DNA of 63,992 nt, the filler included. It is 5 parts of 5 records of this genome, joined end to end, with 100 filler letters (N's around TTAATTAATTAA, not from the genome) between each part and the next. Parts side by side here need not be neighbours in the genome. Positions count along the whole stretch, not along the records: positions 20,822 to 50,232 come from DRR723986_8695; 4 more parts are not named here. The stretch is one strand, 5' to 3'. A program made the position numbers and the translations under genes. The notes beneath the pieces are model-generated. The model worked only from the letters and a program-made list of their open reading frames with translations. It ran no database searches and had not been told where the DNA came from. Shown in pieces: positions 1 to 63,992 of the stretch. Numbering within the stretch: position 1 is the first letter of the stretch; each line of letters opens with the position of its first letter.

Positions 1-1107
1 GATATCTCCGACGAGCTGAAAGCGGACGAATTTGAAGCCACTTCAGGGTCCGCCGACGAAAATGAGTTCGGTGAGCTGGAATCCGATGTCAGCAAAGAAT
101 CCGATGGCCGGGATGACATGATTGAGTACGATCTGTCCGGCATTGGTGAAGAATCGGAGTCTGAAGACGAGTCCGCCACCGAAACCGATTACGCTTCCCT
201 GGATCTGGATTCCGGTCTGGATGAGGCAACCGGGACTTCCGAATCCAAAGAAGATGACTTCAGTCTGGATTTCGAGTCGGCCTTTGAAGACGACGCGCTC
301 GCCGGTTCAGGTGAGCCCTCCTTGGAAGCCGATGAAGCGGAGCCGGTTGGGGCGGATCTGTCTGGTACCGGTTCGGATCAGGAAGACGATCTTGAGCTGG
401 GCTTCGATCTTGATGACGACCTTGAGTCGACGGAAGAAGAGCCAGTTAAGCAGGAAGGCACCGAGGTATCGGATCTGGACCTGGAGTCTGATTCGCTTGA
501 CGAGTCCTTCCTGGACGAGCTTGATGCGGAGCTGGATAAGGTTGCCGGCGAGGACGATGAGCCTTCTGAACTGGAGCTTGGAGAATCCGATCTGGATGAC
601 CTGGAGCTGGATGTATCTGATGAAGATCTGGCGCTGATGGAAGAGTTCTCTGATAACGGAGAACCTGCAGGTCCTCAGGAAGACGAACCATCCCTGGAAG
701 ATGAGCTTGGGCTGGAAGATGCACTCAGCGAATCCGAGGCTGATGAGCCGGGCGTTGACCAGCAGAATCCGGAAGAGCTGGCGGAGCAGACAGAAGAGGT
801 TGCTGAGGCCGAACCGGCTCCTGAAGAGCTGGAGGACGAAGTAGTGCCTGTGGCGTCAGACTCACTCGATGAAGGCTCCACTCGCAGTGATAGCGGGTTG
901 GATATTGATGAGAGCGCTCTGGACGACGAGGATGACTTTGACTTCCTCGCCGGTACCGACGAAGCCGCCACCAAACTTGATCTGGCACGAGCCTACATCG
1001 AAATGGGTGACAGTGACGGTGCCAGGGATATTCTGGAGGAAGTTGCTCTTGAGGGTAACGAAGAACAGAAGGCAGAAGCACAAGAGCTTCTTAAAAATCT
1101 CTCCTGA
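1..1107 (+). CDS. fimV: FimV/HubP polar landmark protein, C-terminal part (5' truncated)
   Basis: Frame is open from base 1. Very acidic D/E tract ends in the FimV C-terminal motif ATKLDLARAYIEMGDSDGARDILEEV. Lies upstream of truA, as in many Gammaproteobacteria. Confidence 0.92.
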   Translation, partial: DISDELKADEFEATSGSADENEFGELESDVSKESDGRDDMIEYDLSGIGEESESEDESATETDYASLDLDSGLDEATGTSESKEDDFSLDFESAFEDDALAGSGEPSLEADEAEPVGADLSGTGSDQEDDLELGFDLDDDLESTEEEPVKQEGTEVSDLDLESDSLDESFLDELDAELDKVAGEDDEPSELELGESDLDDLELDVSDEDLALMEEFSDNGEPAGPQEDEPSLEDELGLEDALSESEADEPGVDQQNPEELAEQTEEVAEAEPAPEELEDEVVPVASDSLDEGSTRSDSGLDIDESALDDEDDFDFLAGTDEAATKLDLARAYIEMGDSDGARDILEEVALEGNEEQKAEAQELLKNLS

Positions 1108-1191
1108 TTCGTTATAATCAACTAACCGCGGCAAGCGCCGGCCATTGAGCCGGCGTTTTGCTTTTTCAGTGGACAGCAATCGGGTCAGCAC

Positions 1192-2100
1192 TTGTTCCTC
1201 ACGCCTCAGCCTCTCACCACAGATACCGCCATTGGTAATGGACGGGTTGCCATCATCTTTGAGTACGACGGTCAGGCCTTTCATGGCTGGCAATTGCAGA
1301 AGAGTGGCGTGCGTTCGGTGGAGGCAGAACTTTCCCGGGCCGCGGCCCGCGTTGCCGACCATCCGGTCGACCTGGTGTGTGCAGGCCGCACCGACGCCGG
1401 CGTGCATGCCAGTTTTCAGGTAGCCCATTTTGACACGCCATCGGTTCGAAACCTTCGTTCCTGGGTCATGGGAATGAACACGGCATTGCCTGATGACATT
1501 TCTGTGCACTGGGCAGGGAACGGCCAGGGCGATTTTCACGCCAGGTTTTCCGCGATTTACCGACGTTACCGGTATGTGATCTACAATCATCCGGTGCGCC
1601 CGGGGATCCAGCGTGGACAGGTGTCCTGGACCTTTCGTCCGTTGGATGCCGAAAGAATGCATCGTGCAGCCCAGGCACTGGTCGGCGAGCATGACTTCTC
1701 CTCATTTCGCGCTGCCGGTTGCCAGTCACGGACCCCGGTTCGGTTTCTGGAGCAGATTTCGGTAACCCGATGCGGAGAGTTTGTCGTAATAGATGTGCAG
1801 GCCAACGCCTTTCTTCATCATATGGTACGCAATATTGCCGGTGCCTTGATGGCGGTTGGTAATGGTCAGCAGTCTGAAGACTGGATTGGTGATATTCTGG
1901 AGCGCCGTGATCGCAAACTTGCCGGTGTGACCGCCCCTCCTTACGGGCTCTACCTGGTGGATGTCGGTTATCCTGAGTCCTTCGGGATTCCCAAGGCATT
2001 GTGTGGACCGGCGTTCGTTACTCCCTGGTTTGACCCGGCCAGCAACGCGCCGATCACACCAACTCACATACACCCGAAACAGGGAAAGGCTCCGGCATGA
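1192..2100 (+). CDS. truA: tRNA pseudouridine(38-40) synthase TruA
   Basis: Motifs [42 protein letters not shown] start. Confidence 0.96.
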
Positions 2101-2726
2101 CAGCCCGCGTAAAAATATGTGGCCTGACGCGCCCGCAGGATGTGGAAGCCGCGGTAGCCTGTGGCGCCGATGCCATAGGTCTGGTGTTTTATGCGCCCAG
2201 CCCGAGAGCGGTTGATCTCGAGCAGGCCCGAATCCTGGCCGCCAAGGTTCCTGCGTTCGTGGCGGTTACCGGACTGTTCGTGAATCCTGAGCGGGATTAT
2301 GTCAAAGCAGTTCTGGATGCTGTGCCACTGGATCTCCTGCAGTTCCATGGCGATGAGAGTTCGGAGTTCTGCCAGTCTTTTGGCCGGCGCTGGATCAAGG
2401 CCGTCAGGGTGCGTGAGCCCGGACAGATCGAACAGGCGTTTGCCGACTATCATCAGGCTTCCGGTTTGTTGGTGGACGCCTGGGATCCAAACCGCTATGG
2501 CGGTACCGGCCAGTCGTTCAACTGGTCACTGATTCCTGAAAGCAGGCCCTTGCCCCTGATATTGGCCGGTGGGTTGTCATCTGATAACGTAGCCCGCGCG
2601 ATTGAGCAGGTACGCCCCTGGGCTGTTGACGTCAGCGGTGGGGTGGAAGAGAGCAAGGGTAAGAAAGACGCCACCAAATTGTCTCAATTTTTCAAAGAGG
2701 TTCACCGTGTCTGTAAAACTGACTGA
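2097..2726 (+). CDS. trpF: Phosphoribosylanthranilate isomerase
   Basis: [41 protein letters not shown] overlap with truA. Confidence 0.96.
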
Positions 2727-3927
2727 AGAAATGTTGAAGGCGCTTCCTGATGCGAGAGGTCACTTCGGTGCCTTTGGTGGACGGTTTGTTTCAGAAACCC
2801 TGATGGATTCTCTGATGACCCTGGAAAAGGAGTACCTTCGGTTGAAGGAGGATCCGGAATTCCAGGCGACTTTTGACAATGACCTCGCCGATTATGTTGG
2901 CCGTCCCAGCCCGCTCTATTTCGCAGAGCGCCTGACCCGGGAAGCCGGTGGCGCACAAATCTGGCTCAAGCGTGAAGACCTCAACCATACCGGTGCCCAT
3001 AAGGTGAATAACACCATTGGCCAGGCCCTGCTGGCCAGTTTTCTGGGCAAAAAGCGCATCATTGCCGAAACTGGCGCCGGTCAACATGGTGTGGCCACCG
3101 CCACGGTGTGTGCCCGTCTGGGCCTTGAATGTCACGTATTCATGGGGGCAGAAGACGTCAAGCGTCAGTCCCTGAACGTCTACCGTATGAAACTGCTGGG
3201 CGCGACCGTCCACGCCGTCCAGAGCGGTACGAAAACCCTTAAGGACGCCATGAATGATGCCATGCGCGACTGGGTCGCGAATGTGGATGATACTTTCTAC
3301 ATCATCGGCACAGTGGCAGGGCCGCATCCCTATCCCTTACTGGTGCGTGATTTCCAGTCGGTGATTGGGCGTGAAATCCGTAAACAGGCCATGGAAAAAG
3401 TGGGTAAACTGCCGGACGCACTGGTGGCCTGCGTCGGTGGCGGTTCTAACGCCATTGGTATGTTCTATCCGTTCCTCGCGGATGAATCCGTGGAACTTTA
3501 TGGTGTTGAAGCCGGTGGTCTGGGTATTGAAACTGGCCGACATGCCGCGCCGCTTTGTGCCGGGCGCCCCGGTGTGCTGCATGGTAACCGGACCTATCTG
3601 ATGGAAGATGAGAATGGCCAGATCGCCGGAACGCATTCCGTCAGTGCTGGTCTGGACTACCCCGGGGTCGGCCCCGAACATGCCTGGTTGAAAGACATCG
3701 GCCGAGCCAATTACGTGTCGGTGACTGATGACGAGGCCCTGGATGGCTTCCGTAAACTGACACGCGTGGAGGGGATTATGCCAGCACTGGAAACCGCCCA
3801 TGCCGTGGCTTATGGCGTGAAGCTCGCCGCAACCATGGACAAGGACAAAATGCTGGTGATCAACATCTCCGGTCGCGGCGACAAGGATATTCACACCATT
3901 GCCCAGCTTGATGGCATTGAGATCTGA
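2707..3927 (+). CDS. trpB: Tryptophan synthase beta chain
   Basis: [15 protein letters not shown] (PLP Lys), [23 protein letters not shown] start at 2707 after a GAGG RBS. Confidence 0.97.
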
Positions 3928-3944
3928 AGGTATCAGGAGCAGGC

Positions 3945-4757
3945 ATGAGCCGAATTGAAGGCGTATTGAAAGCATTGAAAGAGCAGGGCCGCAAGGCGCT
4001 GATTCCCTATATTACCGCTGGTGACCCACATCCGGAGGAAACGGTCAGCCTGATGCATACCCTGGTCTCTGCCGGTGCTGATATTATCGAGCTGGGCGTG
4101 CCGTTCTCGGACCCGATGGCTGATGGTCCGGTGATTCAGCTGGCCTGTGAAAGGGCGCTCAAGCACGGTACGTCGCTGCGTCAGGTGATGGCGATGGTCA
4201 AAGAGTTCCGCAAGACCGATCCGGATACCCCGGTGGTGCTGATGGGTTATCTGAACCCGATGGAGGCCATGGGCTATGAAACGTTTGCCAACGCGGCAGC
4301 GGACGCAGGTGTTGATGGCGTTCTGACGGTTGACCTGCCTCCCGAAGAGGCTGATCAGGTAGCACCGCTGTTTGCCGACCGCCATCTGGATCCGATTTTC
4401 CTTTTGGCGCCGACAACCACGGATGACCGGATCAAGGCGATCAGCGAGCACTCATCCGGCTATGTGTACTATGTTTCTATCAAGGGCGTGACCGGGTCTG
4501 CAACCATTGATGTTGATGAAGTCGCGAAGAAAGTGGCCCACGTGCACGAGCTCACGGCGTTACCGGTGGGTGTGGGCTTTGGTATCCGGGATGCGGAAAC
4601 TGCCGCTGCAGTGGGCAGAGTATCCGATGGTGTAATTGTTGGCAGTGTTCTGGTCGATACAATAGCCCGACATCAGACAGATCCTGACGCTTTGCGTAAC
4701 GCACTGACGGATCTGCTGCACCCGATGCGCGAAGCGCTGGACAGCCTCGCTCACTGA
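3945..4757 (+). CDS. trpA: Tryptophan synthase alpha chain
   Basis: [32 protein letters not shown]. Confidence 0.97.
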
Positions 4758-4795
4758 GCGGGCATTATCCAGGCATCAAAGGACAGGACGAGAGC

Positions 4796-5725
4796 ATGAG
4801 TAACTGGCTGGACAAAATCATGCCGAGCAAGATTCGCTCGGAATCGCGGCAACGTACCGGAGTGCCGGAAGGGTTATGGAAGAAATGCCCCAAATGCGGC
4901 GCATTCCTGTACAAGCCGGAGCTCGAGAAGAACCTGGACGTTTGCCCCAAGTGTAATCACCATCTGCGGGTGTCTGCACGTCGTCGACTGGATATCTTTC
5001 TGGACAAAGACGGGCGTGAGGAGCTGGCAGCTCACCTCGAACCGTCAGATCGGCTGAAGTTCAAAGACAGCAAGCGCTACAAGGATCGACTCGCGGCGGC
5101 CCAGAAAGCGACCGGCGAAAAAGATGCGCTGATTGCCATGCGTGGCACCACCATGGGTGTCCCTTTGGTTGCCTGCGCGTTCGAGTTCAACTTCCTGGGT
5201 GGTTCGATGGGTCAGGTGGTTGGCGAGAAGTTTGTCCAGGCAGCGAATGTGGCTCTTGAGCACCGGATTCCCCTGGTCTGCTTTTCCGCCAGTGGCGGTG
5301 CCCGCATGCAGGAAGCCATACTGTCTTTAATGCAGATGGCCAAGACCGCGGCGGTGTTGGAGAAGCTCAAACAGGAAGGCATACCATACATTTCAGTGAT
5401 GACCGATCCGGTCTTTGGTGGTGTATCGGCCAGCCTCGCTATGCTGGGTGACCTCAATATTGCTGAACCTTACGCTCTGATTGGTTTCGCGGGCCCGCGG
5501 GTTATCGAGCAAACCGTGCGCGAGAAACTGCCGGAAGGTTTCCAGCGCAGCGAATTTCTGCTGGAACATGGTGCGATTGATATGATTCTGCATCGTCATC
5601 AGATGCGTGAGCGCATCGCCCATCTGTTGGCAAAGTTTACTGCCCAGGAAAAGCCCGGCACCGAAGCCCCCATCGAGTTTGAAGTTACTGAAAAGCCGGA
5701 CGTTGATGAACCAGAAGGGCAGTGA
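4796..5725 (+). CDS. accD: Acetyl-CoA carboxylase carboxyltransferase beta subunit
   Basis: Zn ribbon [31 protein letters not shown]. Confidence 0.97.
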
Positions 5726-7028
5726 ATCCTCCTCAGCCCCCGTTGGGCCTCCGGCCCGCGGGGCGTCTGTTCAAGAATGGCTGCATTGGCTCGAAGCCAT
5801 TCATCCCACAGAAATAGATCTCGGTCTGGACCGTGTCCTAGTGGTTCTGCGGCGGCTGTTCCCGCGCAAGCCTCAGGCTCGCATCATTACCGTGGCAGGG
5901 ACCAATGGCAAAGGCACCACGGTTACGGCACTTGAGTCGATTTTGCTGGCAGCCGGCAGGAGCACTGGGGCTTATATGTCCCCCCATCTGTTTCGCTATA
6001 ACGAGCGGGTTCGGATTGGTGGCCAGGAAATTTCCGATGCGGCCCTGGTGACTGCCTTCGAGCGGGTGGAGGTCGCTCGCCGAGGGGTGACTCTGACCTA
6101 TTTTGAATTCGGAACGCTGGCCGCTTTTGTCGCATTTGCAGACGCCGGCGTTGAGAATTGGGTGCTGGAAGTCGGGTTGGGAGGTCGCCTGGATGCAGTC
6201 AACGTGCTGGATCCGGACTACGCGGTGATCACGTCAGTAGATATCGATCATATTGGTTTTCTGGGGGATAACCGGGAAGTCATTGGTTTTGAAAAAGCGG
6301 GGATCCTCAGGCCGGGTATTCCCGCCGTTTGTGCGGATCCAAATCCTCCATCCTCGGTCCTTCAACAGGCCGCGGCGCAGAAGGTGGCGCTGAAGCTCAC
6401 CGGCCGTGATTATATGCTTGCGCCCGGTGCTCCCGGACAGGTTTTGCTCACTATTGGCGCCGAGCAGATAGAGTTGCCAGCCGGTCCCTTGCCTGTCCAG
6501 AGTGTGGCGGCTGCGGCGGTGCTCTCCCGGCAACTCGTACCGGAGCTTTCAGTGGAAAGCCTTCAGCATGCGATACATAGCGTGCGGGTTCCAGGCCGGT
6601 TTGAAACCATTCATCACGATCCGGATGTCATTATAGACGTTGGTCACAACCCCCATGCTGCTGCCTGGCTCGCTGACAACCTCCGTAGCCTTCGATGTGA
6701 TGGTGATGGCCACGGGCGTATTCTGGCTGTGTACGGCGCGTTGGGAGACAAGGACGTGGAGGGTGTGGTCGGTGCCATGTCGTCCGTCGTTGATCAGTGG
6801 TACCTGGCGGGCCTGAATGTTGCCAGAGGGCTTGATTCCGACAGCCTGATGAAGCGTATCGCAAGCGTGCCATTTCAGGGAACGCCCGGCGTTTTTGATT
6901 CTGTGTCTGAGGCTCTCGCAGCGGCCATGGGCGAGGCAGTGTCCGGTGATCGGGTCGTGGTGTTCGGTTCGTTCTTCACGGTTGCTCTGGCCAGGGAAGA
7001 GCTTCTGCCGGCTTCGGAAGCGTCTTAA
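5706..7028 (+). CDS. folC: Bifunctional dihydrofolate synthase/folylpolyglutamate synthase
   Basis: [39 protein letters not shown]; probable ATG at 5706. Confidence 0.95.
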
Positions 7029-7120
7029 AGTTTGTCCATAGGCCCCTGGGAAGCTTTGAGTTCTGGCGAGTGGCCGGTTAGTATCGTGATCAAACAGGTT
7101 GTTAACGGGAGCCCTCTCAG

Positions 7121-7792
7121 GTGGATGGACTGAAGCAGCGGATCATTGGCGCACTGGTGCTGGTTTCACTCGCGGTTATTTTCGTGCCGATGATTTTTGA
7201 CGAGCCCCATTCCCAGAGACAGTCAACCCCCATCACCATTCCCGAGGAACCTCCGTTCCCCGAAGTTGAGATGCCTGAATCTCAGTATCCGGATAACGAG
7301 ACCGTCGGCGCAGAGGTACCCAGGAGTTCCGCGCCGCCCGTTAACGACGAGCCGGCGGCCGGTTTCCGGATCATCGAGGAAAACGCTGTTGCCGAGGAGG
7401 AGCCCGCCCCGGAGCCGAATTCCCAACAGGTGGAACCAGTACCGGCAGAATCCTCCGCTGAGCCGGAGCCTGCGGCGCCAGCCGAACAGCAAGATGCTGC
7501 CTCCACAGGCGCTGCAGAACCTGGCGATAAGGCCGAGTTTACCGGTTCACTTGAAGGTGCGTGGGTGGTGCAGCTTGGCAGTTTTGGTAACCAGGACAAC
7601 GCCCGGCGTTTGCGGGACAAGGTTCTCGACATGGGGTACGGCGCCCACCTGCAACAGGTTGATCGCGGCGATAGCACCCTGACCCGGGTATTCAGCGGCC
7701 CGTTCGTCAACAAAGACGATGCCCAGAAAGCCAAGGCGGCCCTTGATAAAGCCTTCGGCTTGAACAGCCTGGTCACCACCGGCGACAAATAA
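7121..7792 (+). CDS. dedD: SPOR-domain cell division protein DedD
   Basis: N-terminal KQRIIGALVLVSLAVIFVP TM segment, Pro/Glu linker, C-terminal SPOR (WVVQLGSF); folC-dedD-cvpA-purF synteny. Confidence 0.88.
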   Translation: MDGLKQRIIGALVLVSLAVIFVPMIFDEPHSQRQSTPITIPEEPPFPEVEMPESQYPDNETVGAEVPRSSAPPVNDEPAAGFRIIEENAVAEEEPAPEPNSQQVEPVPAESSAEPEPAAPAEQQDAASTGAAEPGDKAEFTGSLEGAWVVQLGSFGNQDNARRLRDKVLDMGYGAHLQQVDRGDSTLTRVFSGPFVNKDDAQKAKAALDKAFGLNSLVTTGDK

Positions 7793-7885
7793 CTGGCCGT
7801 TGCCGGATTTAATCTGGCTTCGGCAGTTTGGTGTCACCCGGTTTCCTGTTAGAATCCGCCTTTCGTTTTCTCCACCGGGTTTTCC

Positions 7886-8455
7886 ATGGAAGCGCTGATC
7901 TGGATAGACTGGGTCATCATTGCCCTCATTGCCGTCTCCACGCTTATCAGTCTGAAGCGGGGCTTCGTCCGTGAAGCGCTGTCGCTGGTTACCTGGGTTG
8001 GTGCATTTATCATCGCCCGGACGTTTCACCCCCAGATGCAATCTCTTCTGGAGTCCACGGTGGAAACACCGCTGGGGCGGTTGATTGCAGCGTTTGCCAT
8101 CCTTTTCTTTGGCACCCTGATCGTTGGCGCGATCATCAACAATATGATTGGCCACCTGGTGCGTGCCACCGGTCTGTCAGCGACCGACAGGGTACTCGGC
8201 ATGGGTTTTGGTCTTCTCAGAGGGGTTGTGGTTGTGATCGTGGCCATTGCCTTCACGCGCTATACGCCGCTGGCCGAGGATACCTGGTGGAGAACCTCGA
8301 TCATGATTGAACGCCTTGCGGTAGTTGAGGACTGGTCCAGACGCACGCTCGGCGACGAATTTGCCCGCTTCCTCGGTCCGGAGCAGGGTGCTCAGGCCGC
8401 CCCGGAGGCGTCCGCAGAACCTGAAGGCGTGGAACCCGCGTCTGCATCCCGTTAA
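7886..8455 (+). CDS. cvpA: CvpA (colicin V production) family membrane protein
   Basis: WIDWVII..SLKRGFVREALSL, DRVLGMGFGLLRG; upstream of purF. Confidence 0.92.
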   Translation: MEALIWIDWVIIALIAVSTLISLKRGFVREALSLVTWVGAFIIARTFHPQMQSLLESTVETPLGRLIAAFAILFFGTLIVGAIINNMIGHLVRATGLSATDRVLGMGFGLLRGVVVVIVAIAFTRYTPLAEDTWWRTSIMIERLAVVEDWSRRTLGDEFARFLGPEQGAQAAPEASAEPEGVEPASASR

Positions 8456-8489
8456 CATTCAGTTTTAACACTCGGAGATATTTCCAGCC

Positions 8490-9762
8490 ATGTGCGGCAT
8501 TGTCGGTATCGTCAGTACTTCCAACGTCAATCAGCTTCTTTATGATGCACTGACTGTTCTTCAGCACCGTGGCCAGGATGCGGCGGGTATTGTTACCTTC
8601 CAGGACAACCGATTCTTTCTGCGTAAAGACAACGGGCTGGTGCGTGATGTTTTCCATACTCGCCATATGCGCCGGTTGGTGGGTAACGTGGGTATCGGGC
8701 ATGTGCGCTATCCCACGGCGGGCAGCTCCAGCTCAGCGGAGGCCCAACCGTTCTATGTAAACAGTCCCTACGGCATCACCCTGGCGCACAATGGCAACCT
8801 GACCAATGCCGACGAACTGAGCAGTGATCTGTTCCGTACCGACCTGCGCCACATCAACACCAATTCTGATTCTGAAGTTCTGCTGAACGTGTTCGCCCAC
8901 GAACTCCAGAAACTGGGCAAGTTGAACCCCACCAAAGATGAGATTTTTTCGGCGGTCCGCGCAGTGCACAAGCGTTGCAAGGGTGCCTATGCCGTTATTG
9001 CCATGATCACCGGTTATGGCATCGTTGGCTTCCGGGACCCGAACGGTATCCGGCCAGCGTGTTACGGTGTCCGGGAAAATGAAGAGGGCCAGAAGGAATA
9101 CATGATTGCTTCGGAAAGCGTCGCCCTCAATGCTGCTGGTTTCACCATCGTTCGTGACATCGCTCCCGGCGAGGCTGTCTATATCGAAACCGATGGCACC
9201 TTGTATTCAGAGCAGTGCGCCGAATCGCCCAAGCTCTATCCGTGTATCTTTGAACATGTTTATTTTGCCCGTCCGGATTCGATCATGGACGGCGTTTCCT
9301 GTTATAAGGCCCGGCTTCGGATGGGCGAAGTGCTGGCAGACAAGGTTCTGCGCGAGCGGCCCGACCATGATATCGACGTGGTGATTCCGATTCCGGACAC
9401 CAGCCGTACGTCGGCTATGCAAATGGCCCATCAGCTGGGCGTGAAGTACCGGGAAGGCTTTATCAAGAATCGGTACATTGGCCGCACCTTTATCATGCCC
9501 GGCCAGAAGATGCGCAAGAAATCGGTACGCCAGAAGCTTAATCCGATTGACCTGGAATTCCGTGGCAAGAACGTCATGCTGGTGGACGATTCCATCGTCC
9601 GGGGCACTACCTGTAAGGAAATTGTGCAGATGGCCCGGGATGCCGGAGCGCGCAATGTCTATTTTGCGTCGGCGGCGCCCCCCGTGCGCTATCCCAACGT
9701 TTACGGCATCGACATGCCCTCGGCCAGCGAACTGATTGCCCATGACCGCACGGTGGAAGAGG
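8490..9762 (+). CDS. purF: Amidophosphoribosyltransferase (3' truncated at contig end)
   Basis: MCGIVG Ntn Cys, [24 protein letters not shown] motif. Confidence 0.97.
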
Positions 9763-9862
9763 NNNNNNNNNNNNNNNNNNNNNNNNNNNNNNNNNNNNNN
9801 NNNNNNTTAATTAATTAANNNNNNNNNNNNNNNNNNNNNNNNNNNNNNNNNNNNNNNNNNNN
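9763..9862. other. Artificial contig spacer (N44-TTAATTAATTAA-N44)
   Basis: N runs around a six-frame stop linker; genes truncated on both sides. Confidence 0.99.
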
Positions 9863-9863
9863 C

Positions 9864-10238
9864 ACCGTGGCTGTGCAAATGCTGAAAGAGGCCAACCTGC
9901 CTTATATCGTGGTGCTGACACACCCCACCACCGGGGGGGTGACGGCGTCGTATGCGATGCTGGGGGATGTGCAAATTGCTGAACCCAATGCATTGATCTG
10001 CTTTGCCGGCCCCCGCGTGATCGAACAAACGATCCGCGAAAAACTGCCCGAGGGGTTTCAGCGCGCCGAATATCTGCTGGATCATGGCATGCTAGACCGG
10101 GTCACACCGCGCACCCAGCTGCGCGACGAGCTGATCACCATCGTGCGCATGCTGTTGGGGCTAAGCCCCGCGATCAAAGGCGATTTGCCCGCCCCCACCC
10201 CGGCAGATACCAGCGATGCGCCGACGCCCAGCACCTGA
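9864..10238 (+). CDS. accD: Acetyl-CoA carboxylase beta subunit, C-terminal part (alphaproteobacterial type)
   Basis: [48 protein letters not shown]. Confidence 0.93.
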
Positions 10239-10355
10239 TGTGGCGGGCGCCTGCCTGCCACGGTCGTAATCTGCCAATAAGCGCCGGTTTCGGCCTGCCA
10301 CACTGGCGGCGCTGCGCTACTTGTGCATCTGAATATTCCCAACCAATGGTTTGCC

Positions 10356-11627
10356 ATGACTGCCACATCCGATGCCATCCTTGCCCGTATGATGGCGCTG
10401 CACCCCAAAATCATTGACCTGACGCTTGATCGCGTCTGGCGGTTGCTGGCGGCGCTCGGCAACCCGCAAAACAGCCTGCCCCCGGTGATCCATATTGCCG
10501 GCACCAATGGCAAGGGCAGCACCCAGGCGATGATTCGCGCCGGGCTCGAGGCCGAGGGCAAGCGCGTGCATGCCTATACCTCGCCGCATTTGGCGCGGTT
10601 TCACGAACGTATCCGGCTGGCCGGCACGCTGATCAGCGAAGAGGCGCTAAGCGCCTATCTGGATGAATGCTATAGCGCCAATGGCGGCGAGGCGATCACC
10701 TATTTCGAGATTACCACCTGCGCGGCCATTCTGGCCATGGCCCGCACCCCGGCCGATTACACCCTGCTCGAGGTGGGGCTGGGCGGGCGGCTGGATGCCA
10801 CCAATGTGGTGGCGCAGCCCGCGCTTTGCGTCATTACGCCTGTGTCGATGGATCACGAGGCGTTTTTGGGCGATACGCTGACCAAAATTGCCGGCGAAAA
10901 GGCCGGTATTATCAAACGTGGCGTGCCCTGCGTGGTGGGCCCACAGGCCGACGAGGGCCTAGAGGTGATCGAGGCCACCGCCACCCGTTTGGGCGCACCG
11001 CTCTTGGCCCATGGCCAGCATTGGCACGTGGGCACAGACCATGGCCGCCTAGTCTACCAAGACGAAAGCGGCCTGCTTGATCTGCCCTTGCCCAACCTGC
11101 CCGGCGCGCATCAGATTGAAAATGCAGGCGCCGCTTTGGCCAGTTTGCGCCACTTGGGGTTTGGGGAACGGGCCGCGCAAGCAGCCGTAACCCAGGCACA
11201 GTGGCCCGCGCGCATGCAACGGCTGAAAACCGGCCCGCTGTGCCAGATGAACCCGCAGGCGGAATTGTGGCTGGATGGCGGCCACAACCCCGCCGCCGGC
11301 ATCGCGCTGGCCCGGCATCTGGCCACCCTGCCCGACAGGCCCACGCATTTGGTCTGTGGGATGCTGAACACCAAAGATGTGGGCGGCTATCTGCGCCCGC
11401 TGGCCGGCATCGCGGGCAGCTTGACCGCGGTTTCCATTCCCGGCGAGGCCAATACCCTGCCCGCTCAGGAAACCGCGCGCATTGCCGCCGCCGCCGGCCT
11501 GCAAGCGGGCACCGCCGAGACTGTGGCGCAGGCAGTGGCCGCCATCACCGCAACCGACCCCCAAGCGCGCATTTTGATTTGCGGCTCGCTCTACCTGGCT
11601 GGGGCGATCCTGCGCGAAAACGGCTAA
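10356..11627 (+). CDS. folC: Dihydrofolate/folylpolyglutamate synthase
   Basis: [47 protein letters not shown]. Confidence 0.95.
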   Translation: MTATSDAILARMMALHPKIIDLTLDRVWRLLAALGNPQNSLPPVIHIAGTNGKGSTQAMIRAGLEAEGKRVHAYTSPHLARFHERIRLAGTLISEEALSAYLDECYSANGGEAITYFEITTCAAILAMARTPADYTLLEVGLGGRLDATNVVAQPALCVITPVSMDHEAFLGDTLTKIAGEKAGIIKRGVPCVVGPQADEGLEVIEATATRLGAPLLAHGQHWHVGTDHGRLVYQDESGLLDLPLPNLPGAHQIENAGAALASLRHLGFGERAAQAAVTQAQWPARMQRLKTGPLCQMNPQAELWLDGGHNPAAGIALARHLATLPDRPTHLVCGMLNTKDVGGYLRPLAGIAGSLTAVSIPGEANTLPAQETARIAAAAGLQAGTAETVAQAVAAITATDPQARILICGSLYLAGAILRENG

Positions 11628-11662
11628 GCCAGCCCCTTGAGGCGCATTGCGCCCCACACACT

Positions 11663-11700
11663 CGCCCCAAAATGGCAAAATGGGCCGTTTTGGGGCGTTT
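11663..11700 (+). terminator. Probable intrinsic terminator after folC
   Basis: CGCCCCAAAATGGC / GCCGTTTTGGGGCG stem followed by TTT. Confidence 0.55.
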
Positions 11701-12028
11701 GCCGCTGCCATGCTTGACGCCAAGTTGACCGATTCGTAATGATTCGATCAGAGCAAAGCATAACGACGGGAAACCCCGCGGCTGGCAGGTATCATACAGG
11801 CAACACCCTGCGCATCGGCGCTGTGGCGTGTGTTTTTTCCACAAAATTCGTGAAAATGACCCCCTCGCGGGGCCAAACCATGCGCCCACAGCGCTGCGGC
11901 TGCGCAATATTTTTTCGCATCAGCGAATCACCAGTGATTGACCGATTCGCCCAAACTCGCCTATATGTTGCGTATCTGCTGCCAAACTCATCTAATCATG
12001 GCTTTGGCACCTGTGTGGGGAATGGTGA

Positions 12029-12655
12029 ATGGTGCGTATGCTGTGCCGCGCTGCTGTGGCAGTGCTTATGCTTCTGGGGCAGCCCAGCTGGGCCGAAGAT
12101 GTTCGGATTACCGCCGATATCGCGGCAAAACAGATTGTTGTGAATGGGCAAACCATCAACATCGGCCGTATCCGAGACAAGGCCAATATGCTGACGGGCG
12201 AATTCACCAAAACCTCGCGCGCGTGCCCACCGTTTTGCATTCACCCAATATCTGCGGGCGCCGGTGTGGAAACCCTGGGCGAGATCGAGGTGCTGGCGTT
12301 TTTGGAAAATAACGTGGCCCAAGGCACCGGGCTATTGATCGATAGCCGCGTGCCGGAATGGTTTGCCAAAGGCACCATTCCCGGTGCGGTCAACGTGCCT
12401 TTCACCACGCTCGAGCCCACAAACCCCTATCGCGACGAGATATTAAAGGCGCTTGGCGGGGTGAAAACCGCCAGCGGCTGGGATTTTGGCGCCGCATTGG
12501 ATCTGGCCATGTTTTGCAACGGCCCATGGTGCGATCAATCCCCCCGCGCCATTCGCAACCTAACCGAGGCGGGCTATCCACCTGAAAAACTGCGCTATTA
12601 TCGTGGCGGCATGCAGCTGTGGCTGCTGCTGGGCCTCAGCGTGCAAACCCCCTAA
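12029..12655 (+). CDS. Exported rhodanese-like (sulfurtransferase) domain protein
   Basis: Signal peptide ending SWA; LIDSR, GTIPGAVNVP, FCNGPWC active-site loop, YYRGGMQLW. Confidence 0.85.
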   Translation: MVRMLCRAAVAVLMLLGQPSWAEDVRITADIAAKQIVVNGQTINIGRIRDKANMLTGEFTKTSRACPPFCIHPISAGAGVETLGEIEVLAFLENNVAQGTGLLIDSRVPEWFAKGTIPGAVNVPFTTLEPTNPYRDEILKALGGVKTASGWDFGAALDLAMFCNGPWCDQSPRAIRNLTEAGYPPEKLRYYRGGMQLWLLLGLSVQTP

Positions 12656-12667
12656 GCGAGGCATCCC

Positions 12668-13525
12668 ATGATCCGTATCGCCCTTGCCGCTACTGCCTTT
12701 TTGGGCGCCACATTGGCGCTGATATTTCTGCTGCCAAAGGGCGGGCCAGGCCTGCCCGAAGACAGTGCCGTGACACGCACAGACAGCGTTTTCAGCCAGC
12801 CCAGCACTGCCCCCGCAGGCCCAAACCTGCCCGTGCCCACCAGCCAGGCCAGCCCCCTGCCCCGCCCAGCAACAGCCCCCCTTGCACCGCCCCAGCCACC
12901 CGTTTTGCTGACCGATAACAGCAGCTTGCGCGATATGACAAACGGTGTCTTGGGCGAGCTGGGCCTGCAGCCCCCACCGGCCGAGGCCCCGCAAATGCGC
13001 GATATGACGGCAAATGCGCTGGCCAATATTGGCCGCGTGCGCCCCGGCACAGCCCAGCCCCAACCCCAGCCTGAAAAGCTGCAAGCCCTGATCGCGCAGG
13101 CCCTGAAACAAGGGCAATCTGACAGCTATATCGATGCGCTGTTAAACGAGGCGGCCAGCCGGGGCGAGGTGGCCGTGCCAAAGGCGCTTGTCACCCCCGA
13201 AGGCCGGGTGGATACGGCCACGCTGCTGGCCAATATCGTAGCCAGCGCCACCGCCGCCACACAGGGCCAAACCCCGGTTGATCTGGCCAAAGGCCAGCCC
13301 GTAGGCGGCAAGGGGGTGGAAATTCGGATGGTCACGCAGGCCGATGGCACCAGTGTGCAATACCAGTTTTATACCGTGGGTGTGGGCGATAGTTTGGGTG
13401 CAATCGCGGTGAAATTTTACGGCGATGTGGCCAAGTTCAACACCATTTTCGAGGCCAACCGCACCATCCTATCCAGCCCCGACAAAATCCGCGTGGGCCA
13501 GCGGCTGGTGATCCCGCGCGCCTAA
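12668..13525 (+). CDS. Membrane-anchored LysM peptidoglycan-binding protein
   Basis: N-terminal TM, Pro-rich linker, C-terminal LysM YTVGVGDSLGAIAVKFYG..IFEAN..IRVGQRLVIP. Confidence 0.88.
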   Translation: MIRIALAATAFLGATLALIFLLPKGGPGLPEDSAVTRTDSVFSQPSTAPAGPNLPVPTSQASPLPRPATAPLAPPQPPVLLTDNSSLRDMTNGVLGELGLQPPPAEAPQMRDMTANALANIGRVRPGTAQPQPQPEKLQALIAQALKQGQSDSYIDALLNEAASRGEVAVPKALVTPEGRVDTATLLANIVASATAATQGQTPVDLAKGQPVGGKGVEIRMVTQADGTSVQYQFYTVGVGDSLGAIAVKFYGDVAKFNTIFEANRTILSSPDKIRVGQRLVIPRA

Positions 13526-14004
13526 CCCAACAGCCCGGTTTCACGCAGCAGGCCGCGGCGCTTGGCCTCGAAATAATAACCGCGCGCATACCACATCACC
13601 GCGCGGTCCATATCGCCATCCGATACCAGCCACGCCCCGCGCAGATAGCGCACCGCATAGGTCAGGTTGGTTTCGGCATCCAGCAGGTCGCTGGGCTGGC
13701 CTTGAAACCCCATGCTGCGCGCGGTGGCAGGCAAAATTTGCATCAAGCCGTAATAAGGCCCATTGCGGGCGCCGGGGCGGTGGGTGCTTTCACGCACGAC
13801 CACACGCTGCACCAGCTCGACCGGCACATCGTTGATCTGCGCGTGTTTCACGATCAGGGCGCGCAGCTGCGGCGTTTCATTGGGGTAAAGGGGCGTGTCT
13901 TGCGCCAGTGGCATGGCCGTGCCGGGCAGCTGCATACAGCCCCCCAGCGCCAGGGGCGAAAGCAGCGACAGCAAAAAGAAACGACGGCGAGATGTGGTAA
14001 ACAT
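13522..14004 (-). CDS. Lytic transglycosylase (SLT) domain lipoprotein
   Basis: SRRRFF twin-Arg-like leader with LGGC lipobox; RES catalytic Glu, GLMQI, NLTYAVRYL. Confidence 0.87.
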   Translation of the reverse strand: MFTTSRRRFFLLSLLSPLALGGCMQLPGTAMPLAQDTPLYPNETPQLRALIVKHAQINDVPVELVQRVVVRESTHRPGARNGPYYGLMQILPATARSMGFQGQPSDLLDAETNLTYAVRYLRGAWLVSDGDMDRAVMWYARGYYFEAKRRGLLRETGLLG

Positions 14005-14099
14005 GGCACTGCCCCCAAAGGTTGCACCGCGCTTTTGCCGCAGCACGCCCGCCCCGCCAAGGGGGCAGGCCCGCCATAGGCCAGTTGCCGCCGAAGCCC

Positions 14100-15062
14100 T
14101 TAGGCCGCCAGCCCCTTGGCCCCCATATCCAGGAATTTTTTGCGCCGGTCTGCCAATAGTTTGGTGCCCTTTTGGCTGCCCAAATCAGCCAGCATCGTGC
14201 GCAGCGCATCGCCCACGGTCTCGATCGTGGCGGTGCGGTCGCGATGGGCACCGCCCATCGGCTCGGCGATGATACGATCGATCACGCCCAGCTTGTGCAG
14301 ATCCTGCGCCGTCAGGCGCAGCGCCTCGGCCGCTTCGCGCATCTTTTCGGCATCTTTCCACAAGATCGAGGCGCAGCCCTCGGGGCTGATCACCGAATAG
14401 ACCGAATGTTCCAGCATCGCCACGCGATTGGCCGTGGCAAAGGCCACCGCACCGCCCGAGCCGCCCTCGCCAATGATCACGCTGATCAGCGGCACTGTCA
14501 GCTGCAAACATTTCTCGGTGGCGCGCGCGATCGCCTCGGATTGGCCCCGCTCTTCGGCGCCCTTGCCCGGATAGGCGCCGGGCGTATCCACCAAGGTCAC
14601 AACGGGCAGGCCAAATTTATCGGCCATATCCATCAAACGCACCGCTTTGCGGTAGCCTTCGGGGCGTGCCATGCCGAAATTACGCTCGATCCGCGTTTTC
14701 GTATCATTGCCCTTTTCATGGCCAATCACCACAACCGGGCGGCCATCGAAACGGGCCAAGCCCCCCATTACAGCGTGATCATCGGCAAAATTGCGATCAC
14801 CCGCCAGGGGGGTGTATTCGGTAAACAGCGCATCGATATAATCTTTGCAATGCGGCCGGTCTGGGTGGCGGGCCACCTGGCATTTGCGCCAAGGTGTGAG
14901 GGATTTATACAGATCCTTCAGCATGTCAGCGGCTTTTTTATCCAAAGCCGCCGCTTCGGCCTCGATATCCATTTCCTCGTTTTGGCGCGCCATCGCGCGC
15001 AGTTCCTCGGCCTTGCCTTCAATTTCGGCCAAGGGGCGTTCAAAATCGAGGTAGTTGGTCAT
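14100..15062 (-). CDS. accA: Acetyl-CoA carboxylase carboxyltransferase alpha subunit
   Basis: [45 protein letters not shown]. Confidence 0.97.
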
Positions 15063-15176
15063 ACCTGTCACTCCGGATGTTGTGGCGCCCTATATGGCGG
15101 CATCGGGGTGCAAATGCAACGGATGGCAACCTTTTGCGCCGGTTTTTGCCCAGCTTAGGCAGGCGGCACCGCGGGC

Positions 15177-15800
15177 CTAGGGGGCGGGCGCCAAAAGGCC
15201 GCGCAAGGCCGCTTGCGGCGCGGCCAGCACGGGCACACCCAGATCTGCCAGCATCGGTGCTGCCTCGGCCATGGAAACCTGCGCCAGGACGACCGCGGAA
15301 ACCGGGCTATCGCTATGCGCAACCCGCACAGCCGAGGCCACACAGGCGCGAAAGGCGGTTATTTCACCCGCCTCGAAAAGCGGCCAAAACGCGGTCAGAT
15401 CCAACGGGCGCAGCACCGCAGCGCGCCCTGTTTTCTGCAACGCGTCTTGCAGCAATTCCGCCGAAACCTGCCGCGTTGATGCCAAGGCATAGACCAGCAA
15501 AATGGTGCCGCCGATCGCTGCGGCCTGCGCCATCATCGGCCTATCAACGCGCAGCGCGCCCGCCGCCTCGGCCATGGGGCCAATGGTTGAGCAGGTGCAC
15601 ATAACCTGCCCGGCCTGGCGATGTGCAGCCACCGCCTGGGCGATATCAGCATGTAGCGCGCCATCGCCCTGCTGCGCGCGGGCCAGCCAGGCTGGGTGCA
15701 CCTCTTGGTGCAGCTCGGCATCCGGGGCCATTTGGCGCACAAGCGTGGCGAAATATTCAACATGCGCATCTGCGGTGTGAAGCAAGGTTAATCTGGTCAT
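15177..15800 (-). CDS. Asp/Glu/hydantoin racemase-like hypothetical protein
   Basis: LLHT..H start, CTCSTIG and VVLAQVSMA motifs typical of this group. Confidence 0.55.
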   Translation of the reverse strand: MTRLTLLHTADAHVEYFATLVRQMAPDAELHQEVHPAWLARAQQGDGALHADIAQAVAAHRQAGQVMCTCSTIGPMAEAAGALRVDRPMMAQAAAIGGTILLVYALASTRQVSAELLQDALQKTGRAAVLRPLDLTAFWPLFEAGEITAFRACVASAVRVAHSDSPVSAVVLAQVSMAEAAPMLADLGVPVLAAPQAALRGLLAPAP

Positions 15801-15801
15801 G

Positions 15802-16398
15802 TCACAGCCCATATACGACCGGCAAAAGCGAGGCCACCAGCAACACTGCCATGCTGTAGTTAAATAGAATCAGCCGCCTGTTGCTGGATAAGATGCGCCG
15901 CAATCGCAGGCCCAGAAATGTCCAGGCCATGACCGATGGCAAATTCACCACACCAAAACAGCCAGCCACCAACAGCACCGCCCAAAGGGCACGATCGGGG
16001 GCGTATAGGGTGATGGCGGTCAGCGCCATTTGCCAGCCCTTTGGGTTGACCCATTGAAAGGCGCAAGCCTGCAAAAAGCCAAATGGCCGGCCGCCGGCAC
16101 CCGTGGCATCGGGCATGGCCGCATGGGCAATTTTCCACGCAAGCCACAGCAAATAGGCAATGCCCGCCCATGTCAGCACATCATGCAGCCATGGCAGGGC
16201 CTGAAACGCCCCCATCAGCCCCACGCCAACCAGCGCCACCATCAGCGTAAAGCCCAAGACCACGCCCATCATATGGGGGATGGTGCGGCGAAAGCCAAAA
16301 TTCGCCCCCGAGGCCATTAACATCATGTTATTTGGCCCCGGCGTGACAGAGGACACCAGGGCAAACAGCGCCAGACCTGTTAGCAAATTTTGCTCCAT
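15802..16398 (-). CDS. LysE family amino-acid exporter
   Basis: TPGPNNMML..G..FGFRRT, YLLWLAWKIA, FQWVNPKGW. Confidence 0.9.
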   Translation of the reverse strand: MEQNLLTGLALFALVSSVTPGPNNMMLMASGANFGFRRTIPHMMGVVLGFTLMVALVGVGLMGAFQALPWLHDVLTWAGIAYLLWLAWKIAHAAMPDATGAGGRPFGFLQACAFQWVNPKGWQMALTAITLYAPDRALWAVLLVAGCFGVVNLPSVMAWTFLGLRLRRILSSNRRLILFNYSMAVLLVASLLPVVYGL

Positions 16399-16552
16399 CC
16401 CCACCCCCAAGCACCAGAATTTGCGCCAAAATCCGCACCAGACCTGCGCTGATCTGGCCGCAAATGCAACGCAGTATATCCACTGTGGGCGCCTGCCCCC
16501 TTGCGGTGCAATAGCCCCACCATTTAGGCTGCGCAAAAAGGAGAGACACGCC

Positions 16553-17350
16553 ATGCCACACCCGCTTGTGACCCAAGAGATGATCGAAACCTACCAAACC
16601 GATGGGGTGGTGGTGGTGCGCGGCCTGTTTGATGGCTGGGTCGATCAACTGCGCGCGGGCGTTGCGCGCAACATGGCCCAGCCCGGCCCCTATGCCTCGG
16701 AAAACCGTAAAGAGGGGGAAACGGGGCGGTTTTTTGATGATTACTGCAACTGGCAGCGCATCCCTGAATTTCAAGACGCAATCCAAAACAGCCCCGCAGG
16801 GCAGGTTGGGGCCGAATTGATGCGATCGCGCAGCGCGCAGCTGTTTCACGACCATGTGCTGGTCAAAGAGCCAGGCACATCTATGGCCACGCCATGGCAT
16901 TCCGACGGACCATATTATTTTGTCGAAGGCCAGCAAACCATCAGCTTTTGGGCACCGCTAGACCCGGTGCGCGAGGCCACTTTGCGCATGGTGCCCGGCT
17001 CGCACCGTTGGGAAAAGCCTGTGTTGCCCATGCGCTGGGTGCAAGACGAGGCGTATTTCCCCAATGTAGACGATTACATGCCCGTCCCCGACCCCGACGC
17101 CCAAGCCATGCCTGTGGTCGAATTTGAAATGGAGCCGGGCGATGCCGTGGCCTTTAATTACCACGTGCTGCATGGCTCGCGCGGGAATACATCGGCCAGC
17201 CGGCGCCGGGCGTTTTCGCTGCGTTTGGTGGGCGATGATGCGCGCTATGTTGCGCGCCCCGGCCGCACCTCGCCGCCCTTTCCCGGCCACGATATGCAGC
17301 CCGGCCAACGCCTGCGCGAAGATTGGTTTCCGGTGATCTGGCAGGGCTAG
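16553..17350 (+). CDS. Phytanoyl-CoA dioxygenase (PhyH) family Fe(II)/2-oxoglutarate oxygenase
   Basis: PWHSD (HxD), VPGSH, EPGDAVAF, HGS, RRAFS. Confidence 0.88.
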   Translation: MPHPLVTQEMIETYQTDGVVVVRGLFDGWVDQLRAGVARNMAQPGPYASENRKEGETGRFFDDYCNWQRIPEFQDAIQNSPAGQVGAELMRSRSAQLFHDHVLVKEPGTSMATPWHSDGPYYFVEGQQTISFWAPLDPVREATLRMVPGSHRWEKPVLPMRWVQDEAYFPNVDDYMPVPDPDAQAMPVVEFEMEPGDAVAFNYHVLHGSRGNTSASRRRAFSLRLVGDDARYVARPGRTSPPFPGHDMQPGQRLREDWFPVIWQG

Positions 17351-17356
17351 GCGCGC

Positions 17357-18025
17357 CTAGCCTGCCAGCGATTGGCCCAGCACCGCCTGCACGCCCTGCG
17401 CCCAAGCCCTATCTTGGGCCAAGGCGGCAACGGGGCTGGCTTGGGCCTGCAACGCGTTTTCATAGGCATCGGCCAGCCCAGTTTCGCCCACCACGATAAT
17501 TTGCTGGCCCAGCCACCACGGGCGTGCCACGGCCAGCTCGGCGCCCAAAAGTGCGGCGGCGGCCACATCGGGGCCGGCCCCATGCAGCAATGACAGCAGT
17601 TTTTCGGGGCGGCTTTGGGTTTGGCCCATCACCCCCTGATCGGGCAAGGCATCGGCGCCAAACCCCGCCAGCAGCTGCGGCGTAACAGTGACAAGCGCGC
17701 TGATCATTTCGCCTGCGCTGATATGCAGCCAATAGGCGCGGTTGGGCTGCAGGCACAGCACAATACCATCCCAATTCGCCCGCCCCAACACAGCACCCGC
17801 CGCCAGCACCTGCAGCCATGGCGCCACGGCCCCCACAGGCCCCTGCAGCGCCCCCCGCAACAGATGTTGTGGAAAGGGCTGGCTGGGTAGATCATCGTGC
17901 ATAGAGATATCGGGCAGGCCGCCCGGCGGCAGGGCAAGCTGCACAGGCAGGCCCCCATCAGGGCCCGCCTGCCAAATTTCACGCCCCCCGGGCGTGTCGA
18001 TCGAAACTGTTTTTGGCGCGCGCAT
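17357..18025 (-). CDS. Degenerate 2-keto-3-deoxygalactonate kinase (DgoK)-like protein
   Basis: WDGIVLC..WLHISAGE and LLGAELAVARPWWLGQ resemble Rhodobacteraceae DgoK, but the protein is short and lacks the usual conserved motifs. Confidence 0.55.
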   Translation of the reverse strand: MRAPKTVSIDTPGGREIWQAGPDGGLPVQLALPPGGLPDISMHDDLPSQPFPQHLLRGALQGPVGAVAPWLQVLAAGAVLGRANWDGIVLCLQPNRAYWLHISAGEMISALVTVTPQLLAGFGADALPDQGVMGQTQSRPEKLLSLLHGAGPDVAAAALLGAELAVARPWWLGQQIIVVGETGLADAYENALQAQASPVAALAQDRAWAQGVQAVLGQSLAG

Positions 18026-18058
18026 GGGGGGCGGTTTAATGCGCCGCGCGGGCCCTGT

Positions 18059-19813
18059 CTAGCTGGCGCCGTTTATCTGAGGGCTGGTAGACAGGCTGCG
18101 CATGGCGTCATATTGCGACAAAAACACCTGACCCGAAAGCGCATCAAGAAAATGGCTGCGCTTCAGGCGATCCATAACCGGGCCCTTTACCTCGGACAGG
18201 TGCAAGCTGATGCCCAGATCCTGCAAGCGGGTGTTGATGGCCTCTAGGCTTTCCAAGGCGCTCATGTCGATTTCATTCACCGCCGAGCACATCAAGATCA
18301 CATGGCGAATGGGCTCGTCGCAGGCGATACGATTATAGACATAATCCTCTAGAAACCGGGCATTGGCGAAATACAGGCTTTCATCGATCCGCAAAGATAC
18401 AATAAACGGGTCTGTCAGCACCTCGTGGCGCAAAATGTTGCGGAAATGCTGGGTGCCGGGCACCAGCCCCACCTCGGCCACATGCGGGCGCGAGGTTTTG
18501 TATAAAAACAGCCCCACCGACAGCACAACACCGGCCGAAACCCCCATTTCCACCCCGACCCCCAAGGTCAGCACAATGGTGGCGGCAACGGCGGCAAAAT
18601 CTACCACCGAATAGCCCCAAGCGCGCTTGAGGATCGAAAAATCAACCAGGCTTAGCACCGCCACAATAATGGTGGCCGCCAGCGTGGCCTTGGGCAGGAA
18701 ATACAAAAGCGGCGTCAGCAGCAAAGCGGCCAGCAAAATGCCGATGGCGGTAAAGGCGCCCGCCGCGGGCGTTTCTGCCCCGGCATCAAAATTCACGACC
18801 GAGCGCGCAAACCCCCCCGTTACCGGGTAGCCACCCGTCATCGCCGCCGCGATATTCGAGGTGCCAAGCCCCACCAATTCCTGGTCGGGTATGATGCGCT
18901 GGCGCTTTTTCGCTGCCAGCGTTTGCGCCACCGAAACCGATTCCACGAAACCGATGATCGAAATCAGCACCGCCGACATAAATAACTGGCCCCATAATTC
19001 AGGGTTCAGCGAGGGGGCGGTCAGCGGCGGCAGGCCCATCGGCACCTCGCCCACAATCGCCACGCCTTTGTTTTCCAAATCGAAAATCCACACCGCCAGC
19101 GTGGTTACAGCCACCGCGCCAACCGGCCCTGCCTTGGCCAAAATATCCGCCAATCGCGGCTTTAGCCCCAGGCCCAGCAGCAAGGGTTTCAGCCCCTTGC
19201 GCACCCAGAACAAAAACGCCACCGTGCTTAGGCCGATAAACAGCGTGATCGGGTTTGTCAGATGCTGGCTGGCCATCAATGACGAGATGATCTCTGGCAG
19301 GGCATGCCCATGGGCTGAGATGCCAAAGATATGTTTCAACTGGCTGGTGGCAATCAGCACGCCCGATGCGGTGATAAACCCCGCAATCACCGGGTGCGAC
19401 AGGAAATTTGCCAAAAACCCCAGGCGCAACACCCCCATCAGCGTTAGCATGACACCGGAAATAAAGGCCAAGGTAATGGCTGCAGCGGCATATTCAGCCG
19501 GGCTTTGCAGCCCCAGATTGCCCACAGCTGCCGCAGTCATCAGCGACACCACCGCCACCGGCCCCACCGCCAGCGCGCGGCTGGTGCCGAAAATCGCATA
19601 GGCCACCAATGGCAAGATCGAGGCGTAAAGCCCCATCTCGGGCGGCAGGCCCGCCAATAGCGCATAGGCCAGCGATTGCGGGATCAGCATGATCGTCACA
19701 ATCACAGCCGCCACGACATCGCTGGTCAGCGTGTCGCGGTCATAGCTGCGTGCCCATGTCAAAATCGGCAAATGCCGCTCAAAGGCGGCGCGGGACAGGC
19801 GGGGCAATTTCAT
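18059..19813 (-). CDS. SulP family anion permease with STAS domain
   Basis: IPQSLAYALLAGLPP..GLY, GTSR.LAVGP, GGFARSVVN, C-terminal STAS (LYFANA..IDMSALE). Confidence 0.95.
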   Translation of the reverse strand: MKLPRLSRAAFERHLPILTWARSYDRDTLTSDVVAAVIVTIMLIPQSLAYALLAGLPPEMGLYASILPLVAYAIFGTSRALAVGPVAVVSLMTAAAVGNLGLQSPAEYAAAAITLAFISGVMLTLMGVLRLGFLANFLSHPVIAGFITASGVLIATSQLKHIFGISAHGHALPEIISSLMASQHLTNPITLFIGLSTVAFLFWVRKGLKPLLLGLGLKPRLADILAKAGPVGAVAVTTLAVWIFDLENKGVAIVGEVPMGLPPLTAPSLNPELWGQLFMSAVLISIIGFVESVSVAQTLAAKKRQRIIPDQELVGLGTSNIAAAMTGGYPVTGGFARSVVNFDAGAETPAAGAFTAIGILLAALLLTPLLYFLPKATLAATIIVAVLSLVDFSILKRAWGYSVVDFAAVAATIVLTLGVGVEMGVSAGVVLSVGLFLYKTSRPHVAEVGLVPGTQHFRNILRHEVLTDPFIVSLRIDESLYFANARFLEDYVYNRIACDEPIRHVILMCSAVNEIDMSALESLEAINTRLQDLGISLHLSEVKGPVMDRLKRSHFLDALSGQVFLSQYDAMRSLSTSPQINGAS

Positions 19814-19845
19814 CGGCGTTTCCTGTGGTGCGGTTGGCCCCTATA

Positions 19846-19863
19846 TATTCAATTTACAGAATA
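19846..19863. promoter_or_regulatory. Candidate SqrR/BigR-type operator upstream of sulP
   Basis: TATTC-AATTTACA-GAATA, i.e. an ATTC-N8-GAAT palindrome in an AT-rich patch about 35-50 bp upstream of the sulP start. Confidence 0.6.
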
Positions 19864-19921
19864 GGTAAAGCCCATTTCCCAAATCCGTCAGGCGGGGCAT
19901 GGGCGGGGGCCGGGGCAATTT

Positions 19922-19955
19922 AAAAACCCCGCCACGGGGCTGGTCCGTGGCGGGG
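19922..19955 (-). terminator. Intrinsic terminator after sqr
   Basis: 11-bp stem CCCCGCCACGG / CCGTGGCGGGG followed by a T-run on the minus strand. Confidence 0.75.
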
Positions 19956-19965
19956 CGGTTTGGGT

Positions 19966-20721
19966 TTAGCTGGCGCTTACCTTTTGGGGCTTGGCCAGCC
20001 ATTCTTTGCCACGCAGCATGGCGCGCCAGTAAACCGGGGGCAGAATTTGTTCTTTCAGCATCCACGCCGCCCGCGAGGGTTTGGTGCCATCAATCACCCA
20101 TTTTGGGAAACTGGGCAGCAAGGCCCCGCCATAGCCAAACTCGGCCAAAACGATCTTGCCCCGCTCGACCGTCAAGGGGCACGAGCCATAGCCGTTATAT
20201 TGCGCCGCGGGCGAATGCCCGTCGATATCAGCGCATAGGTTTTCGGCAACCACTGGCGCCTGCATCCGCGCCGCAGCAGCGGTTTTGGCGTTGGGTGCAT
20301 TCATCACATCGCCCAAAGACCAGATGTTATCATAGGTCTTGTGGCGCAGGCTGGCTTGGTCAACGTCAACCCAGCCGGCAGCATCGGCCAATGGCGACAC
20401 GCGAATGAAATCTGGGGCCACTTGCGGCGGGCAGACATGCATCATGTCAAATTCCACCTGCACACGGGTTTTTTCGGTGTCGGGCTTTGCCACCTCGAAT
20501 GTGGCGGTTTTGCTGGCCCCATCCACCGCCACCAGATTGTGGAAGAAATCCAAACTGGCGCCGTATTTCTGCACATAGCTTTCCAGCGCAGGCACGTAAT
20601 CTTTCACGCCAAACAGCACACCACCGGCATTCATGAAATGGATATCGATGTTTTTCAGCCGGCCCTGTTGTAGCCAATGATCGGCCGACAAATACATGGC
20701 CTTTTGCGGCGCACCGGCGCA
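19966..20721 (-). CDS. sqr: Type II sulfide:quinone oxidoreductase, C-terminal part (5' truncated)
   Basis: CAGAPQKAMY at the contig edge, LGDV..PNAKTAAA, YNGYGSCPL (second catalytic Cys), LAEFGY. Confidence 0.85.
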   Translation of the reverse strand, partial: CAGAPQKAMYLSADHWLQQGRLKNIDIHFMNAGGVLFGVKDYVPALESYVQKYGASLDFFHNLVAVDGASKTATFEVAKPDTEKTRVQVEFDMMHVCPPQVAPDFIRVSPLADAAGWVDVDQASLRHKTYDNIWSLGDVMNAPNAKTAAAARMQAPVVAENLCADIDGHSPAAQYNGYGSCPLTVERGKIVLAEFGYGGALLPSFPKWVIDGTKPSRAAWMLKEQILPPVYWRAMLRGKEWLAKPQKVSAS

Positions 20722-20821
20722 NNNNNNNNNNNNNNNNNNNNNNNNNNNNNNNNNNNNNNNNNNNNTTAATTAATTAANNNNNNNNNNNNNNNNNNNNNNN
20801 NNNNNNNNNNNNNNNNNNNNN
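20722..20821. other. Artificial contig spacer
   Basis: N44-TTAATTAATTAA-N44. Confidence 0.99.
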
Positions 20822-20822
20822 C

Positions 20823-22307
<1,485 letters not shown>

Positions 22308-22320
22308 GCCTTTGTAGGTG

Positions 22321-22415
22321 TGCGCATAACTTTGCACACCATGCACTGATTTTAAAGGGAAAAATCCTAAATTCTTGACCATAAGATTGCACGGCGTTTG
22401 CGCATAACTTTGCAC
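22321..22415. repeat. 17-bp perfect direct repeat TGCGCATAACTTTGCAC (22321-22337, 22399-22415)
   Basis: Read directly; a partial third copy ATAAGATTGCAC lies at 22381-22392. Confidence 0.85.
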
Positions 22416-22620
22416 GATTTGCCCATAGCACTGCGGATAGCTTTAGGTGAAAGTCAGTTTCGAGATCAAAATGACAGGCCCGTACGCGTTTTGAACGGCC
22501 GGGCCGTCATGTAGGCGCAGGATTTGTCCCGCTCGTTATTTTACTATTTGTACATGAGGGACTAAAAGCAGCAAACCGTCTGGCAAGTGACGTCGATCAA
22601 ACCATCATGAAGGCGTCCCC

Positions 22621-23547
22621 ATGACCACCAAAACGAAACTGCACCCACGCAATCAACACTCAGAAGGCTACGATTTCGTACGTTTAGTGGTGCAGACACC
22701 AGAGCTCGAGACCTTTACCATCCGTAATCCGGTTGGTCAGACGACGATTGATTTTCAAGACGTGAGCGCCGTTCGTATGCTCAATCGGGCATTGCTAAAG
22801 ACGCATTACAAAGTAGATTTTTGGGATATTCCCGACGGTTATTTATGCCCACCAATTCCAGGTCGCGTCGACTACATCCACTATCTCGCGGACTTGCTTG
22901 CAGACAGCAACAACCAGGAAATCCCGCGTGGGCGTCATATCAAGGCGTTGGACATCGGAACCGGTGCCAGTTTGGTGTACCCCTTGACGGGCCAGAGCGA
23001 ATACGGCTGGCACTTTACTGGCGTCGATATCGATGCAGGCGCGATCAAATCGGCACGGCAAATTTGTGAATTCAACAAGCTAGCGATTACCCTTAGGCGA
23101 CAAAGCAAACGTGAGAACATCTTTCGCGGTGTGATCCAGCCCAACGACGCTTTTCACGTAACCATGTGCAACCCACCTTTTCACTCGTCCATGGAGAACG
23201 CGAATAAGGGTACTCAACGTAAGTGGGCGAACCTTGGAAAAGGGCATTCAAGAAAGCTCAACTTTGGCGGTCAGAACGCTGAACTTTGGTGTCCGGGCGG
23301 AGAGATAAAGTTTATCGCCCGGATGGTTGAACAAAGCATGGAGTTCGCCGACCAGTGCCTTTGGTTTACCTCTTTGGTGTCGAAAAAAGACAACCTTCAA
23401 CCCCTCTCTCGAATCCTAAGGAAAGCAAAGGTTGTTGATTATAAAGTCGTCGAAATGGCACAGGGGCAGAAAACAAGTCGTTTTATTGCGTGGACTTACA
23501 TGAAGAAGAACCAACGTTCCTTATTTGCGAAGAGCGCTCGGGCATAG
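22621..23547 (+). CDS. rlmF: 23S rRNA (adenine1618-N6)-methyltransferase RlmF
   Basis: LHPRNQH, YLCPPIPGRVDYIHY, LDIGTGA, MCNPPFH, NFGGQNAELWCPGGE, MAQGQK. Confidence 0.93.
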   Translation: MTTKTKLHPRNQHSEGYDFVRLVVQTPELETFTIRNPVGQTTIDFQDVSAVRMLNRALLKTHYKVDFWDIPDGYLCPPIPGRVDYIHYLADLLADSNNQEIPRGRHIKALDIGTGASLVYPLTGQSEYGWHFTGVDIDAGAIKSARQICEFNKLAITLRRQSKRENIFRGVIQPNDAFHVTMCNPPFHSSMENANKGTQRKWANLGKGHSRKLNFGGQNAELWCPGGEIKFIARMVEQSMEFADQCLWFTSLVSKKDNLQPLSRILRKAKVVDYKVVEMAQGQKTSRFIAWTYMKKNQRSLFAKSARA

Positions 23548-23644
23548 AAGCTTTTTGTCGAAGCCCTATATGCAGCAAAAACCTGTTTCGATGAAGCTGC
23601 ATCCCGGACTGTGAATGTCCGGTTGGCTGTGCGCGACCAACGTC

Positions 23645-24592
23645 TCAGATCGGTGGGGCTGCGCGCTCGGTGATCAGTTTTTTGGACGTGACCCTTTCAC
23701 GGTGTATCATATACAGCCCTGCGCCAATAATGATGGCAATGCCAATCAGGCTTAGAGTGTTTGGAAAGTCGCGGAAAACCAGATACCCGAATAAAGTCGC
23801 CACCGGTAATTCAAGATACTGCAATGGGGCCAGCGTGGCCGAGGGTGCCAACGACAGAGCATAGGTCATCATCATATGGCTTAGCGTGGCGAAAAAACCA
23901 ACTCCAAGGAGCCACAGCCACACAATGCCTACGGGCCAAACGGGATCAAGTAGCTCAGATCCGGAGCCCTGAGCCAGTATCATCACTGGCACACAAAACA
24001 GGCTGGCGATCAGGCCCGTGTAGAACTGCAAAGTCACCGGATGAACCCGGCGCGACAGCCCACGTGTCACAAGAATATAGAATGCAAAGGCCACTGCCGT
24101 CCCAAGCGGAAACAACGCGACCGCGCCAAATGCGACAAAGCTAGGCTGAATCACAAACAAAACACCTATAAAACCCACTATCGCCGCCCCCACGCGGCGC
24201 GTGCCGACATCTTCGCCCAGATGGAACTTGCCCACCAGCAGCACGATGAACGGAGCCACAAATACAATTGCCAGCGCATCTGCAAGCGGCATCACGCGGA
24301 TTGCAGCGATGAAACAAAACGTCGCGACCAACAAAAGCAGGGCACGAAATATCAGCGCCAGCCACTGCCCGCGCGCCACGCGCAATGACAACCCCATAAC
24401 CCAGATAAACGGCGCCATCAGAACGCACTGCACAACAAAGCGTGCGGCGGTGATCTGTCCGACTGGAACGCTATCCGAGGCGAGTTTAGCCGCTACATCA
24501 AGCAAGGGAGCGGTCAAGCAAAACCCCAGCATCAGTGCGACACCGGTGAGAATGCGGTCCGAAGACGATGTGGAAGAAGCCATGTTATTCAT
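23645..24592 (-). CDS. DMT/EamA family transporter
   Basis: About 10 hydrophobic segments, two EamA repeats (PLADALAI.F.AP, LAPLQYLEL). Confidence 0.9.
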   Translation of the reverse strand: MNNMASSTSSSDRILTGVALMLGFCLTAPLLDVAAKLASDSVPVGQITAARFVVQCVLMAPFIWVMGLSLRVARGQWLALIFRALLLLVATFCFIAAIRVMPLADALAIVFVAPFIVLLVGKFHLGEDVGTRRVGAAIVGFIGVLFVIQPSFVAFGAVALFPLGTAVAFAFYILVTRGLSRRVHPVTLQFYTGLIASLFCVPVMILAQGSGSELLDPVWPVGIVWLWLLGVGFFATLSHMMMTYALSLAPSATLAPLQYLELPVATLFGYLVFRDFPNTLSLIGIAIIIGAGLYMIHRERVTSKKLITERAAPPI

Positions 24593-25047
24593 CGGACCAC
24601 AGAAGTATATCTTCGATCAGGCGTCCACCCTTATGTAACGTGGATCGAAGATATGAGTACCGTGATCGCGCCCAACAGACTGCCGAATGCACGCAGGTCG
24701 GCCGTTATTCCGCAAGTCTGCTTCATCGCCTGATCCCTAGAAAGCGAATTTCGGTTGCCACGCAGGCATGGCCTGCTCTCACAAAGTGCGCTGGCAGAAC
24801 AGGGTCTAGCCCGAATTTGCGTCTAAGGGTTTGCGCCCAGCTCCTCTTTAACAAACCAAAGGTGGAGACTGTCTTGTTCGATAAAACCCAATCTCTGAGG
24901 GGCAAACCTTCATGTCGAGCTACAGGCGTGGTCTGACGGTGGTAAGCGGCCGTATACTGCAGGCACACGCCGCCAATGAAGGACGTGTTCTTACGTTGGT
25001 GCTAGGCTAACGGCCTGGAATCGTGCGTCTCGATCGCACAGGCAAAC

Positions 25048-25470
25048 CTATACGATATCGCGCAATAATTGGATCAATTGATCTGTTTCGGTTTTTCCAA
25101 GTCGATCAAGTATTGCTGCGTCCTGATCCTCGATCTCTTGCCGGATCTGCATCATGCGTTTTCGGCCAAGAGCGGTTGGCAATACATTGATCTGACGGTG
25201 ATCGTTTTGCGCGACCTGCCGGTGTACCAACCCGTCAGAAACCATGCGGTCCACCAACTTTGTCAGCGTCGGAGGATTCATCAGAACGATCTCGGCCAGC
25301 TCGCCCATAGTCAGGCGGTTTCCCATGTCCAACGTTTCCAGAATGCGCCAGGCTTCGACCTGTATGCCGTGTTTGCGCAGGCGCGCGTTTAGCGATGTTG
25401 TTACCTTTCGATGAGCTGCAGCCAGCGCGTAGGAAAGGTAGTTCTGGATTGGGCTACTGCTGTTTTCCAT
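25048..25470 (-). CDS. MarR family transcriptional regulator
   Basis: WRILETL..LTMGELA..PTLTKLVDRM..GLV.R..DHR; ATG at 25470 after GGTGAG. Confidence 0.9.
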   Translation of the reverse strand: MENSSSPIQNYLSYALAAAHRKVTTSLNARLRKHGIQVEAWRILETLDMGNRLTMGELAEIVLMNPPTLTKLVDRMVSDGLVHRQVAQNDHRQINVLPTALGRKRMMQIRQEIEDQDAAILDRLGKTETDQLIQLLRDIV

Positions 25471-25571
25471 GTGTCTCACCAAAGTCTGATGGGGAGAATT
25501 TAGTTGACTTGGAAATTAAATTCAAATGGAATGTGTCAATTCCCGTTCCATGTGGAAAGGGCGTGACCGCC

Positions 25572-26693
25572 ATGACACCGCTTTCAATTGTTCCAAGAAT
25601 TCCAACAGAGTTGGAGGAACTGCAGGAATACTCCTTGTCACGCAGCAAGGGAACCTATCGGGTTGCGCTGCTCATACCGTTGTGCGGCTCAGCTGGGCTG
25701 TGGGCGCCGTCTTGCATCTCCAGTGCGCAAGTCGCCGTGGAAGAGCTGAATAAAAGTGGCGGTATCGACGGGCGCAAGGTTCAACTCATCATGATTGACG
25801 CCGCTTTGGAAGCCAGCATTTCAATCGAAGAGACGGTCAATGATCTCATTGCGACCGGATCCATCGACGCGATTGTCGGCATGCATATTAGCGCGATCCG
25901 TCAGCGTTTAAGCAAAGTCGTCAGACAGCGGATACCCTATGTCTATACCCCTCTCTATGAGGGTGGAGAAAGTACCGCAGGCTTGTTCGCCATAGGTGAA
26001 ACCCCGCAAGAGCAGCTGGGGCCATCCATGGAATTGATCCAAAAACAATATCGACCCGACAGTTGGGCCTTGATTGGCAACGACTATGTCTGGCCCCGCA
26101 CGTCTCATCTTTTTGCAAAATCAAAGCTGCGTGAAATGTCAGTTGGCCTGACATATGAAAAGTACTTGCCGTTTGGGTCACACAACATCGCCCGATATGT
26201 GGAAGAAATCGGAGCCTCGGGCGCAGAGGCTGTTTTGATTTCTCTTGTCGGGCAGGATGCGGTGGCATTCAACCGGGCCTTTGGCAATGCAGGTCTGCAC
26301 AATCGTATTGTGCGGTTGTCCTGTGCCGTCGAAGAAAATGGCCTGTTGGCTGGCGGGTCACGCAACAGCAAACGACTTTTTGTAGCGTCTTCGTATTTCG
26401 CCGCCCTTCCTACCGAAGCGAACGCTGCTTTCAAAGAGCTGTACTATGGGCTGCACGGAGATCAGGCTCCGGCTCTGAATGCGCTTGGGCAATCGACATA
26501 CGAAGGGGTTCATTTTCTGGCCGGATTGATGCAGGGGAACGCCAATGTCTGGCGCGAACATTGCGTTTCAGTCGCACTTCCTGTGATTCATCGCAGTGGT
26601 CGAAAGGGGTTGTCTTCGAACACGAGTGAGCGTGCGCCGATCTATCTCGCCCGTGCTGACGGGTTACGATTTGAGGTAATAAAGGAAATATAA
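25572..26693 (+). CDS. AmiC-like cytoplasmic amide-sensing protein (type 1 periplasmic-binding fold, no signal peptide)
   Basis: LAV/VAVEELN..GGIDGR, GMHISA.R, YVYTPLYEGGE, IGNDYVWPR; no hydrophobic leader. Confidence 0.75.
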   Translation: MTPLSIVPRIPTELEELQEYSLSRSKGTYRVALLIPLCGSAGLWAPSCISSAQVAVEELNKSGGIDGRKVQLIMIDAALEASISIEETVNDLIATGSIDAIVGMHISAIRQRLSKVVRQRIPYVYTPLYEGGESTAGLFAIGETPQEQLGPSMELIQKQYRPDSWALIGNDYVWPRTSHLFAKSKLREMSVGLTYEKYLPFGSHNIARYVEEIGASGAEAVLISLVGQDAVAFNRAFGNAGLHNRIVRLSCAVEENGLLAGGSRNSKRLFVASSYFAALPTEANAAFKELYYGLHGDQAPALNALGQSTYEGVHFLAGLMQGNANVWREHCVSVALPVIHRSGRKGLSSNTSERAPIYLARADGLRFEVIKEI

Positions 26694-26827
26694 CAGTAGG
26701 TTATACGTTATTATTTTCCTTTTCAACTTTTTACTTGAATTGGAAAATAAAATCTTCCACGCTTTACGGCAATGATCTGCCCCGCTTTTGGGATGCGGAA
26801 TAAAACGTAAAGTCGGGGAGAACTGCC

Positions 26828-28423
26828 TTGCTCTGGATTATTTTGTTGGTGCTTGCCGCACTGCTTGTCCTTGTCGGGATTTGGTTCCTTCACCGCTTCT
26901 ATGCCAAGGCGACACTGGACACCGCGCTGGTACGAACCGGTTTTGGGGGTCGACGTGTCGTGACCGATGGCGGCTGTGTTGCATTGCCCATCCTGCACCA
27001 AATGCAAAAAGTTTCGATGGGGGCGCTGAATTTTTCGACCAAACGTGAAGGGCGCGACGCTGTCCTGACACGCGACCAAATGCGTGCCGATATCACATTC
27101 GAATTTGAATTGAGGGTCTCACCAACCGAAGTTGGGATTGCGACAGCTGCTCAGGCTCTGGGGCAGCGGATTGCACGGGGCGGCGATACGATCCATGAGG
27201 TTCTGTCCGGTGCTCTGGTCAATGCCATCCAGAATTCTGCGGCATCGCGCACTCTGGAAGAAATTCACCTGGATCGCAGCGGGTTCGCACAAGATGTGGC
27301 CAAAGCCATAGACGAGCAAGCCGAGCGTCTTGGCCTGAAACTTGTGTCAGCTTCGTTAATTTCGGTGGATCAAAGCGACCAGACCCAGTTAAACGAAAAC
27401 AATGCCTTCAATGCTCAGGGTATGCGACGTCTGGCCGAATTGGTGGCAGACCAACGCAAAGCACGGGTTCGTGTTGAGACAGAGGCGGAAACTGCGGTAC
27501 GCGAAAGCCGCCTGGCGCAGCACCAGCGGCAGTTGGAGCTTCAACGCGAAGAACGCGAGGCCGAAATCGCCCAGAATGAGCACCTCAACAAGCTAGAGGT
27601 GGATGCGAAATCCCGGGAAAACCAAGCCCGTGATCTGGCAACACTGGCAAGCGAGACTGCACGGATCGAGAATGATCGCCGTACCAAGGCCACGCAGATT
27701 GAGCAGGACGAAACCCTCAGAAAATCTGAGATGGCGGCCATACTTTCTCTCGAAGAAACCAAGATCAGCAACGACATCCAACTTGCCAGAAAAAGAGCCG
27801 AAGAAGCCGAGGCCAAGGCAGCAGAAGAACAAGCCCGGGCCATGGTGATCCTGGCGGCTGAACATGTACAGGCTCAGAAAGAGCGCGCCATAGCCGAGCG
27901 GGAACGTGATATCGCCCGCATCAGACAGGAAAAAGAGCTGGAGCTGGAGGACGCACGGGTCAAGCGCGACGTTGACACGATGCTGACCAGAGCACGGGCA
28001 GATGCGACCGCCGCGGTGCAGGCTGCCGACGCGAACAAAGCCCGGATGGAAGCCGAAGCCGCCGGAAACGTGGCGCTGAACTCGGCAGAAAACACACTGA
28101 GCGAAGCCGTCATTCGTATGCGTCTTGAAGAACGCAAGCTGGACCGTCTGCCCGAAATCATGACGCAGATGATGAAGCCGGTGGAAAAAATCGACTCGAT
28201 AAAGATCAACCAGATTTCCGGTGCGGGCACCGGTGTTGGTGGCAACGGCACCGCTGAGGGCGTGGATGGCGCATTTGGAGCCGCCATGGATCAGATCCTT
28301 GGCATGGCGGTTCGTCTGCCCGCGATGAAGCAAATGGGCGAAGAAATCGGGTTGGACTTTGATGCCAACCTGGCCGGACGGACCGCCGATTACGCCAATC
28401 GTATCAAACCCAAGAAAGAATGA
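26828..28423 (+). CDS. Flotillin/SPFH (band 7, YqiK-type) protein
   Basis: N-terminal TM, ALVRTGFGG..V..GG..LP SPFH start, long EA-rich coiled coil, C-terminal LPEI..MKPVEKIDSIKI flotillin motif; GGGGAG RBS then TTG. Confidence 0.88.
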   Translation: MLWIILLVLAALLVLVGIWFLHRFYAKATLDTALVRTGFGGRRVVTDGGCVALPILHQMQKVSMGALNFSTKREGRDAVLTRDQMRADITFEFELRVSPTEVGIATAAQALGQRIARGGDTIHEVLSGALVNAIQNSAASRTLEEIHLDRSGFAQDVAKAIDEQAERLGLKLVSASLISVDQSDQTQLNENNAFNAQGMRRLAELVADQRKARVRVETEAETAVRESRLAQHQRQLELQREEREAEIAQNEHLNKLEVDAKSRENQARDLATLASETARIENDRRTKATQIEQDETLRKSEMAAILSLEETKISNDIQLARKRAEEAEAKAAEEQARAMVILAAEHVQAQKERAIAERERDIARIRQEKELELEDARVKRDVDTMLTRARADATAAVQAADANKARMEAEAAGNVALNSAENTLSEAVIRMRLEERKLDRLPEIMTQMMKPVEKIDSIKINQISGAGTGVGGNGTAEGVDGAFGAAMDQILGMAVRLPAMKQMGEEIGLDFDANLAGRTADYANRIKPKKE

Positions 28424-28472
28424 CGCAAAAACTGCGCGAACAATCCGTAAGACATCAGGGAGGAAACTTAAA

Positions 28473-29693
28473 ATGTCAGTGAACAGACGCACCTTTTTAT
28501 CCGGAACGGCAGCCATCGCGGGGGTTTCAATGTTACCGCGGGCCACATTGGCCGGAGACACGATCAAACTGGGCTCAATTCTCGACACGTCGGGTATCTT
28601 TGATGCTTATGGCAAGCCGATGGATATGGCGATGCGTCTTGCTGTAGATGAAATCAACGCTTCGGGCGGTCTGCTTGGCAAGCAGGTCGAAGTGCTGGCA
28701 TATGACACCCAGTCGGACATGGCGCTCTACTCTCAATACGGTCAGCAATTGACCCGGCAGGATAAAGTGGATGTCGTTCACGGGGGTATTCTATCGGCCT
28801 CGCGTGAGGCGATCCGCCAGACTATGCGCAAGACCAAGACCTTGTATTTCTATAACGTGCTCTACGAAGGTGGTGTCTGTGACCGCAACACTTTTATCAA
28901 CGGGGTCACACCAGCCCAACAGGTCGAGGCACTGGTGCCCTACGCCATGGGAAAATCGGGCAAGAAAGTCTATATTCTTGCGGCTGACTACAACTACGGC
29001 CAAATCACAGCACGCTGGATCCAAAAATTTGTCGCCGACAATGGTGGCGAGACCGTAGGGGTCGACTTCTTCCCGCTGGATGTTAGCGACTTTGGCTCGA
29101 CCATCGCCAAAATCCAGACGGTTGGCCCGGATCTGGTGATCGCGCCGCTTGTCGGCGGGGCGCATTTGTCATTCTTCCGTCAATGGGCAGCGGCCGGCAT
29201 GAAAGATCGCATTCCGCTGGCATCGACCACGATGGGTGTCGGCAACGAGCACAAAGTCCTGACCCCCGAAGAAGGCAATGGCATCATGGTGGCTTACAAC
29301 TACAGTCAGGAACTGGATACGCCTGCCAACACCGCCTTTAAGGAAAAATGGACCGCGGCCTATGGCGGCAGCGATATGATCCACGAAATCGCGGTTTCCA
29401 ATTACCAAGGCTTGCTGACCTGGGCCGAAGCCGTTCGCCAGGCGGGTTCGATTGAGCGTGACGCGGTCATTGCCGCGCTAGAGGGCGGGCTCTCTATCGA
29501 CGGCCCAGCTGGCAAGGTAGCAGTAGATCCCAAGACCCACCATGCCGTGCTTGATGTCCATATCATGGAGATCGAAAATCAGGGCATGCGCGTGATCGAA
29601 ACGCTGCCACAGCGCCAGCCGATTGATACCCAATCAGTTTGCGATCTCTCAGCTAATCCGGACGACAACACCCAGTACGAAATCCAGATCTAA
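28473..29693 (+). CDS. Urea/short-chain amide ABC transporter substrate-binding protein (UrtA/FmdD-like), Tat-exported
   Basis: NRRTFL twin-Arg leader; LAVDEINASGGLLGK, SASREA, YNVLYEGG, AADYNYG. Confidence 0.85.
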   Translation: MSVNRRTFLSGTAAIAGVSMLPRATLAGDTIKLGSILDTSGIFDAYGKPMDMAMRLAVDEINASGGLLGKQVEVLAYDTQSDMALYSQYGQQLTRQDKVDVVHGGILSASREAIRQTMRKTKTLYFYNVLYEGGVCDRNTFINGVTPAQQVEALVPYAMGKSGKKVYILAADYNYGQITARWIQKFVADNGGETVGVDFFPLDVSDFGSTIAKIQTVGPDLVIAPLVGGAHLSFFRQWAAAGMKDRIPLASTTMGVGNEHKVLTPEEGNGIMVAYNYSQELDTPANTAFKEKWTAAYGGSDMIHEIAVSNYQGLLTWAEAVRQAGSIERDAVIAALEGGLSIDGPAGKVAVDPKTHHAVLDVHIMEIENQGMRVIETLPQRQPIDTQSVCDLSANPDDNTQYEIQI

Positions 29694-29786
29694 CCAAACA
29701 ACACGTTCGATGCAGGGCGGCCCTCGCCGCCCTACGCCCCCCTCGCGGGGGAACAATCGAGCTTTGCCCAAGGAAAACTGTAAGCG

Positions 29787-30653
29787 ATGGACCTCTCATT
29801 CGTCATAATGGTGGAAATGCTCTACGCGGTCTCCTCACTGATCCTGATCAGCGCAGGACTTGCCGTCGTGTTCGGCATGATGAAAGTGATCAACCTTGCC
29901 CATGGCGAGTTCATGATGATGGGCGGTTACGCGACTATCACAGCCGTGCAACTGGGCATAAATATCTTTGTCGCAATGTTGGTGATTGCCCCAATCACAG
30001 TTGGGCTGATCGGTCTTATCGTAGAGCGTTTGGTAATCCGGCATCTATACGGCCGGCTGGTCGACACCATGCTGGCCACCTGGGGACTGAGCCTGTTCTT
30101 TATCGGGTTGGCCACAATGATTTTTGGCAACACCACGACGGGTATTTCCACACCGATCCCGGGGTTCACGATCGGTAACTATCAGATCAATGGGTATAAT
30201 TTCTTTATCATCGTGATCTCTATCCTGCTTTTGATGTCGATGCTTGCCGTGCTCAAGGCAACCCGGGCTGGGCTGATTGCAAGAGGCACGATGCAACGAT
30301 CTGACATTGCTGCGGCGCTTGGATATAGCCCAGACCGCATCTATATGGCGACCTTCTTTTGCGGCTCGGCGCTCTCTGGTTTGGCGGGTGCTGTGCTTGC
30401 CCCACTGGTCGGGTTGGTGCCCACCTCAGGCGGCGCCTACATCGCCAAGGCGTTCATTACAGTCATCGCCGGTGGGCCGTCACTCATCGCCGGTCTGTTT
30501 TCAAGCGCCGGGCTGTTTGGATTGGTCAATCAAATTTTCACCTTCTCGATCTCTCCCGTGATGGGAGAAGTTGCGCTTCTGGTCGCAGCAGTCATCTTGC
30601 TCCGCCTGCTGCCGCAAGGCATTACCGGGAAATTCTTCAAAGGAAAATTGTGA
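29787..30653 (+). CDS. Branched-chain/urea-type ABC permease (UrtB/LivH-like)
   Basis: GLAVVFGMMKVINLAHGEFMMMGGY, LATWGLSL, AFITVIAGG. Confidence 0.9.
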   Translation: MDLSFVIMVEMLYAVSSLILISAGLAVVFGMMKVINLAHGEFMMMGGYATITAVQLGINIFVAMLVIAPITVGLIGLIVERLVIRHLYGRLVDTMLATWGLSLFFIGLATMIFGNTTTGISTPIPGFTIGNYQINGYNFFIIVISILLLMSMLAVLKATRAGLIARGTMQRSDIAAALGYSPDRIYMATFFCGSALSGLAGAVLAPLVGLVPTSGGAYIAKAFITVIAGGPSLIAGLFSSAGLFGLVNQIFTFSISPVMGEVALLVAAVILLRLLPQGITGKFFKGKL

Positions 30654-31690
30654 TGCCGGGCAACCTGCAAAGAGATGTCTTTACGACGATCAGCGTCACG
30701 GCCTTGTTGATCTGGGTCATGCCGATGATGATCTCCACTTACACACTGACAGTCCTGATCATATACGGAATGCTTGGCCTGAGCCTTGGCCTGATCTGGG
30801 GGTTCGGCGGTATCTTGTGTTTCGGTCAAGCGGCTTTCTTTGGCTTGGGAGCCTATACATATGCCATAGCCGCAATCAATATCGGCGAAAGCACCGGGCC
30901 GATGATCCTTGCAGTGCTGGTTCCGGCCATTTTTGCAGCGCTTCTTGGGGCGCTGATGTTTTATGGGCGGCTGACGGATGTCTATCTTGGCGTCATCACT
31001 TTGGTCGTGACGCTGATCCTGTTCAAGTTCATAAACTCTACGGCCGGGCCGCAATACGTGATCGGAAAAGCCCGTCTGGGCGGCTTCAACGGCATTCCCG
31101 GTTTTCAAACGTTGAACGTGCCGGGAAATCCTGATGCCTATATCTGGGGGGATGCGTATTTCTATGTCTGCGCTGTGATCCTAGCCATCGTTTTCCTGTT
31201 GGTCTCGGTCCTGCTGCGCTCCAGCTTCGGTCGAATTGCTGTTGGGATCCGCGAAAACGAAACCCGGGTTTCCCTAATGGGTTACGACATTCGCGCCCGT
31301 AAAACGGTCCTGTTCGCTGCCGGAGCAGCCATCGCCGGGCTTGCCGGGGCGCTGTTTGCCAATTGGGGTGAGATCGTCACCCCCACTCTATTTTCGCTAG
31401 GTCAATCGGCCGAGATCATCATTTGGTGCATCGTCGGGGGGCTTGGCACGCGCCTGGGCCCGATCCTCGGCGCTGCTGGACTTGCCTATCTCAAGTTTCT
31501 TTTGGGACAACAAAGCCTTGTCGACAACACACTGATCACCGGTCTCATTCTGGTGTTGTTCGTCCTGTTCCTGCCACGCGGAGTCGTACCTGCCTTGGCC
31601 GGGATCTGGCAGATCAGTTTTGGTCGTCGCCCCCTTGGGCGGATTCATCAGGCTCGACGATTGCGCAACAGGGAGCGGAATAATGGCTGA
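30653..31690 (+). CDS. Branched-chain/urea-type ABC permease (UrtC/LivM-like)
   Basis: LIWGFGGILCFGQAAFFGLGAY, FGR..GIRENETR..GY, IVGGLGT..GPILGA. Confidence 0.9.
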   Translation: MPGNLQRDVFTTISVTALLIWVMPMMISTYTLTVLIIYGMLGLSLGLIWGFGGILCFGQAAFFGLGAYTYAIAAINIGESTGPMILAVLVPAIFAALLGALMFYGRLTDVYLGVITLVVTLILFKFINSTAGPQYVIGKARLGGFNGIPGFQTLNVPGNPDAYIWGDAYFYVCAVILAIVFLLVSVLLRSSFGRIAVGIRENETRVSLMGYDIRARKTVLFAAGAAIAGLAGALFANWGEIVTPTLFSLGQSAEIIIWCIVGGLGTRLGPILGAAGLAYLKFLLGQQSLVDNTLITGLILVLFVLFLPRGVVPALAGIWQISFGRRPLGRIHQARRLRNRERNNG

Positions 31691-32399
31691 AATTGTTCTC
31701 GAAACTCATGGGCTGACCATGCGATTTGGTGGTGTCGTCGCTTCCAACAATGTGGATTTCAAGCTACGCGCGCGCGAATTGCGATGTCTGATCGGCCCAA
31801 ATGGTGCAGGAAAATCGACCTTCTTCAAATGTGTGACTGGCTTACAAACCCCGACAGAAGGTCAGGTATTCATGCGGGGGCAGGAAACGACCCGCTGGAT
31901 GCCTCACGAGATTGCCTCGCTGGGCGTGGGGATCAAAACCCAGACGCCAAATGTCATGGACTCTCTAAGTGTGTTTGAAAACATCTGGCTCGCAGCGCGC
32001 CGGTTTCATCGACCAACAGAGGCGAGCCGCAAAACCCAAGAGGTGATTGAACGGCTGGCTCTGAATTCAATTGCTCGAAATGATCTTGGGCAATTGGCCC
32101 ATGGTGAACGCCAACGTGTCGAGCTGGGTCTGGTCGCGGTGGGCGACCCTTGGCTCGTGCTACTGGATGAACCCGCAGCCGGGATGAGTGCAGAAGACGT
32201 CGACCGCATGACCAGCATCATTCACGAGCTCAACAAAACCGCCGCCATCGTAATCGTAGAACATGACATGCAGTTCATCCGTTCAATCGCCAAAGACGTG
32301 ACAGTTTTCCATCAGGGCGCGGTCTTGATGGAAGACCATGTCGAACAGGTCATGTCGAACCCGACCGTGCGTAATGTATATCTTGGAAAGAAGGCCTGA
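31683..32399 (+). CDS. ABC ATP-binding protein (UrtD/LivG-like)
   Basis: Walker A GPNGAGKST, LAHGERQ signature, LLDEPAAG, VEHDM. Confidence 0.93.
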   Translation: MAEIVLETHGLTMRFGGVVASNNVDFKLRARELRCLIGPNGAGKSTFFKCVTGLQTPTEGQVFMRGQETTRWMPHEIASLGVGIKTQTPNVMDSLSVFENIWLAARRFHRPTEASRKTQEVIERLALNSIARNDLGQLAHGERQRVELGLVAVGDPWLVLLDEPAAGMSAEDVDRMTSIIHELNKTAAIVIVEHDMQFIRSIAKDVTVFHQGAVLMEDHVEQVMSNPTVRNVYLGKKA

Positions 32400-32400
32400 C

Positions 32401-34758
32401 ATGGCGGATGACGTCACTGAAATACTAGAGGTAAAGGGCCTGTCGGGGGGATATGGCAAAGTGCCGATCCTGCACGGGATAGAGTTCTCGGTTGCCGAAA
32501 ATGAGGTTGTCGGCATTCTTGGCCACAACGGTATGGGCAAGACGACCCTATTGAAAACGATCATGGGCTTTTTGCCCGCTAGCTCTGGATCGGCACGGTT
32601 TCATACCACTGACATTACCCGCATCTCGCCTTTCGAACGGGCCGGGCTTGGGTTGGGATACGTGCCTCAGGGGCGTGGGATATTCCCGCAGCTTTCGGTG
32701 CGTGACAACCTCCGCTTTGCTTGGCACGAATATTCAGGTGCCTCGGAAAACGACGTGATGGAGGCCGTGCTCTCTGATTTCCCACGCTTGCGGCCGCTTC
32801 TCAATCGAGAAGGCGGGGCTTTGTCCGGAGGCGAACAGCAATTGCTGGCTTTGGCCCGTTGTTTGATGGGAGATCCGGATTTCCTGCTATTGGATGAGCC
32901 GACCGAAGGCATCCAGCCCTCGATCATCGAAGAAATGGCCGAGACCCTTCTTCAACTTCGCAAAAGCCGGGGATTGTCAATTCTTCTTGTCGAGCAGAAT
33001 TTCGACTTTATCGCCGATCTGTCGGATCGGGTTCTGGTTCTCGAACGCGGACGGATCACCGCAGAGTTGAGCCGCACCGATCTGTCCGATCAGACCAAAG
33101 TTGACCAGTTCCTGGGGTTTGGCGCAGCGAGGTCAACCCGCGGGCAGGCAGCATCACAACCCACTGGCGTTGTTCCGAAAAAATCTGAAACCCCAGCACC
33201 AGCCCGGCAAATATCCGAGCCGCTGCCCGCATATTTGGTGACAAACATGACTGTGAAACGACCCACCCTTTCGCAAATGCGTGATATGGCCACTCGATTT
33301 GGAATGAGCTTGACCGATACAGAACTGGCCGAGTTTTCCGAAATCATGGAGCCCTATATTCAGGCCTATGACCGGCTGGATTCCACGCCAGACAATTTGC
33401 CCCCGGTCAGGTACCCCAGATCGCCGGGACATTTCCCCGATTTCGCCGAAAACCCCCTGAATGCCTGGTATGTGAAAACTGACGTTCGGGGCGCACCTGA
33501 CGGTCCGTTGCGAGGTAAACGAATAGCTCTGAAGGACACCATATGCCTTGCCGGGGTGCCGATGATGAACGGATCATCGATTATGGAGGGCTATACGCCG
33601 GAAATCGACGCGACCATTGTCACACGGATGCTTGACGCCGGCGCTGTGATCGCTGGCAAGTCCCATTGTGAGAACTTTTGCCTATCCGGCGGCTCGCATA
33701 CCAATGCGAAGGGGCCGATCCAGAACCCATGGAAGCACGGGTACATGGCGGGCGGTTCATCAGGTGGATCTGCTGCGCTGGTTGCAGCCGGAGAAGTCGA
33801 CATGGCCATCGCCGGGGATCAGGGCGGTTCCATTCGCATTCCGTCGTCGAATTGTGGCGTGTACGGAATGAAGCCCACACACGGATTGGTGCCTTACACG
33901 GGTGTGATGCCTATCGAACAGACCATCGACCACGTCGGGCCAGTGACCAACACAGTCGCGGACAATGCCCTATTATTGGAGGTTCTGGCAGGAGACGACG
34001 GGCTGGACCCCCGCCAATACTGCCCTCAGACATTTCGCTATACCGAAGCGCTGGGGCGTGGGGCACAGGGGTTACGGATCGGTATACTCAAGGAAGGGAT
34101 ACATCGCCCTGAAAGCGATGTAGATGTCGACCAGAAGGTTCTTGCTGCCGCCGAAAGATTCCGCGAGCTTGGTGCCCGGGTAGAAGAGGTTTCGATCCCC
34201 GAGCATCATCTGGCGGTGGATTGCTGGACCGCGATCACCGTTGAAGGTCTACAAGACCATATGATGCATGGCAATTCCGGCGGAACCAACTACCGGGGGC
34301 TGTTCCTGCCGTCGATGATGGACCACATGGCACAGTGGCGATCCCGTGCTGATGAATTGACCCATTCGCTTAAGGTTTGCATGTTTTTGGGCGAGTTTTT
34401 TCAGAAACAGTATCGCGGACGTTTCTACGGCAAGGCACAGAACCTGATGCGCAAGGTGAACGAAAAATACGCAGACGCCCTAACGCAATACGACCTGCTT
34501 TTGATGCCGACAGTTCCGATGAAGCCACAGGAAATTCCACCCGCCGATTGCTCAATCAGTCTCTATGTTCAGCGGGCCTTTGAGATGATCGGCAACACCG
34601 CGCCATTCAATGGCGGACTGCCCGCTATGAACGTACCCTGCGGTTTAAGCGAAGGATTGCCAATTGGTATGATGCTCGTCGGGCCAAAATATGGTGAACT
34701 GAAAATATACCAGGCCGCCCATGCTTTCGAGCAGAGCGGTGACTGGCGCGCCATGTAA
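32401..34758 (+). CDS. Fusion protein: ABC ATPase (UrtE/LivF-like) + amidase-signature amidase
   Basis: Single open frame of 785 aa. GHNGMGKTT, LSGGEQQ, LLLDEPTEG, VEQN are followed by a linker, then ALKD, CENFC, GGSSGGS, GDQGGSIRIP. Confidence 0.88.
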   Translation: MADDVTEILEVKGLSGGYGKVPILHGIEFSVAENEVVGILGHNGMGKTTLLKTIMGFLPASSGSARFHTTDITRISPFERAGLGLGYVPQGRGIFPQLSVRDNLRFAWHEYSGASENDVMEAVLSDFPRLRPLLNREGGALSGGEQQLLALARCLMGDPDFLLLDEPTEGIQPSIIEEMAETLLQLRKSRGLSILLVEQNFDFIADLSDRVLVLERGRITAELSRTDLSDQTKVDQFLGFGAARSTRGQAASQPTGVVPKKSETPAPARQISEPLPAYLVTNMTVKRPTLSQMRDMATRFGMSLTDTELAEFSEIMEPYIQAYDRLDSTPDNLPPVRYPRSPGHFPDFAENPLNAWYVKTDVRGAPDGPLRGKRIALKDTICLAGVPMMNGSSIMEGYTPEIDATIVTRMLDAGAVIAGKSHCENFCLSGGSHTNAKGPIQNPWKHGYMAGGSSGGSAALVAAGEVDMAIAGDQGGSIRIPSSNCGVYGMKPTHGLVPYTGVMPIEQTIDHVGPVTNTVADNALLLEVLAGDDGLDPRQYCPQTFRYTEALGRGAQGLRIGILKEGIHRPESDVDVDQKVLAAAERFRELGARVEEVSIPEHHLAVDCWTAITVEGLQDHMMHGNSGGTNYRGLFLPSMMDHMAQWRSRADELTHSLKVCMFLGEFFQKQYRGRFYGKAQNLMRKVNEKYADALTQYDLLLMPTVPMKPQEIPPADCSISLYVQRAFEMIGNTAPFNGGLPAMNVPCGLSEGLPIGMMLVGPKYGELKIYQAAHAFEQSGDWRAM

Positions 34759-34770
34759 GGGAGCCAAGCT

Positions 34771-36528
34771 ATGTCTATCCTCAATGAAAGCCTTGCAAGC
34801 CGGATTTCCGGTTGGTCCAATGCCCGGGACACCCCTGCGGAAGCCACCGCGCCGACGAATGGTCTGTCCTATGTACGCGGAGCATGCGAACCGCCACTTG
34901 CCTATGTAACCATCCCCCAACTTTTAAGGGATGCGGTTTCTCGCTTTGGGCCGCGCGATGCTGCGGTGTTCTGCGAACAGAATGTCCGGATGAGTTATTA
35001 TGATTTGGATCGGGCTGTAGATGAACTCGCCTCGGGGTTTCTGGCGCTCGGGTTGGAAAAGGGGGACCGCGTCGGGATCTGGTCTCCGAACCGGTACGAA
35101 TGGGTCCTCACGCAATTTGCAACTGCACGGGCAGGCCTGATTTTGGTCAATATCAATCCGGCTTATCGCTTGACCGAGTTGGAATATGCGCTGAACAAAG
35201 TTGGCTGTAAGGCGCTTGTCGCAGCAAAGTCCTTTAAAACATCAAACTATGATGAAATGATCCGTTCTCTTGCACCCGAGCTGGAACACGCCTCGCCAGG
35301 CCGGTTGCAAGCGGCCAGACTGCCTCAATTGCGCAGTGTTATCCTCATGGATGATGCTCCGGGACCGGGGGCTTATTCGTTCAAACAGCTTCAGAACCTT
35401 GGCGGACCCGCACAACAATTGCGGTTATCACAGATCGACAGTGCGCTCAGCCCGGATGATGCGATCAACGTTCAGTTCACCTCTGGCACAACGGGCAGCC
35501 CAAAAGGCGCGACGCTTTCGCACTATAACATCGTCAATAACGCACGCTACGTCACCGACCGTATCCACCTGACAGAGACTGATCGGCTGGCCATCCCGGT
35601 GCCGCTCTATCATTGTTTTGGCATGGTCATGGGGGTTCTCGGCGCGGTCAGCAAAGGGGCTGCAATGGTGTTCCCAGGCGAAGCATTTGACGCCAATAGC
35701 ACACTTGACGCACTGGCTCAGGAAAAGTGCACAGCGGCTTATGGTGTGCCCACCATGTTCGTGGCCATGCTCGAAGCGCTCGAGGCAAAACCCCGTGATC
35801 TGTCCAGCTTGCGAACGGGCATAATGGCCGGTGCTCTTTGCCCCGTCGAAATCATGCAGCGGGTCAATTCCGAGATGAACATGGGGGATGTCACGATCTG
35901 CTATGGGATGACGGAAACCTCGCCTGTGTCCTTCCAAAGCTTTGTCGATGACACTACTGAAAAGCGGTGCGAAACCGTGGGCCGAGTGCACCCGCATCTT
36001 GAAGCAAAGATCGTCGGTCAGGATGGTCAAATTCTACCGGTTGGCACCCAGGGCGAGCTCTGCACACGCGGCTATTCCGTGATGAAGGGATATTGGGAAG
36101 ATGCCGAAAAGTCAGCAGACAGTATTCAAGATGGATGGATGCACACCGGCGATCTTGCGGTGTTCGATGCCGACGGATTTTGTACGATCGTTGGGCGGGT
36201 GAAAGACATGATCATCCGCGGGGGTGAAAACATTTACCCACGTGAGGTCGAGGAATATTTGATACGCCACCCTTTGGTCAGTGAGGTCCAGGTCTTTGGA
36301 ATTCCAGACGAAAAATTCGGTGAGGAAGTCTGTGCATGGGTTATTTCCAAGGCAGGTGAGACGCTGATCGAAGACCAACTGCGGGACTTCTGTCAGGGCC
36401 AGATCGCCCATTTCAAAGTTCCCAAGCACATCCGTGTCGTTGACGAATTGCCGATGACAATCACAGGGAAACCGCAAAAATTTGTCATGCGGGACATGAT
36501 GGTAGAGTGGCTTGAAAAGCGAACATAA
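34771..36528 (+). CDS. AMP-dependent acyl-CoA synthetase (FACL/ACSF2-like)
   Basis: [48 protein letters not shown]. Confidence 0.93.
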
Positions 36529-36570
36529 GACAGCAGTCTTGATGGGTTTTTATGCTAATCTTTGCCCTAA

Positions 36571-36610
36571 GTTTACCCCAACTTAGCGCAGAGCGCTTTT
36601 GGGGTAAAAC
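36571..36610. terminator. Stem-loop after the acyl-CoA synthetase (probable terminator)
   Basis: TTTACCCCAA / TTGGGGTAAA outer stem with inner AGCGC / GCGCT. Confidence 0.5.
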
Positions 36611-36734
36611 CATGTCGATCAGCCGCCATCTTGTCCATCGTCTTTCTCTGTTAAACCTCTAGGGGAGTCGGGTTACTTTGCTTTACGCGAGTTCCGCTTT
36701 CAGGGCTTGTTTAGTGGCCCAGTGCACGGGTATT

Positions 36735-36752
36735 ATTGATGACAAGTCAACA
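36735..36752. promoter_or_regulatory. Candidate MarR operator ATTGATGACAAGTCAACA, copy 1
   Basis: Exact reverse complement of 37260-37277; contains the palindromic core TGAC-AA-GTCA. Confidence 0.7.
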
Positions 36753-36765
36753 AAGGGTGACCTGC

Positions 36766-37251
36766 ATGTCGATACGCGAGAAACAGCTTGAAGCGGAGTT
36801 GCGGAAGGTACGGGAGCTGGAAAGCAACCTGACCTTTCACATCGCGGTGATCAATAAGGTGTTGGAGCAGCAGACCACTCAGTTGATCCAAGATACGCCG
36901 CTGAGTTTGACGGGATACCGCGTGCTGCGGGTTGTGAGCATTTTTGACGAAATCACCATCTCTGAACTGAGCCGGCAAATGGTTGTCGACCGAGCGTTAA
37001 CAAGCCGCGTGACAGCCTCGCTGGTGAAACAGGGTTTCGTTGATTACCACGAAGATGCCGCAAATAAACGCAAGAAATTGATCCGGTTAACCCCCCAAGG
37101 CGCGGCGTTGGTCGAGACGTTGGCGCCGCGCTTTGAAAAGCGGCGGGCAATGTTGGAAGGCGCGATCGGAGAGACGGCGCTAAAGGGACTGTGGCAAGCC
37201 TTTGACTCGATTTCAGGGTTAGAACTCGATATCTCAAAATTGATCAAATGA
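36766..37251 (+). CDS. MarR family transcriptional regulator
   Basis: YRVLRVV..ITISELSRQMVVDRALTSR..L..GFV..NKRKKLIRLTPQG; ATG at 36766 after AGGGTG. Confidence 0.88.
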   Translation: MSIREKQLEAELRKVRELESNLTFHIAVINKVLEQQTTQLIQDTPLSLTGYRVLRVVSIFDEITISELSRQMVVDRALTSRVTASLVKQGFVDYHEDAANKRKKLIRLTPQGAALVETLAPRFEKRRAMLEGAIGETALKGLWQAFDSISGLELDISKLIK

Positions 37252-37259
37252 TGTATTTA

Positions 37260-37277
37260 TGTTGACTTGTCATCAAT
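37260..37277. promoter_or_regulatory. Candidate MarR operator, copy 2, overlapping a TTGACT -35 box of the tctC promoter
   Basis: TGTTGACTTGTCATCAAT; CATGAT -10-like hexamer at 37286-37291. Confidence 0.7.
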
Positions 37278-37332
37278 GATCAAACCATGATGCCCCAGTG
37301 GAACTGAACATGTTCGTATTTGGGAGGATCAA

Positions 37333-38289
37333 ATGTTCAAGGTATTTGCGACTGCAGCCCTAGTTGCTGTGACCACTCTGAGCGGTGCCGGAGCATCTTT
37401 TGCAGAAGAGTGGAAACCAAATGGACCAATCACGCTAAAGATTTCGTTTCGTGCCGGTGGGGGGACTGATACACAGGCCCGTCTGATCGCATCGGAACTG
37501 ACCAAGCGCCACGGTTGGGAGATCATTCCACAGAACGTTGCCGGCAAAGGCGGGGCTGTTATGGCCCGTGATCTGGTCGATGATCCTGCTGACGGCCTGT
37601 CCATCGGTATGACAGTGACAGAGGCGCTGACCTACAGCCCCCATGCCATCCGTGATGCGGGTTACGCCTTAGAAGATTTTGATCTTCTCACCACCACTGC
37701 GGGCACGCAGATGGCGCTGTTCGCCAAAACCTCTCGGGGCTGGAATAGCTTGCAAGATGTGATCGCCGCTGCAAAGGCAGGCGAATCTATCTCGGCTGGC
37801 GCATTTAGCCCTCGTGTTGCAGATGCGCTGTATTTGTTGTCACAAAAAACCGGCGTAGATTTCAAAACCGTAATGGTGAAAGGCGGCAAAGGCAGCATCA
37901 ATGGTGTCATGGCCGACGATCTGGACATTGCCTGGGGCGCAGGTCCGCAAAACAAGCTGGTCACCAGCGGCGAGCTGGTCAATCTTGTGTCCGCGGAAGA
38001 CGAAGCCCTTACCGCGTCACCGGATGCCCCCCTGCTGTCGGAATTTGGAGTCCCTTACACTTTTGGGGCAAAGTTCCTGTTTATTGCCCCCCAGGGCATA
38101 CCAGCCGAAGCCAAGATCACCCTGACCAATGCCATCATTGAAGTGATCAACGACAACAACACTGAGGCCAACGCCTTTATTACCAAAGCCTTTTCTGGCG
38201 TACAGGCCATCCACGGACCCGAGCTGGAGGCCTATATGGTTCAAAAGGCGGCCGACGATGCTGACTTGCTGAAAATCACAGCTGAATGA
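37333..38289 (+). CDS. Tripartite tricarboxylate transporter substrate-binding protein (TctC/Bug)
   Basis: Signal peptide, P..PITL.I.F.AGGGTD..AR, N.AG.GG, ADG. Confidence 0.88.
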   Translation: MFKVFATAALVAVTTLSGAGASFAEEWKPNGPITLKISFRAGGGTDTQARLIASELTKRHGWEIIPQNVAGKGGAVMARDLVDDPADGLSIGMTVTEALTYSPHAIRDAGYALEDFDLLTTTAGTQMALFAKTSRGWNSLQDVIAAAKAGESISAGAFSPRVADALYLLSQKTGVDFKTVMVKGGKGSINGVMADDLDIAWGAGPQNKLVTSGELVNLVSAEDEALTASPDAPLLSEFGVPYTFGAKFLFIAPQGIPAEAKITLTNAIIEVINDNNTEANAFITKAFSGVQAIHGPELEAYMVQKAADDADLLKITAE

Positions 38290-38303
38290 GCGTCTCCAGA
38301 CAC

Positions 38304-38329
38304 GTAGAGGGCAACACTTTGCCCTCTAC
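38304..38329. repeat. Perfect 11-bp stem-loop between tctC and tctB (probable mRNA stabiliser or attenuator)
   Basis: GTAGAGGGCAA-CACT-TTGCCCTCTAC. Confidence 0.7.
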
Positions 38330-38367
38330 CGTTGCAGGCTTGAGAAAGCACATAAAGGGAGAGCGGT

Positions 38368-38934
38368 ATGTCACCTCGGCAATCCGAGTTCATCTTTGCG
38401 CTGTTTGGCATCGGTCTTGGTGGTGTGATCCTTGGCATATGGATCCCACAAGATATTGACACCGGTATGATCGAGACGTTTCGGCGTCAGACCGTCATTG
38501 GCGATGCCTTTGTTCCGGTGATCGCTGGCGCGGCTATCCTGCTTTGCTCCGCTCTACATCTGCTGCAAACATTGATGCGCAGGTCCAGCTCAAGCGACAG
38601 GTTTGCATCTGCAACCCTAAGTTTGGCCGATCTCATGCTGTTGGGCTTGTTTTTTAGCATCATCGCCGGATCGTTGTTGATCATGTTCTGGGCGGGCCCG
38701 GCTTTGTCCCTGCTGAGCGAAAATGGCTATCGCGCCCTGCGAGGGCAGTTTCCTTACAAATACGCTGGTTTCTTCCTTGGCGGCACCGCGATGTTGATGG
38801 GGTGCATGACCTTGATTCAGGGACGGTTCCGATATGGGACATTGGGGATCGCGGTCCTGTCCACACTCTTTCTGATCGCTCTGTTCGACCTTCCGTTCGA
38901 CAGTATCATTTTACCACCGAACGGAGACTGGTGA
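38368..38934 (+). CDS. TctB-like small membrane subunit
   Basis: About 5 TM segments, C-terminal LF..LP.G motif, located between tctC and tctA. Confidence 0.7.
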   Translation: MSPRQSEFIFALFGIGLGGVILGIWIPQDIDTGMIETFRRQTVIGDAFVPVIAGAAILLCSALHLLQTLMRRSSSSDRFASATLSLADLMLLGLFFSIIAGSLLIMFWAGPALSLLSENGYRALRGQFPYKYAGFFLGGTAMLMGCMTLIQGRFRYGTLGIAVLSTLFLIALFDLPFDSIILPPNGDW

Positions 38935-40508
38935 TGGGTGTTTTTGACTACATCTGGGCGGGTGTTCTGGCCGTCTTTCAGGGTCCCGAAGCCTTTTCAC
39001 TGCTGGGCGTATCGGTGTCTATTACCCTGATCATGATCGCATTTGGCTTTTTTGCCGGCATCATCGGTGGGGCCACGCCTGGTTTGAGCGGTCCGTTCAT
39101 GATGGCGGTGTCGCTGCCCATTCTGCTATCTAGCTTTGGCTTTGGCCAAGAGGCACTATTGCCGGTGTTCGGATTTCTGGTTGGCGTGATGAAGGGCGCC
39201 ACGGTGGGGGGCGCTGTTCCGGCGATCTTGTTCAACACGCCGGGCACACCCGATGCTTTGCTGACGACATTGGATGGATATCCGATGGCTCAGAAAGGGC
39301 AGGCAGGAAAAGCCTTGAAAGTTGCGCATTTCTCCTCTGCGTCGGGGGATACGTTTTCCGATCTAGTGCTGTTCACTTGCGCACCCTTTCTAGCGGTTGC
39401 CGTGGAAAGCTATCTGGGCTTTCCGGAAAAGGCAGCACTCATCATTTTGTCCCTATCATTTGTCGCGGCCGTTGTTGGTGCCTCTCCCACCAAAGGGGTC
39501 TTTGCAGTTGGTCTGGGTCTTATGATCGCGTCGATCGGCACCGGCGAAGACAGCTATCCGCGCCTGTCTATGGGGTTGGATGCCCTCGCCAATGGCATCC
39601 CGTTGATCACGGCCGTGCTTGGTGTGCTGATCCTGGGGGAAATCTTTGTCTCGTTCGAAAACATGTGGCGCGAAAGACAAGCCAGCAAGATAGTCACGCC
39701 AGTGAAACAAAGCACAGACAATCGGCTGAGCTGGCAAGAGCGCCGTGTCCTGATGCCCTTTGTTGCGGTGTCGGCACTGATTGGCACGTTGGTCGGTGCA
39801 TTGCCCGGGATTGGGTCAACTCTGGCCGCAACGTTGGGCTATGCGACGGGGCAGAAAATGCACAAGGGCCCGGTGCCCTTTGGTGAGGGGACTCCAGAGG
39901 GGATCGCCGCAACCGAAGCCGCGAACTCTTCGGTATCTGGTGCCAACCTGATCCCGGTGTTGTCACTGGGCATTCCCGGCAATGTGGGCGCTGTTTTCCT
40001 GATCCTAGCTGCGGACAGTATCGGTGGCTTCAATCCGGGGCCTTCGGTGTTTCGATTCAGCACTCACGAAGTGAACCCCGAGCTGGTCATTGCCTTTGGA
40101 TTGTTCACCTGCATGGCGCTGGCCAATCTTTTGAACTGGACCACAGGCGCGCGTTTTATGTCGCTGGTCGGAGGGATGACACGCATTCCCAAAGCAATGC
40201 TGATGCCCTTTGTGCTGTTGTTGACCCTCACAGCAATCTACGTGCAGGAAACGCAATTTTCCTCCATGTTGTTTGCGCTCGGGTTTGGGGTGCTGGGCTA
40301 TCTCATGCGCAAGTTCTCGGTGCCGATTTTGCCCTTTGTTATCGCGTTTATCCTGTCTCGCAATTTGGAAGACACCATCCGCCAAGCCTTTGCTGTCACG
40401 GATGGCGATCCATACTTCCTGTTCCGCAGCCCCGCATCCATTGCCTTTGTCGCCCTGTCTTTTGTCGTGATCCTCTTTTTCTCACACCGGCGCAAAGCTG
40501 AAATCTGA
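38934..40508 (+). CDS. TctA family large transmembrane subunit
   Basis: GATPGL, GGAVPAILFNTPGTP, TLDGYPMA, GIAATEAANS, LSLGIPG. Confidence 0.92.
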   Translation: MGVFDYIWAGVLAVFQGPEAFSLLGVSVSITLIMIAFGFFAGIIGGATPGLSGPFMMAVSLPILLSSFGFGQEALLPVFGFLVGVMKGATVGGAVPAILFNTPGTPDALLTTLDGYPMAQKGQAGKALKVAHFSSASGDTFSDLVLFTCAPFLAVAVESYLGFPEKAALIILSLSFVAAVVGASPTKGVFAVGLGLMIASIGTGEDSYPRLSMGLDALANGIPLITAVLGVLILGEIFVSFENMWRERQASKIVTPVKQSTDNRLSWQERRVLMPFVAVSALIGTLVGALPGIGSTLAATLGYATGQKMHKGPVPFGEGTPEGIAATEAANSSVSGANLIPVLSLGIPGNVGAVFLILAADSIGGFNPGPSVFRFSTHEVNPELVIAFGLFTCMALANLLNWTTGARFMSLVGGMTRIPKAMLMPFVLLLTLTAIYVQETQFSSMLFALGFGVLGYLMRKFSVPILPFVIAFILSRNLEDTIRQAFAVTDGDPYFLFRSPASIAFVALSFVVILFFSHRRKAEI

Positions 40509-40522
40509 AGGGGAGGTTATAG

Positions 40523-41347
40523 ATGGCCCTGCGCAATATCCTTGTTGCCTATAACGGTAGCCCTTCGTCTGACGCGGCCCTTGCCGTGGCGCACTATATG
40601 CAGCGCACCTACGGCGCGCATGTTACCGGGTTGCTGGCAATGCATTCACGCGTGGATATGCGTGGTCAACCCTGGCTGACCCCTGCAATTCGCAACAGTA
40701 TTCTGAATCTGGATCGCACCTATGTGCGCGAGATCAAAGACCGGTTCCAGGCAGCCTGCGCCGAGGCCGATCAAGCAAAGACCCATTGGATTGCGCATCG
40801 CGCAGACGCAGATGCCGGGGTGTCTGAATATGCTCAGATGTTTGATCTAACTATCGCTGGTCGACGCGATTCCGTGTTTTCCGAACAACGGACGATCTAT
40901 CACCCCGACCGGATTGCATTGAAAAGTGGCCGCCCCGTTCTTGTGGTGCCGCAGACCTGGGCGGAACCACAGTTCGTGGATCATGCCATCCTTGCATGGG
41001 ATGGCAATCGCTCGGCCACTCGGGCGCTCAATGATGCGATGTCGCTGCTTGAAACAAAACGCCGTTTCACGGTGTTAACCGTTGCAGGCGCTGAGCTTGC
41101 AAAACCGCTTAACGGAATTGACGTCGAAACGGTCCTGACACGACATGGAATTGCGCATGAACACGTGACGGTGGAGCCCGGCCGCAAATCCGTGGGTGAA
41201 ACCCTATTGCAAGAATGCGAAAGCCGCCAAGCTGGCCTGCTGATCATGGGCGCCTATGAGCATTCGAAATTCCGCGAAGATCTATTTGGCGGCGTAACCG
41301 CAACGGTGCTGGAAACAAGCCCGATCCCGGTTCTGCTGTCCCACTAA
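40523..41347 (+). CDS. Tandem universal stress protein (USP)
   Basis: ILVAYNGS, GRPVLVVP, ILAWDG.R.A.RAL, LIMGAYEHS..RE..FGGVT, PVLLSH. Confidence 0.92.
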   Translation: MALRNILVAYNGSPSSDAALAVAHYMQRTYGAHVTGLLAMHSRVDMRGQPWLTPAIRNSILNLDRTYVREIKDRFQAACAEADQAKTHWIAHRADADAGVSEYAQMFDLTIAGRRDSVFSEQRTIYHPDRIALKSGRPVLVVPQTWAEPQFVDHAILAWDGNRSATRALNDAMSLLETKRRFTVLTVAGAELAKPLNGIDVETVLTRHGIAHEHVTVEPGRKSVGETLLQECESRQAGLLIMGAYEHSKFREDLFGGVTATVLETSPIPVLLSH

Positions 41348-41368
41348 CAGCTCTGAAGGTACTGAAAA

Positions 41369-43681
41369 ATGAAAAAAGCCAATCCCCATGGACCCGTTGC
41401 CCGTGAGCTCGTCGGTGCCCTGTCTCCATCCGCTGTTCCGGGCCCTGATCCGGCGCTTTATGGCAGCGCCACAATGTCCCCGGCCAATCCGGTCGAGGTG
41501 CGTGGATTCCATACCGAAACCATCACCTACAAAGTGGGTCGGCTGGGGCTGGACGATCTGGGGGCGGTGCGTATCGCATTCCGCATGGTGTCAGACAGCG
41601 GCCAGCCACAATTCACCGATCCAACCGCGCCTAATTATGTCACGGCGCGATCAAACGGCGAAGGCAATCTGGTCCTGTCCTATGAAAAAACCGGCGGCAC
41701 GCGCCCGTGGTTCGAAGTTCTGACAGTACAGCAAAAGGGCGGGTATCTGCGCGAAGGTGAAGAAATCATCATCACCATGGGGGATACCTCGGGCGGGTCT
41801 CCCGGAATGCTGGCGCAGACCTTTATCGAAGGGGGGCGTGAATTCAAAGTCATGGCCGACATTCAGGGCACCCGGCATTTCGTCGAGGTGGCAGGCGATC
41901 AGCTTTTTGTGCCGATTGTTCCAGGGCCCAAATTCCTGTGGAAAGCCATATTGCCGACCCTGCGCCGCCCGAATGAGGCGTTTTTTCTGGGTCTGAAGAA
42001 CGAAGACATCTGGGGCAACCCAACGCTGCAGGCGGCAGGGACAAACCTGCGGTTGGAGGCCAGTGTGCCGGTCGCGGGCTTGCCGGACCATTTGACGTTC
42101 ACGCCAGAGGATCGCGCGCTGACCCTTGAAGGTTTGACGATCGCGGACGAAGGGGAGCTGCGGATCAAAGTCTTTGAAGGTGACACCTTGGTTGCCGAAG
42201 CGGGACCAATGATGGTCCGCGCGGGCGATGTGGCCAGCTATTGGGGCGATCTGCATGGTCAAACCGGTGAAACCATTGGCACCAACACCGCAGAAAGTTA
42301 TTTCGACTTTGCCCGCAACAAGGCATTTCTGGATGTGACAAGCCATCAGGCCAATGACTTTCAGATCAACGACGCATTTTGGGATCAGCTGAACGAGATG
42401 ACCGCCCAGTGGGATGAGCCGGGCCGATTTACGGTTCTTCCCGGATATGAATGGTCGGGCAACACGGCCATCGGTGGTGACCACAACGTGTTCTTTCGCA
42501 CCGAAGGTCGCCCCATCCGTCGCTGTAGCCATGCGCTGTTGGAGGGGACCAAAGACTACGACACCGACGCCAACACGCTGACGGATCTGTTTCAGGCGTT
42601 CCGCGAAACGGATGAGGATGTGGTCGTTTACGCGCATGTGGGCGGGCGGTATGCCAACATTCATTACGATCACGACCCAAATATCGAAACCGCCGTTGAG
42701 ATGCATTCAGCTTGGGGCACCTTTGAATGGGTGCTGACCGATGGGTTTGAAATGGGCCGTCGGGTTGGGATTGTGGCCAATTCGGACGGGCATAAGGGAC
42801 GCCCCGGGGCCAGTTATCCAGGCGATAGCCTGTTTGGCGCCTTTGGTGGATTGACCTGCTTTATCACACCGGAAAACACCCGCGACGGTATCATGGAGGC
42901 ACAACGTCGCCGTCACCATTACGCGACCACCGGATGTCGCTTGGCCATGGATGTGGCGCTGAGCTTTGAGAACGACAGCGTCGTGTTTGACCGCAACCCA
43001 ATCGGCAAACAGGATACGGCCCGTCATGTGGTGCGCAAGGTAATGATGGGTGATATTGTCGAAACCCCCAGCAAGACCGCACGCCTCTCACTCGATGTAC
43101 GCGCGCCACAGGGCATCGAACGGATCGAAGTGCGGAATGGCAAACAGGTTTTGAAAACCTTGCGCCCCTACAGTGAGGTCGATCTGGGCAACCGCATTCG
43201 CGTACTTTGGAGCGGCGCTGAATATCGCGGACGCGGCCGAAACACCACTTGGAACGGGTTGGCAAGCCTGAGCGACGCGGCAATCACTGGGTTTCAAACG
43301 ATCAACAAATGGAACCCGGATGCGTTGTTACAACAGCGCAATTCAGATCAGGTGATCTGGAAAACCATCACCACCGGCAACTACATGGGTTTTGATATCC
43401 AAACAAACAGCACCGAAGGCGCGCTAAAGATCACCACAAATCATGGCGACCTAAGCACCACTTTGAAAGACATCGGGATCGAGGATCAATGCCTCGATGC
43501 AGGTGGGCTTGAACGCATGATCAAAGTGTTCCGTCTGCCCGATGCGCCCTTGGATCGCCGGATCACACATGAAATGGACATCGATCTGCACGGTGACGGA
43601 GACAACCAGATCTGGATCGCCGTCTATACCGAAGACGGATATCAAGCCTGGTCCAGCCCGGCCTATGTTCAAGTCACCTAA
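41369..43681 (+). CDS. DUF3604-like / CehA-McbA-type PHP-fold metallohydrolase
   Basis: YWGDLHGQT, SHQAND, GYEWS, GDHNV, YAHVGG, EMHS, ANSDGH metal-ligand pattern; C-terminal AWSSP; no signal peptide. Confidence 0.72.
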   Translation: MKKANPHGPVARELVGALSPSAVPGPDPALYGSATMSPANPVEVRGFHTETITYKVGRLGLDDLGAVRIAFRMVSDSGQPQFTDPTAPNYVTARSNGEGNLVLSYEKTGGTRPWFEVLTVQQKGGYLREGEEIIITMGDTSGGSPGMLAQTFIEGGREFKVMADIQGTRHFVEVAGDQLFVPIVPGPKFLWKAILPTLRRPNEAFFLGLKNEDIWGNPTLQAAGTNLRLEASVPVAGLPDHLTFTPEDRALTLEGLTIADEGELRIKVFEGDTLVAEAGPMMVRAGDVASYWGDLHGQTGETIGTNTAESYFDFARNKAFLDVTSHQANDFQINDAFWDQLNEMTAQWDEPGRFTVLPGYEWSGNTAIGGDHNVFFRTEGRPIRRCSHALLEGTKDYDTDANTLTDLFQAFRETDEDVVVYAHVGGRYANIHYDHDPNIETAVEMHSAWGTFEWVLTDGFEMGRRVGIVANSDGHKGRPGASYPGDSLFGAFGGLTCFITPENTRDGIMEAQRRRHHYATTGCRLAMDVALSFENDSVVFDRNPIGKQDTARHVVRKVMMGDIVETPSKTARLSLDVRAPQGIERIEVRNGKQVLKTLRPYSEVDLGNRIRVLWSGAEYRGRGRNTTWNGLASLSDAAITGFQTINKWNPDALLQQRNSDQVIWKTITTGNYMGFDIQTNSTEGALKITTNHGDLSTTLKDIGIEDQCLDAGGLERMIKVFRLPDAPLDRRITHEMDIDLHGDGDNQIWIAVYTEDGYQAWSSPAYVQVT

Positions 43682-44010
43682 TATCGCTTGATAACGTTGT
43701 GCCTGTGAATATTTACAGGCGCAGCGCGATCGCCCACGAACGTATGTGTCACATCTAACCCGCGCTGCCCTTGGCTCGAACCTGGTAAAAGGCGATCAAC
43801 CGGTCAACAATCTTACCCTGTCGGTTCAAGTGGGTTTCATGCCCGATCGAAACAATGCGGTTGTGTTTAGTCAGGCTTCCAACGGTGATCTGAGGAAACA
43901 GAAGTGCTCACGTCTTTTGCCTCGAAGAGCGCATAAACATGTCGACAGCCTTAGATTTTTCCCTGACTGAATTATGCACGCTTTACCCGGATCACGGACA
44001 CCTCGAGCCG

Positions 44011-44016
44011 TTGACA
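44011..44016 (+). promoter_or_regulatory. Consensus -35 hexamer TTGACA upstream of tRNA-Arg
   Basis: Perfect TTGACA about 40 bp before the tRNA 5' end; -10 element not obvious. Confidence 0.4.
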
Positions 44017-44053
44017 TTTCCCAGACCTTCCCAGAAAAAAGAAAAGCATTTGG

Positions 44054-44130
44054 GGGCCGTTAGCTCATCTGGATAGAGCGCCAAATTCCTAATTTGGAGG
44101 CAGCAGGTTCGAGTCCTGCACGGCTCACCA
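44054..44130 (+). tRNA. tRNA-Arg (anticodon CCT)
   Basis: Acceptor GGGCCGT / ACGGCTC-A-CCA, D arm GCTC..GAGC, anticodon arm CCAAA-TTCCTAA-TTTGG, T loop GTTCGAGT. Confidence 0.95.
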
Positions 44131-44279
44131 TTTGCAAGATCAGTCGACAATTTCCAACAAATGGTGGTTGACTACCCACATCCAACCCACCCAGATGCCG
44201 TAACCCTTGCAGCATGGTTGTGCATTGCCTTTCGTTCGCGTTAACATCCAGCAAAGCTGATCAGCATAAAGGGTTTGAT

Positions 44280-45305
44280 TTGTCGCCTGATACCAAACGC
44301 CCGCTCACCCTGCGCGATGTCTCCGAAGCGTCGGGGGTTTCCGAAATGACCGTTAGCAGAGTGCTACGAAATCGGGGCGACGTTTCCGACGCCACGCGAA
44401 CACGTGTCTTAGCCGCAGCAAAGGAGTTGGGATATGTGCCCAACAAAATCGCAGGCGCGCTCGCTTCGAACCGGGTCAATCTTGTTGCTGTGATTATCCC
44501 GTCTTTGTCCAACATGGTCTTTCCCGAGGTGATGACTGGGATCAATCAGATTTTGGAAGATACCGAACTACAACCGGTTGTCGGAGTGACAGACTACCTT
44601 CCTGAAAAGGAAGAAAAAGTTCTGTATGAAATGCTGTCTTGGCGCCCATCTGGCGTGATCATTGCAGGTCTAGAACACACGGACGCCGCACGCAGCATGC
44701 TAAACGCCGCTGGTATTCCTGTTGTTGAAATCATGGACACAGACGGGAAACCCGTTGATGCCAATGTTGGTATTTCGCATCGACGGGCTGGGCGCGAAAT
44801 GGCCCAGGCCATTCTAAAAGCCGGGTATCAGCACATCGGGTTCCTGGGCACCAAGATGCCGCTTGATCACCGGGCACGTAAACGGTTCGAAGGTTTTACC
44901 GAAACCCTTGCCAAAAACGGTGTCGAAATCGAAGATCGCGCCTTTTACTCTGGCGGCTCTGCTCTTGCCAAAGGGCGCGAGATGACACGCGAAATGTTGG
45001 AACGATCCCCGGAACTGGATTTCCTATACTATTCCAACGACATGATTGGGGCCGGCGGATTGCTGTACTTGTTAGAGCAAGGCATTGATATCCCAGGTCA
45101 GATTGGTCTAGCGGGTTTTAACGGTGTCGAATTGCTGCAAGGCTTGCCCCGGCAATTGGCCACCATGGACGCCTGCCGGGTTGAGATCGGCAGAAAGGCC
45201 GCCGAAATCATTGCAACCAAATTGGAAGACCCCGATAGCGATATGGAAACCCGTATCACGCTGGCCCCCACAATCAGTTATGGCGACACGCTAAAAAGGC
45301 GCTGA
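44280..45305 (+). CDS. LacI family (gluconate repressor-like) transcriptional regulator
   Basis: TLRDVSEASGVSEMTVSRVL HTH, ELGYVPN, sugar-binding domain; TTG start. Confidence 0.92.
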   Translation: MSPDTKRPLTLRDVSEASGVSEMTVSRVLRNRGDVSDATRTRVLAAAKELGYVPNKIAGALASNRVNLVAVIIPSLSNMVFPEVMTGINQILEDTELQPVVGVTDYLPEKEEKVLYEMLSWRPSGVIIAGLEHTDAARSMLNAAGIPVVEIMDTDGKPVDANVGISHRRAGREMAQAILKAGYQHIGFLGTKMPLDHRARKRFEGFTETLAKNGVEIEDRAFYSGGSALAKGREMTREMLERSPELDFLYYSNDMIGAGGLLYLLEQGIDIPGQIGLAGFNGVELLQGLPRQLATMDACRVEIGRKAAEIIATKLEDPDSDMETRITLAPTISYGDTLKRR

Positions 45306-45309
45306 CAGA

Positions 45310-46524
45310 TTGGCATTGCCCCGGCTTGAAAATCGCGCGGCCCGCGCATTGTTTATGGATTGCCATGCCTTGGCAGAAAGCCCATCTGGGCCTGCCAAGG
45401 GGTCCGACCTTGGCGCGCTTATACATCGGCTTGGGTTCGTACAACTCGACAGTATAAACACCGTCGCGCGGGCACACGATCTGATCCTGTTTTCTCGGCG
45501 CCCCAGTTATCGCGCTGAGAATTTGAAACGACATTATGAGCAGGACAAAGCCCTGTTCGAACACTGGACCCATGATGCGGCGGTGATCCCTATGTCGTTT
45601 TACCCGCACTGGCACCTGCGATTTCAACGCGATGCTGAGCTGCTGCGAAAACGGTGGCGGAATTGGCGGCGAGACGGGTTTGAAGCACAATATGAAACTG
45701 TTCTTCAGCATATTCAGACGCATGGGCCAGTCAGCTCTTCGGATGTGGGCAAGGATGAAAAGAAGGGATCTGGCGGCTGGTGGGATTGGCACCCGTCCAA
45801 AACCGCGCTGGAATATCTGTGGCGCAGTGGGGCCCTGACCGTCATCGGTCGTGAGGGGTTTCAAAAACGATATGACCTGACGGAGCGGGTGATCGAACAG
45901 CACCTTCGCCCCAATGATCAACCCTGCGACGCTGAACCCACGATTGATTGGCTGTGCAACGCTGCTTTGGACCGGTTAGGGTTCGCAACCTCTGGCGAGT
46001 TGGCCGCGTTTTGGGACACGGTTTCAACCACCGAAGCCCGCGCTTGGTGTGCAGCTGCCGAGAGTCGAGGAGAGATCCAACAGATTGAAGTCGAGAACGC
46101 AGATGGTAGTCTGCGCAAACATTTTGCCCGCCCCGATATTCTGGACAACGTGGTCAACGCGCCTGCCCCCCCAAATCGTATTCGCGTGCTCAGCCCCTTT
46201 GACCCGGCACTGCGTGATCGCAAACGGGCCGAGCGATTGTTTGGCTTTCACTATCGCATCGAGGTGTTCGTCCCAGCCCCAAAACGCACCTATGGATATT
46301 ATGTTTTCCCATTGCTTGAAGGGAATAAATTGGTTGGGCGTATTGATATGAAAGCCTACCGAGATCGCGATACCCTCGTCGTTCGTGCACTCTGGCCAGA
46401 ACAAAAGATCAAATGGTCAGCCGCACGGACCAAACGATTGGAGGCTGAATTAGACCGGATCCGACGCTTTATCGGTTTGGGGCAGATCGAATTTGGACCG
46501 GATTGGCTGTGTGATCCGAAATAG
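45310..46524 (+). CDS. YcaQ/AlkZ-like (HTH_42) interstrand-crosslink DNA glycosylase
   Basis: FVQLDSINTVARAH (QxD motif), FEHWTHDA, LSPFDP..DRKR..LFGFHYRIEVFVP..R.YGYYV. Confidence 0.85.
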   Translation: MALPRLENRAARALFMDCHALAESPSGPAKGSDLGALIHRLGFVQLDSINTVARAHDLILFSRRPSYRAENLKRHYEQDKALFEHWTHDAAVIPMSFYPHWHLRFQRDAELLRKRWRNWRRDGFEAQYETVLQHIQTHGPVSSSDVGKDEKKGSGGWWDWHPSKTALEYLWRSGALTVIGREGFQKRYDLTERVIEQHLRPNDQPCDAEPTIDWLCNAALDRLGFATSGELAAFWDTVSTTEARAWCAAAESRGEIQQIEVENADGSLRKHFARPDILDNVVNAPAPPNRIRVLSPFDPALRDRKRAERLFGFHYRIEVFVPAPKRTYGYYVFPLLEGNKLVGRIDMKAYRDRDTLVVRALWPEQKIKWSAARTKRLEAELDRIRRFIGLGQIEFGPDWLCDPK

Positions 46525-46545
46525 GTTCAGGCCACCGAAGTCGGG

Positions 46546-47469
46546 CTACGCCCGCGTAATAAAACCACGTTCTTTCACCAGCTCCAACAACGCCTCTAAA
46601 GACGTATCAATTGTCTGGCCAGCCGTATCGAGCTGCGCGCGCGCCTTCTCATAGAGCGCCTCACGGCTTTGCAAAATGGATTTAAGCTGTTCCATTGCCT
46701 CGGGGTTGCCTGCCATCGGGCGTTCGTCGCCTTGCGCACGCACCCGGTCCATGTGTTCGCTTGGAGAGGCGCGCAGCCAAATGGTGTGGAAATGACTCAG
46801 CAAGCTATTGTAGGTTTCCGGCTCTGCCACGATGCCGCCTGCCACTGCAAGGATCAGTGTTTCATGGGTGGCAATCACACGGCTCACCGCCTGTGCCTCT
46901 AGCTTGCGGTATCCTTCTTGACCGTACAGAGCCATCACCTCGTCCACGGGCATGCCACTCTGTTCTTCGATCTCGGCGTTCAGCTCTACAAAGGGCACAC
47001 CAAGAGCATTCCCTAGACGAGCCCCCAACGTGGATTTCCCGGCCCCTCGCAAACCGACCAGACAAATCCGCTGCGCCCGCATCACCTGCGCCGGTTCCGG
47101 GTTTAGGACTTGCAAAACGGACTGCTGCACTTCGGTGTTGGCCACCCGAAACAAATCAGCCACTCGCACGGCATCCGACGTCCATGGGTCGTCTTCGCCA
47201 ACAAGCCATTCAACGCGGTGATCCAATGCAACAGCAACGCGCTGCAGCAATCCGATCGAGATATTACCCTCCCCCGCTTCGAGTTGCGCCAGGTATCTGG
47301 GGGACACGCCGGAAATTTCCGACAAGACACGACGCGGAATGCCACGCCGCTCCCGTGCTTTGCGAACCCGGTCACCGACACGGGCGATCAAATCTTTGAC
47401 CGACGCCTCTGCATCATCCGCTGGGGTGTTCGGTGTGCTCTCACCACGGAAATTGGTAATTTCGGCCAT
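46546..47469 (-). CDS. boxR: BoxR/BzdR-type regulator (XRE HTH + shikimate-kinase-like benzoyl-CoA sensor)
   Basis: GVSPRYLAQLEAGEGNISI HTH; LVGLRGAGKSTLG; RVRAQGDERPM; adjacent to boxAB. Confidence 0.88.
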   Translation of the reverse strand: MAEITNFRGESTPNTPADDAEASVKDLIARVGDRVRKARERRGIPRRVLSEISGVSPRYLAQLEAGEGNISIGLLQRVAVALDHRVEWLVGEDDPWTSDAVRVADLFRVANTEVQQSVLQVLNPEPAQVMRAQRICLVGLRGAGKSTLGARLGNALGVPFVELNAEIEEQSGMPVDEVMALYGQEGYRKLEAQAVSRVIATHETLILAVAGGIVAEPETYNSLLSHFHTIWLRASPSEHMDRVRAQGDERPMAGNPEAMEQLKSILQSREALYEKARAQLDTAGQTIDTSLEALLELVKERGFITRA

Positions 47470-47589
47470 TTCGCTCGTTCTTTGTGCAAAATAATGCCTA
47501 ATCATACAGCAATCACGGAGTGCTGACAATAGATCAGGCCACCGCGCGCACTATCCTGCAATAGCCAGAGAGACCTCAAAACAGAGCGC

Positions 47590-48774
47590 TTAATATGTCT
47601 CTACGTGATAGCGCCCGTCTTCGCGCATCTTATCGCGAACATCGACCCAATTCAAACCGATACCGCGTGCAATATCCTTGAGTGCTTCTTCCACCCCCTG
47701 CTCCATCGCCTTAAGGCCGCAGATATAGATATGCCCATTGGGATCCTGCAACAACTGACCGACCTTTTCAGCCTGTTCGCGCAGCTTATCCTGAACGTAA
47801 TGCTTGGTCTCTCCGTCTTGACGCGAAAACGCAAAATGCTTGCTCATGAAGCTGTCAGGTACTTTGGCGAGTGGACCGAAATATGGCAACTCTTCTGGGC
47901 GCCGGGCCCCGAACACAAGGGTCAGTGTATCTTTCAACGTTGGGTTTTCACGCTGACGGCGCATCGTGAACCCCCGGAAGGGTGCCGATCCGGTTCCCGT
48001 ACAGATCATTAAAAGATGCGCGTTCGTGTCTGATGGCAACAAGAAGGTTGCGCCAAACGGGCCTGTTACCTGCACGGTATCACCCGGGGCTAAATCACAG
48101 ACATAGTTGGAACACAGGCCCTGCTCCTCGCGCTTGACAGTCAGGGACAGGTTGTTGAAATTCGGACGTTCCCCATCGCGCGGACTGGATACCGAATACA
48201 GTCGCGGCAAATGCGCGTTGCCTTCGGCATCGGTGCCGGGGGGAATGATCCCGACGCTCTGCCCTTCGAGCACCGGAAACGGCAATGCACCTAGGTCCAG
48301 AATAATGTGGCGCACATCACTATCGCTGGCGTTATCCGTGAGACGGTAATTACCCTGCACACGGGCCTGCGCAGGCTTGCCCAACGTATAAAGGTTTATC
48401 GTGGGTTTCGACGCAGACGCCGGGGCCCTTGCTTTGCCGCCTGCACCGCTATGCGCTTCGGCCAACAAGGCTTCCATCGCATCATCTAGCGCCTCTAGAC
48501 CTGTGTCTTCGCTGGCCAGATCAACCTGTTCTGGCAACTCCTCCCACTCCAATTGATCCTCGACAGCATAGGGCGTCGTCACCACCCGCCATTCGTCAAT
48601 CGATCCGGTCGGGCAAACCGGAATGCAGTCCATGCAGAAATTACATTTCGAGGCATCCACCACCACATTCATGTCGTCATGTTCAATTGCTCCAGCTGAA
48701 CACGTCATTTCGCAGGTGTAACACCGAATGCAAATTTCAGGATCGATCAGATGCTGTTTAAAAGGTTTGGTCAT
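47590..48774 (-). CDS. boxA: Benzoyl-CoA 2,3-epoxidase reductase subunit BoxA
   Basis: KQHLIDPEICIRCYTC..C and CNFCMDCIPVCP 4Fe-4S motifs; FNR domain RLYSVSS, GLCSNY, CTGTGSAPFR, YICGL, YHVETY. Confidence 0.95.
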   Translation of the reverse strand: MTKPFKQHLIDPEICIRCYTCEMTCSAGAIEHDDMNVVVDASKCNFCMDCIPVCPTGSIDEWRVVTTPYAVEDQLEWEELPEQVDLASEDTGLEALDDAMEALLAEAHSGAGGKARAPASASKPTINLYTLGKPAQARVQGNYRLTDNASDSDVRHIILDLGALPFPVLEGQSVGIIPPGTDAEGNAHLPRLYSVSSPRDGERPNFNNLSLTVKREEQGLCSNYVCDLAPGDTVQVTGPFGATFLLPSDTNAHLLMICTGTGSAPFRGFTMRRQRENPTLKDTLTLVFGARRPEELPYFGPLAKVPDSFMSKHFAFSRQDGETKHYVQDKLREQAEKVGQLLQDPNGHIYICGLKAMEQGVEEALKDIARGIGLNWVDVRDKMREDGRYHVETY

Positions 48775-48944
48775 GTGTTCCGATCCCGGCGCAACAAGAT
48801 ATCAGGCAAGGTCAGCGCCTCGATCAACTCAAGACACACGCCCTTGCATTCCGTACACCCAACGCAAGGGCCACTGAGATTTGCAATGTCCTGACCCACC
48901 TGTGTTGTTCGGGGGGCTGTGGCGATGCCGCGCTGAATTTCCAT
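48771..48944 (-). CDS. Small (57 aa) protein with a CxxCxxCxxxC motif
   Basis: Strong RBS AGGGAGAGG; MEIQRG..GPCVGCTECKGVCLELIEAL..; stop overlaps the boxA start (ATGA). Confidence 0.75.
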   Translation of the reverse strand: MEIQRGIATAPRTTQVGQDIANLSGPCVGCTECKGVCLELIEALTLPDILLRRDRNT

Positions 48945-48990
48945 GATCCTCTCCCTTTTTGAACGGGGCGGGTAAAACCCGCCCTCCTCA

Positions 48991-50232
48991 TTATGCCATA
49001 TGAAGCTGAACGTATTCAAAATCGCCAGGCTTGTTGTCGATCCCAACTTTAGGTGGGGAAATCCAGCTGGCGTATTTACCCGGTTCAAAGCATGGCTTCA
49101 TCAAGGATTGAATAAAGTCACCATCCGCTTTGGTCGGCAACCAGTCCTTTGATTTGGCATCCCATTCCTCTTGCGGGATGATATCCCCGTCGGGATTTAC
49201 GTTAACCGCGGAAAAGACTCCGATTTTGCGATGGAACCCTTCGTGCGGCAGGGTCATGGCAAATTCGATCCCGTGCTTGCTGATGAGTTTATTCCAACGC
49301 CCGACACCGCCGGCAGCGTCTTTGACATAATCATCGCGCAGACGCATGTTAATCGCGGTCAGGGCTGGCACCTCTTCCGAGACGATCGCGCCGTCCTTAA
49401 CATTGCGCACCATGTAGGTGTCATTGCTCAGCTTGTGATCATCCTTGATCCGCATCTCCATAAACCGACCCTTGATGCCCGAATTGAAGGCATTGGCCGC
49501 GTTGGTCGAGACCTCTTGCCCGAACAGATCCAAAGACAGGGTATAGTGCAGGTTCAACTTCTTCTGAATTGTGGGCAGATCAATCACGCCCAGATCCCGG
49601 ATCTTATTGATGTCATAGGGGTCGGTAATTCCCGCTTTGTTCATCGCATCGCAGGTGGCCTGAATGGTCCGTCCGACACCAGTTTCGCCCACGAACATGT
49701 GGTGTGCTTCTTCGGTCAGCATGAACCGGCAAGTGCGCGACAGAGGATCAAATCCGGATTGCGCCAGACTTTCCAGCTGCATCTTGCCGTCACGGTCAGT
49801 GAAATAAGTAAACATGAAGAACGACAGCCAATCCGGCGTTTCTTCGTTGAAGGCGCCCAACATCCGGGGGGCTTCTTCGGAACCCGACGAGCGGACCAAC
49901 AGGTCGTTTGCCTCTTCGCGCCCATCGCGGCCAAAGTATTTCTGCAGCAGATAGACCATCGCCCACAGGTGCCGCCCCTCTTCGACATTCACCTGAAACA
50001 GGTTGCGCATGTCGTAGAGCGAGGGTGCCGTCAGACCCAAAAAGCGCTGCTGTTCAACCGAGCCCGGCTCGGTATCGCCCTGAATGACGATCAGACGCTT
50101 CATCAGGTTGCGGTATTCGCCCGGCACCTCTTGCCACGCGGGCTCACCGTAATGTTCACCACAGGGAATGGTGCGCCCCTCGACCTGCGGCGCCAACAGA
50201 ACACCCCAGCGGTATTCTGGCATTTTCACATA
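48991..50232 (-). CDS. boxB: Benzoyl-CoA 2,3-epoxidase diiron subunit BoxB (5' truncated)
   Basis: QGDTEP.SVEQQ, NVEEGRHLW, TDRDGK.QL, TEEAHHMFVGE diiron ExxH motifs. Confidence 0.96.
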   Translation of the reverse strand, partial: YVKMPEYRWGVLLAPQVEGRTIPCGEHYGEPAWQEVPGEYRNLMKRLIVIQGDTEPGSVEQQRFLGLTAPSLYDMRNLFQVNVEEGRHLWAMVYLLQKYFGRDGREEANDLLVRSSGSEEAPRMLGAFNEETPDWLSFFMFTYFTDRDGKMQLESLAQSGFDPLSRTCRFMLTEEAHHMFVGETGVGRTIQATCDAMNKAGITDPYDINKIRDLGVIDLPTIQKKLNLHYTLSLDLFGQEVSTNAANAFNSGIKGRFMEMRIKDDHKLSNDTYMVRNVKDGAIVSEEVPALTAINMRLRDDYVKDAAGGVGRWNKLISKHGIEFAMTLPHEGFHRKIGVFSAVNVNPDGDIIPQEEWDAKSKDWLPTKADGDFIQSLMKPCFEPGKYASWISPPKVGIDNKPGDFEYVQLHMA

Positions 50233-50332
50233 NNNNNNNNNNNNNNNNNNNNNNNNNNNNNNNNNNNNNNNNNNNNTTAATTAATTAANNNNNNNNNNNN
50301 NNNNNNNNNNNNNNNNNNNNNNNNNNNNNNNN
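50233..50332. other. Artificial contig spacer
   Basis: N44-TTAATTAATTAA-N44. Confidence 0.99.
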
Positions 50333-50354
50333 TCAAATCCTACTCCCGCAACCA
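50333..50354 (+). tRNA. 3' end of a tRNA, probably initiator tRNA-Met (truncated by the contig edge)
   Basis: TCAAATCCTACTCCCGCAACCA gives the T-loop, acceptor strand and CCA typical of alphaproteobacterial tRNA-fMet; anticodon not present. Confidence 0.7.
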
Positions 50355-50368
50355 AAAAAACCAAAAGC

Positions 50369-50396
50369 ACCCGTAGCCAAAACGCTGCGGGTTTTG
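50369..50396 (+). terminator. Terminator after the tRNA
   Basis: ACCCGTAGC / GCTGCGGGT stem followed by TTTG. Confidence 0.6.
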
Positions 50397-50665
50397 TCGT
50401 TTGGTGGCGCAGGCAGCGCGGTTTCTTTGAGGCTTCCCTGGGTTTGTAGACGCATGGTTTGGTGATTTTAGAGCCTGGGACCATCTCTTATGCACACTGG
50501 GGCGCGGATCCTTTGCGGGAGAAGGCAGTTGTCTTGCTCTCTCACCCCGCGCTTCCATGTCCTGTTCTGTGTCGCCTCATGCGGACCACCAAAGCACGCT
50601 GCCCCAGACTATTGGATCGGTTCAGTGTCCTTGCCCCAATCAAGAATAGAAGAAATTCCGGCCGG

Positions 50666-50681
50666 GTTAATCTTGGGTTAA
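50666..50681. promoter_or_regulatory. CtrA-type binding site TTAA-N7-TTAA
   Basis: GTTAA-TCTTGGG-TTAA reads TTAA-N7-TTAAC on the minus strand; about 130 bp upstream of the CHASE kinase. Confidence 0.65.
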
Positions 50682-50812
50682 TTCTGAGGGGCGAAAGTGC
50701 CGCAGATTACTGCCCTTCTCTGTCCTTTCGGGGAATTTGATTGATTGGTTTAAAAAACCTACCTATCAACTAAGGCGAGAACGTAACAATTGACTTGATT
50801 TGATGCAGGGTC

Positions 50813-53800
50813 GTGGTTGAAGCAGAAGCTTTGCATCGCTCGGCAGTCACAAAAACAAGGTGCGATCAATTGCGCAAACTTGAGATACTGCTGGGATGTG
50901 TTTGTATCCTGGTCATTCTGGGCCTCTTTGCCAATAGCGTTCGAACGAACGCCATGGTTGCAAACGCCGAATTCCGGCGCTTGACCGATGACAGCCTCGA
51001 AAGCCTGCAAACCCGGATGGGCACCTACCTGAGCAGCCTCAATGCAACTGCCGCGTTTCTGCGCTCTTCGGATGAAGTCACCCGCGATGAATTTGATGGC
51101 TTTGTCGCACAGCTGGAAATTGAAAAGTATCTGCCGGGGATCAATGGTATTGGCTATATCACCCCGATAAAGGCCGGGCAGGAACAACAATTGATTGATG
51201 AGATGGCGGCACTGGGCGAGCCGGATCTCAATATTCATCCGCTGACGGACAATGCGGAAAAGTACATCATCAACAGGATTTCTCCGATCGAACCCAATGT
51301 TGAGGCGCTTGGCCTTGATATTTCATTTGAAGAAGGCCGACGAAATTCGGCGAATGCGGCGCGGGACAGCGGGCTGCCGCAGCTGACGCCGCGTATTTTG
51401 CTCGTGCAGGAACACAGCAGCCAGCCGGGTTTCTTGTTGCTGCGGCCTGTCTATTTCAGTGATGATCCCACATCGCGGCCTGATCCGGCAACTTCACCAT
51501 TCAAAGGCTTTGTCTATGCCCCGTTTGTGGGGCGCAATCTGCTGACCAATCTGACGGCCAATCAGGGGATCGTATATCAGTTTTCCGTTTTCGATGGCCC
51601 AACGACGGATATGGATCAACTGATCTACGCCAGCGAATCCGACAGTGAGCCGCCAAGCGGGCGGTATTCCTCAACCTATACGTTTGAGAATTATGGACGC
51701 CAATGGACCGTCCTTTATGAAAGCACGACACCGTTTGAGGCAAGTTTCCGCAACACAATGGCTTGGACGCTCTTGATTGGTGGGCTTGTTCTCTCGGCGA
51801 TGCTTGTTTTTTCGGTGCGCAGCCTGCGCATCCGCGGCGATGCCACCCATGAGCTGGCCCAGTTGCGCGAGCGGCAGATCAACGCCCGCGAAGAAGAAAA
51901 CCGCGCTGTTGTCGAAAACGCTGTGACGGCTGTCTTTATCCTCGATGGACAGCGAAAGATCCTGTTTGCCAACCAAGCCGCCCAAGAAGGCTTTGGATAT
52001 TCGCTGCAACAGATCAAAGGCCTGCTTTTTGATGATCTTGTGTCGGCTTCGGACGATCAGGAGGAAACGTCAGGGGGCAATGCACGCGGCACGACCCGCG
52101 ACGGGGCAGAGTTGGTTCTGGATCTTCATTACAATGAATGGACAACATTCGAAGGGGCCCAGCGTGTCACGGCGATTGTGCGTGACCTCACGCGCGAAAC
52201 AGAAGCACGCGAAGAGATTCGGATCACCAAGATCCGCTATGATCAGGCCCTGCAAGGGGCAGGGATCGGCGTTTTTGATGTGAACCTTGAGACCGGCCAT
52301 TCCGACGTCACGGATACCTGGTGCGAGATTATGGGGATCGACCCCGATCAAAACGACTTTGACTCGCAAGACAACTTTATAAGCCGCGTCCATCCCGATG
52401 ATCTGCCGACACTGACAGCCAATGACGCCGCCTGCATTGAAGGGCGCACAGCCCGTTCCATTTCGGAGTACCGGATCAAGTTCTCGGACACCGAATGGCG
52501 CTGGATGCGGTCCGAGGCGGTTGTGGTAAATCGCAACAAAGAGGGCAAAGCCCTGAGAATGATCGGAACCCAGGCCGATATTACCGAACTGCACAATTCC
52601 CAACATGCCCTTGAGGCCAGCGAGAAACGCTTCCGTCAGGTGCTGTCCGCCGCACCGATCGGCATGGTCTTGATGGACAACAACGGCCATTTTCTCGGCG
52701 TGAACAATGCCTTTTGCAAGCTCACCGGCTATACGGAAGACGAGCTTTTGACCACGGTGCGCATGCCGGACATGATGTCAAAAGATGAGCGTAAGAAGCT
52801 GTATTCAGAGATCAGCAATCTCATGAACAGCGATGACAATCACGTTTATACTGCCGAACATCGCATTGTGACGCGCAACAACAGCGAACGCTGGGGCTTG
52901 TTTCACATCACATGGGCCTATGACAAAAACAAAGATGAACATTACTTCATCTCGCAAATCATCGACATCACGGATCAGAAAAAGATTGAGCAGATCAAGA
53001 ATGAATTTGTCTCCACCGTCAGCCATGAATTGCGCACGCCGCTGACGTCGATCAAGGGCGCCCTGGGCCTGGTTCTGGCCACTGGCACGGACCAGATGGA
53101 GGACGCCAAAAAGCGTTTGATTGATATCGCGCTGTCCAACACCGAGCGGTTGACAACCATTGTGAACGACATTCTGGATCTCGAAAAAATCTCTTCCGGT
53201 GAGGTGGATTTTGTCTTTCAGGATCTCGATATGACCTCGTTGATCAAAGAGGCAGTGAAAGAGAACTCGCCCTTTGCGACCACCCACAAAAACACTTTGC
53301 GGTTTGAACATCCAGACCTGCCCCTGAACGTGAGTGCCGACTTCAACCGGACCAAGCAGGTGATGGCAAATTTGATCTCGAATGCCTGCAAATACTCGGA
53401 CCCCGAAACCGAGGTGCTGATTAAGGCAGAGCAACTGGATGGCAAGATCATCGTCTACATCCAAAATCGCGGTCCCGGTATTCCTGAAAATTTCAAACCA
53501 TTGATGTTCCAGGCATTTTCTCAAGCAGACAGTTCGGACACCCGCGCCAAGGGCGGCACCGGACTTGGCCTGAACATCACCAAACAGATCGTATCGCGCC
53601 ATCAGGGTGAGATCGGCTTTGAAAGCGCCCCGGATGGCATCACGGTGTTCTGGTTCACCTATCCCTCGAGTGACGAGGATGACATGAACGATCCGATCGC
53701 TGCGCCGAACGTGAAACGCCTGCCAAGGCGTGGTAAGGCCCGTGTGTTGCATATCGAGGATGATCTAGACTTCGCCGAAGTGGTGAAATCCGGCCTGTCC

Positions 53801-54085
53801 AAGGTTGCGGATGTCACTCATGCGGGCAACCTCGAAGAGGCACGCAGATGTATCGAAAACGGCAATCTGGACATGCTCATCGTTGATTGGTCTTTGCCTG
53901 ACGGGGATGCTGCCGTTTTGCTGGATGACATCAACGACCGTTTGCCCAATGTCACGGTTCTTGGGCTGTCATCTGACGGCAATAGACGCCGCGACAGCCG
54001 CGTGACTGTCAATCTGGAGAAATCCCGGACGGAGCTGTCCACCATTGCCGAATATGTCTCATCGCGTGTTGCAAACGTATCCTAA
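50813..54085 (+). CDS. Hybrid sensor histidine kinase: CHASE - PAS x3 - HisKA - HATPase - receiver
   Basis: TM-CHASE (YLPGINGIGY, EALGLDI..E..R, GFVY.PF)-TM; PAS (VHPDD, WRWM); VSHELRTPLTSIKG; NLISNACKY; GGTGLGL; HIEDD..IVDW. Confidence 0.9.
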   Translation: MVEAEALHRSAVTKTRCDQLRKLEILLGCVCILVILGLFANSVRTNAMVANAEFRRLTDDSLESLQTRMGTYLSSLNATAAFLRSSDEVTRDEFDGFVAQLEIEKYLPGINGIGYITPIKAGQEQQLIDEMAALGEPDLNIHPLTDNAEKYIINRISPIEPNVEALGLDISFEEGRRNSANAARDSGLPQLTPRILLVQEHSSQPGFLLLRPVYFSDDPTSRPDPATSPFKGFVYAPFVGRNLLTNLTANQGIVYQFSVFDGPTTDMDQLIYASESDSEPPSGRYSSTYTFENYGRQWTVLYESTTPFEASFRNTMAWTLLIGGLVLSAMLVFSVRSLRIRGDATHELAQLRERQINAREEENRAVVENAVTAVFILDGQRKILFANQAAQEGFGYSLQQIKGLLFDDLVSASDDQEETSGGNARGTTRDGAELVLDLHYNEWTTFEGAQRVTAIVRDLTRETEAREEIRITKIRYDQALQGAGIGVFDVNLETGHSDVTDTWCEIMGIDPDQNDFDSQDNFISRVHPDDLPTLTANDAACIEGRTARSISEYRIKFSDTEWRWMRSEAVVVNRNKEGKALRMIGTQADITELHNSQHALEASEKRFRQVLSAAPIGMVLMDNNGHFLGVNNAFCKLTGYTEDELLTTVRMPDMMSKDERKKLYSEISNLMNSDDNHVYTAEHRIVTRNNSERWGLFHITWAYDKNKDEHYFISQIIDITDQKKIEQIKNEFVSTVSHELRTPLTSIKGALGLVLATGTDQMEDAKKRLIDIALSNTERLTTIVNDILDLEKISSGEVDFVFQDLDMTSLIKEAVKENSPFATTHKNTLRFEHPDLPLNVSADFNRTKQVMANLISNACKYSDPETEVLIKAEQLDGKIIVYIQNRGPGIPENFKPLMFQAFSQADSSDTRAKGGTGLGLNITKQIVSRHQGEIGFESAPDGITVFWFTYPSSDEDDMNDPIAAPNVKRLPRRGKARVLHIEDDLDFAEVVKSGLSKVADVTHAGNLEEARRCIENGNLDMLIVDWSLPDGDAAVLLDDINDRLPNVTVLGLSSDGNRRRDSRVTVNLEKSRTELSTIAEYVSSRVANVS

Positions 54086-54232
54086 AGGCCGGATTTGCGA
54101 TCTTTTTGAGAAAATCAATGCGAGTGCCACATTCTTGCCAGTTTACCTGTGCATGGTTTCAAAAATGTTGAGTTGCGTCCCGGTCATTTAAGCGGGCGAA
54201 GACGATACAGATTTGAGTATGAGGGCAGGATT

Positions 54233-55888
54233 GTGGCAGACATTACATCTAGCAAGACCTCCGCCAAGGCATTTGCATTTGGTACAGCGGCGGCAACCGG
54301 TTGGTATGCCACCACCAGTGCCCTGCTTGCTGCTCCATTGGATTATTTCATCCCCATTGGCGGCGCGGTTACACTGGCGGGGATGATCCCGATCTTGCTG
54401 AACCGACATGCTGTAAGACAACAAGCCAACATCGATAATGTCGCCTTGACCCAACGGTTGGGGGTTCTGGACCGTCATGTGATGGTTAATGTTGTCGATA
54501 CAAATCACTGCGTGAGCGAGGCAAACGACCAGTTTCTTGACGTCACTGGCTATCGCCGTGACGAATTGATCGGCAAACCCGTCAAAGTCCTTTACTGCGA
54601 AAGCAACGGGCAATCCAAAGCGGACGAGATCCGCGGAACATTGCTGCGCGGTGAGACTTGGCAGGGTGAGACGCCTTTGCGCCGCAAGGACGGCACGGTG
54701 ATGCACACCCATACAACTGTCATCCCGCTGTTTGACGCGATGGGCGAATGGACCGGATCCATCGCCGCGCGAACCGACATCACCCGCACGAAAAAGCTGC
54801 TGGCCGAGCAGGAGACAATGGAGACATTGGAAGAGCTGCGCGACGACATTTGGATCGTCGATGCTGACAGCGAACGCTTTACTTATATGAACAGGGCGGC
54901 GATGCGCCGTACCGACTGGACCAAGCAGAACTACAAGGAAAAATCATTGGGCGATATTGCTCAGGATCGCGGCGCCAAGGCGATTGTCAGCGCCTGCCGT
55001 GAGTTGAAGGAAAACGGCGAGGGCCTGACCCATTTCGAGACGGTGCTGAAAGGCAAACCGTTTTATGCGAGCATCAAGCTGCTGCGGGTCAAGAATACCG
55101 AAGACCGTTTCCTGATCCTGCTGAACGACATCTCTGACCGTTTGGCAGAAGAGCGCAAGAAGTCTGATTTTATCGCAATGGTGAGCCACGAATTGCGCTC
55201 TCCTTTGACATCCATCAAGGGGTCCATGGGGCTGTTGCTGTCCAACGCCACGGGTGAGCTGCCAGACAAGGCGCTGGCGCTGCTGGGCATCGCGCACCGC
55301 AACGCGGATCGTTTGGTGTTGATTATTAACGATATTCTTGACCTTGAGAAAATATCGGCCGGCCGGATGGACTTTGACCTTCAGGACAGTGATATGTCCG
55401 AACTGGTGCGCGAAACCAACCATGCCACCGAAATGCTGCAACAACGCTTTGCGCTTAAGGTTGAAACCAGGGGTGTCGATAAGCCACTGCCAATCAAGAC
55501 CGATCCCACTCGGATCATTCAGGTTTTGACGAATTTCATGTCCAACGCCTGCAAGTTTTCCAAGCCGAACGGCAAGATCGTCATCGAAGTGCAGCAGCTT
55601 GATGAAAGCCTGCGCGTGTCGGTCACAGATGAGGGGCCGGGCATCCCAAGCAGCGATCATCACAAGATTTTTGAACGCTTTGCAGATCTGGAAAATTCAG
55701 ATAGATCTTCCAAAGGTGGCACCGGTTTGGGTTTGAGTATTTGCAAAGCCATCGTGGAAAGTCTAGGAGGCACTATAGGCTTTGAAACGGAAGAGAATGT
55801 CGGCACGACGTTCTATTTTGTTCTCCCGCAGACGCAGTGCGCAGAAGATGGCGACAGGGCAGAAGAAGAGTTCCGCGAAGCCTCGTAA
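54233..55888 (+). CDS. PAS-domain sensor histidine kinase
   Basis: Two N-terminal hydrophobic segments; PAS (TGY..DELIGK, WQGE..RRKDG); VSHELRSPLTSIKG; NFMSNACKF; GGTGLGL; probable GTG start. Confidence 0.9.
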   Translation: MADITSSKTSAKAFAFGTAAATGWYATTSALLAAPLDYFIPIGGAVTLAGMIPILLNRHAVRQQANIDNVALTQRLGVLDRHVMVNVVDTNHCVSEANDQFLDVTGYRRDELIGKPVKVLYCESNGQSKADEIRGTLLRGETWQGETPLRRKDGTVMHTHTTVIPLFDAMGEWTGSIAARTDITRTKKLLAEQETMETLEELRDDIWIVDADSERFTYMNRAAMRRTDWTKQNYKEKSLGDIAQDRGAKAIVSACRELKENGEGLTHFETVLKGKPFYASIKLLRVKNTEDRFLILLNDISDRLAEERKKSDFIAMVSHELRSPLTSIKGSMGLLLSNATGELPDKALALLGIAHRNADRLVLIINDILDLEKISAGRMDFDLQDSDMSELVRETNHATEMLQQRFALKVETRGVDKPLPIKTDPTRIIQVLTNFMSNACKFSKPNGKIVIEVQQLDESLRVSVTDEGPGIPSSDHHKIFERFADLENSDRSSKGGTGLGLSICKAIVESLGGTIGFETEENVGTTFYFVLPQTQCAEDGDRAEEEFREAS

Positions 55889-55900
55889 AAGGGAACGCAG

Positions 55901-56278
55901 ATGATCAACTTACTTCATGTCGAAGACGATGCTGATATCCGGGAAATTGCGATGATGGCGCTTGGCATCTCGGGGGAGTTTGCCATCATTCAATGTGAAT
56001 CCGGTGATGAGGCATTGTCCGAAGTTGAGAACTCAACACCTGATGTGATCCTTCTGGATATGATGATGCCGGGCATGACCGGACTGCAAACGCTCCAACA
56101 TATGCGCAAGATGCCACATCTGGCCGAGGTTCCGGCGATCTTTATGACTGCACGGACCCAGCAATCTGACGTGGATGAGTTGCGGGCGATGGGCAATGTC
56201 GAGGTGATCACCAAGCCGTTTGATCCAATGACGCTGTCCGACCAGATCAAAGAGGCGATGGCAAAGATCGACGCCTAA
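55901..56278 (+). CDS. Single-domain response regulator
   Basis: LLHVEDD, ILLDMMMPGMTG, FMTA, ITKPFDP. Confidence 0.93.
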   Translation: MINLLHVEDDADIREIAMMALGISGEFAIIQCESGDEALSEVENSTPDVILLDMMMPGMTGLQTLQHMRKMPHLAEVPAIFMTARTQQSDVDELRAMGNVEVITKPFDPMTLSDQIKEAMAKIDA

Positions 56279-56311
56279 GCGCAAAAACAAGTCACGAAAA
56301 CCAGACATGCA

Positions 56312-56333
56312 AAAGGGCCCGCACGGGCCCTTT
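56312..56333. terminator. Bidirectional terminator between convergent signalling genes
   Basis: AAAGGGCCCG-CA-CGGGCCCTTT. Confidence 0.75.
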
Positions 56334-56357
56334 GTTGTTTTACCAATTGCAGATCAA

Positions 56358-56735
56358 TCAGTTCGGGTGCGAAACAGCCCGGCATTGCGCGACAAATTCA
56401 TCCAGTTCAACAATCAGATCACCGGGGCAGGTCAACGATGTCGTATCGTTTTCCTCCAGGTGTTTGATGATGCGAATTTCGCAGGCGCGGGCGGTGTCGC
56501 CCAATGGTCCAAAGCCCAGCGATCCGGCGGTGCCGGCAATCTGGTGCAATGTCGCTTGCGCCGCGGCAAGGTTGGTTTTGATGTCGGCAGGATCATTTGC
56601 ATCCCAGGCCGCAACAGTATGGGACGCGATCCGCTCGCGGCGTTCGGCCAGAAGATCAATGAACCGGGTCCGAATTTCGGACATGCCGGGCAATTCGTAA
56701 GTGAACCGTTTCACGCTGTTTGCCCCATCTGCCAA
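56358..56735 (-). CDS. Hpt (histidine phosphotransfer) domain protein
   Basis: Helical protein with LHQIAGTAGSLGF (HxxxG Hpt motif); start overlaps the upstream gene. Confidence 0.82.
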   Translation of the reverse strand: MADGANSVKRFTYELPGMSEIRTRFIDLLAERRERIASHTVAAWDANDPADIKTNLAAAQATLHQIAGTAGSLGFGPLGDTARACEIRIIKHLEENDTTSLTCPGDLIVELDEFVAQCRAVSHPN

Positions 56736-57682
56736 AAGTCATGTTTGGATTGTTCAAAGGCCATGCTGGCATCTTCGGCACTGGCATGGGCCTGCGCCAT
56801 CGCATCCATCAAAGAGGCACCGGATTTCCAGATCAAACGCACGGCTTGGCCTGCGCTGACGCGGGCCTGCAACCGTTCGCCTTTGTTGTTGTAAAGCTCG
56901 GTCTGAGCCAGCGATAGGTTCACCGCATCCATCAACCGGGCCATATCAGGGCGCCAGCCACTTTCGGTGATACACACAAACGTGCCGTTCCCGGCGTAGG
57001 ACATCAGATATTGATGCCCTTCAAGCGTGTCGGAGATAATCTCGGCCACATCGGACACGAGGCTATAAAACTCAAACGAACTCAGGCTCTGATGGAACTG
57101 AAGCGCCTCACGGATGGTGAAGGCAAATGTGGTCGAACCGAACAACGCGCTGCGCGACAATTGCTCGACGTAGTTTTCCATCGCCATGTAGTCGATGACA
57201 TTCTCAACGTCATAGATCGAAATCGGCTCATAAAGCTCAACATGGGCTTCGGGCTCGGCCAGATTTTGTGTGGCAAAGATCTTGCGATTGCGTTCCCGGC
57301 GGGAGGCAACCAGCCCTTCGACCATTGTGATCCGTGCGGTCAATTCAGTGATGTCAAACGGCTTGGTCACGTAATCGGTGGCACCCGCGGCAAAGGCGGC
57401 ATCCACATAACGTTTGTCGGCCATCGCCGTCAGCATCAGGATCGGCGTATCGGCATAGGTCGCCATGCTGCGCACAGACCGGGTCAGGCTGATACCGTCC
57501 ATTGCGGGCATCTGTACGTCAAACAGGAAACAATCGAATTCGGGGGTGTTGGGGTTTTCAAGAACAACCAGCGCTTCTGTTGCGCTGTCCGCTGTGGTCA
57601 GATCGTGATCGCCGATTGCCATCACGAACTGCGTGAGCAATTCGAGAATGATCGGATCATCGTCTACCGCCAGGATTCTCAT
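56711..57682 (-). CDS. Response regulator with a C-terminal degenerate GGDEF-like domain
   Basis: MRILAVDDD, LFDVQMP, LMLTA, AGATDYVTKPF; C-terminal SYAGNGTF in place of RxGGDEF, then RVSAG. Confidence 0.78.
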   Translation of the reverse strand: MRILAVDDDPIILELLTQFVMAIGDHDLTTADSATEALVVLENPNTPEFDCFLFDVQMPAMDGISLTRSVRSMATYADTPILMLTAMADKRYVDAAFAAGATDYVTKPFDITELTARITMVEGLVASRRERNRKIFATQNLAEPEAHVELYEPISIYDVENVIDYMAMENYVEQLSRSALFGSTTFAFTIREALQFHQSLSSFEFYSLVSDVAEIISDTLEGHQYLMSYAGNGTFVCITESGWRPDMARLMDAVNLSLAQTELYNNKGERLQARVSAGQAVRLIWKSGASLMDAMAQAHASAEDASMAFEQSKHDFWQMGQTA

Positions 57683-57827
57683 CTCAAACTCCACAAACCA
57701 ACTATCAGCGCCAAAGGCTTTGGCGGCTATGGTGCCAATCTGAACGGGAAACATGGCCTAAATTAGGCGAAGATCGGAAAATTCTGAATTTCGGGTCAAA
57801 ATATTTTCAAGTTTTTACATGGCTTTA

Positions 57828-57856
57828 ACCCGCCCCCTCTGCTTTGGGGGCGGGTC
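57828..57856 (-). terminator. GC-rich hairpin downstream of the epimerase gene
   Basis: ACCCGCCCCC / GGGGGCGGGT stem. Confidence 0.55.
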
Positions 57857-57894
57857 TGCAAAAACTGGAACGTTTGGTCTCATTTATTGACGGA

Positions 57895-58300
57895 TCAAAC
57901 GGTTTTCTTGTCGTTTACGATCTTCATCTGCGCGATGCCGCTTTGGCCCAAATCCACCTTGGCAAAGGGTCCGCCTTGCAACATTTCACCCGGATCGGTC
58001 AGATCGGGGGCAGGGGTCTCTGCCAACACGGCTTCGGCAAACTGTTCGGCGTTGTCTTTGGGCCGATAGCCGAGGAAGGATGCCTTGGCGTTGTCCACTG
58101 GCGCACGGTCATTGTTGGACACCCCGTAGATGATGCTGAACCCGACCGACGGCGTGTCGACGGCCCTTGTGACCAATTGGATCAGATCGTCATACGACAG
58201 CCAAGATCCCAACGCGCGGGCATTGTTCACCTGCGCCGCGCTCAGGATGCGCAGATGCACGGATTCGAGGCCGCGTTTGTCCCAATACATGCTGCCCAGA
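57895..58300 (-). CDS. NAD-dependent epimerase/uronate dehydrogenase-like SDR, C-terminal part
   Basis: YWDK.G.ESV.LRI.S, WLSYDDL..L, IIYGVSNN, LGYRPKDNAE. Confidence 0.75.
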
Positions 58301-58400
58301 NNNNNNNNNNNNNNNNNNNNNNNNNNNNNNNNNNNNNNNNNNNNTTAATTAATTAANNNNNNNNNNNNNNNNNNNNNNNNNNNNNNNNNNNNNNNNNNNN
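58301..58400. other. Artificial contig spacer
   Basis: N44-TTAATTAATTAA-N44. Confidence 0.99.
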
Positions 58401-58402
58401 CC

Positions 58403-58729
58403 CTGGAGGCCTGGCTCAAGAGCGATTACGCCAAAGGCCTGCCAGCAGATCCGATGGAAGGCACCATTACCCGCACCATGCCATCGGGTTTTTTCGTGCG
58501 CCTGGATTGCAATGGCCTGGAAGGCTTTGTCAGTTGCAAGGACCTGGAGGGCAAGTTCAGCTTTGATCCGGTTACGCTGCGCCTGGTGCACAACAAGAAC
58601 GGCCGGATCTTCCAGCTGGACCAGCGGGTAACCGTGAGCTTTTCCGGTGTGGACGAAGAGCGTCGGCAGATCAACTTCAAACTGCTCGAGGCCGAGGACA
58701 TTAATCCCGGAACCAACGACAAGGGTTGA
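58403..58729 (+). CDS. RNase II/VacB family exoribonuclease, C-terminal S1 domain (5' truncated)
   Basis: LEAWLK..EGTITR..SGFFVRL..GLEGFV..FQLDQRVTV..VDEERRQINF S1 pattern. Confidence 0.72.
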   Translation: MEAWLKSDYAKGLPADPMEGTITRTMPSGFFVRLDCNGLEGFVSCKDLEGKFSFDPVTLRLVHNKNGRIFQLDQRVTVSFSGVDEERRQINFKLLEAEDINPGTNDKG

Positions 58730-58790
58730 AAACCAGCCGGGCAGACACACCGTATCTGTTCAGAGGTCTTCTGTTTTCAGGAGGTGTGTT

Positions 58791-58988
58791 ATGCCCATCA
58801 GTCCTCAGGAATTTCTGCGAAAGTACGGCTTCGACAAAGAAGAGGAAGAGCCCGACCACAGCCTGCGCCACAATGCCATGGAGCATGCCAGGCATTTGAA
58901 ACGGCCCCATGCCGGTACTCCCCATGACTGGGAAGAATGGGAAAGGTTCAAGAAGGAACACCCGGATCAGGTCGAAGACGACGACTGA
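58791..58988 (+). CDS. Small highly charged hypothetical protein (65 aa)
   Basis: AGGAGG RBS; MPISPQEFLRKYGF..HAGTPHDWEEWE; host-like codon usage. Confidence 0.7.
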   Translation: MPISPQEFLRKYGFDKEEEEPDHSLRHNAMEHARHLKRPHAGTPHDWEEWERFKKEHPDQVEDDD

Positions 58989-59000
58989 CCCGGTACAGCA

Positions 59001-59912
59001 TCAGCTGAGGTTCTGGTCCTGCCGGGCCAGCATTCGTCCCAGCCGCTCGTCTTTGGCACGCCACAGATCGCCCAACCAGTCCTTGACGTTACGGCGGTGT
59101 TCGGCGTCCTCAGAGTAATCTTTGCCCTTGAGGTGTTCCGGAATGGCCTGGGTATCAATGGTCATCCGGATCTCCGGCACCCGCCCGCAAATGAAGTCCC
59201 AAAACGTTGGAGCGCCATCGGGATAGGCAATCGTGACATCCACCAGGGTATCAATGGAATCCCCCATGGCATCCAGCACAAAGGCCACTCCACCGGCCTT
59301 GGGCACCAGCAAATGCTGGTACGGTGACTTCTGCCGGTCGTGCTTGGCCGGGGTAAAACGGGTGCCTTCCACAAAGTTCATCACGCTCACCGGCGTGTAG
59401 CGGAATTTCTCACAGGCCTTGCGGGTCGCCTTCAGGTCATCGCCCCGTTTTTCCGGGTGCTTGATCAGATACTCCCGGGTGTAGCGTTTCATAAACGGGA
59501 AATCCAGCCCCCACCAGGCCAGGCCGATCACCGGCACCCAGATCAGCTGTTGTTTCAGGAAGAACTTCAGAAACGGCGCCTGGCGATTGAACACCCGCTG
59601 CATGGCGAGGATATCCACCCAGCTCTGATGATTGCTGAGCACCAGATACCAGCTCTCGCGCTTGAGCTTGTCGGCGCCTTCCACGTGCCAGCGGGTATTG
59701 TGGGTGAGCTTCATCCAGCCTGTATTACAGGCCACCCACGACTCCGAAATCCAGATGATCACGCGGGTGCACAACACCCGGAAACCCTTATGCGGAATCA
59801 CCAGCTTGAACACCGCGGGGATATAGAGCAGCAGGCACCAGAACACGGTGTTCAGGCCTAGTAGCAGCGAATTAAGCACGCCAATAACGGGGGCAGGCAG
59901 GAAACTGAGCAT
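59001..59912 (-). CDS. PlsC/YihG-type acyltransferase
   Basis: NHQSWVD (HxxxxD), KFFLKQQL.WVP, FPFMKR, FVEGTRF. Confidence 0.9.
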   Translation of the reverse strand: MLSFLPAPVIGVLNSLLLGLNTVFWCLLLYIPAVFKLVIPHKGFRVLCTRVIIWISESWVACNTGWMKLTHNTRWHVEGADKLKRESWYLVLSNHQSWVDILAMQRVFNRQAPFLKFFLKQQLIWVPVIGLAWWGLDFPFMKRYTREYLIKHPEKRGDDLKATRKACEKFRYTPVSVMNFVEGTRFTPAKHDRQKSPYQHLLVPKAGGVAFVLDAMGDSIDTLVDVTIAYPDGAPTFWDFICGRVPEIRMTIDTQAIPEHLKGKDYSEDAEHRRNVKDWLGDLWRAKDERLGRMLARQDQNLS

Positions 59913-60091
59913 GGGCATCCTGTTGTGGTTGTTGTTTCCGAAGCCCGCAATCATAGCAACCTGGCAGCCGCTTGGGCAGTGGCCCGAAGTGACCAAAACG
60001 CCGACCGGATGTGACAGTCTTGCCATGGCTGGGGGAATGAATCCACTCTATTATCTGACTCCACACGCACCGCAGCTACACCGGATCCCCT

Positions 60092-61243
60092 ATGCGCAAC
60101 CCCCTGAAATCCGCCATCAAGACCTCCTCCGGCCTCGCCCGCCAGAGCGCACTCTACGCTGGCAATGCCTTCGACCGGATTTTCCGGGCGGCCAGCCTGG
60201 TGCAGGCAGGCCAGACCCCGTTCGAGACCCTGCACAGCAATGGGCTGGTGAGCCTGCGATACTATCCGCCGCTGGAGGAGGATTTCATCGAACTGGATGG
60301 CATGGTGATCCCGGTAGAACGCAAGACCCACCGCACGCCGATCGTCATCATTCCTCCTCTGGCCGTGAATATGCTGATCTATGATCTGTTTCCCCAGCGA
60401 AGTCTGGTGCGTTTCCTTCGAGCCAGAGGATTTGAGGTCTATCTGATCGACTGGGGTATGCCGGGCCGGGAACACACCCACTACAACATGCATACCTATG
60501 TTGCCGAATTCCTGCCTGAGTATCTGAATCGAGTCCGGGAACACAGTGGGGAACAGGAACTGTCACTGCATGGCTGGAGCATGGGCGGCATGTTCACGCT
60601 GTTCTACTCTGCCCTCAGCAAGGACCAGCACATCCGCAACGCCATCGTCCTGGGCCTGCCCATCGACAGCCATGCTTCCGGCCTGATTGGCTGGATGTAT
60701 CAACGAATTGCAGACGTTGCAGAACTAGTGCGCAAGCGAACCGGTTTCCGGCTCCACGACATGAAACCGCACTGGTTCCACACGCCGGGCTGGGCCAACA
60801 CCATCGGCTTCAAGTTGACCAACCCGGTTGGCAGTGTGATGGGCTACTGGGAGTTGATCGTGCGCCTGGGCGACCGCGAATTCGTCACCAACCATGCCAC
60901 CACCTCGGCCTTTCTGGACCGGATGGTGGCCTACCCCGGTGGCGTCATTCAGGACACCGTGGTCCGGGTCTGGATTGATAACCAGTTGGCCAAAGGCCAG
61001 ATCCAGATTGGCGACGACTTCGCGCGACTGGAGAATGTAAACGCCAACTTACTGGCCATCGCCGGCCAGGAGGACACCCTGGCTACACCCGGTGCCGCCA
61101 AGCGAGTGATGGACCACGTCAGCTCCACGGATAAGACCTTCCGGGTGGCCCCCGGCGGGCACATGGGGATACTGGCCGGAAGCAAAGCGCCCCGGGCGTC
61201 CTGGCTTGAGCTGGCCGACTGGTTGGCTGCAAGGTCTGACTGA
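60092..61243 (+). CDS. PhaC(class III)-like alpha/beta hydrolase with a Ser nucleophile
   Basis: PIVIIPPL..IYDL.PQRSLVR, VYLIDWG, GWSMGG, GQEDTL, GGHMG. Confidence 0.78.
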   Translation: MRNPLKSAIKTSSGLARQSALYAGNAFDRIFRAASLVQAGQTPFETLHSNGLVSLRYYPPLEEDFIELDGMVIPVERKTHRTPIVIIPPLAVNMLIYDLFPQRSLVRFLRARGFEVYLIDWGMPGREHTHYNMHTYVAEFLPEYLNRVREHSGEQELSLHGWSMGGMFTLFYSALSKDQHIRNAIVLGLPIDSHASGLIGWMYQRIADVAELVRKRTGFRLHDMKPHWFHTPGWANTIGFKLTNPVGSVMGYWELIVRLGDREFVTNHATTSAFLDRMVAYPGGVIQDTVVRVWIDNQLAKGQIQIGDDFARLENVNANLLAIAGQEDTLATPGAAKRVMDHVSSTDKTFRVAPGGHMGILAGSKAPRASWLELADWLAARSD

Positions 61244-61323
61244 TACTACTTTCACAAGCGGCAGGTGGCAGGGAGCGCTTTCCACCGCTGACTTTCCGTC
61301 TTCCCTGCTTTAAACTGCCACCC

Positions 61324-62235
61324 ATGAAACCTGTTGATATGTTGAGCCTGGATCTGCGATCCCTGGCAACGTTTGTGGCGGTTCTGGATGAGGGCAGCGT
61401 GTCCCGGGCGGCGGTTCGTCTGGGCGTTACCCAATCGGCCGTGAGCCACACCCTCGAGCGCCTGAGACAGGCCTTCGGCGACCCCCTGTTTGTGAAATCA
61501 GGGCGCGGCATTGTACCCACCGACTACGCCCTGCGCACCGGCCCCCACATCCGCCAGCTGCTGGACGATCTGCGCACCCTGCCCTCCGGGCCGCCCTTCG
61601 AGCCGGCGTCGGCGGAATTCACCTTCACCATTGCCGCCAACGACTACCAGCGGGATCTGCTTCTGCCCGGGCTGCTCCGAATCCTGCGGCAGCAGGCCCC
61701 GGGCATCCGGCTACAGGTGATTCCCTCCGGCATCCCCAACGCCGACATGCTGCGCAAAGAAGCCTGCGACCTGATCATCAGCCCGCACGCACCAGAAACC
61801 ACCGACATCATGCAACGGGGCCTGATGGCGGACCGCATGGTGGTGTTCTACGACCCAAACCAACGCAACGCGCCCACAGATCTGGCCGAATACCTGAAAG
61901 CCGATCACATCGCCCTGATGTTCGCCACCGGCGAACGGCCCGGCTTTGAAAACACCCTGCACGCCAAGGGCCTGGACCGCCGCAACGTGGTCACCGTCTC
62001 CAACTTCTCCGGCCTGCCCGAATTCCTCCGCGGCACCGACATGCTGGCCACCGCCCCGGAACGCATGAGCGCACAACTGATGCGGGACTTCGCCTGGGTT
62101 CCACTTCCCTTCGACTACAAGCCCTTTACCCTGCTGATGCTATGGCACCGAAGGCACCAGAATGACCCGGCCCACCGCTGGGTGCGCAACCAGGTGAATT
62201 CGGTTGCAGCGACCATGAACGGGCTGAACGATTAA
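61324..62235 (+). CDS. LysR family regulator (NodD/NahR-like)
   Basis: LDLRSL..F..SVSRAA..LGVTQSAVSH.L.RLR..FGDPLF; WHRR..DPAHRW. Confidence 0.93.
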   Translation: MKPVDMLSLDLRSLATFVAVLDEGSVSRAAVRLGVTQSAVSHTLERLRQAFGDPLFVKSGRGIVPTDYALRTGPHIRQLLDDLRTLPSGPPFEPASAEFTFTIAANDYQRDLLLPGLLRILRQQAPGIRLQVIPSGIPNADMLRKEACDLIISPHAPETTDIMQRGLMADRMVVFYDPNQRNAPTDLAEYLKADHIALMFATGERPGFENTLHAKGLDRRNVVTVSNFSGLPEFLRGTDMLATAPERMSAQLMRDFAWVPLPFDYKPFTLLMLWHRRHQNDPAHRWVRNQVNSVAATMNGLND

Positions 62236-62324
62236 TCAATCAATTTTGTTCATGTATTGCATGAGACCAGCAGGCATTATCCCCAACGTTGCTTCCGCCT
62301 AGACTTCCCCTCCATACGACGGGT

Positions 62325-62435
62325 GGTGTGAGTGAGCTATCGCCTCCCAAAAACTTGCGGAGCCAGGGATGGCGGAGCAGAGCGTACATGGAAGTATTTA
62401 CAGCGTTTTTTGGGAGGCGATAGCTCACTCGCACC
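62325..62435. repeat. 111-bp palindromic intergenic element (REP/MITE-like) with 29-bp inverted arms
   Basis: GGTGTGAGTGAGCTATCGCCTCCCAAAAA (62325-62353) versus TTTTTGGGAGGCGATAGCTCACTCGCACC (62407-62435); 28/29 complementary. Confidence 0.85.
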
Positions 62436-62458
62436 TAACCTCAATAAAAGGACAAATA

Positions 62459-63676
62459 GTGTTAGCACTCACAAGTATCTGGACAACCATACTGCTGGCC
62501 GCCGCCGTCGCCCTCGGGCCACTGGCCGTGGACATGTACCTGCCAGCATTGCCCCAGATCGGCGCCGACTTCGATGCCGGCACCGATCAGGTCCAGCTGA
62601 CCCTGAGCGTCTACCTGGCCGGCTTCGCCATCGCACAACTCATCTGCGGGCCGCTGGCCGACCGCTTTGGCCGCAAACCCATCATGATCGGTGGCTTCCT
62701 GCTCTTTACTGTTGCGAGCATCGGCTGCGCCCTGGCCAACAACATCGAAACCCTGCAGCTGTTCCGGTTCCTGCAAGCCCTGGGCGGCTCCGCTGGCCCT
62801 GTGTTGGGTCGCGCCATCATCCGCGACATCTATACCCCCCGGGAAGCCGCCAAAATCCTCGCCCTGCTGGCCAGCATCATGGCCCTGGCACCGGCGGTGG
62901 CCCCTACACTGGGCGGCCTGATGGTCGGCGGTCTCAGTTGGCACTGGATCTTCATCGCCATGGGCGGCTACGCCCTCGTCATGGCGGCGGTCACCGCTTT
63001 TGGCATCCCTGAGCCACTGAAACCGGAGTATCGCCAGCCCCTGCGCCTGTGCCACCTGTTCGCCAACTACCGGCGCATCAGCACCGACGCCAGCTTCATT
63101 GGCTACACCCTGACCAACGCCACCATCTACGGCGGGCTGTTTGCCTTCCTGTCTGGCGCCTCCTTCGTGCTGATTGACGTACTGGGGGTTCAGCCCGAGC
63201 ACTTCGGCTTCTACTTCGCCGCCATCGTCGTGGGCTACATCGCTGGTAATCTGGGCTCCATCCGACTGGCGCGTTACCTGGGGCCGGATCAGATCCTGTT
63301 CTACGGTCTGATCACCGCTCTGGCCGGCGGCGCCATCATGGCGCTCCTGGCCTACCAACAGGTTTACAGCCCGTGGGCGGTGATGATTCCCCAGGCCATC
63401 TTCATGGCCGGTACCGGCCTGGTACTGCCCCAGTGCATGGCCGGCGCCCTGGCCAACTTCCCCACCATGGCCGGCTCCGCCTCCGCGCTTTTTGGCTTTA
63501 TCCAGATGAGCGCCGCCGCCATCGCCGGCGCCATCGTCGGAGCCCTGCACAATGGCACCCCTCTGGTGATGGCCACCGTCATCGCCACCTGCGCCGGCCT
63601 GGCCATGATCGGCTACCTGCTGCTGGTACAACGCTACCCGGCGAAAGCCTTTGAAACCGGAAAAGCCAGCGCCTGA
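62459..63676 (+). CDS. Bcr/CflA subfamily MFS drug-resistance transporter
   Basis: DMYLPALP, GPLADRFGRKP (motif A), RFLQALGG, AIIRD; GTG start after AGGA. Confidence 0.93.
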   Translation: MLALTSIWTTILLAAAVALGPLAVDMYLPALPQIGADFDAGTDQVQLTLSVYLAGFAIAQLICGPLADRFGRKPIMIGGFLLFTVASIGCALANNIETLQLFRFLQALGGSAGPVLGRAIIRDIYTPREAAKILALLASIMALAPAVAPTLGGLMVGGLSWHWIFIAMGGYALVMAAVTAFGIPEPLKPEYRQPLRLCHLFANYRRISTDASFIGYTLTNATIYGGLFAFLSGASFVLIDVLGVQPEHFGFYFAAIVVGYIAGNLGSIRLARYLGPDQILFYGLITALAGGAIMALLAYQQVYSPWAVMIPQAIFMAGTGLVLPQCMAGALANFPTMAGSASALFGFIQMSAAAIAGAIVGALHNGTPLVMATVIATCAGLAMIGYLLLVQRYPAKAFETGKASA

Positions 63677-63796
63677 AAGGCTCGCACGAGCATGATCCAG
63701 TTAAAGTCGGGGATGAAAAGTCATCCAAAGTAAGCTACACAGAGTAAGTTGCAGAACGTAAAACCAAGGAACTCTCAACAAACTCAGGAGCAGCAT

Positions 63797-63992
63797 ATGA
63801 GTAACGTCACCCTCGACGGCAACCCCATTGAACTGAGCGGAAAATTCCCCCAGCCGGGCGACAACGTACCGCCCTTCACCCTGACCAGCAGCGGACTGGA
63901 AGAAGTCAAGCTCGACAACTGGGCCGGTAAACGCAAAATCCTCAACATCATCCCCAGCATCGACACCGGTGTATGCGCTGCCAGCACCCGCA
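63797..63992 (+). CDS. tpx: Thiol peroxidase Tpx (3' truncated; missing from the ORF track)
   Basis: Translated by hand: MSNVTLDGNPIELSGKFPQPGDNVPPFTL..KRKILNIIPSIDTGVCAASTR; AGGAG RBS. Confidence 0.92.
   Translation, partial: MSNVTLDGNPIELSGKFPQPGDNVPPFTLTSSGLEEVKLDNWAGKRKILNIIPSIDTGVCAASTR

Follow-up and report, generated by a model that had tools for sequence, protein, structure and literature searches.

A conserved nine-gene cassette combining a flotillin with an ABC ATPase-amidase fusion, proposed to serve the use of an exogenous carboxamide

AmiC/AmiR-type amidase operons resemble the locus described here in placing a cytoplasmic AmiC-like protein beside an amidase and a Liv/Urt-type importer. 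Such amide-inducible operons are of the Pseudomonas aeruginosa amiEBCRS kind. On an enterobacterial plasmid, amiE-amiC-amiR is accompanied by ABC genes (PMC13209695). The nearest natural relative that we saw is an operon on a plasmid of Paracoccus methylovorus, which encodes, in this order, a binding protein (SBP), two permeases, two ATPases, an amidase, an AmiC-like protein and an ANTAR protein; its transporter order is identical to that of our cassette and its amidase is 46% identical to the cassette amidase. In contrast to operons of this type, the cassette lacks ANTAR/AmiR and has a divergent MarR instead, its enzyme belongs to the amidase-signature family and not to the nitrilase superfamily of AmiE, its ATPase and amidase form one polypeptide, and it has two further members, a flotillin and an acyl-CoA ligase.

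Nitrile pathways offer further likenesses. In the aldoxime-nitrile cluster of Pseudomonas chlororaphis B23 (the work of Hashimoto et al., 2005), an amidase is reportedly followed by the acyl-CoA synthetase AcsA, so that the acid is converted to its CoA ester; the likeness does not imply orthology to AcsA, and the cassette has neither the aldoxime dehydratase nor the nitrile hydratase (NHase) of that cluster. Its importer, its flotillin and its MarR/AmiC pair are additions to that scheme. The NHase clusters of Rhodococcus rhodochrous J1 are reportedly regulated by the AmiC-like NhhC/NhlC with the MarR-like NhhD, and the possible resemblance is that of an amide-responsive AmiC-like and MarR-type pair, there in another phylum and with other regulated genes. 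The NHase-linked amidases of Rhodococcus sp. N-771 (PDB 3A1K) and of the Klebsiella amidase-nthAB locus share with ours the PRK07235 subfamily, a full-length alignment and a conserved triad, whereas the cassette amidase is one protein with an ABC ATPase and has no NHase genes next to it.

The HAAT importers UrtABCDE, for urea, and FmdDEF, for short amides, have the same five-component layout and Pfam families as the cassette importer, whose best NCBIfam matches are to Urt models; it differs in scoring below the Urt cutoffs, in the Tat leader of its SBP and in carrying an enzyme on the UrtE-like subunit. Work on bacterial flotillins has mostly treated them as all-purpose scaffolds whose many clients are only vaguely defined, and the present one is wired into a single transporter operon. 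Flotillins tied functionally or genomically to a specific membrane transport protein are known from Staphylococcus aureus, where FloA with the heme ABC permease IsdF is a precedent for an ABC importer that depends on a flotillin, from flotillin-associated rhodopsin gene clusters and from the classical YqiJ-YqiK pair. The S. aureus flotillin is a general housekeeping scaffold encoded elsewhere, unlike the dedicated paralogue inside our transporter operon, and the other systems differ in that the cassette flotillin has no NfeD/YqiJ partner and its transporter bears a tethered enzyme.

The cassette lies in a window of 63,992 nucleotides, filler included, by which we mean the whole stretch of DNA that was analysed. 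Gene families were assigned with Pfam and NCBIfam, and coordinates were refined from ORF translations and the DNA (Table 1). All nine genes that a preliminary description had placed at 25048-36528 were found there with the families it gave, and the tight packing it noted for the seven genes that begin with the flotillin agrees with the measured spacings (in order, gaps of 49 and 93 nt, overlaps of 1 and 8 nt, a gap of 1 nt and, between the fusion gene and the ligase start, a gap of 12 nt). The gap between the AmiC and flotillin genes, ahead of this run, is 134 nt. A scan for consensus promoters returned 3 sites, fewer than in shuffled sequence (mean 8.2), and a terminator search of the region gave no clear terminator.

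Table 1. Features of the cassette, in positions of the window
Feature	Coordinates	Strand	Evidence or remark
MarR-family regulator, divergent	25048..25470	-	Pfam MarR_2, 2.5e-12
Cis motif TTGGAAATTAAATTC, MarR/AmiC intergenic	25509..25523	+	candidate operator/promoter element
AmiC-like ligand-binding protein, leaderless, candidate amide sensor	25572..26693	+	Peripla_BP_6, 7.5e-53
Cis motif, second copy TTGGAAAATAAAATC, 5' of flotillin gene	26740..26754	+	
Flotillin	26828..28423	+	Pfam Flot 4.3e-30, Band_7 8e-17
Tat-exported binding protein (SBP), Urt/Fmd/AmiC class	28473..29693	+	Peripla_BP_6, 2.7e-80
Permease, UrtB-like	29787..30653	+	BPD_transp_2
Permease, UrtC-like	30653..31690	+	BPD_transp_2
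ABC ATPase, UrtD-like	31683..32399	+	ABC_tran
ATPase::amidase fusion, whole, 785 aa	32401..34758	+	
Fusion part 1, UrtE-like ABC ATPase domain, residues 1-239	32401..33117	+	
Fusion part 2, P/A/S/T-rich linker, residues 240-282	33118..33246	+	
Fusion part 3, amidase-signature amidase, residues 283-785	33247..34758	+	
Acyl-CoA ligase, AMP-binding family	34771..36528	+	AMP-binding, 1.2e-95

The nine-gene arrangement is conserved far beyond chance. A relative is encoded in 196 genome stretches, and among the loci, which were picked for the conservation counts by similarity to the fusion protein, 69 of the 71 that could be assessed hold all nine genes in identical order and strand, with no deviation in order or strand in any locus that has all nine. 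The preliminary description had named a lack of conservation in other genomes as a first ground for refutation, and this ground does not apply. Full cassettes occur in Paracoccaceae, Hoeflea, Sneathiella, Roseibium, Nitratireductor and Granulosicoccus. The flotillin in its transporter operon is conserved over four or more marine bacterial orders and also occurs on plasmids: the fusion is encoded on three roseobacter plasmids, on one of which the nine-gene block was verified. The DNA flanking the cassette varies from locus to locus, and the cassette is probably self-contained and horizontally mobile. Within it, the MarR/AmiC pair is a dispensable add-on, since it is absent from a divergent fused clade (fusion 55-58% identical) and from one close locus (L037), and so is the ligase, which is missing from another close locus (L064) and from a divergent fused one (L089).

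The fusion itself is genuine and under selection. Each of the best 120 protein clusters matching it is 781-807 aa long and has both domains, and the fused forms are essentially one cluster at 50% identity. The linker, 30-70 aa long, is hypervariable in length and sequence. Four unfused relatives carry an in-frame TGA at the linker position, then about 30 codons up to the amidase Met, and the amidase part of the fusion still starts with this ancestral Met; by this comparison the linker is evidently derived from the old stop codon and the intergenic spacer. The ATPase-fused amidase of the preliminary description is real, with an open frame in 77/77 full-length loci and the TGA of the relatives at the same spot. 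In an AlphaFold2 model the linker has pLDDT <35 and no secondary structure and is predicted to be disordered, and the ATPase domain is modelled confidently (pLDDT 66-91 in blocks of 10 residues); the latter matches NCBIfam TIGR03410 with 261 bits, short of its cutoff (286), in an alignment that covers residues 30-259 of the long ORF. Such an ATPase-enzyme fusion is a clean natural example of transport coupled to metabolism on an ABC importer.

We consider it probable, though well short of certain, that the whole is a mobile nine-gene cassette for the use of an exogenous carboxamide by means of a transporter-tethered amidase and a flotillin scaffold. The binding protein, a Tat-exported member of the urea/short-amide class, would capture the amide in the periplasm, and the Liv/Urt-type (HAAT) ABC importer would take it into the cell. 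There the second ATPase subunit would hold an intact Ser-cisSer-Lys amidase of the NHase-paired type on its disordered tether, and because the amidase is tethered to the ATPase, we propose that the amide is split into acid and NH3 at the transporter's cytoplasmic face. The acyl-CoA ligase would then activate the acid. The leaderless AmiC-like protein may sense cytoplasmic amide and act with the divergent MarR, which would replace the ANTAR antiterminator of the classical relatives, with control probably exerted through a motif shared by the regions 5' of the amiC and flotillin genes; the flotillin, anchored by its N-terminal helix, may organise or enclose the complexes of transporter and enzyme within the membrane. 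The gene set is read most economically as import followed by hydrolysis at the transporter and trapping as CoA ester, and the amide is likely to be a small carboxamide of aliphatic or aryl-aliphatic type. We infer likewise the direction of flow, the cooperation of MarR and AmiC, co-transcription and the role of the flotillin.

The components are of known kinds and their combined architecture is a new variation: in the literature searched, no description was found of a flotillin with an amide importer whose ATPase is fused to an amidase. The preliminary description knew of no characterised operon of such composition; the system has more precedent than this suggests, as unfused relatives with an AmiC-like and ANTAR pair exist. 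The cassette would mark an amide that is evidently contested among roseobacters, both coastal ones and those associated with algae, corals and sediment, these habitats being taken from the records of the DNA carrying the region and from the plasmid sources; to our knowledge, the marine substrates recognised at present include no such amide.

The flotillin belongs to the fixed gene set of the cassette. It has an N-terminal hydrophobic anchor, an SPFH domain, a long E/A/R-rich stretch and a Flot domain (Band_7 62.3 bits against a cutoff of 23.6, Flot 104.8 against 27), scores 57 bits against the Bacillus FloT equivalog with its cutoff of 700, and is present in 73/73 assessable loci. Even the divergent fused clade keeps it next to the binding protein, at 39-41% identity. 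In a family sample of 201 genomes, the flotillin gene is adjacent in 12 of 13 genomes with a fused form, the thirteenth ending at a contig end, and in 0/4 genomes with an unfused one. The cassette flotillins form a separate clade (support 100/99). In the amidase system, one ancestral event may account for the association of fusion and flotillin, because the fused forms make up essentially one cluster and their flotillins one clade; the joint occurrence is co-retention and not a gain repeated independently. No NfeD/YqiJ partner ORF lies beside the cassette flotillin. YqiJ-flotillin pairs are present elsewhere in the bacterial family (L107, L109).

Two other ABC-plus-enzyme operons in this family each have their own flotillin lineage. 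A second ABC importer, whose ATPase bears a fused UPF0261 domain, has its own flotillin in 24/27 cases, and a third flotillin-linked ABC operon has an ATPase without a fused enzyme, so fusion is not needed for a flotillin to be present. A wider reading, which we regard as doubtful, would see in the operon flotillins the mark of a general class of ABC metabolons caged by flotillin, represented here twice, by the amidase cassette and by the importer with the UPF0261 fusion: a dedicated flotillin paralogue would build a dome or corral above a patch of importer complexes, on their cytoplasmic side, and a catabolic enzyme tied to the ATPase would therefore come to lie inside this patch. This would fit the retention of the flotillin by the fused forms, its absence from the unfused amidase relatives and the separate flotillin lineage of each operon type. 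If true, the outcome would be a nano-reactor attached to the membrane, in which a small substrate able to cross membranes is converted into a trapped product before it leaks back out. The long-standing question of what a bacterial flotillin does for a client becomes directly testable here with one defined partner, since the unfused, flotillin-less relatives are a natural control.

Returning to the carboxamide reading, the enzyme at its centre is a Pfam Amidase (PF01425) and not a CN_hydrolase. It matches PRK07235 of NCBIfam with 757.2 bits (cutoff 545) over model positions 1-505 of 506, and aligns with the Rhodococcus amidase 3A1K (454 bits) over the whole of that protein, including the N-terminal helical part. 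K96, S171 and S195 of 3A1K, which we take to be the numbering of the Ser-cisSer-Lys catalytic triad, are matched by K, S and S, and these residues (K378, S453 and S477) are invariant in 39 homologues. Stand-alone homologues with 58% identity have nthA and nthB as direct neighbours in a plasmid of Klebsiella. The ligase reaches 806 bits with PRK12583 of NCBIfam, slightly below the cutoff of 832, and is kept in 78/79 loci and in 4/5 divergent fused loci; no relative that has been characterised or whose structure is solved is close to it, and the best match in the PDB, of 253 bits, covers part of the length.

With an amidase of the NHase-coupled subfamily, the cassette might be the back end of a nitrile pathway, either mainly processing amides made in the cell by the NHase of the same genome or importing nitriles. 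NHase alpha genes were indeed found in 5/5 carrier genomes and in 0/14 control genomes, no amidase lies near the carrier NHase loci within the stretches of about 3.5 kb examined, and the pairing of amidase and acyl-CoA synthetase recalls that of P. chlororaphis B23. We nevertheless hold this to be unlikely. The carrier NHase genes adjoin secG and pyrG, at least 70 kb from the cassette or on other contigs, while the cassette moves among genomes and plasmids without NHase, and an SBP of the urea/amide class together with a cytoplasmic AmiC-like sensor points to an amide as the molecule transported and sensed. The nitrile capture suggested by the preliminary description finds no support in the cassette, which contains no nitrilase or nitrile hydratase and to which the NHase genes are unlinked.

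It is also improbable that flotillin and fusion are evolutionary passengers, the former riding in the operon without a specific tie to the transporter and the latter a neutral loss of a stop codon. A single historical accident could cover both features, given the one cluster and the one flotillin clade, and the unfused, flotillin-less relatives evidently function. Against this, the flotillin has been lost from none of the close loci assessed and persists in the divergent clade despite its drift in sequence, the linker is free to vary and yet leaves the frame intact, and flotillin lineages of their own accompany the two other ABC-plus-enzyme operons.

The importer bears on another possibility. 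The HAAT parts are complete, with a Peripla_BP_5/6 binding protein, two BPD_transp_2 permeases and two ABC_tran ATPases above the Pfam cutoffs, and the SBP has a twin-arginine leader (NRRTFLS). The best family matches are urea ABC models, namely urea_ABC_arch of NCBIfam for the SBP (356 bits, cutoff 495), TIGR03622 for the UrtB-like permease (242, cutoff 374), TIGR03727 for the UrtC-like permease (237, cutoff 576) and TIGR03411 for the UrtD-like ATPase (235, cutoff 304), and the best PDB matches of the SBP are 8TG1 and urea-binding proteins. Amidase-signature enzymes, moreover, include allophanate, AtzE and biuret hydrolases, which occur among the weaker matches, so that the system could scavenge urea-like or ureido nitrogen (urea, biuret, allophanate or formamide), on which the amidase would act in place of a carbon-chain carboxamide. 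All five subunits, however, fall below the Urt equivalog cutoffs, which makes the importer a HAAT-family relative and not a urea-transporter orthologue, whereas PRK07235 is above its cutoff and far ahead of the allophanate and AtzE models on the amidase domain (130-194 bits). The conserved ligase also counts against the ureido substrates, as it would have no role if the product were carbamate or CO2, and we judge them very unlikely. Scarcely credible, finally, is an amidase domain that is mainly a regulatory appendage for trans-inhibition by cytoplasmic amide or acid, like the C-terminal domains of other ABC ATPases, for although importer ATPases commonly carry a regulatory domain at the C-terminus and the amidase sits at just that end, the triad and most of the amidase fold are strictly conserved, the long, disordered, hypervariable tether is unlike a docked regulatory domain, and a Pfam scan of the cassette ORFs found no second amidase that could do the chemistry.

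Two candidate regulators would control carboxamide use. MarR (Pfam MarR domain 47.2 bits, cutoff 27; best NCBIfam match HpaR, 64.7 bits, below the cutoff of 121.2) is present in 70/71 assessable loci and the AmiC-like protein in 71/72; Pfam gave no ANTAR domain in any cassette ORF. The AmiC-like protein lacks a signal peptide; the longest ORF, which runs from 25395, is an over-extension. Its PDB matches are urea-binding proteins and AmiC itself (1PEA, E = 4e-21 with the family profile). The counterparts of AmiC S85, Y104 and Y150, presumably functional residues of that protein, are invariant across 48 sequences. As it is just 23% identical to the SBP, the two need not share a ligand. The motif TTGGAAAWTAAAWTC, found as a conserved block in an alignment of 69 intergenic regions, lies 5' of both amiC and the flotillin gene on the operon strand. 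Allowing up to 2 mismatches, it is present in the MarR/AmiC intergenic region of 46/70 loci, 5' of the flotillin gene in 42/70 and in both regions in 25/70, with only 3 matches outside both regions in 1.67 Mb; the window contains 2 exact sites.

The gene list of the preliminary description was borne out by an ORF listing and domain scans, which confirmed that observation as a whole, and gene starts were afterwards corrected from the translations and the DNA. The nine genes are a conserved, mobile cassette (see table). Going along the run that the flotillin gene opens and the ligase gene closes, successive neighbours are first 49 and 93 nt apart, then overlap by 1 and 8 nt, and finally lie 1 and 12 nt apart; 134 nt separate amiC from the flotillin gene. 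The absence of a hydrophobic leader suggests that the AmiC-like protein is cytoplasmic. Upstream of the cassette lie EamA, RlmF and a GyrB-like fragment, and downstream, at 36736-40508, a second MarR gene is followed by those of the tripartite tricarboxylate transporter TctC, TctB and TctA; tblastn across the fetched loci found these neighbours in common only with the near-identical relative L001, and they are not part of the unit. The GyrB-like ORF (20868-22307, + strand) begins at position 101 of the DNA_gyraseB domain and keeps the Toprim and C-terminal domains, the ATPase part being absent; the ORFs just upstream of it (19899-20700) have no Pfam match, and near 20 kb the GC content drops from about 0.62 to 0.50-0.53. 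A truncated gene, the edge of an island or an assembly joint could account for these features.

Genes of the cassette in the window and other flotillin-linked operons of the family. Presence is given per assessable locus, that is, a fetched locus extending far enough to contain the gene.
Feature	Position	Strand	Remarks	Present/assessable
MarR	25048-25470	-	divergent from other eight genes	70/71
AmiC-like protein	25572-26693	+	N-terminus MTPLSIVPRIP; no hydrophobic leader	71/72
Flotillin	26828-28423	+	Band_7 and Flot; hydrophobic N-terminal stretch, then HRFYAK	73/73
Binding protein (SBP)	28473-29693	+	twin-arginine leader NRRTFLS	74/74
Permease 1	29787-30653	+	UrtB-like	75/75
Permease 2	30653-31690	+	UrtC-like	76/76
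ATPase	31683-32399	+	UrtD-like	78/78
ATPase::amidase fusion	32401-34758	+	785 aa	
AMP-binding acyl-CoA ligase	34771-36528	+		78/79
Second flotillin-linked HAAT importer	L097:4653-13688	-	Pfam-checked	
Second flotillin-linked HAAT importer	L098:3165-12367	+	Pfam-checked	
Third context	L101:6856-11777; L102:2159-7224; L103:6766-11708; L104:2087-7303		ABC ATPase, aldehyde dehydrogenase, SDR, flotillin; tandem, one strand	

A scan of one genome per species gave 196 stretches encoding a relative of the fusion, and the best 79 of these 196 loci were fetched; they were chosen by similarity to the fusion (72-98% identity), and the counts describe the fusion family, not bacteria at large. Compared by tblastn with the window proteins, these loci have nearly identical spacing throughout, and all nine genes are present in 69 of the 71 that are fully assessable, order and strand being unchanged in every locus carrying nine, which upholds the conserved gene neighbourhood by which the preliminary description was to be judged. 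The exceptions are L037, without MarR and AmiC, and L064, without the ligase, while L024, L006 and L035 have an insert of 0.7-3.5 kb between amiC and the flotillin gene. Record titles place the fetched loci in many genera of Paracoccaceae/Roseobacteraceae, in Hoeflea and other Rhizobiaceae, and in Sneathiella, Roseibium, Nitratireductor and a Granulosicoccus MAG. The fusion also occurs, at about 78% identity, on plasmids of Sulfitobacter alexandrii, Sulfitobacter sp. THAF37 and Pseudosulfitobacter pseudonitzschiae; the full nine-gene block was checked on that of Sulfitobacter alexandrii only, where the RefSeq names are generic (MarR, "substrate-binding domain-containing", "flotillin domain-containing", ABC parts, "amidase", "AMP-binding"). 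As a proxy for the window's own genome, that of L001 was used; its proteins are 93-99% identical.

The joining of ATPase and amidase in one polypeptide is genuine and maintained by selection. The best 120 protein clusters matching the fusion, from a search that scored only the 8000 candidates with most words in common, are all 781-807 aa long and 81-98% identical, with both Pfam domains in all. Among the representatives of clusters at 50% identity, the full-length fused form is in essence a single cluster (818 aa, 70% identity), accompanied by fragments, which argues that the fusion is one family; all other matches there are stand-alone amidases of about 500 aa. The frame from ATPase to amidase is open in 77/77 full-length loci, the remaining two of the 79 ending at contig ends. 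The linker, bounded by ...FLGFGAARSTRG and VTNMT(V/I)KRPTLSQMR, is hypervariable in both length and sequence among the 79 loci and has a high content of Pro, Ala, Ser and Thr. An AlphaFold2 model of the fusion (mean pLDDT 65.6), used for the ATPase domain and linker disorder only, has a confident ATPase domain, a patchy amidase part (the alignment being shallow) and, at residues 240-282, pLDDT below 35 with no secondary structure. In an unfused gene pair present in four genomes of the family, the urtE-like gene stops at a TGA that is followed by about 30 in-frame codons and then the amidase Met. This ancestral Met is retained at residue 283 of the window fusion, and together with the TGA and spacer of the unfused relatives it shows that the fusion arose by loss of a stop codon, with the spacer read through. 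At all four unfused loci (L090-L093) the amidase gene shares the reading frame of the ATPase gene that precedes it, with one or two TGA codons between them, which we read as ordinary termination. The fused gene at G177:C21:33765-36183 matches as two adjacent pieces, residues 1-209 and 208-785, which suggests that the ATPase part contains a frameshift or a sequencing error.

The flotillin accompanies the fusion. Among 201 evenly chosen genomes of the family, the close fused form is found in eight (78-98% identity), including G177, split in the ATPase part by the apparent frameshift; a more divergent fused form is found in five (56-60%) and an unfused adjacent pair in four (52-56%). The Flot domain occurs in 72 of the 201. 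Of the 13 fused genomes, 12 have a flotillin about 4.4 kb upstream of the fusion and the remaining one is cut by a contig end; none of the four unfused genomes has a flotillin near the pair. As the fused forms look monophyletic, this link would reflect long-term co-retention and not repeated gain. The divergent fused loci retain the order flotillin, SBP, permease, permease, ATPase, fusion, with flotillins 39-41% identical to that of the window; one of them ends at a contig end before the flotillin, four of the five have the ligase (55-59% identity), L089 being without it, and none of the five has the MarR/AmiC pair. The four unfused loci have transporter and amidase, but neither flotillin nor ligase; MarR, AmiC and a second amidase are present at L090. 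The divergent fused cassette of L089 stands beside homoprotocatechuate-type genes (L089:431-5020; CHMI isomerase, aldehyde dehydrogenase, extradiol dioxygenase-like, GMC oxidoreductase), which, as a single case, we did not accept as a clue to the substrate. That of L087 adjoins a CN-hydrolase and a pyroglutamyl peptidase (L087:12189-13872), and L087, L089 and L090 each have a 253-aa SDR as a neighbour.

The amidase domain scores 757 bits with PRK07235 against a curated cutoff of 545, and aligns with residues 6-499 of the Rhodococcus amidase 3A1K at 454 bits. The supposed triad positions are conserved (we take the catalytic triad of 3A1K to be Lys96/Ser171/Ser195), and the residues there are invariant in 39 homologues. 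Stand-alone homologues of 57-59% identity are common on plasmids, and one on a Klebsiella plasmid lies directly upstream of nthA, nthB and an accessory gene; the cassette amidase is therefore of the nitrile-hydratase-coupled type. Five cassette-bearing genomes (L080-L084) do have nitrile hydratase alpha, beta and accessory genes, at a conserved spot beside secG and pyrG; the stretch of roughly 3.5 kb read in each genome contains no amidase. These genes are unlinked to the cassette, and a linkage is rejected; the cassette amidase could serve them nevertheless.

The transporter parts have their best matches among urea-transporter models, each under its cutoff, and the closest solved relatives of the SBP are 8TG1 and urea-binding proteins, with AmiC matching more weakly. 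The transporter is an importer of the HAAT (Liv/Urt) family, of the urea/small-amide class and not a urea-transporter orthologue. The AmiC-like protein matches the same structures (8TG1, urea-binding proteins, AmiC) and is just 23% identical to the cassette's own SBP. When it is aligned with AmiC 1PEA, the residues matching S85, Y104 and Y150 do not vary among 48 cassette sequences, an invariant Trp stands in place of Y152, and Pro in place of T106; all five are presumably acetamide contacts in AmiC. Its C38, C48 and C251 are also invariant in 48 cassette homologues, two of the three within PLCGSAGLWAPSC, near the expected ligand cleft. The ligase reaches 806 bits with PRK12583 against a cutoff of 832; no close solved relative was found, DmdB (6IHK) giving 175 bits, and its identification as DmdB or another named ligase was rejected for this reason. 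The MarR scores under the HpaR cutoff and was rejected as HpaR. The flotillin is above both Pfam cutoffs (Band_7, Flot), is not a FloT equivalog (NCBIfam) and has no adjoining YqiJ/NfeD gene.

When the two intergenic regions were aligned from 66-69 loci each, one strongly conserved AT-rich block appeared in either, and both blocks carry TTGGAAAWTAAAWTC on the operon strand, at 25509 and 26740. These are the only exact copies in the window, a count that is circular by itself, the pattern having been derived from these two sites. With at most two mismatches it is present in the first region of 46/70 loci, the second of 42/70 and both of 25/70, and only three matches fall outside the two regions in 1.67 Mb. 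We take it for an operator or promoter element shared by amiC and the flotillin-to-ligase gene run, and MarR would be the obvious candidate to bind it. Structure prediction of a MarR-AmiC complex gave a score of 0.80 and one control 0.65, which speaks neither way on their binding. Consensus scans for promoters (3 promoter-like sites, 8.2 expected) and terminators (18 terminator-like sites, 13.5 expected) were uninformative. The sequencing runs listed as containing 26500-36490 are all DNA metagenomes, with no RNA run among them.

We lean towards a functional reading in which an amide would be captured in the periplasm, imported by the ABC transporter and hydrolysed by the ATPase-tethered amidase, the product acid then being activated with CoA, under the control of the AmiC-like/MarR proteins and with the flotillin organising transporter-enzyme complexes. 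The membrane-organised route for amides and nitriles put forward in the preliminary description is partly supported: the gene families, the conserved cassette and the genuine fusion stand; the nitrile side has no support in the cassette, the nitrile hydratase genes being unlinked. The boldest reading, a caged metabolon built around the flotillin-linked importer, is improbable. The amide is not nameable from sequence. Small aliphatic to aryl-aliphatic carboxamides would fit both the amidase family and the class of the binding protein, and the conservation of the ligase disfavours urea-like substrates.

Each module of the cassette has a precedent. In Rhodococcus, an AmiC-like protein is paired with a MarR-like regulator, and in the nitrile pathway of P. 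chlororaphis B23 an amidase is reportedly followed by an acyl-CoA synthetase. Nitrile-hydratase-linked amidases (3A1K, the Klebsiella plasmid) are the precedent for the amidase module. Amidase operons with AmiC and ABC transporters are known (PMC13209695), and an unfused operon on a Paracoccus methylovorus plasmid, whose last genes are the classical regulatory pair of AmiC-like protein and ANTAR, is a natural relative. An ABC importer dependent on flotillin in S. aureus and flotillin-linked rhodopsin gene clusters are likewise known. For the ATPase::amidase polypeptide, a dedicated operon-encoded flotillin with an ABC importer, and the whole nine-gene composition, no description was found in the literature searched, where subscription journals are mostly not covered.

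Flotillins within ABC-plus-enzyme operons recur in this bacterial family. A second system, traced from long open frames among the ATPase matches in the 201-genome sample, has the order permease, permease, SBP, ATPase, ATPase::UPF0261 fusion, PEP-hydrolase-like protein, flotillin, SRPBCC protein; at its two Pfam-checked loci the fusion is 723-728 aa long and the flotillin 529 or 976 aa. The UPF0261 and Flot match tables of the sample were cross-read for the best 39 UPF0261 matches, fused status being judged from frame length except at L097 and L098 (Pfam). Open frames of at least 680 aa hold 27 of the 39. In 24 of these a Flot match lies at a distance of 3.6-5.1 kb, contig and strand being the same; the other three have no Flot match, or just a Flot fragment on another small contig. 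Ten matches lie in frames of 411-487 aa, none with Flot on its contig, and two are cut and ambiguous. The unfused L099 and L100 have the UPF0261/PEP-hydrolase pair without the transporter of the second system. UPF0261 and flotillin do not occur together among the best-ranked literature matches listed.

The third context has the tabulated order in four of the five loci examined, L106 having the SDR-flotillin pair alone, and classical YqiJ-flotillin pairs occur in two loci; this survey left out two further fetched loci, whose flotillin ORF was missed by the ORF filter. In a maximum-likelihood tree of 21 flotillins, with an arbitrary root, no resolved branching between clades and several sequences N-terminally trimmed by the start-codon rule, each context, the third included, forms its own well-supported clade. 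The flotillins of the close and divergent amidase cassettes are sisters there (100/99 support), and those of the window and of the UPF0261 system are 30% identical over their full length.

Follow-up and report, generated by a model that had tools for sequence, protein, structure and literature searches.

The usual view of ABC importers is that they discharge cargo into the cytoplasm and leave it to be found by free enzymes. What, then, is to be made of a gene that encodes an importer ATPase and a complete amidase in one frame, and what might the joining of the two accomplish? We addressed this question computationally within a window of 63,992 nucleotides, the whole stretch of DNA analysed, which is a draft assembly with its contigs joined by N spacers.

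An importer ATPase and an amidase in one frame

Translation of 32401–34758 (+) yields a 785-residue open reading frame without a stop, in which a UrtE/LivF-type ABC ATPase and a complete RhAmidase-type amidase form one polypeptide, as the original prediction had claimed. Its ATG at 32401 lies one base past the stop of the upstream UrtD-like ORF, which ends at 32399. Every motif that had been named for the two halves is found in the translation: Walker A GHNGMGKT (residues 41–48), signature LSGGEQ (141–146) and Walker B LLLDE (162–166) in the N-terminal half, joined there by the Q-loop residue Gln90, and the lysine of ALKD, GGSSGGS (451–457) and GDQGGSIR (472–479) in the C-terminal half.

The N-terminal half is an ABC transporter nucleotide-binding domain (NBD), with all four diagnostic motifs present and invariant across 44 fused sequences, a Pfam ABC_tran (PF00005) match at residues 24–168 far above its cutoff (106 versus 25 bits) and AF2 pLDDT values mostly of 77–93 per 10-residue block. 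The NCBIfam UrtE model spans residues 9–238. As a statement of family resemblance the UrtE/LivF label given earlier stands; as an assignment to UrtE proper it does not, the NBD scoring 261.2 bits against the TIGR03410 equivalog cutoff of 285.8.

In the C-terminal half, Pfam Amidase (PF01425) matches residues 361–766 (304.8 bits, cutoff 27), and NCBIfam PRK07235 (NF005565) matches residues 283–784 over profile positions 1–505 of 506 (757.3 bits, cutoff 545). Because PRK07235 is matched end to end, we place the start of the amidase at Met283 and not near residue 361, so that it includes an N-terminal helical part of its own; the linker is therefore residues 241–282. The catalytic triad (Lys378, within ALKD; Ser453; Ser477) is invariant in the 44 fused sequences. 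GGSSGGS is mostly invariant, with Ser at position 455 in some homologues, a substitution allowed by the amidase signature motif GGSS(S/G)GS as defined in the accessible text of PMC11732141. Scores, triad and motif together place this half in the amidase signature family and in PRK07235, and PDB 3A1K/3A1I match it almost throughout (E = 1.5e-135, amidase residues 6–496 versus 6–499). By these sequence marks the amidase is catalytically intact.

The two halves are joined by 42 residues rich in Ala, Pro, Ser, Thr and Gln, in agreement with the Pro/Ala/Ser/Thr-rich linker of about 40 residues first described. This segment is predicted to be disordered (AF2 pLDDT 29–34, no secondary structure). Its first eight or so residues (GAARSTRG) are conserved in close homologues and the remainder is hypervariable: averaged over the alignment columns of 121 clusters, the majority fraction is 0.35 in the linker, 0.86 in the NBD and 0.90 in the amidase, and linker length runs from 35 to 100 residues among 27 fused loci.

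Table 1. Features of the fused gene and its neighbours, in window coordinates.
Feature	Coordinates	Strand	Basis
AmiC-like binding protein, no signal peptide	25395..26693	+	Pfam Peripla_BP_6 87-380
Flotillin, SPFH/Band 7 + Flot domain	26828..28423	+	Pfam Flot (PF15975) 4e-30, Band_7 (PF01145) 8e-17
Periplasmic amide/urea-family substrate-binding protein, twin-arginine signal (MSVNRRTFLSG...)	28473..29693	+	Peripla_BP_6 2.7e-80
UrtB/LivH-like permease	29787..30653	+	BPD_transp_2
UrtC/LivM-like permease	30359..31690 (ORF limits)	+	BPD_transp_2 128-403
UrtD/LivG-like ATPase, unfused partner NBD	31620..32399 (ORF limits)	+	ABC_tran
UrtE/LivF-type NBD of fusion, residues 1-240	32401..33120	+	Translation, Pfam, NCBIfam
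Linker, residues 241-282	33121..33246	+	Variability, predicted disorder
Internal translation-initiation signals	33237..33249	+	GGTGA 33237-33241, 5-nt spacer, ATG 33247-33249 = Met283
RhAmidase-type amidase, residues 283-785 plus stop	33247..34758	+	PRK07235, PDB 3A1K/3A1I
Acyl-CoA ligase (AMP-binding)	34771..36528	+	AMP-binding + AMP-binding_C

Descent and distribution of the fused gene

Contigs from four runs in four studies cross the linker region (33063–33330) with no indel, so that the junction does not show the frameshift that had been named as one reason for doubt. The expected ABC_tran plus Amidase architecture recurs among homologues: the best 120 of 7951 scored are 781–807 residues long, each with both Pfam domains, these 120 clusters matching at 81–98% identity. 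Named isolates among them include Phycobacter, Ruegeria, Nioella, Sneathiella and Roseobacter sp. strains. An intact fused gene is present in 21 of the 301 genomes sampled from the family of G001. Genomes with the fusion have, in addition, another gene resembling UrtE (about 42% identity).

In a quick search of the amidase tree, the amidase domains of 27 fused genes, all from separate genomes, lie on one side of a single branch (one change, SH-aLRT 83), and this clade is embedded among 14 split-adjacent relatives, whose separate urtE and amidase genes lie 3–144 nt apart. The split relatives, among them Rhizobium rhizogenes (L012 and L023), Roseicella frigidaeris (L010) and Pseudomonas morbosilactucae (L024), share the transporter, the gene order and a PRK07235-type amidase at 51–60% identity; they differ in having a stop codon, the gap of 3–144 nt and a canonical Shine–Dalgarno (SD) sequence before the amidase ATG, and no flotillin gene was found upstream or close acyl-CoA ligase gene downstream. 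These relationships favour, without proving, an old fusion that arose once from an adjacent urtE–amidase pair and has been kept since. The proposal that the fusion was selected, and is not a lost stop, is strongly supported: the fused gene is kept in many genera and forms one clade on the amidase tree, the catalytic motifs of both domains persist in sequences as little as 54% identical to the window protein, and the frame is always open while the linker sequence varies. The fusion is kept across many marine bacteria.

The NCBI name of the 785-residue protein is just 'amidase', which hides its transporter half. Our literature search, which did not cover supplementary tables, returned no paper on an ABC ATPase–amidase fusion; transcriptome or proteome tables of cultured roseobacters could list the gene as 'amidase'. 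One match to both 'UrtE' and 'amidase' (PMC7643831) was false, the first term coming from the author name Urtecho.

Signals for internal initiation at Met283

The junction holds a second feature, one that the original prediction did not foresee. The codon at the amidase start is ATG in 26 of the 27 fused loci and GTG in the other, and the residue is Met in 121 of 121 clusters. SD-like motifs precede it in all four fused lineages. Subclade A has GG[T/G][G/A]A, in which all 13 loci share G at −10 and −9 and A at −6, and the codon whose third base is the −10 G encodes seven different amino acids; subclade B has GA[A/G]AGGAT, each position kept in 8–12 of 12 loci. Anti-SD duplex energies at the internal start range from −3.1 to −10.6 kcal/mol in the 27 genes (commonest value −6.5), with per-gene medians over in-frame codons of −2.5 to −3.7 kcal/mol, and the internal start ranks on average at the 14th percentile. 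The motif is moderate in strength and weak in 3 of the 27 (L003, −3.1; L088, −4.0; L081, −4.2 kcal/mol). From −25 to +20 the mRNA is less structured than the gene median in all 27 genes (mean 9.5th percentile), although these 27 sequences are related and their counts are not independent events.

A conserved in-frame start, an SD-like motif at proper spacing and unstructured mRNA thus coincide at Met283. Because the ancestral motif, start codon and open mRNA have been kept in frame, we infer a free amidase: the retained ribosome-binding site and start point to a product of about 55 kDa that is probably also made by internal initiation. Part of the motif conservation could come from conserved residues ([V/G]-[T/N]-x-M or E-R-M-S-Y-M) and not from RNA signals, and the openness of the mRNA may simply be due to a lower G+C content there. 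That the one frame gives two products, which we consider likely, would be a further point for genome annotation.

Genomic context and the possible role of the tether

UrtA–UrtD-like partners stand in the right order beside the fusion, each below its urea equivalog cutoff: 356 versus 494.8 bits for the substrate-binding protein, 242 versus 374 for the UrtB-like permease (189 versus 250 with the bacterial model), 237 versus 576 for UrtC and 235 versus 304 for UrtD. The true start of the UrtC/LivM-like permease is probably near 30650, and homology of the UrtD/LivG-like ATPase begins near its residue 23. The binding protein matches PDB 8TG1 (1e-54), UrtA and AmiC, and its mature form would begin at about residue 28, counted from the start at 28473. 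With both the NBD and the binding protein short of the urea cutoffs, the system looks like a paralogue of the urea transporter, and the transporter probably takes an amide other than urea. Three possible guides to the substrate did not name it: 8TG1, the binding protein's best match, is called only 'extracellular ligand-binding receptor'; the best solved relatives of the ligase (feruloyl-, oxalyl-, fatty-acyl- and malonyl-CoA ligases, E 1e-74 to 1e-59) are too diverse; and across the whole window Rfam, at gathering thresholds, returned no riboswitch. The sole Rfam match in the window is a tRNA at 44054–44127.

Flanking genes add to this set. The protein encoded directly upstream of the transporter genes has both domains that define a flotillin and falls far short of the FloT equivalog (57 versus 700 bits); all 24 fused loci with upstream DNA seen have a flotillin gene before the binding-protein gene, and none of 12 split loci does. 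With 806 bits against 832, the acyl-CoA ligase falls slightly under the PRK12583 cutoff. At an identity of at least 50%, 26 of the 27 fused loci have such a gene directly downstream, against none of 13 split loci, and its product probably activates the acid that the amidase releases. Upstream of the flotillin gene, the AmiC-like protein (PDB matches 8TG1, UrtA structures and AmiC 1PEA, the last at 3e-16) has no signal-like N-terminus on inspection of its sequence, making it a candidate cytoplasmic amide sensor; its true start is probably Met60, near 25572. A homologue is present in 12 of 13 subclade-A loci (not in L082–L090, where the flanks are too short) and in Aquibium L011, and in just 1 of 10 subclade-B loci with upstream DNA seen. 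Elsewhere in the window, gyrB (20822–22307) was rejected as a broken gene; it is truncated at a join between contigs (N run with TTAATTAATTAA).

The best explanation overall, to which we give moderate confidence, combines an amide importer with a tethered amidase, a free copy from the internal start and a single old fusion. The Tat-exported binding protein would capture a small carboxamide, not urea, for import; the amide would then be hydrolysed beside the cytoplasmic face of the transporter to ammonia and a carboxylic acid, which the downstream acyl-CoA ligase would convert to its CoA thioester. The amidase is encoded as part of the UrtE/LivF-type subunit, one of two ATPases, on a disordered tether of about 40 residues, and the same gene would also give the free ~55-kDa enzyme by internal initiation. 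By likeness to RhAmidase the amidase domain may dimerise; the closest solved homologue is a dimer, and amidase copies therefore probably pair, whether the free amidase with the tethered copy or the tethered domains of neighbouring transporters with one another. Flotillin may help to cluster the transporter–amidase complexes in the membrane. The substrate channelling suggested earlier may result from the covalent tethering. We regard with some doubt a stronger version, a membrane-bound 'amide uptake metabolon' in which the enzyme is active only as a dimer (with a free or a neighbour's copy), flotillin clusters the complexes and the acid is handed to the ligase.

Tethering need not bring any benefit of proximity. 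The fusion may be stable while its halves work independently, serving to fix stoichiometry or co-translation with no gain in channelling, a neutral state that is hard to reverse. The hypervariable linker of 35–100 residues, predicted to be disordered, and the lack of any conserved docking element or surface in the fusion homologues are fitted equally well by mere co-expression and by a tethering benefit; moreover, split-adjacent relatives evidently work with separate genes, and retention of the internal start suggests a continuing need for free amidase. Against independence, 0 of 27 rows in the fused clade have reverted to the split state, though one stop in a variable linker of about 40 codons would suffice, and the fusion co-occurs with flotillin and acyl-CoA ligase genes that split forms lack, which looks like a co-adapted module. 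We consider independent halves possible and on the whole unlikely.

MalK and MetN have C-terminal domains that exert trans-inhibition, and the amidase sits where such regulatory domains do, at the C-terminus of an importer NBD. That it is mainly a ligand-sensing domain that tunes the ATPase is nevertheless very improbable: 44 sequences show no change in the Ser-cisSer-Lys triad or in GGSSGGS, the domain spans all of the PRK07235 profile as an entire enzyme, and a floppy tether of 40 residues is unlike compact regulatory domains. We give similarly little credence to a polyprotein, in which one chain is translated and a protease then cuts the linker to leave separate mature proteins. Exposed, disordered Ala/Pro/Ser/Thr-rich linkers would be accessible to proteases, but the variable part of the linker shows no cleavage motif conserved in alignments of the fused homologues, and the retained internal start would be redundant if cleavage freed the amidase. 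Finally, that a sequencing error or recent stop loss joined two genes in this assembly only, a concern for a draft with contigs joined by N spacers, is refuted by the indel-free contigs of four studies, the 120 fused homologue clusters, the 21 fused genomes among 301 and the single fused clade.

In this gene the first catabolic enzyme is covalently tied to the motor of the transporter and kept so across many marine bacteria; should tethering speed the capture of scarce amides, bacteria would offer a simple example of metabolism coupled to transport, open to genetic dissection by gene splitting, internal-start removal and flotillin deletion. Bacterial flotillin would likewise gain a concrete, testable client.

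The system resembles UrtABCDE in its five-gene layout (a binding protein, two permeases, two ATPases) and protein families, and its binding protein belongs to the amide/urea-binding family of UrtA (8HIC, 7S6E, 7S6F) and AmiC (1PEA). It differs in that all five proteins fall below the urea equivalog cutoffs and in that its NBD carries a C-terminal enzyme, which UrtE proper does not. Importer NBDs with compact, regulatory C-terminal extra domains are familiar from MalK, MetN and OpuA (CBS domains); the extra domain here is instead an entire catabolic enzyme, held by a long tether predicted to be disordered.

The amidase itself is closest in kind to RhAmidase of Rhodococcus sp. N-771, described in the accessible text of PMC11732141 as a dimer (about 107 kDa) whose N-terminal helical domain is unique and as a free-standing enzyme belonging to a nitrile-hydratase cluster. 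With Met283 taken as residue 1, the triad has the numbering given there (Lys96, Ser171, Ser195), and the model predicts helices at 290–300 and 306–328 in the corresponding N-terminal part; unlike RhAmidase, the amidase here is joined, as the C-terminal half, to an ABC transporter ATPase. A parallel in gene content comes from Mesorhizobium, where, according to the part of the preprint available (bioRxiv 10.1101/2024.02.22.581678), MeAmi_SBP serves an L-amino acid amide ABC importer in an operon with an amidase. There too an amide importer is encoded beside an amidase that uses the imported amides, but as separate genes for an SBP_bac_5 binding protein and an FmdA_AmdA amidase; at our locus the families differ and the genes are fused.

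A fused reading frame with intact domains

We found that the fusion gene translates as 785 codons without a stop in a single frame, its ATG lying one base 3' of the stop codon of the upstream UrtD-like ORF. Pfam places ABC_tran at residues 24-168 and Amidase at residues 361-766. With NCBIfam, residues 9-238 match the UrtE model (261 bits, under the cutoff of 285.8) and residues 283-784 cover positions 1-505 of the 506 in the PRK07235 amidase profile (757 bits versus a cutoff of 545). Because that profile is covered whole from residue 283, we set the amidase start at Met283 and the linker at residues 241-282. The open frame and the tandem model matches bear out the original prediction of an ABC ATPase joined in frame to a complete amidase, and every sequence motif claimed for the two domains was found in the translation. 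The ATPase domain (NBD) keeps its Walker A, Q-loop, signature and Walker B unchanged in 44 fused sequences, the most distant of which share 54% identity with the window protein, and Lys378, Ser453 and Ser477 of the amidase are invariant in the fused sequences aligned. Counted from Met283, this triad becomes residues 96, 171 and 195, the same numbers that the review PMC11732141 gives for the catalytic triad of RhAmidase, the Rhodococcus sp. N-771 amidase. Among solved structures, this enzyme is also the nearest (3A1K/3A1I; E 1.5e-135, residues 6-496 aligned).

An error of this assembly is refuted as the source of the fusion: contigs from four runs in four studies cross the junction with zero insertions or deletions, as a check of sequence data over the linker had been proposed to establish, and the best 120 of the relatives scored in a protein collection hold both domains. 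Among the differences listed, G>A at 33148 in contig X3 is the only one in the linker and, by codon reading, would change Ala250 to Thr; 44 further differences lie outside that list.

Features of the fusion locus and contigs of four runs covering the fusion gene
Feature	Window position	Order	Remarks
AmiC-like binding protein	25395-26693	1	signal peptide absent; 1PEA at 3e-16, Peripla_BP_6
Flotillin	26828-28423	2	
Tat-signal binding protein	28473-29693	3	
Two permeases		4	after Tat-signal binding protein
UrtD-like ATPase		5	directly before fusion
Fusion	32401-34758 (+)	6	
Acyl-CoA ligase	34771-36528	7	
MarR-family regulator and TctCBA tripartite tricarboxylate transporter	36736-40508	8	after ligase, same strand
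770-aa protein	41369-43681		sole match DUF3604, weak (4e-15); adjoins universal stress protein gene
Contig X1	32401-33330		
Contig X3	whole gene		
Contig X5	33133-33860		
Contig X9	33063-33586		

Spread and origin of the fusion

A 5.8-billion-protein collection yielded 7951 scored relatives, of which the best 120 are 81-98% identical and 781-807 aa long, and all 120 carry both Pfam domains; where the source names them, it is just as 'amidase'. Named organisms among these 120 are Thalassovita, Pseudophaeobacter, Phycobacter, Ruegeria, Nioella, Aestuariivita, Roseobacter, Boseongicola, Sneathiella and a Rhizobiaceae MAG. Representatives at 50% identity include one full-length fused protein, P0122 (818 aa), and several junction-spanning fragments, and the majority of the 150 best hits there are ~500-aa stand-alone amidases matching only query residues ~283-785. 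Few fused representatives alongside many close fused relatives thus describe a compact yet populous clade. Across 301 sampled genomes of the family of genome G001 (match threshold E <= 1e-100), 30 had a match: 21 with an intact fused gene, 5 with the split-adjacent form (a urtE-like gene, then a separate amidase gene) and 3 with an amidase lacking an adjacent NBD hit. One fused copy (G218) ends at a contig end. A subclade-B genome, G304, holds two fused copies (C29:26991-29354 and C105:523-2895), each with transporter and ligase, and in one further genome, G176 of subclade A (C21:33765-36183), a frameshift in the NBD part divides the fused gene between two frames (residues 1-209 and 208-785), so that it is either a pseudogene or marred by a sequencing error.

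At 14 related loci, a urtE-like gene stops and an amidase gene begins 3-144 nt later. We built a maximum-likelihood tree by quick search from 63 amidase domains (27 fused, 14 split-adjacent, 9 others and 13 database representatives), omitting L096 (same contig as L004) and L002 (amidase cut by a contig end). All 27 fused domains fall on one side of a branch, requiring one change (SH-aLRT 83), and are nested among split-adjacent forms. Given the quick search and moderate support, a single origin is favoured rather than proven. The fused clade comprises four lineages: subclade A (amidase identity to the window 79-94%, window included), subclade B (57-62%), one Aquibium sequence and one Acidiferrobacteraceae MAG sequence. 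This single clade, the recurrence of the intact gene across genomes and the invariant domain motifs uphold the proposal of a selected fusion over a lost stop codon.

Two other arrangements were observed among relatives. In several relatives, Methylobacterium, Beijerinckia and Xanthobacter among them, UrtD-like and UrtE-like ATPases share one open frame of ~470-540 aa (L016:6850-8433, L017:6931-8436, L069, L071, L073, L029 and L020); this is a different, NBD-NBD fusion in the same transporter family. Two tandem paralogous amidase genes follow urtE in the split-type loci L007:4033-7105 and L018:6767-10048, about 50% identical to each other's class.

The linker and a putative internal start

Mean majority fraction per alignment column across 121 clusters is 0.35 in the linker versus 0.86 in the NBD and 0.90 in the amidase. 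Of the linker residues, 64% are Ala, Pro, Ser, Thr or Gln, and linker length at the 27 fused loci runs from 35 to 100 residues. An AlphaFold2 model with a mean pLDDT of 67.8, in which the NBD is good and the amidase, resting on a shallow alignment, is moderate, shows no secondary structure for residues 239-282, where pLDDT is about 30. The final few linker codons are conserved, the rest being hypervariable.

The codon aligned with the stand-alone amidase start is ATG in 26 of the 27 fused loci and GTG in L089, and the residue there is Met in 121/121 clusters. In subclade A, GG[T/G][G/A]A lies five or six bases 5' of this ATG, and positions -10 and -9 are G and position -6 is A in 13/13 loci. 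The -10 G is the third base of ACG, GTG, ATG, GCG, AAG, TTG or CAG codons, encoding seven different amino acids, and so is conserved at the nucleotide level. Subclade B carries GA[A/G]AGGAT (8-12 of 12 loci per position), Aquibium GGGAG and the Acidiferrobacteraceae MAG GAGAGG; in split relatives, GGAGG-type motifs occupy the equivalent place. Anti-Shine-Dalgarno duplex energy at the internal start of the 27 genes runs from -3.1 to -10.6 kcal/mol (commonest -6.5), with medians over each gene's in-frame codons of -2.5 to -3.7 kcal/mol and a mean rank at the 14th percentile; it is weak at three loci (L003, L081 and L088). In 27/27 genes, mRNA between -25 and +20 shows less structure than the median window of that gene (mean 9.5th percentile). 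Together, start codon, Shine-Dalgarno-like motif and open mRNA are sequence hallmarks of a translation initiation region. Their retention within a fused frame leads us to infer that the gene probably yields a free ~55-kDa amidase beside the fusion, bearing in mind that the sequences are related and the motif partly overlaps conserved residues.

Gene neighbourhood, substrate and mechanism

The entire operon lies within one contig piece (about 20822-50230). Because the window is a draft consisting of contigs joined by N runs around TTAATTAATTAA (9807-9818, 20766-20777, 50277-50288 and 58345-58356), genes touching the joins are not to be read as truncated; gyrB (20822-22307) was rejected as a broken gene, since the contig end merely cuts it.

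At 24/24 fused loci with upstream DNA seen, the gene immediately 5' of the binding-protein gene encodes a flotillin, whereas the same query found none at 12 split-adjacent loci. A close ligase homologue follows the fusion at 26/27 fused loci (exception L099), in contrast to 0/13 split loci at a threshold of at least 50% identity, one of which (L015) has a 32% relative. As flotillin and ligase accompany fused and not split loci, the fusion is one of three linked module traits.

The transporter's binding protein opens with a twin-arginine signal (MSVNRRTFLSG..., 28473-28560) and is probably exported folded via the Tat pathway. A second Peripla_BP_6 protein, the AmiC-like one, stands 5' of flotillin in subclade-A loci with upstream DNA seen and in Aquibium L011, but subclade B has it at just 1 of 10 loci so covered. 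The protein could serve as a cytoplasmic amide sensor, but no AmiR/ANTAR partner turned up in the vicinity of its gene.

Every transporter protein scores under the NCBIfam urea equivalog cutoffs, and fused genomes also carry a separate UrtE-like gene (about 42% identity), making urea an unlikely substrate. Our best guess is a small carboxamide, aliphatic or aromatic, yielding an acid that would next be activated to its CoA thioester; neither the solved relatives of the ligase nor those of the binding protein name the substrate, and an Rfam scan found no riboswitch.

One polypeptide with two intact domains on a floppy tether has been kept for long. We propose that the amide would be hydrolysed at the cytoplasmic face of the transporter and the acid taken up by the ligase, while flotillin may aid clustering of complexes. 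RhAmidase is described as a dimer in the review PMC11732141, and the second protomer here could come from the free internal-start amidase or a neighbouring tethered domain. Rival readings are that the halves are simply co-expressed and gain nothing from proximity, a regulatory role for the amidase domain and post-translational cleavage of the fusion. A full-text literature search, supplements aside, found no paper on an ABC ATPase-amidase architecture. The nearest published idea is that of amidase-associated ABC importers for L-amino acid amides (bioRxiv 10.1101/2024.02.22.581678), which differ from the fusion in belonging to other families and being encoded by separate genes.
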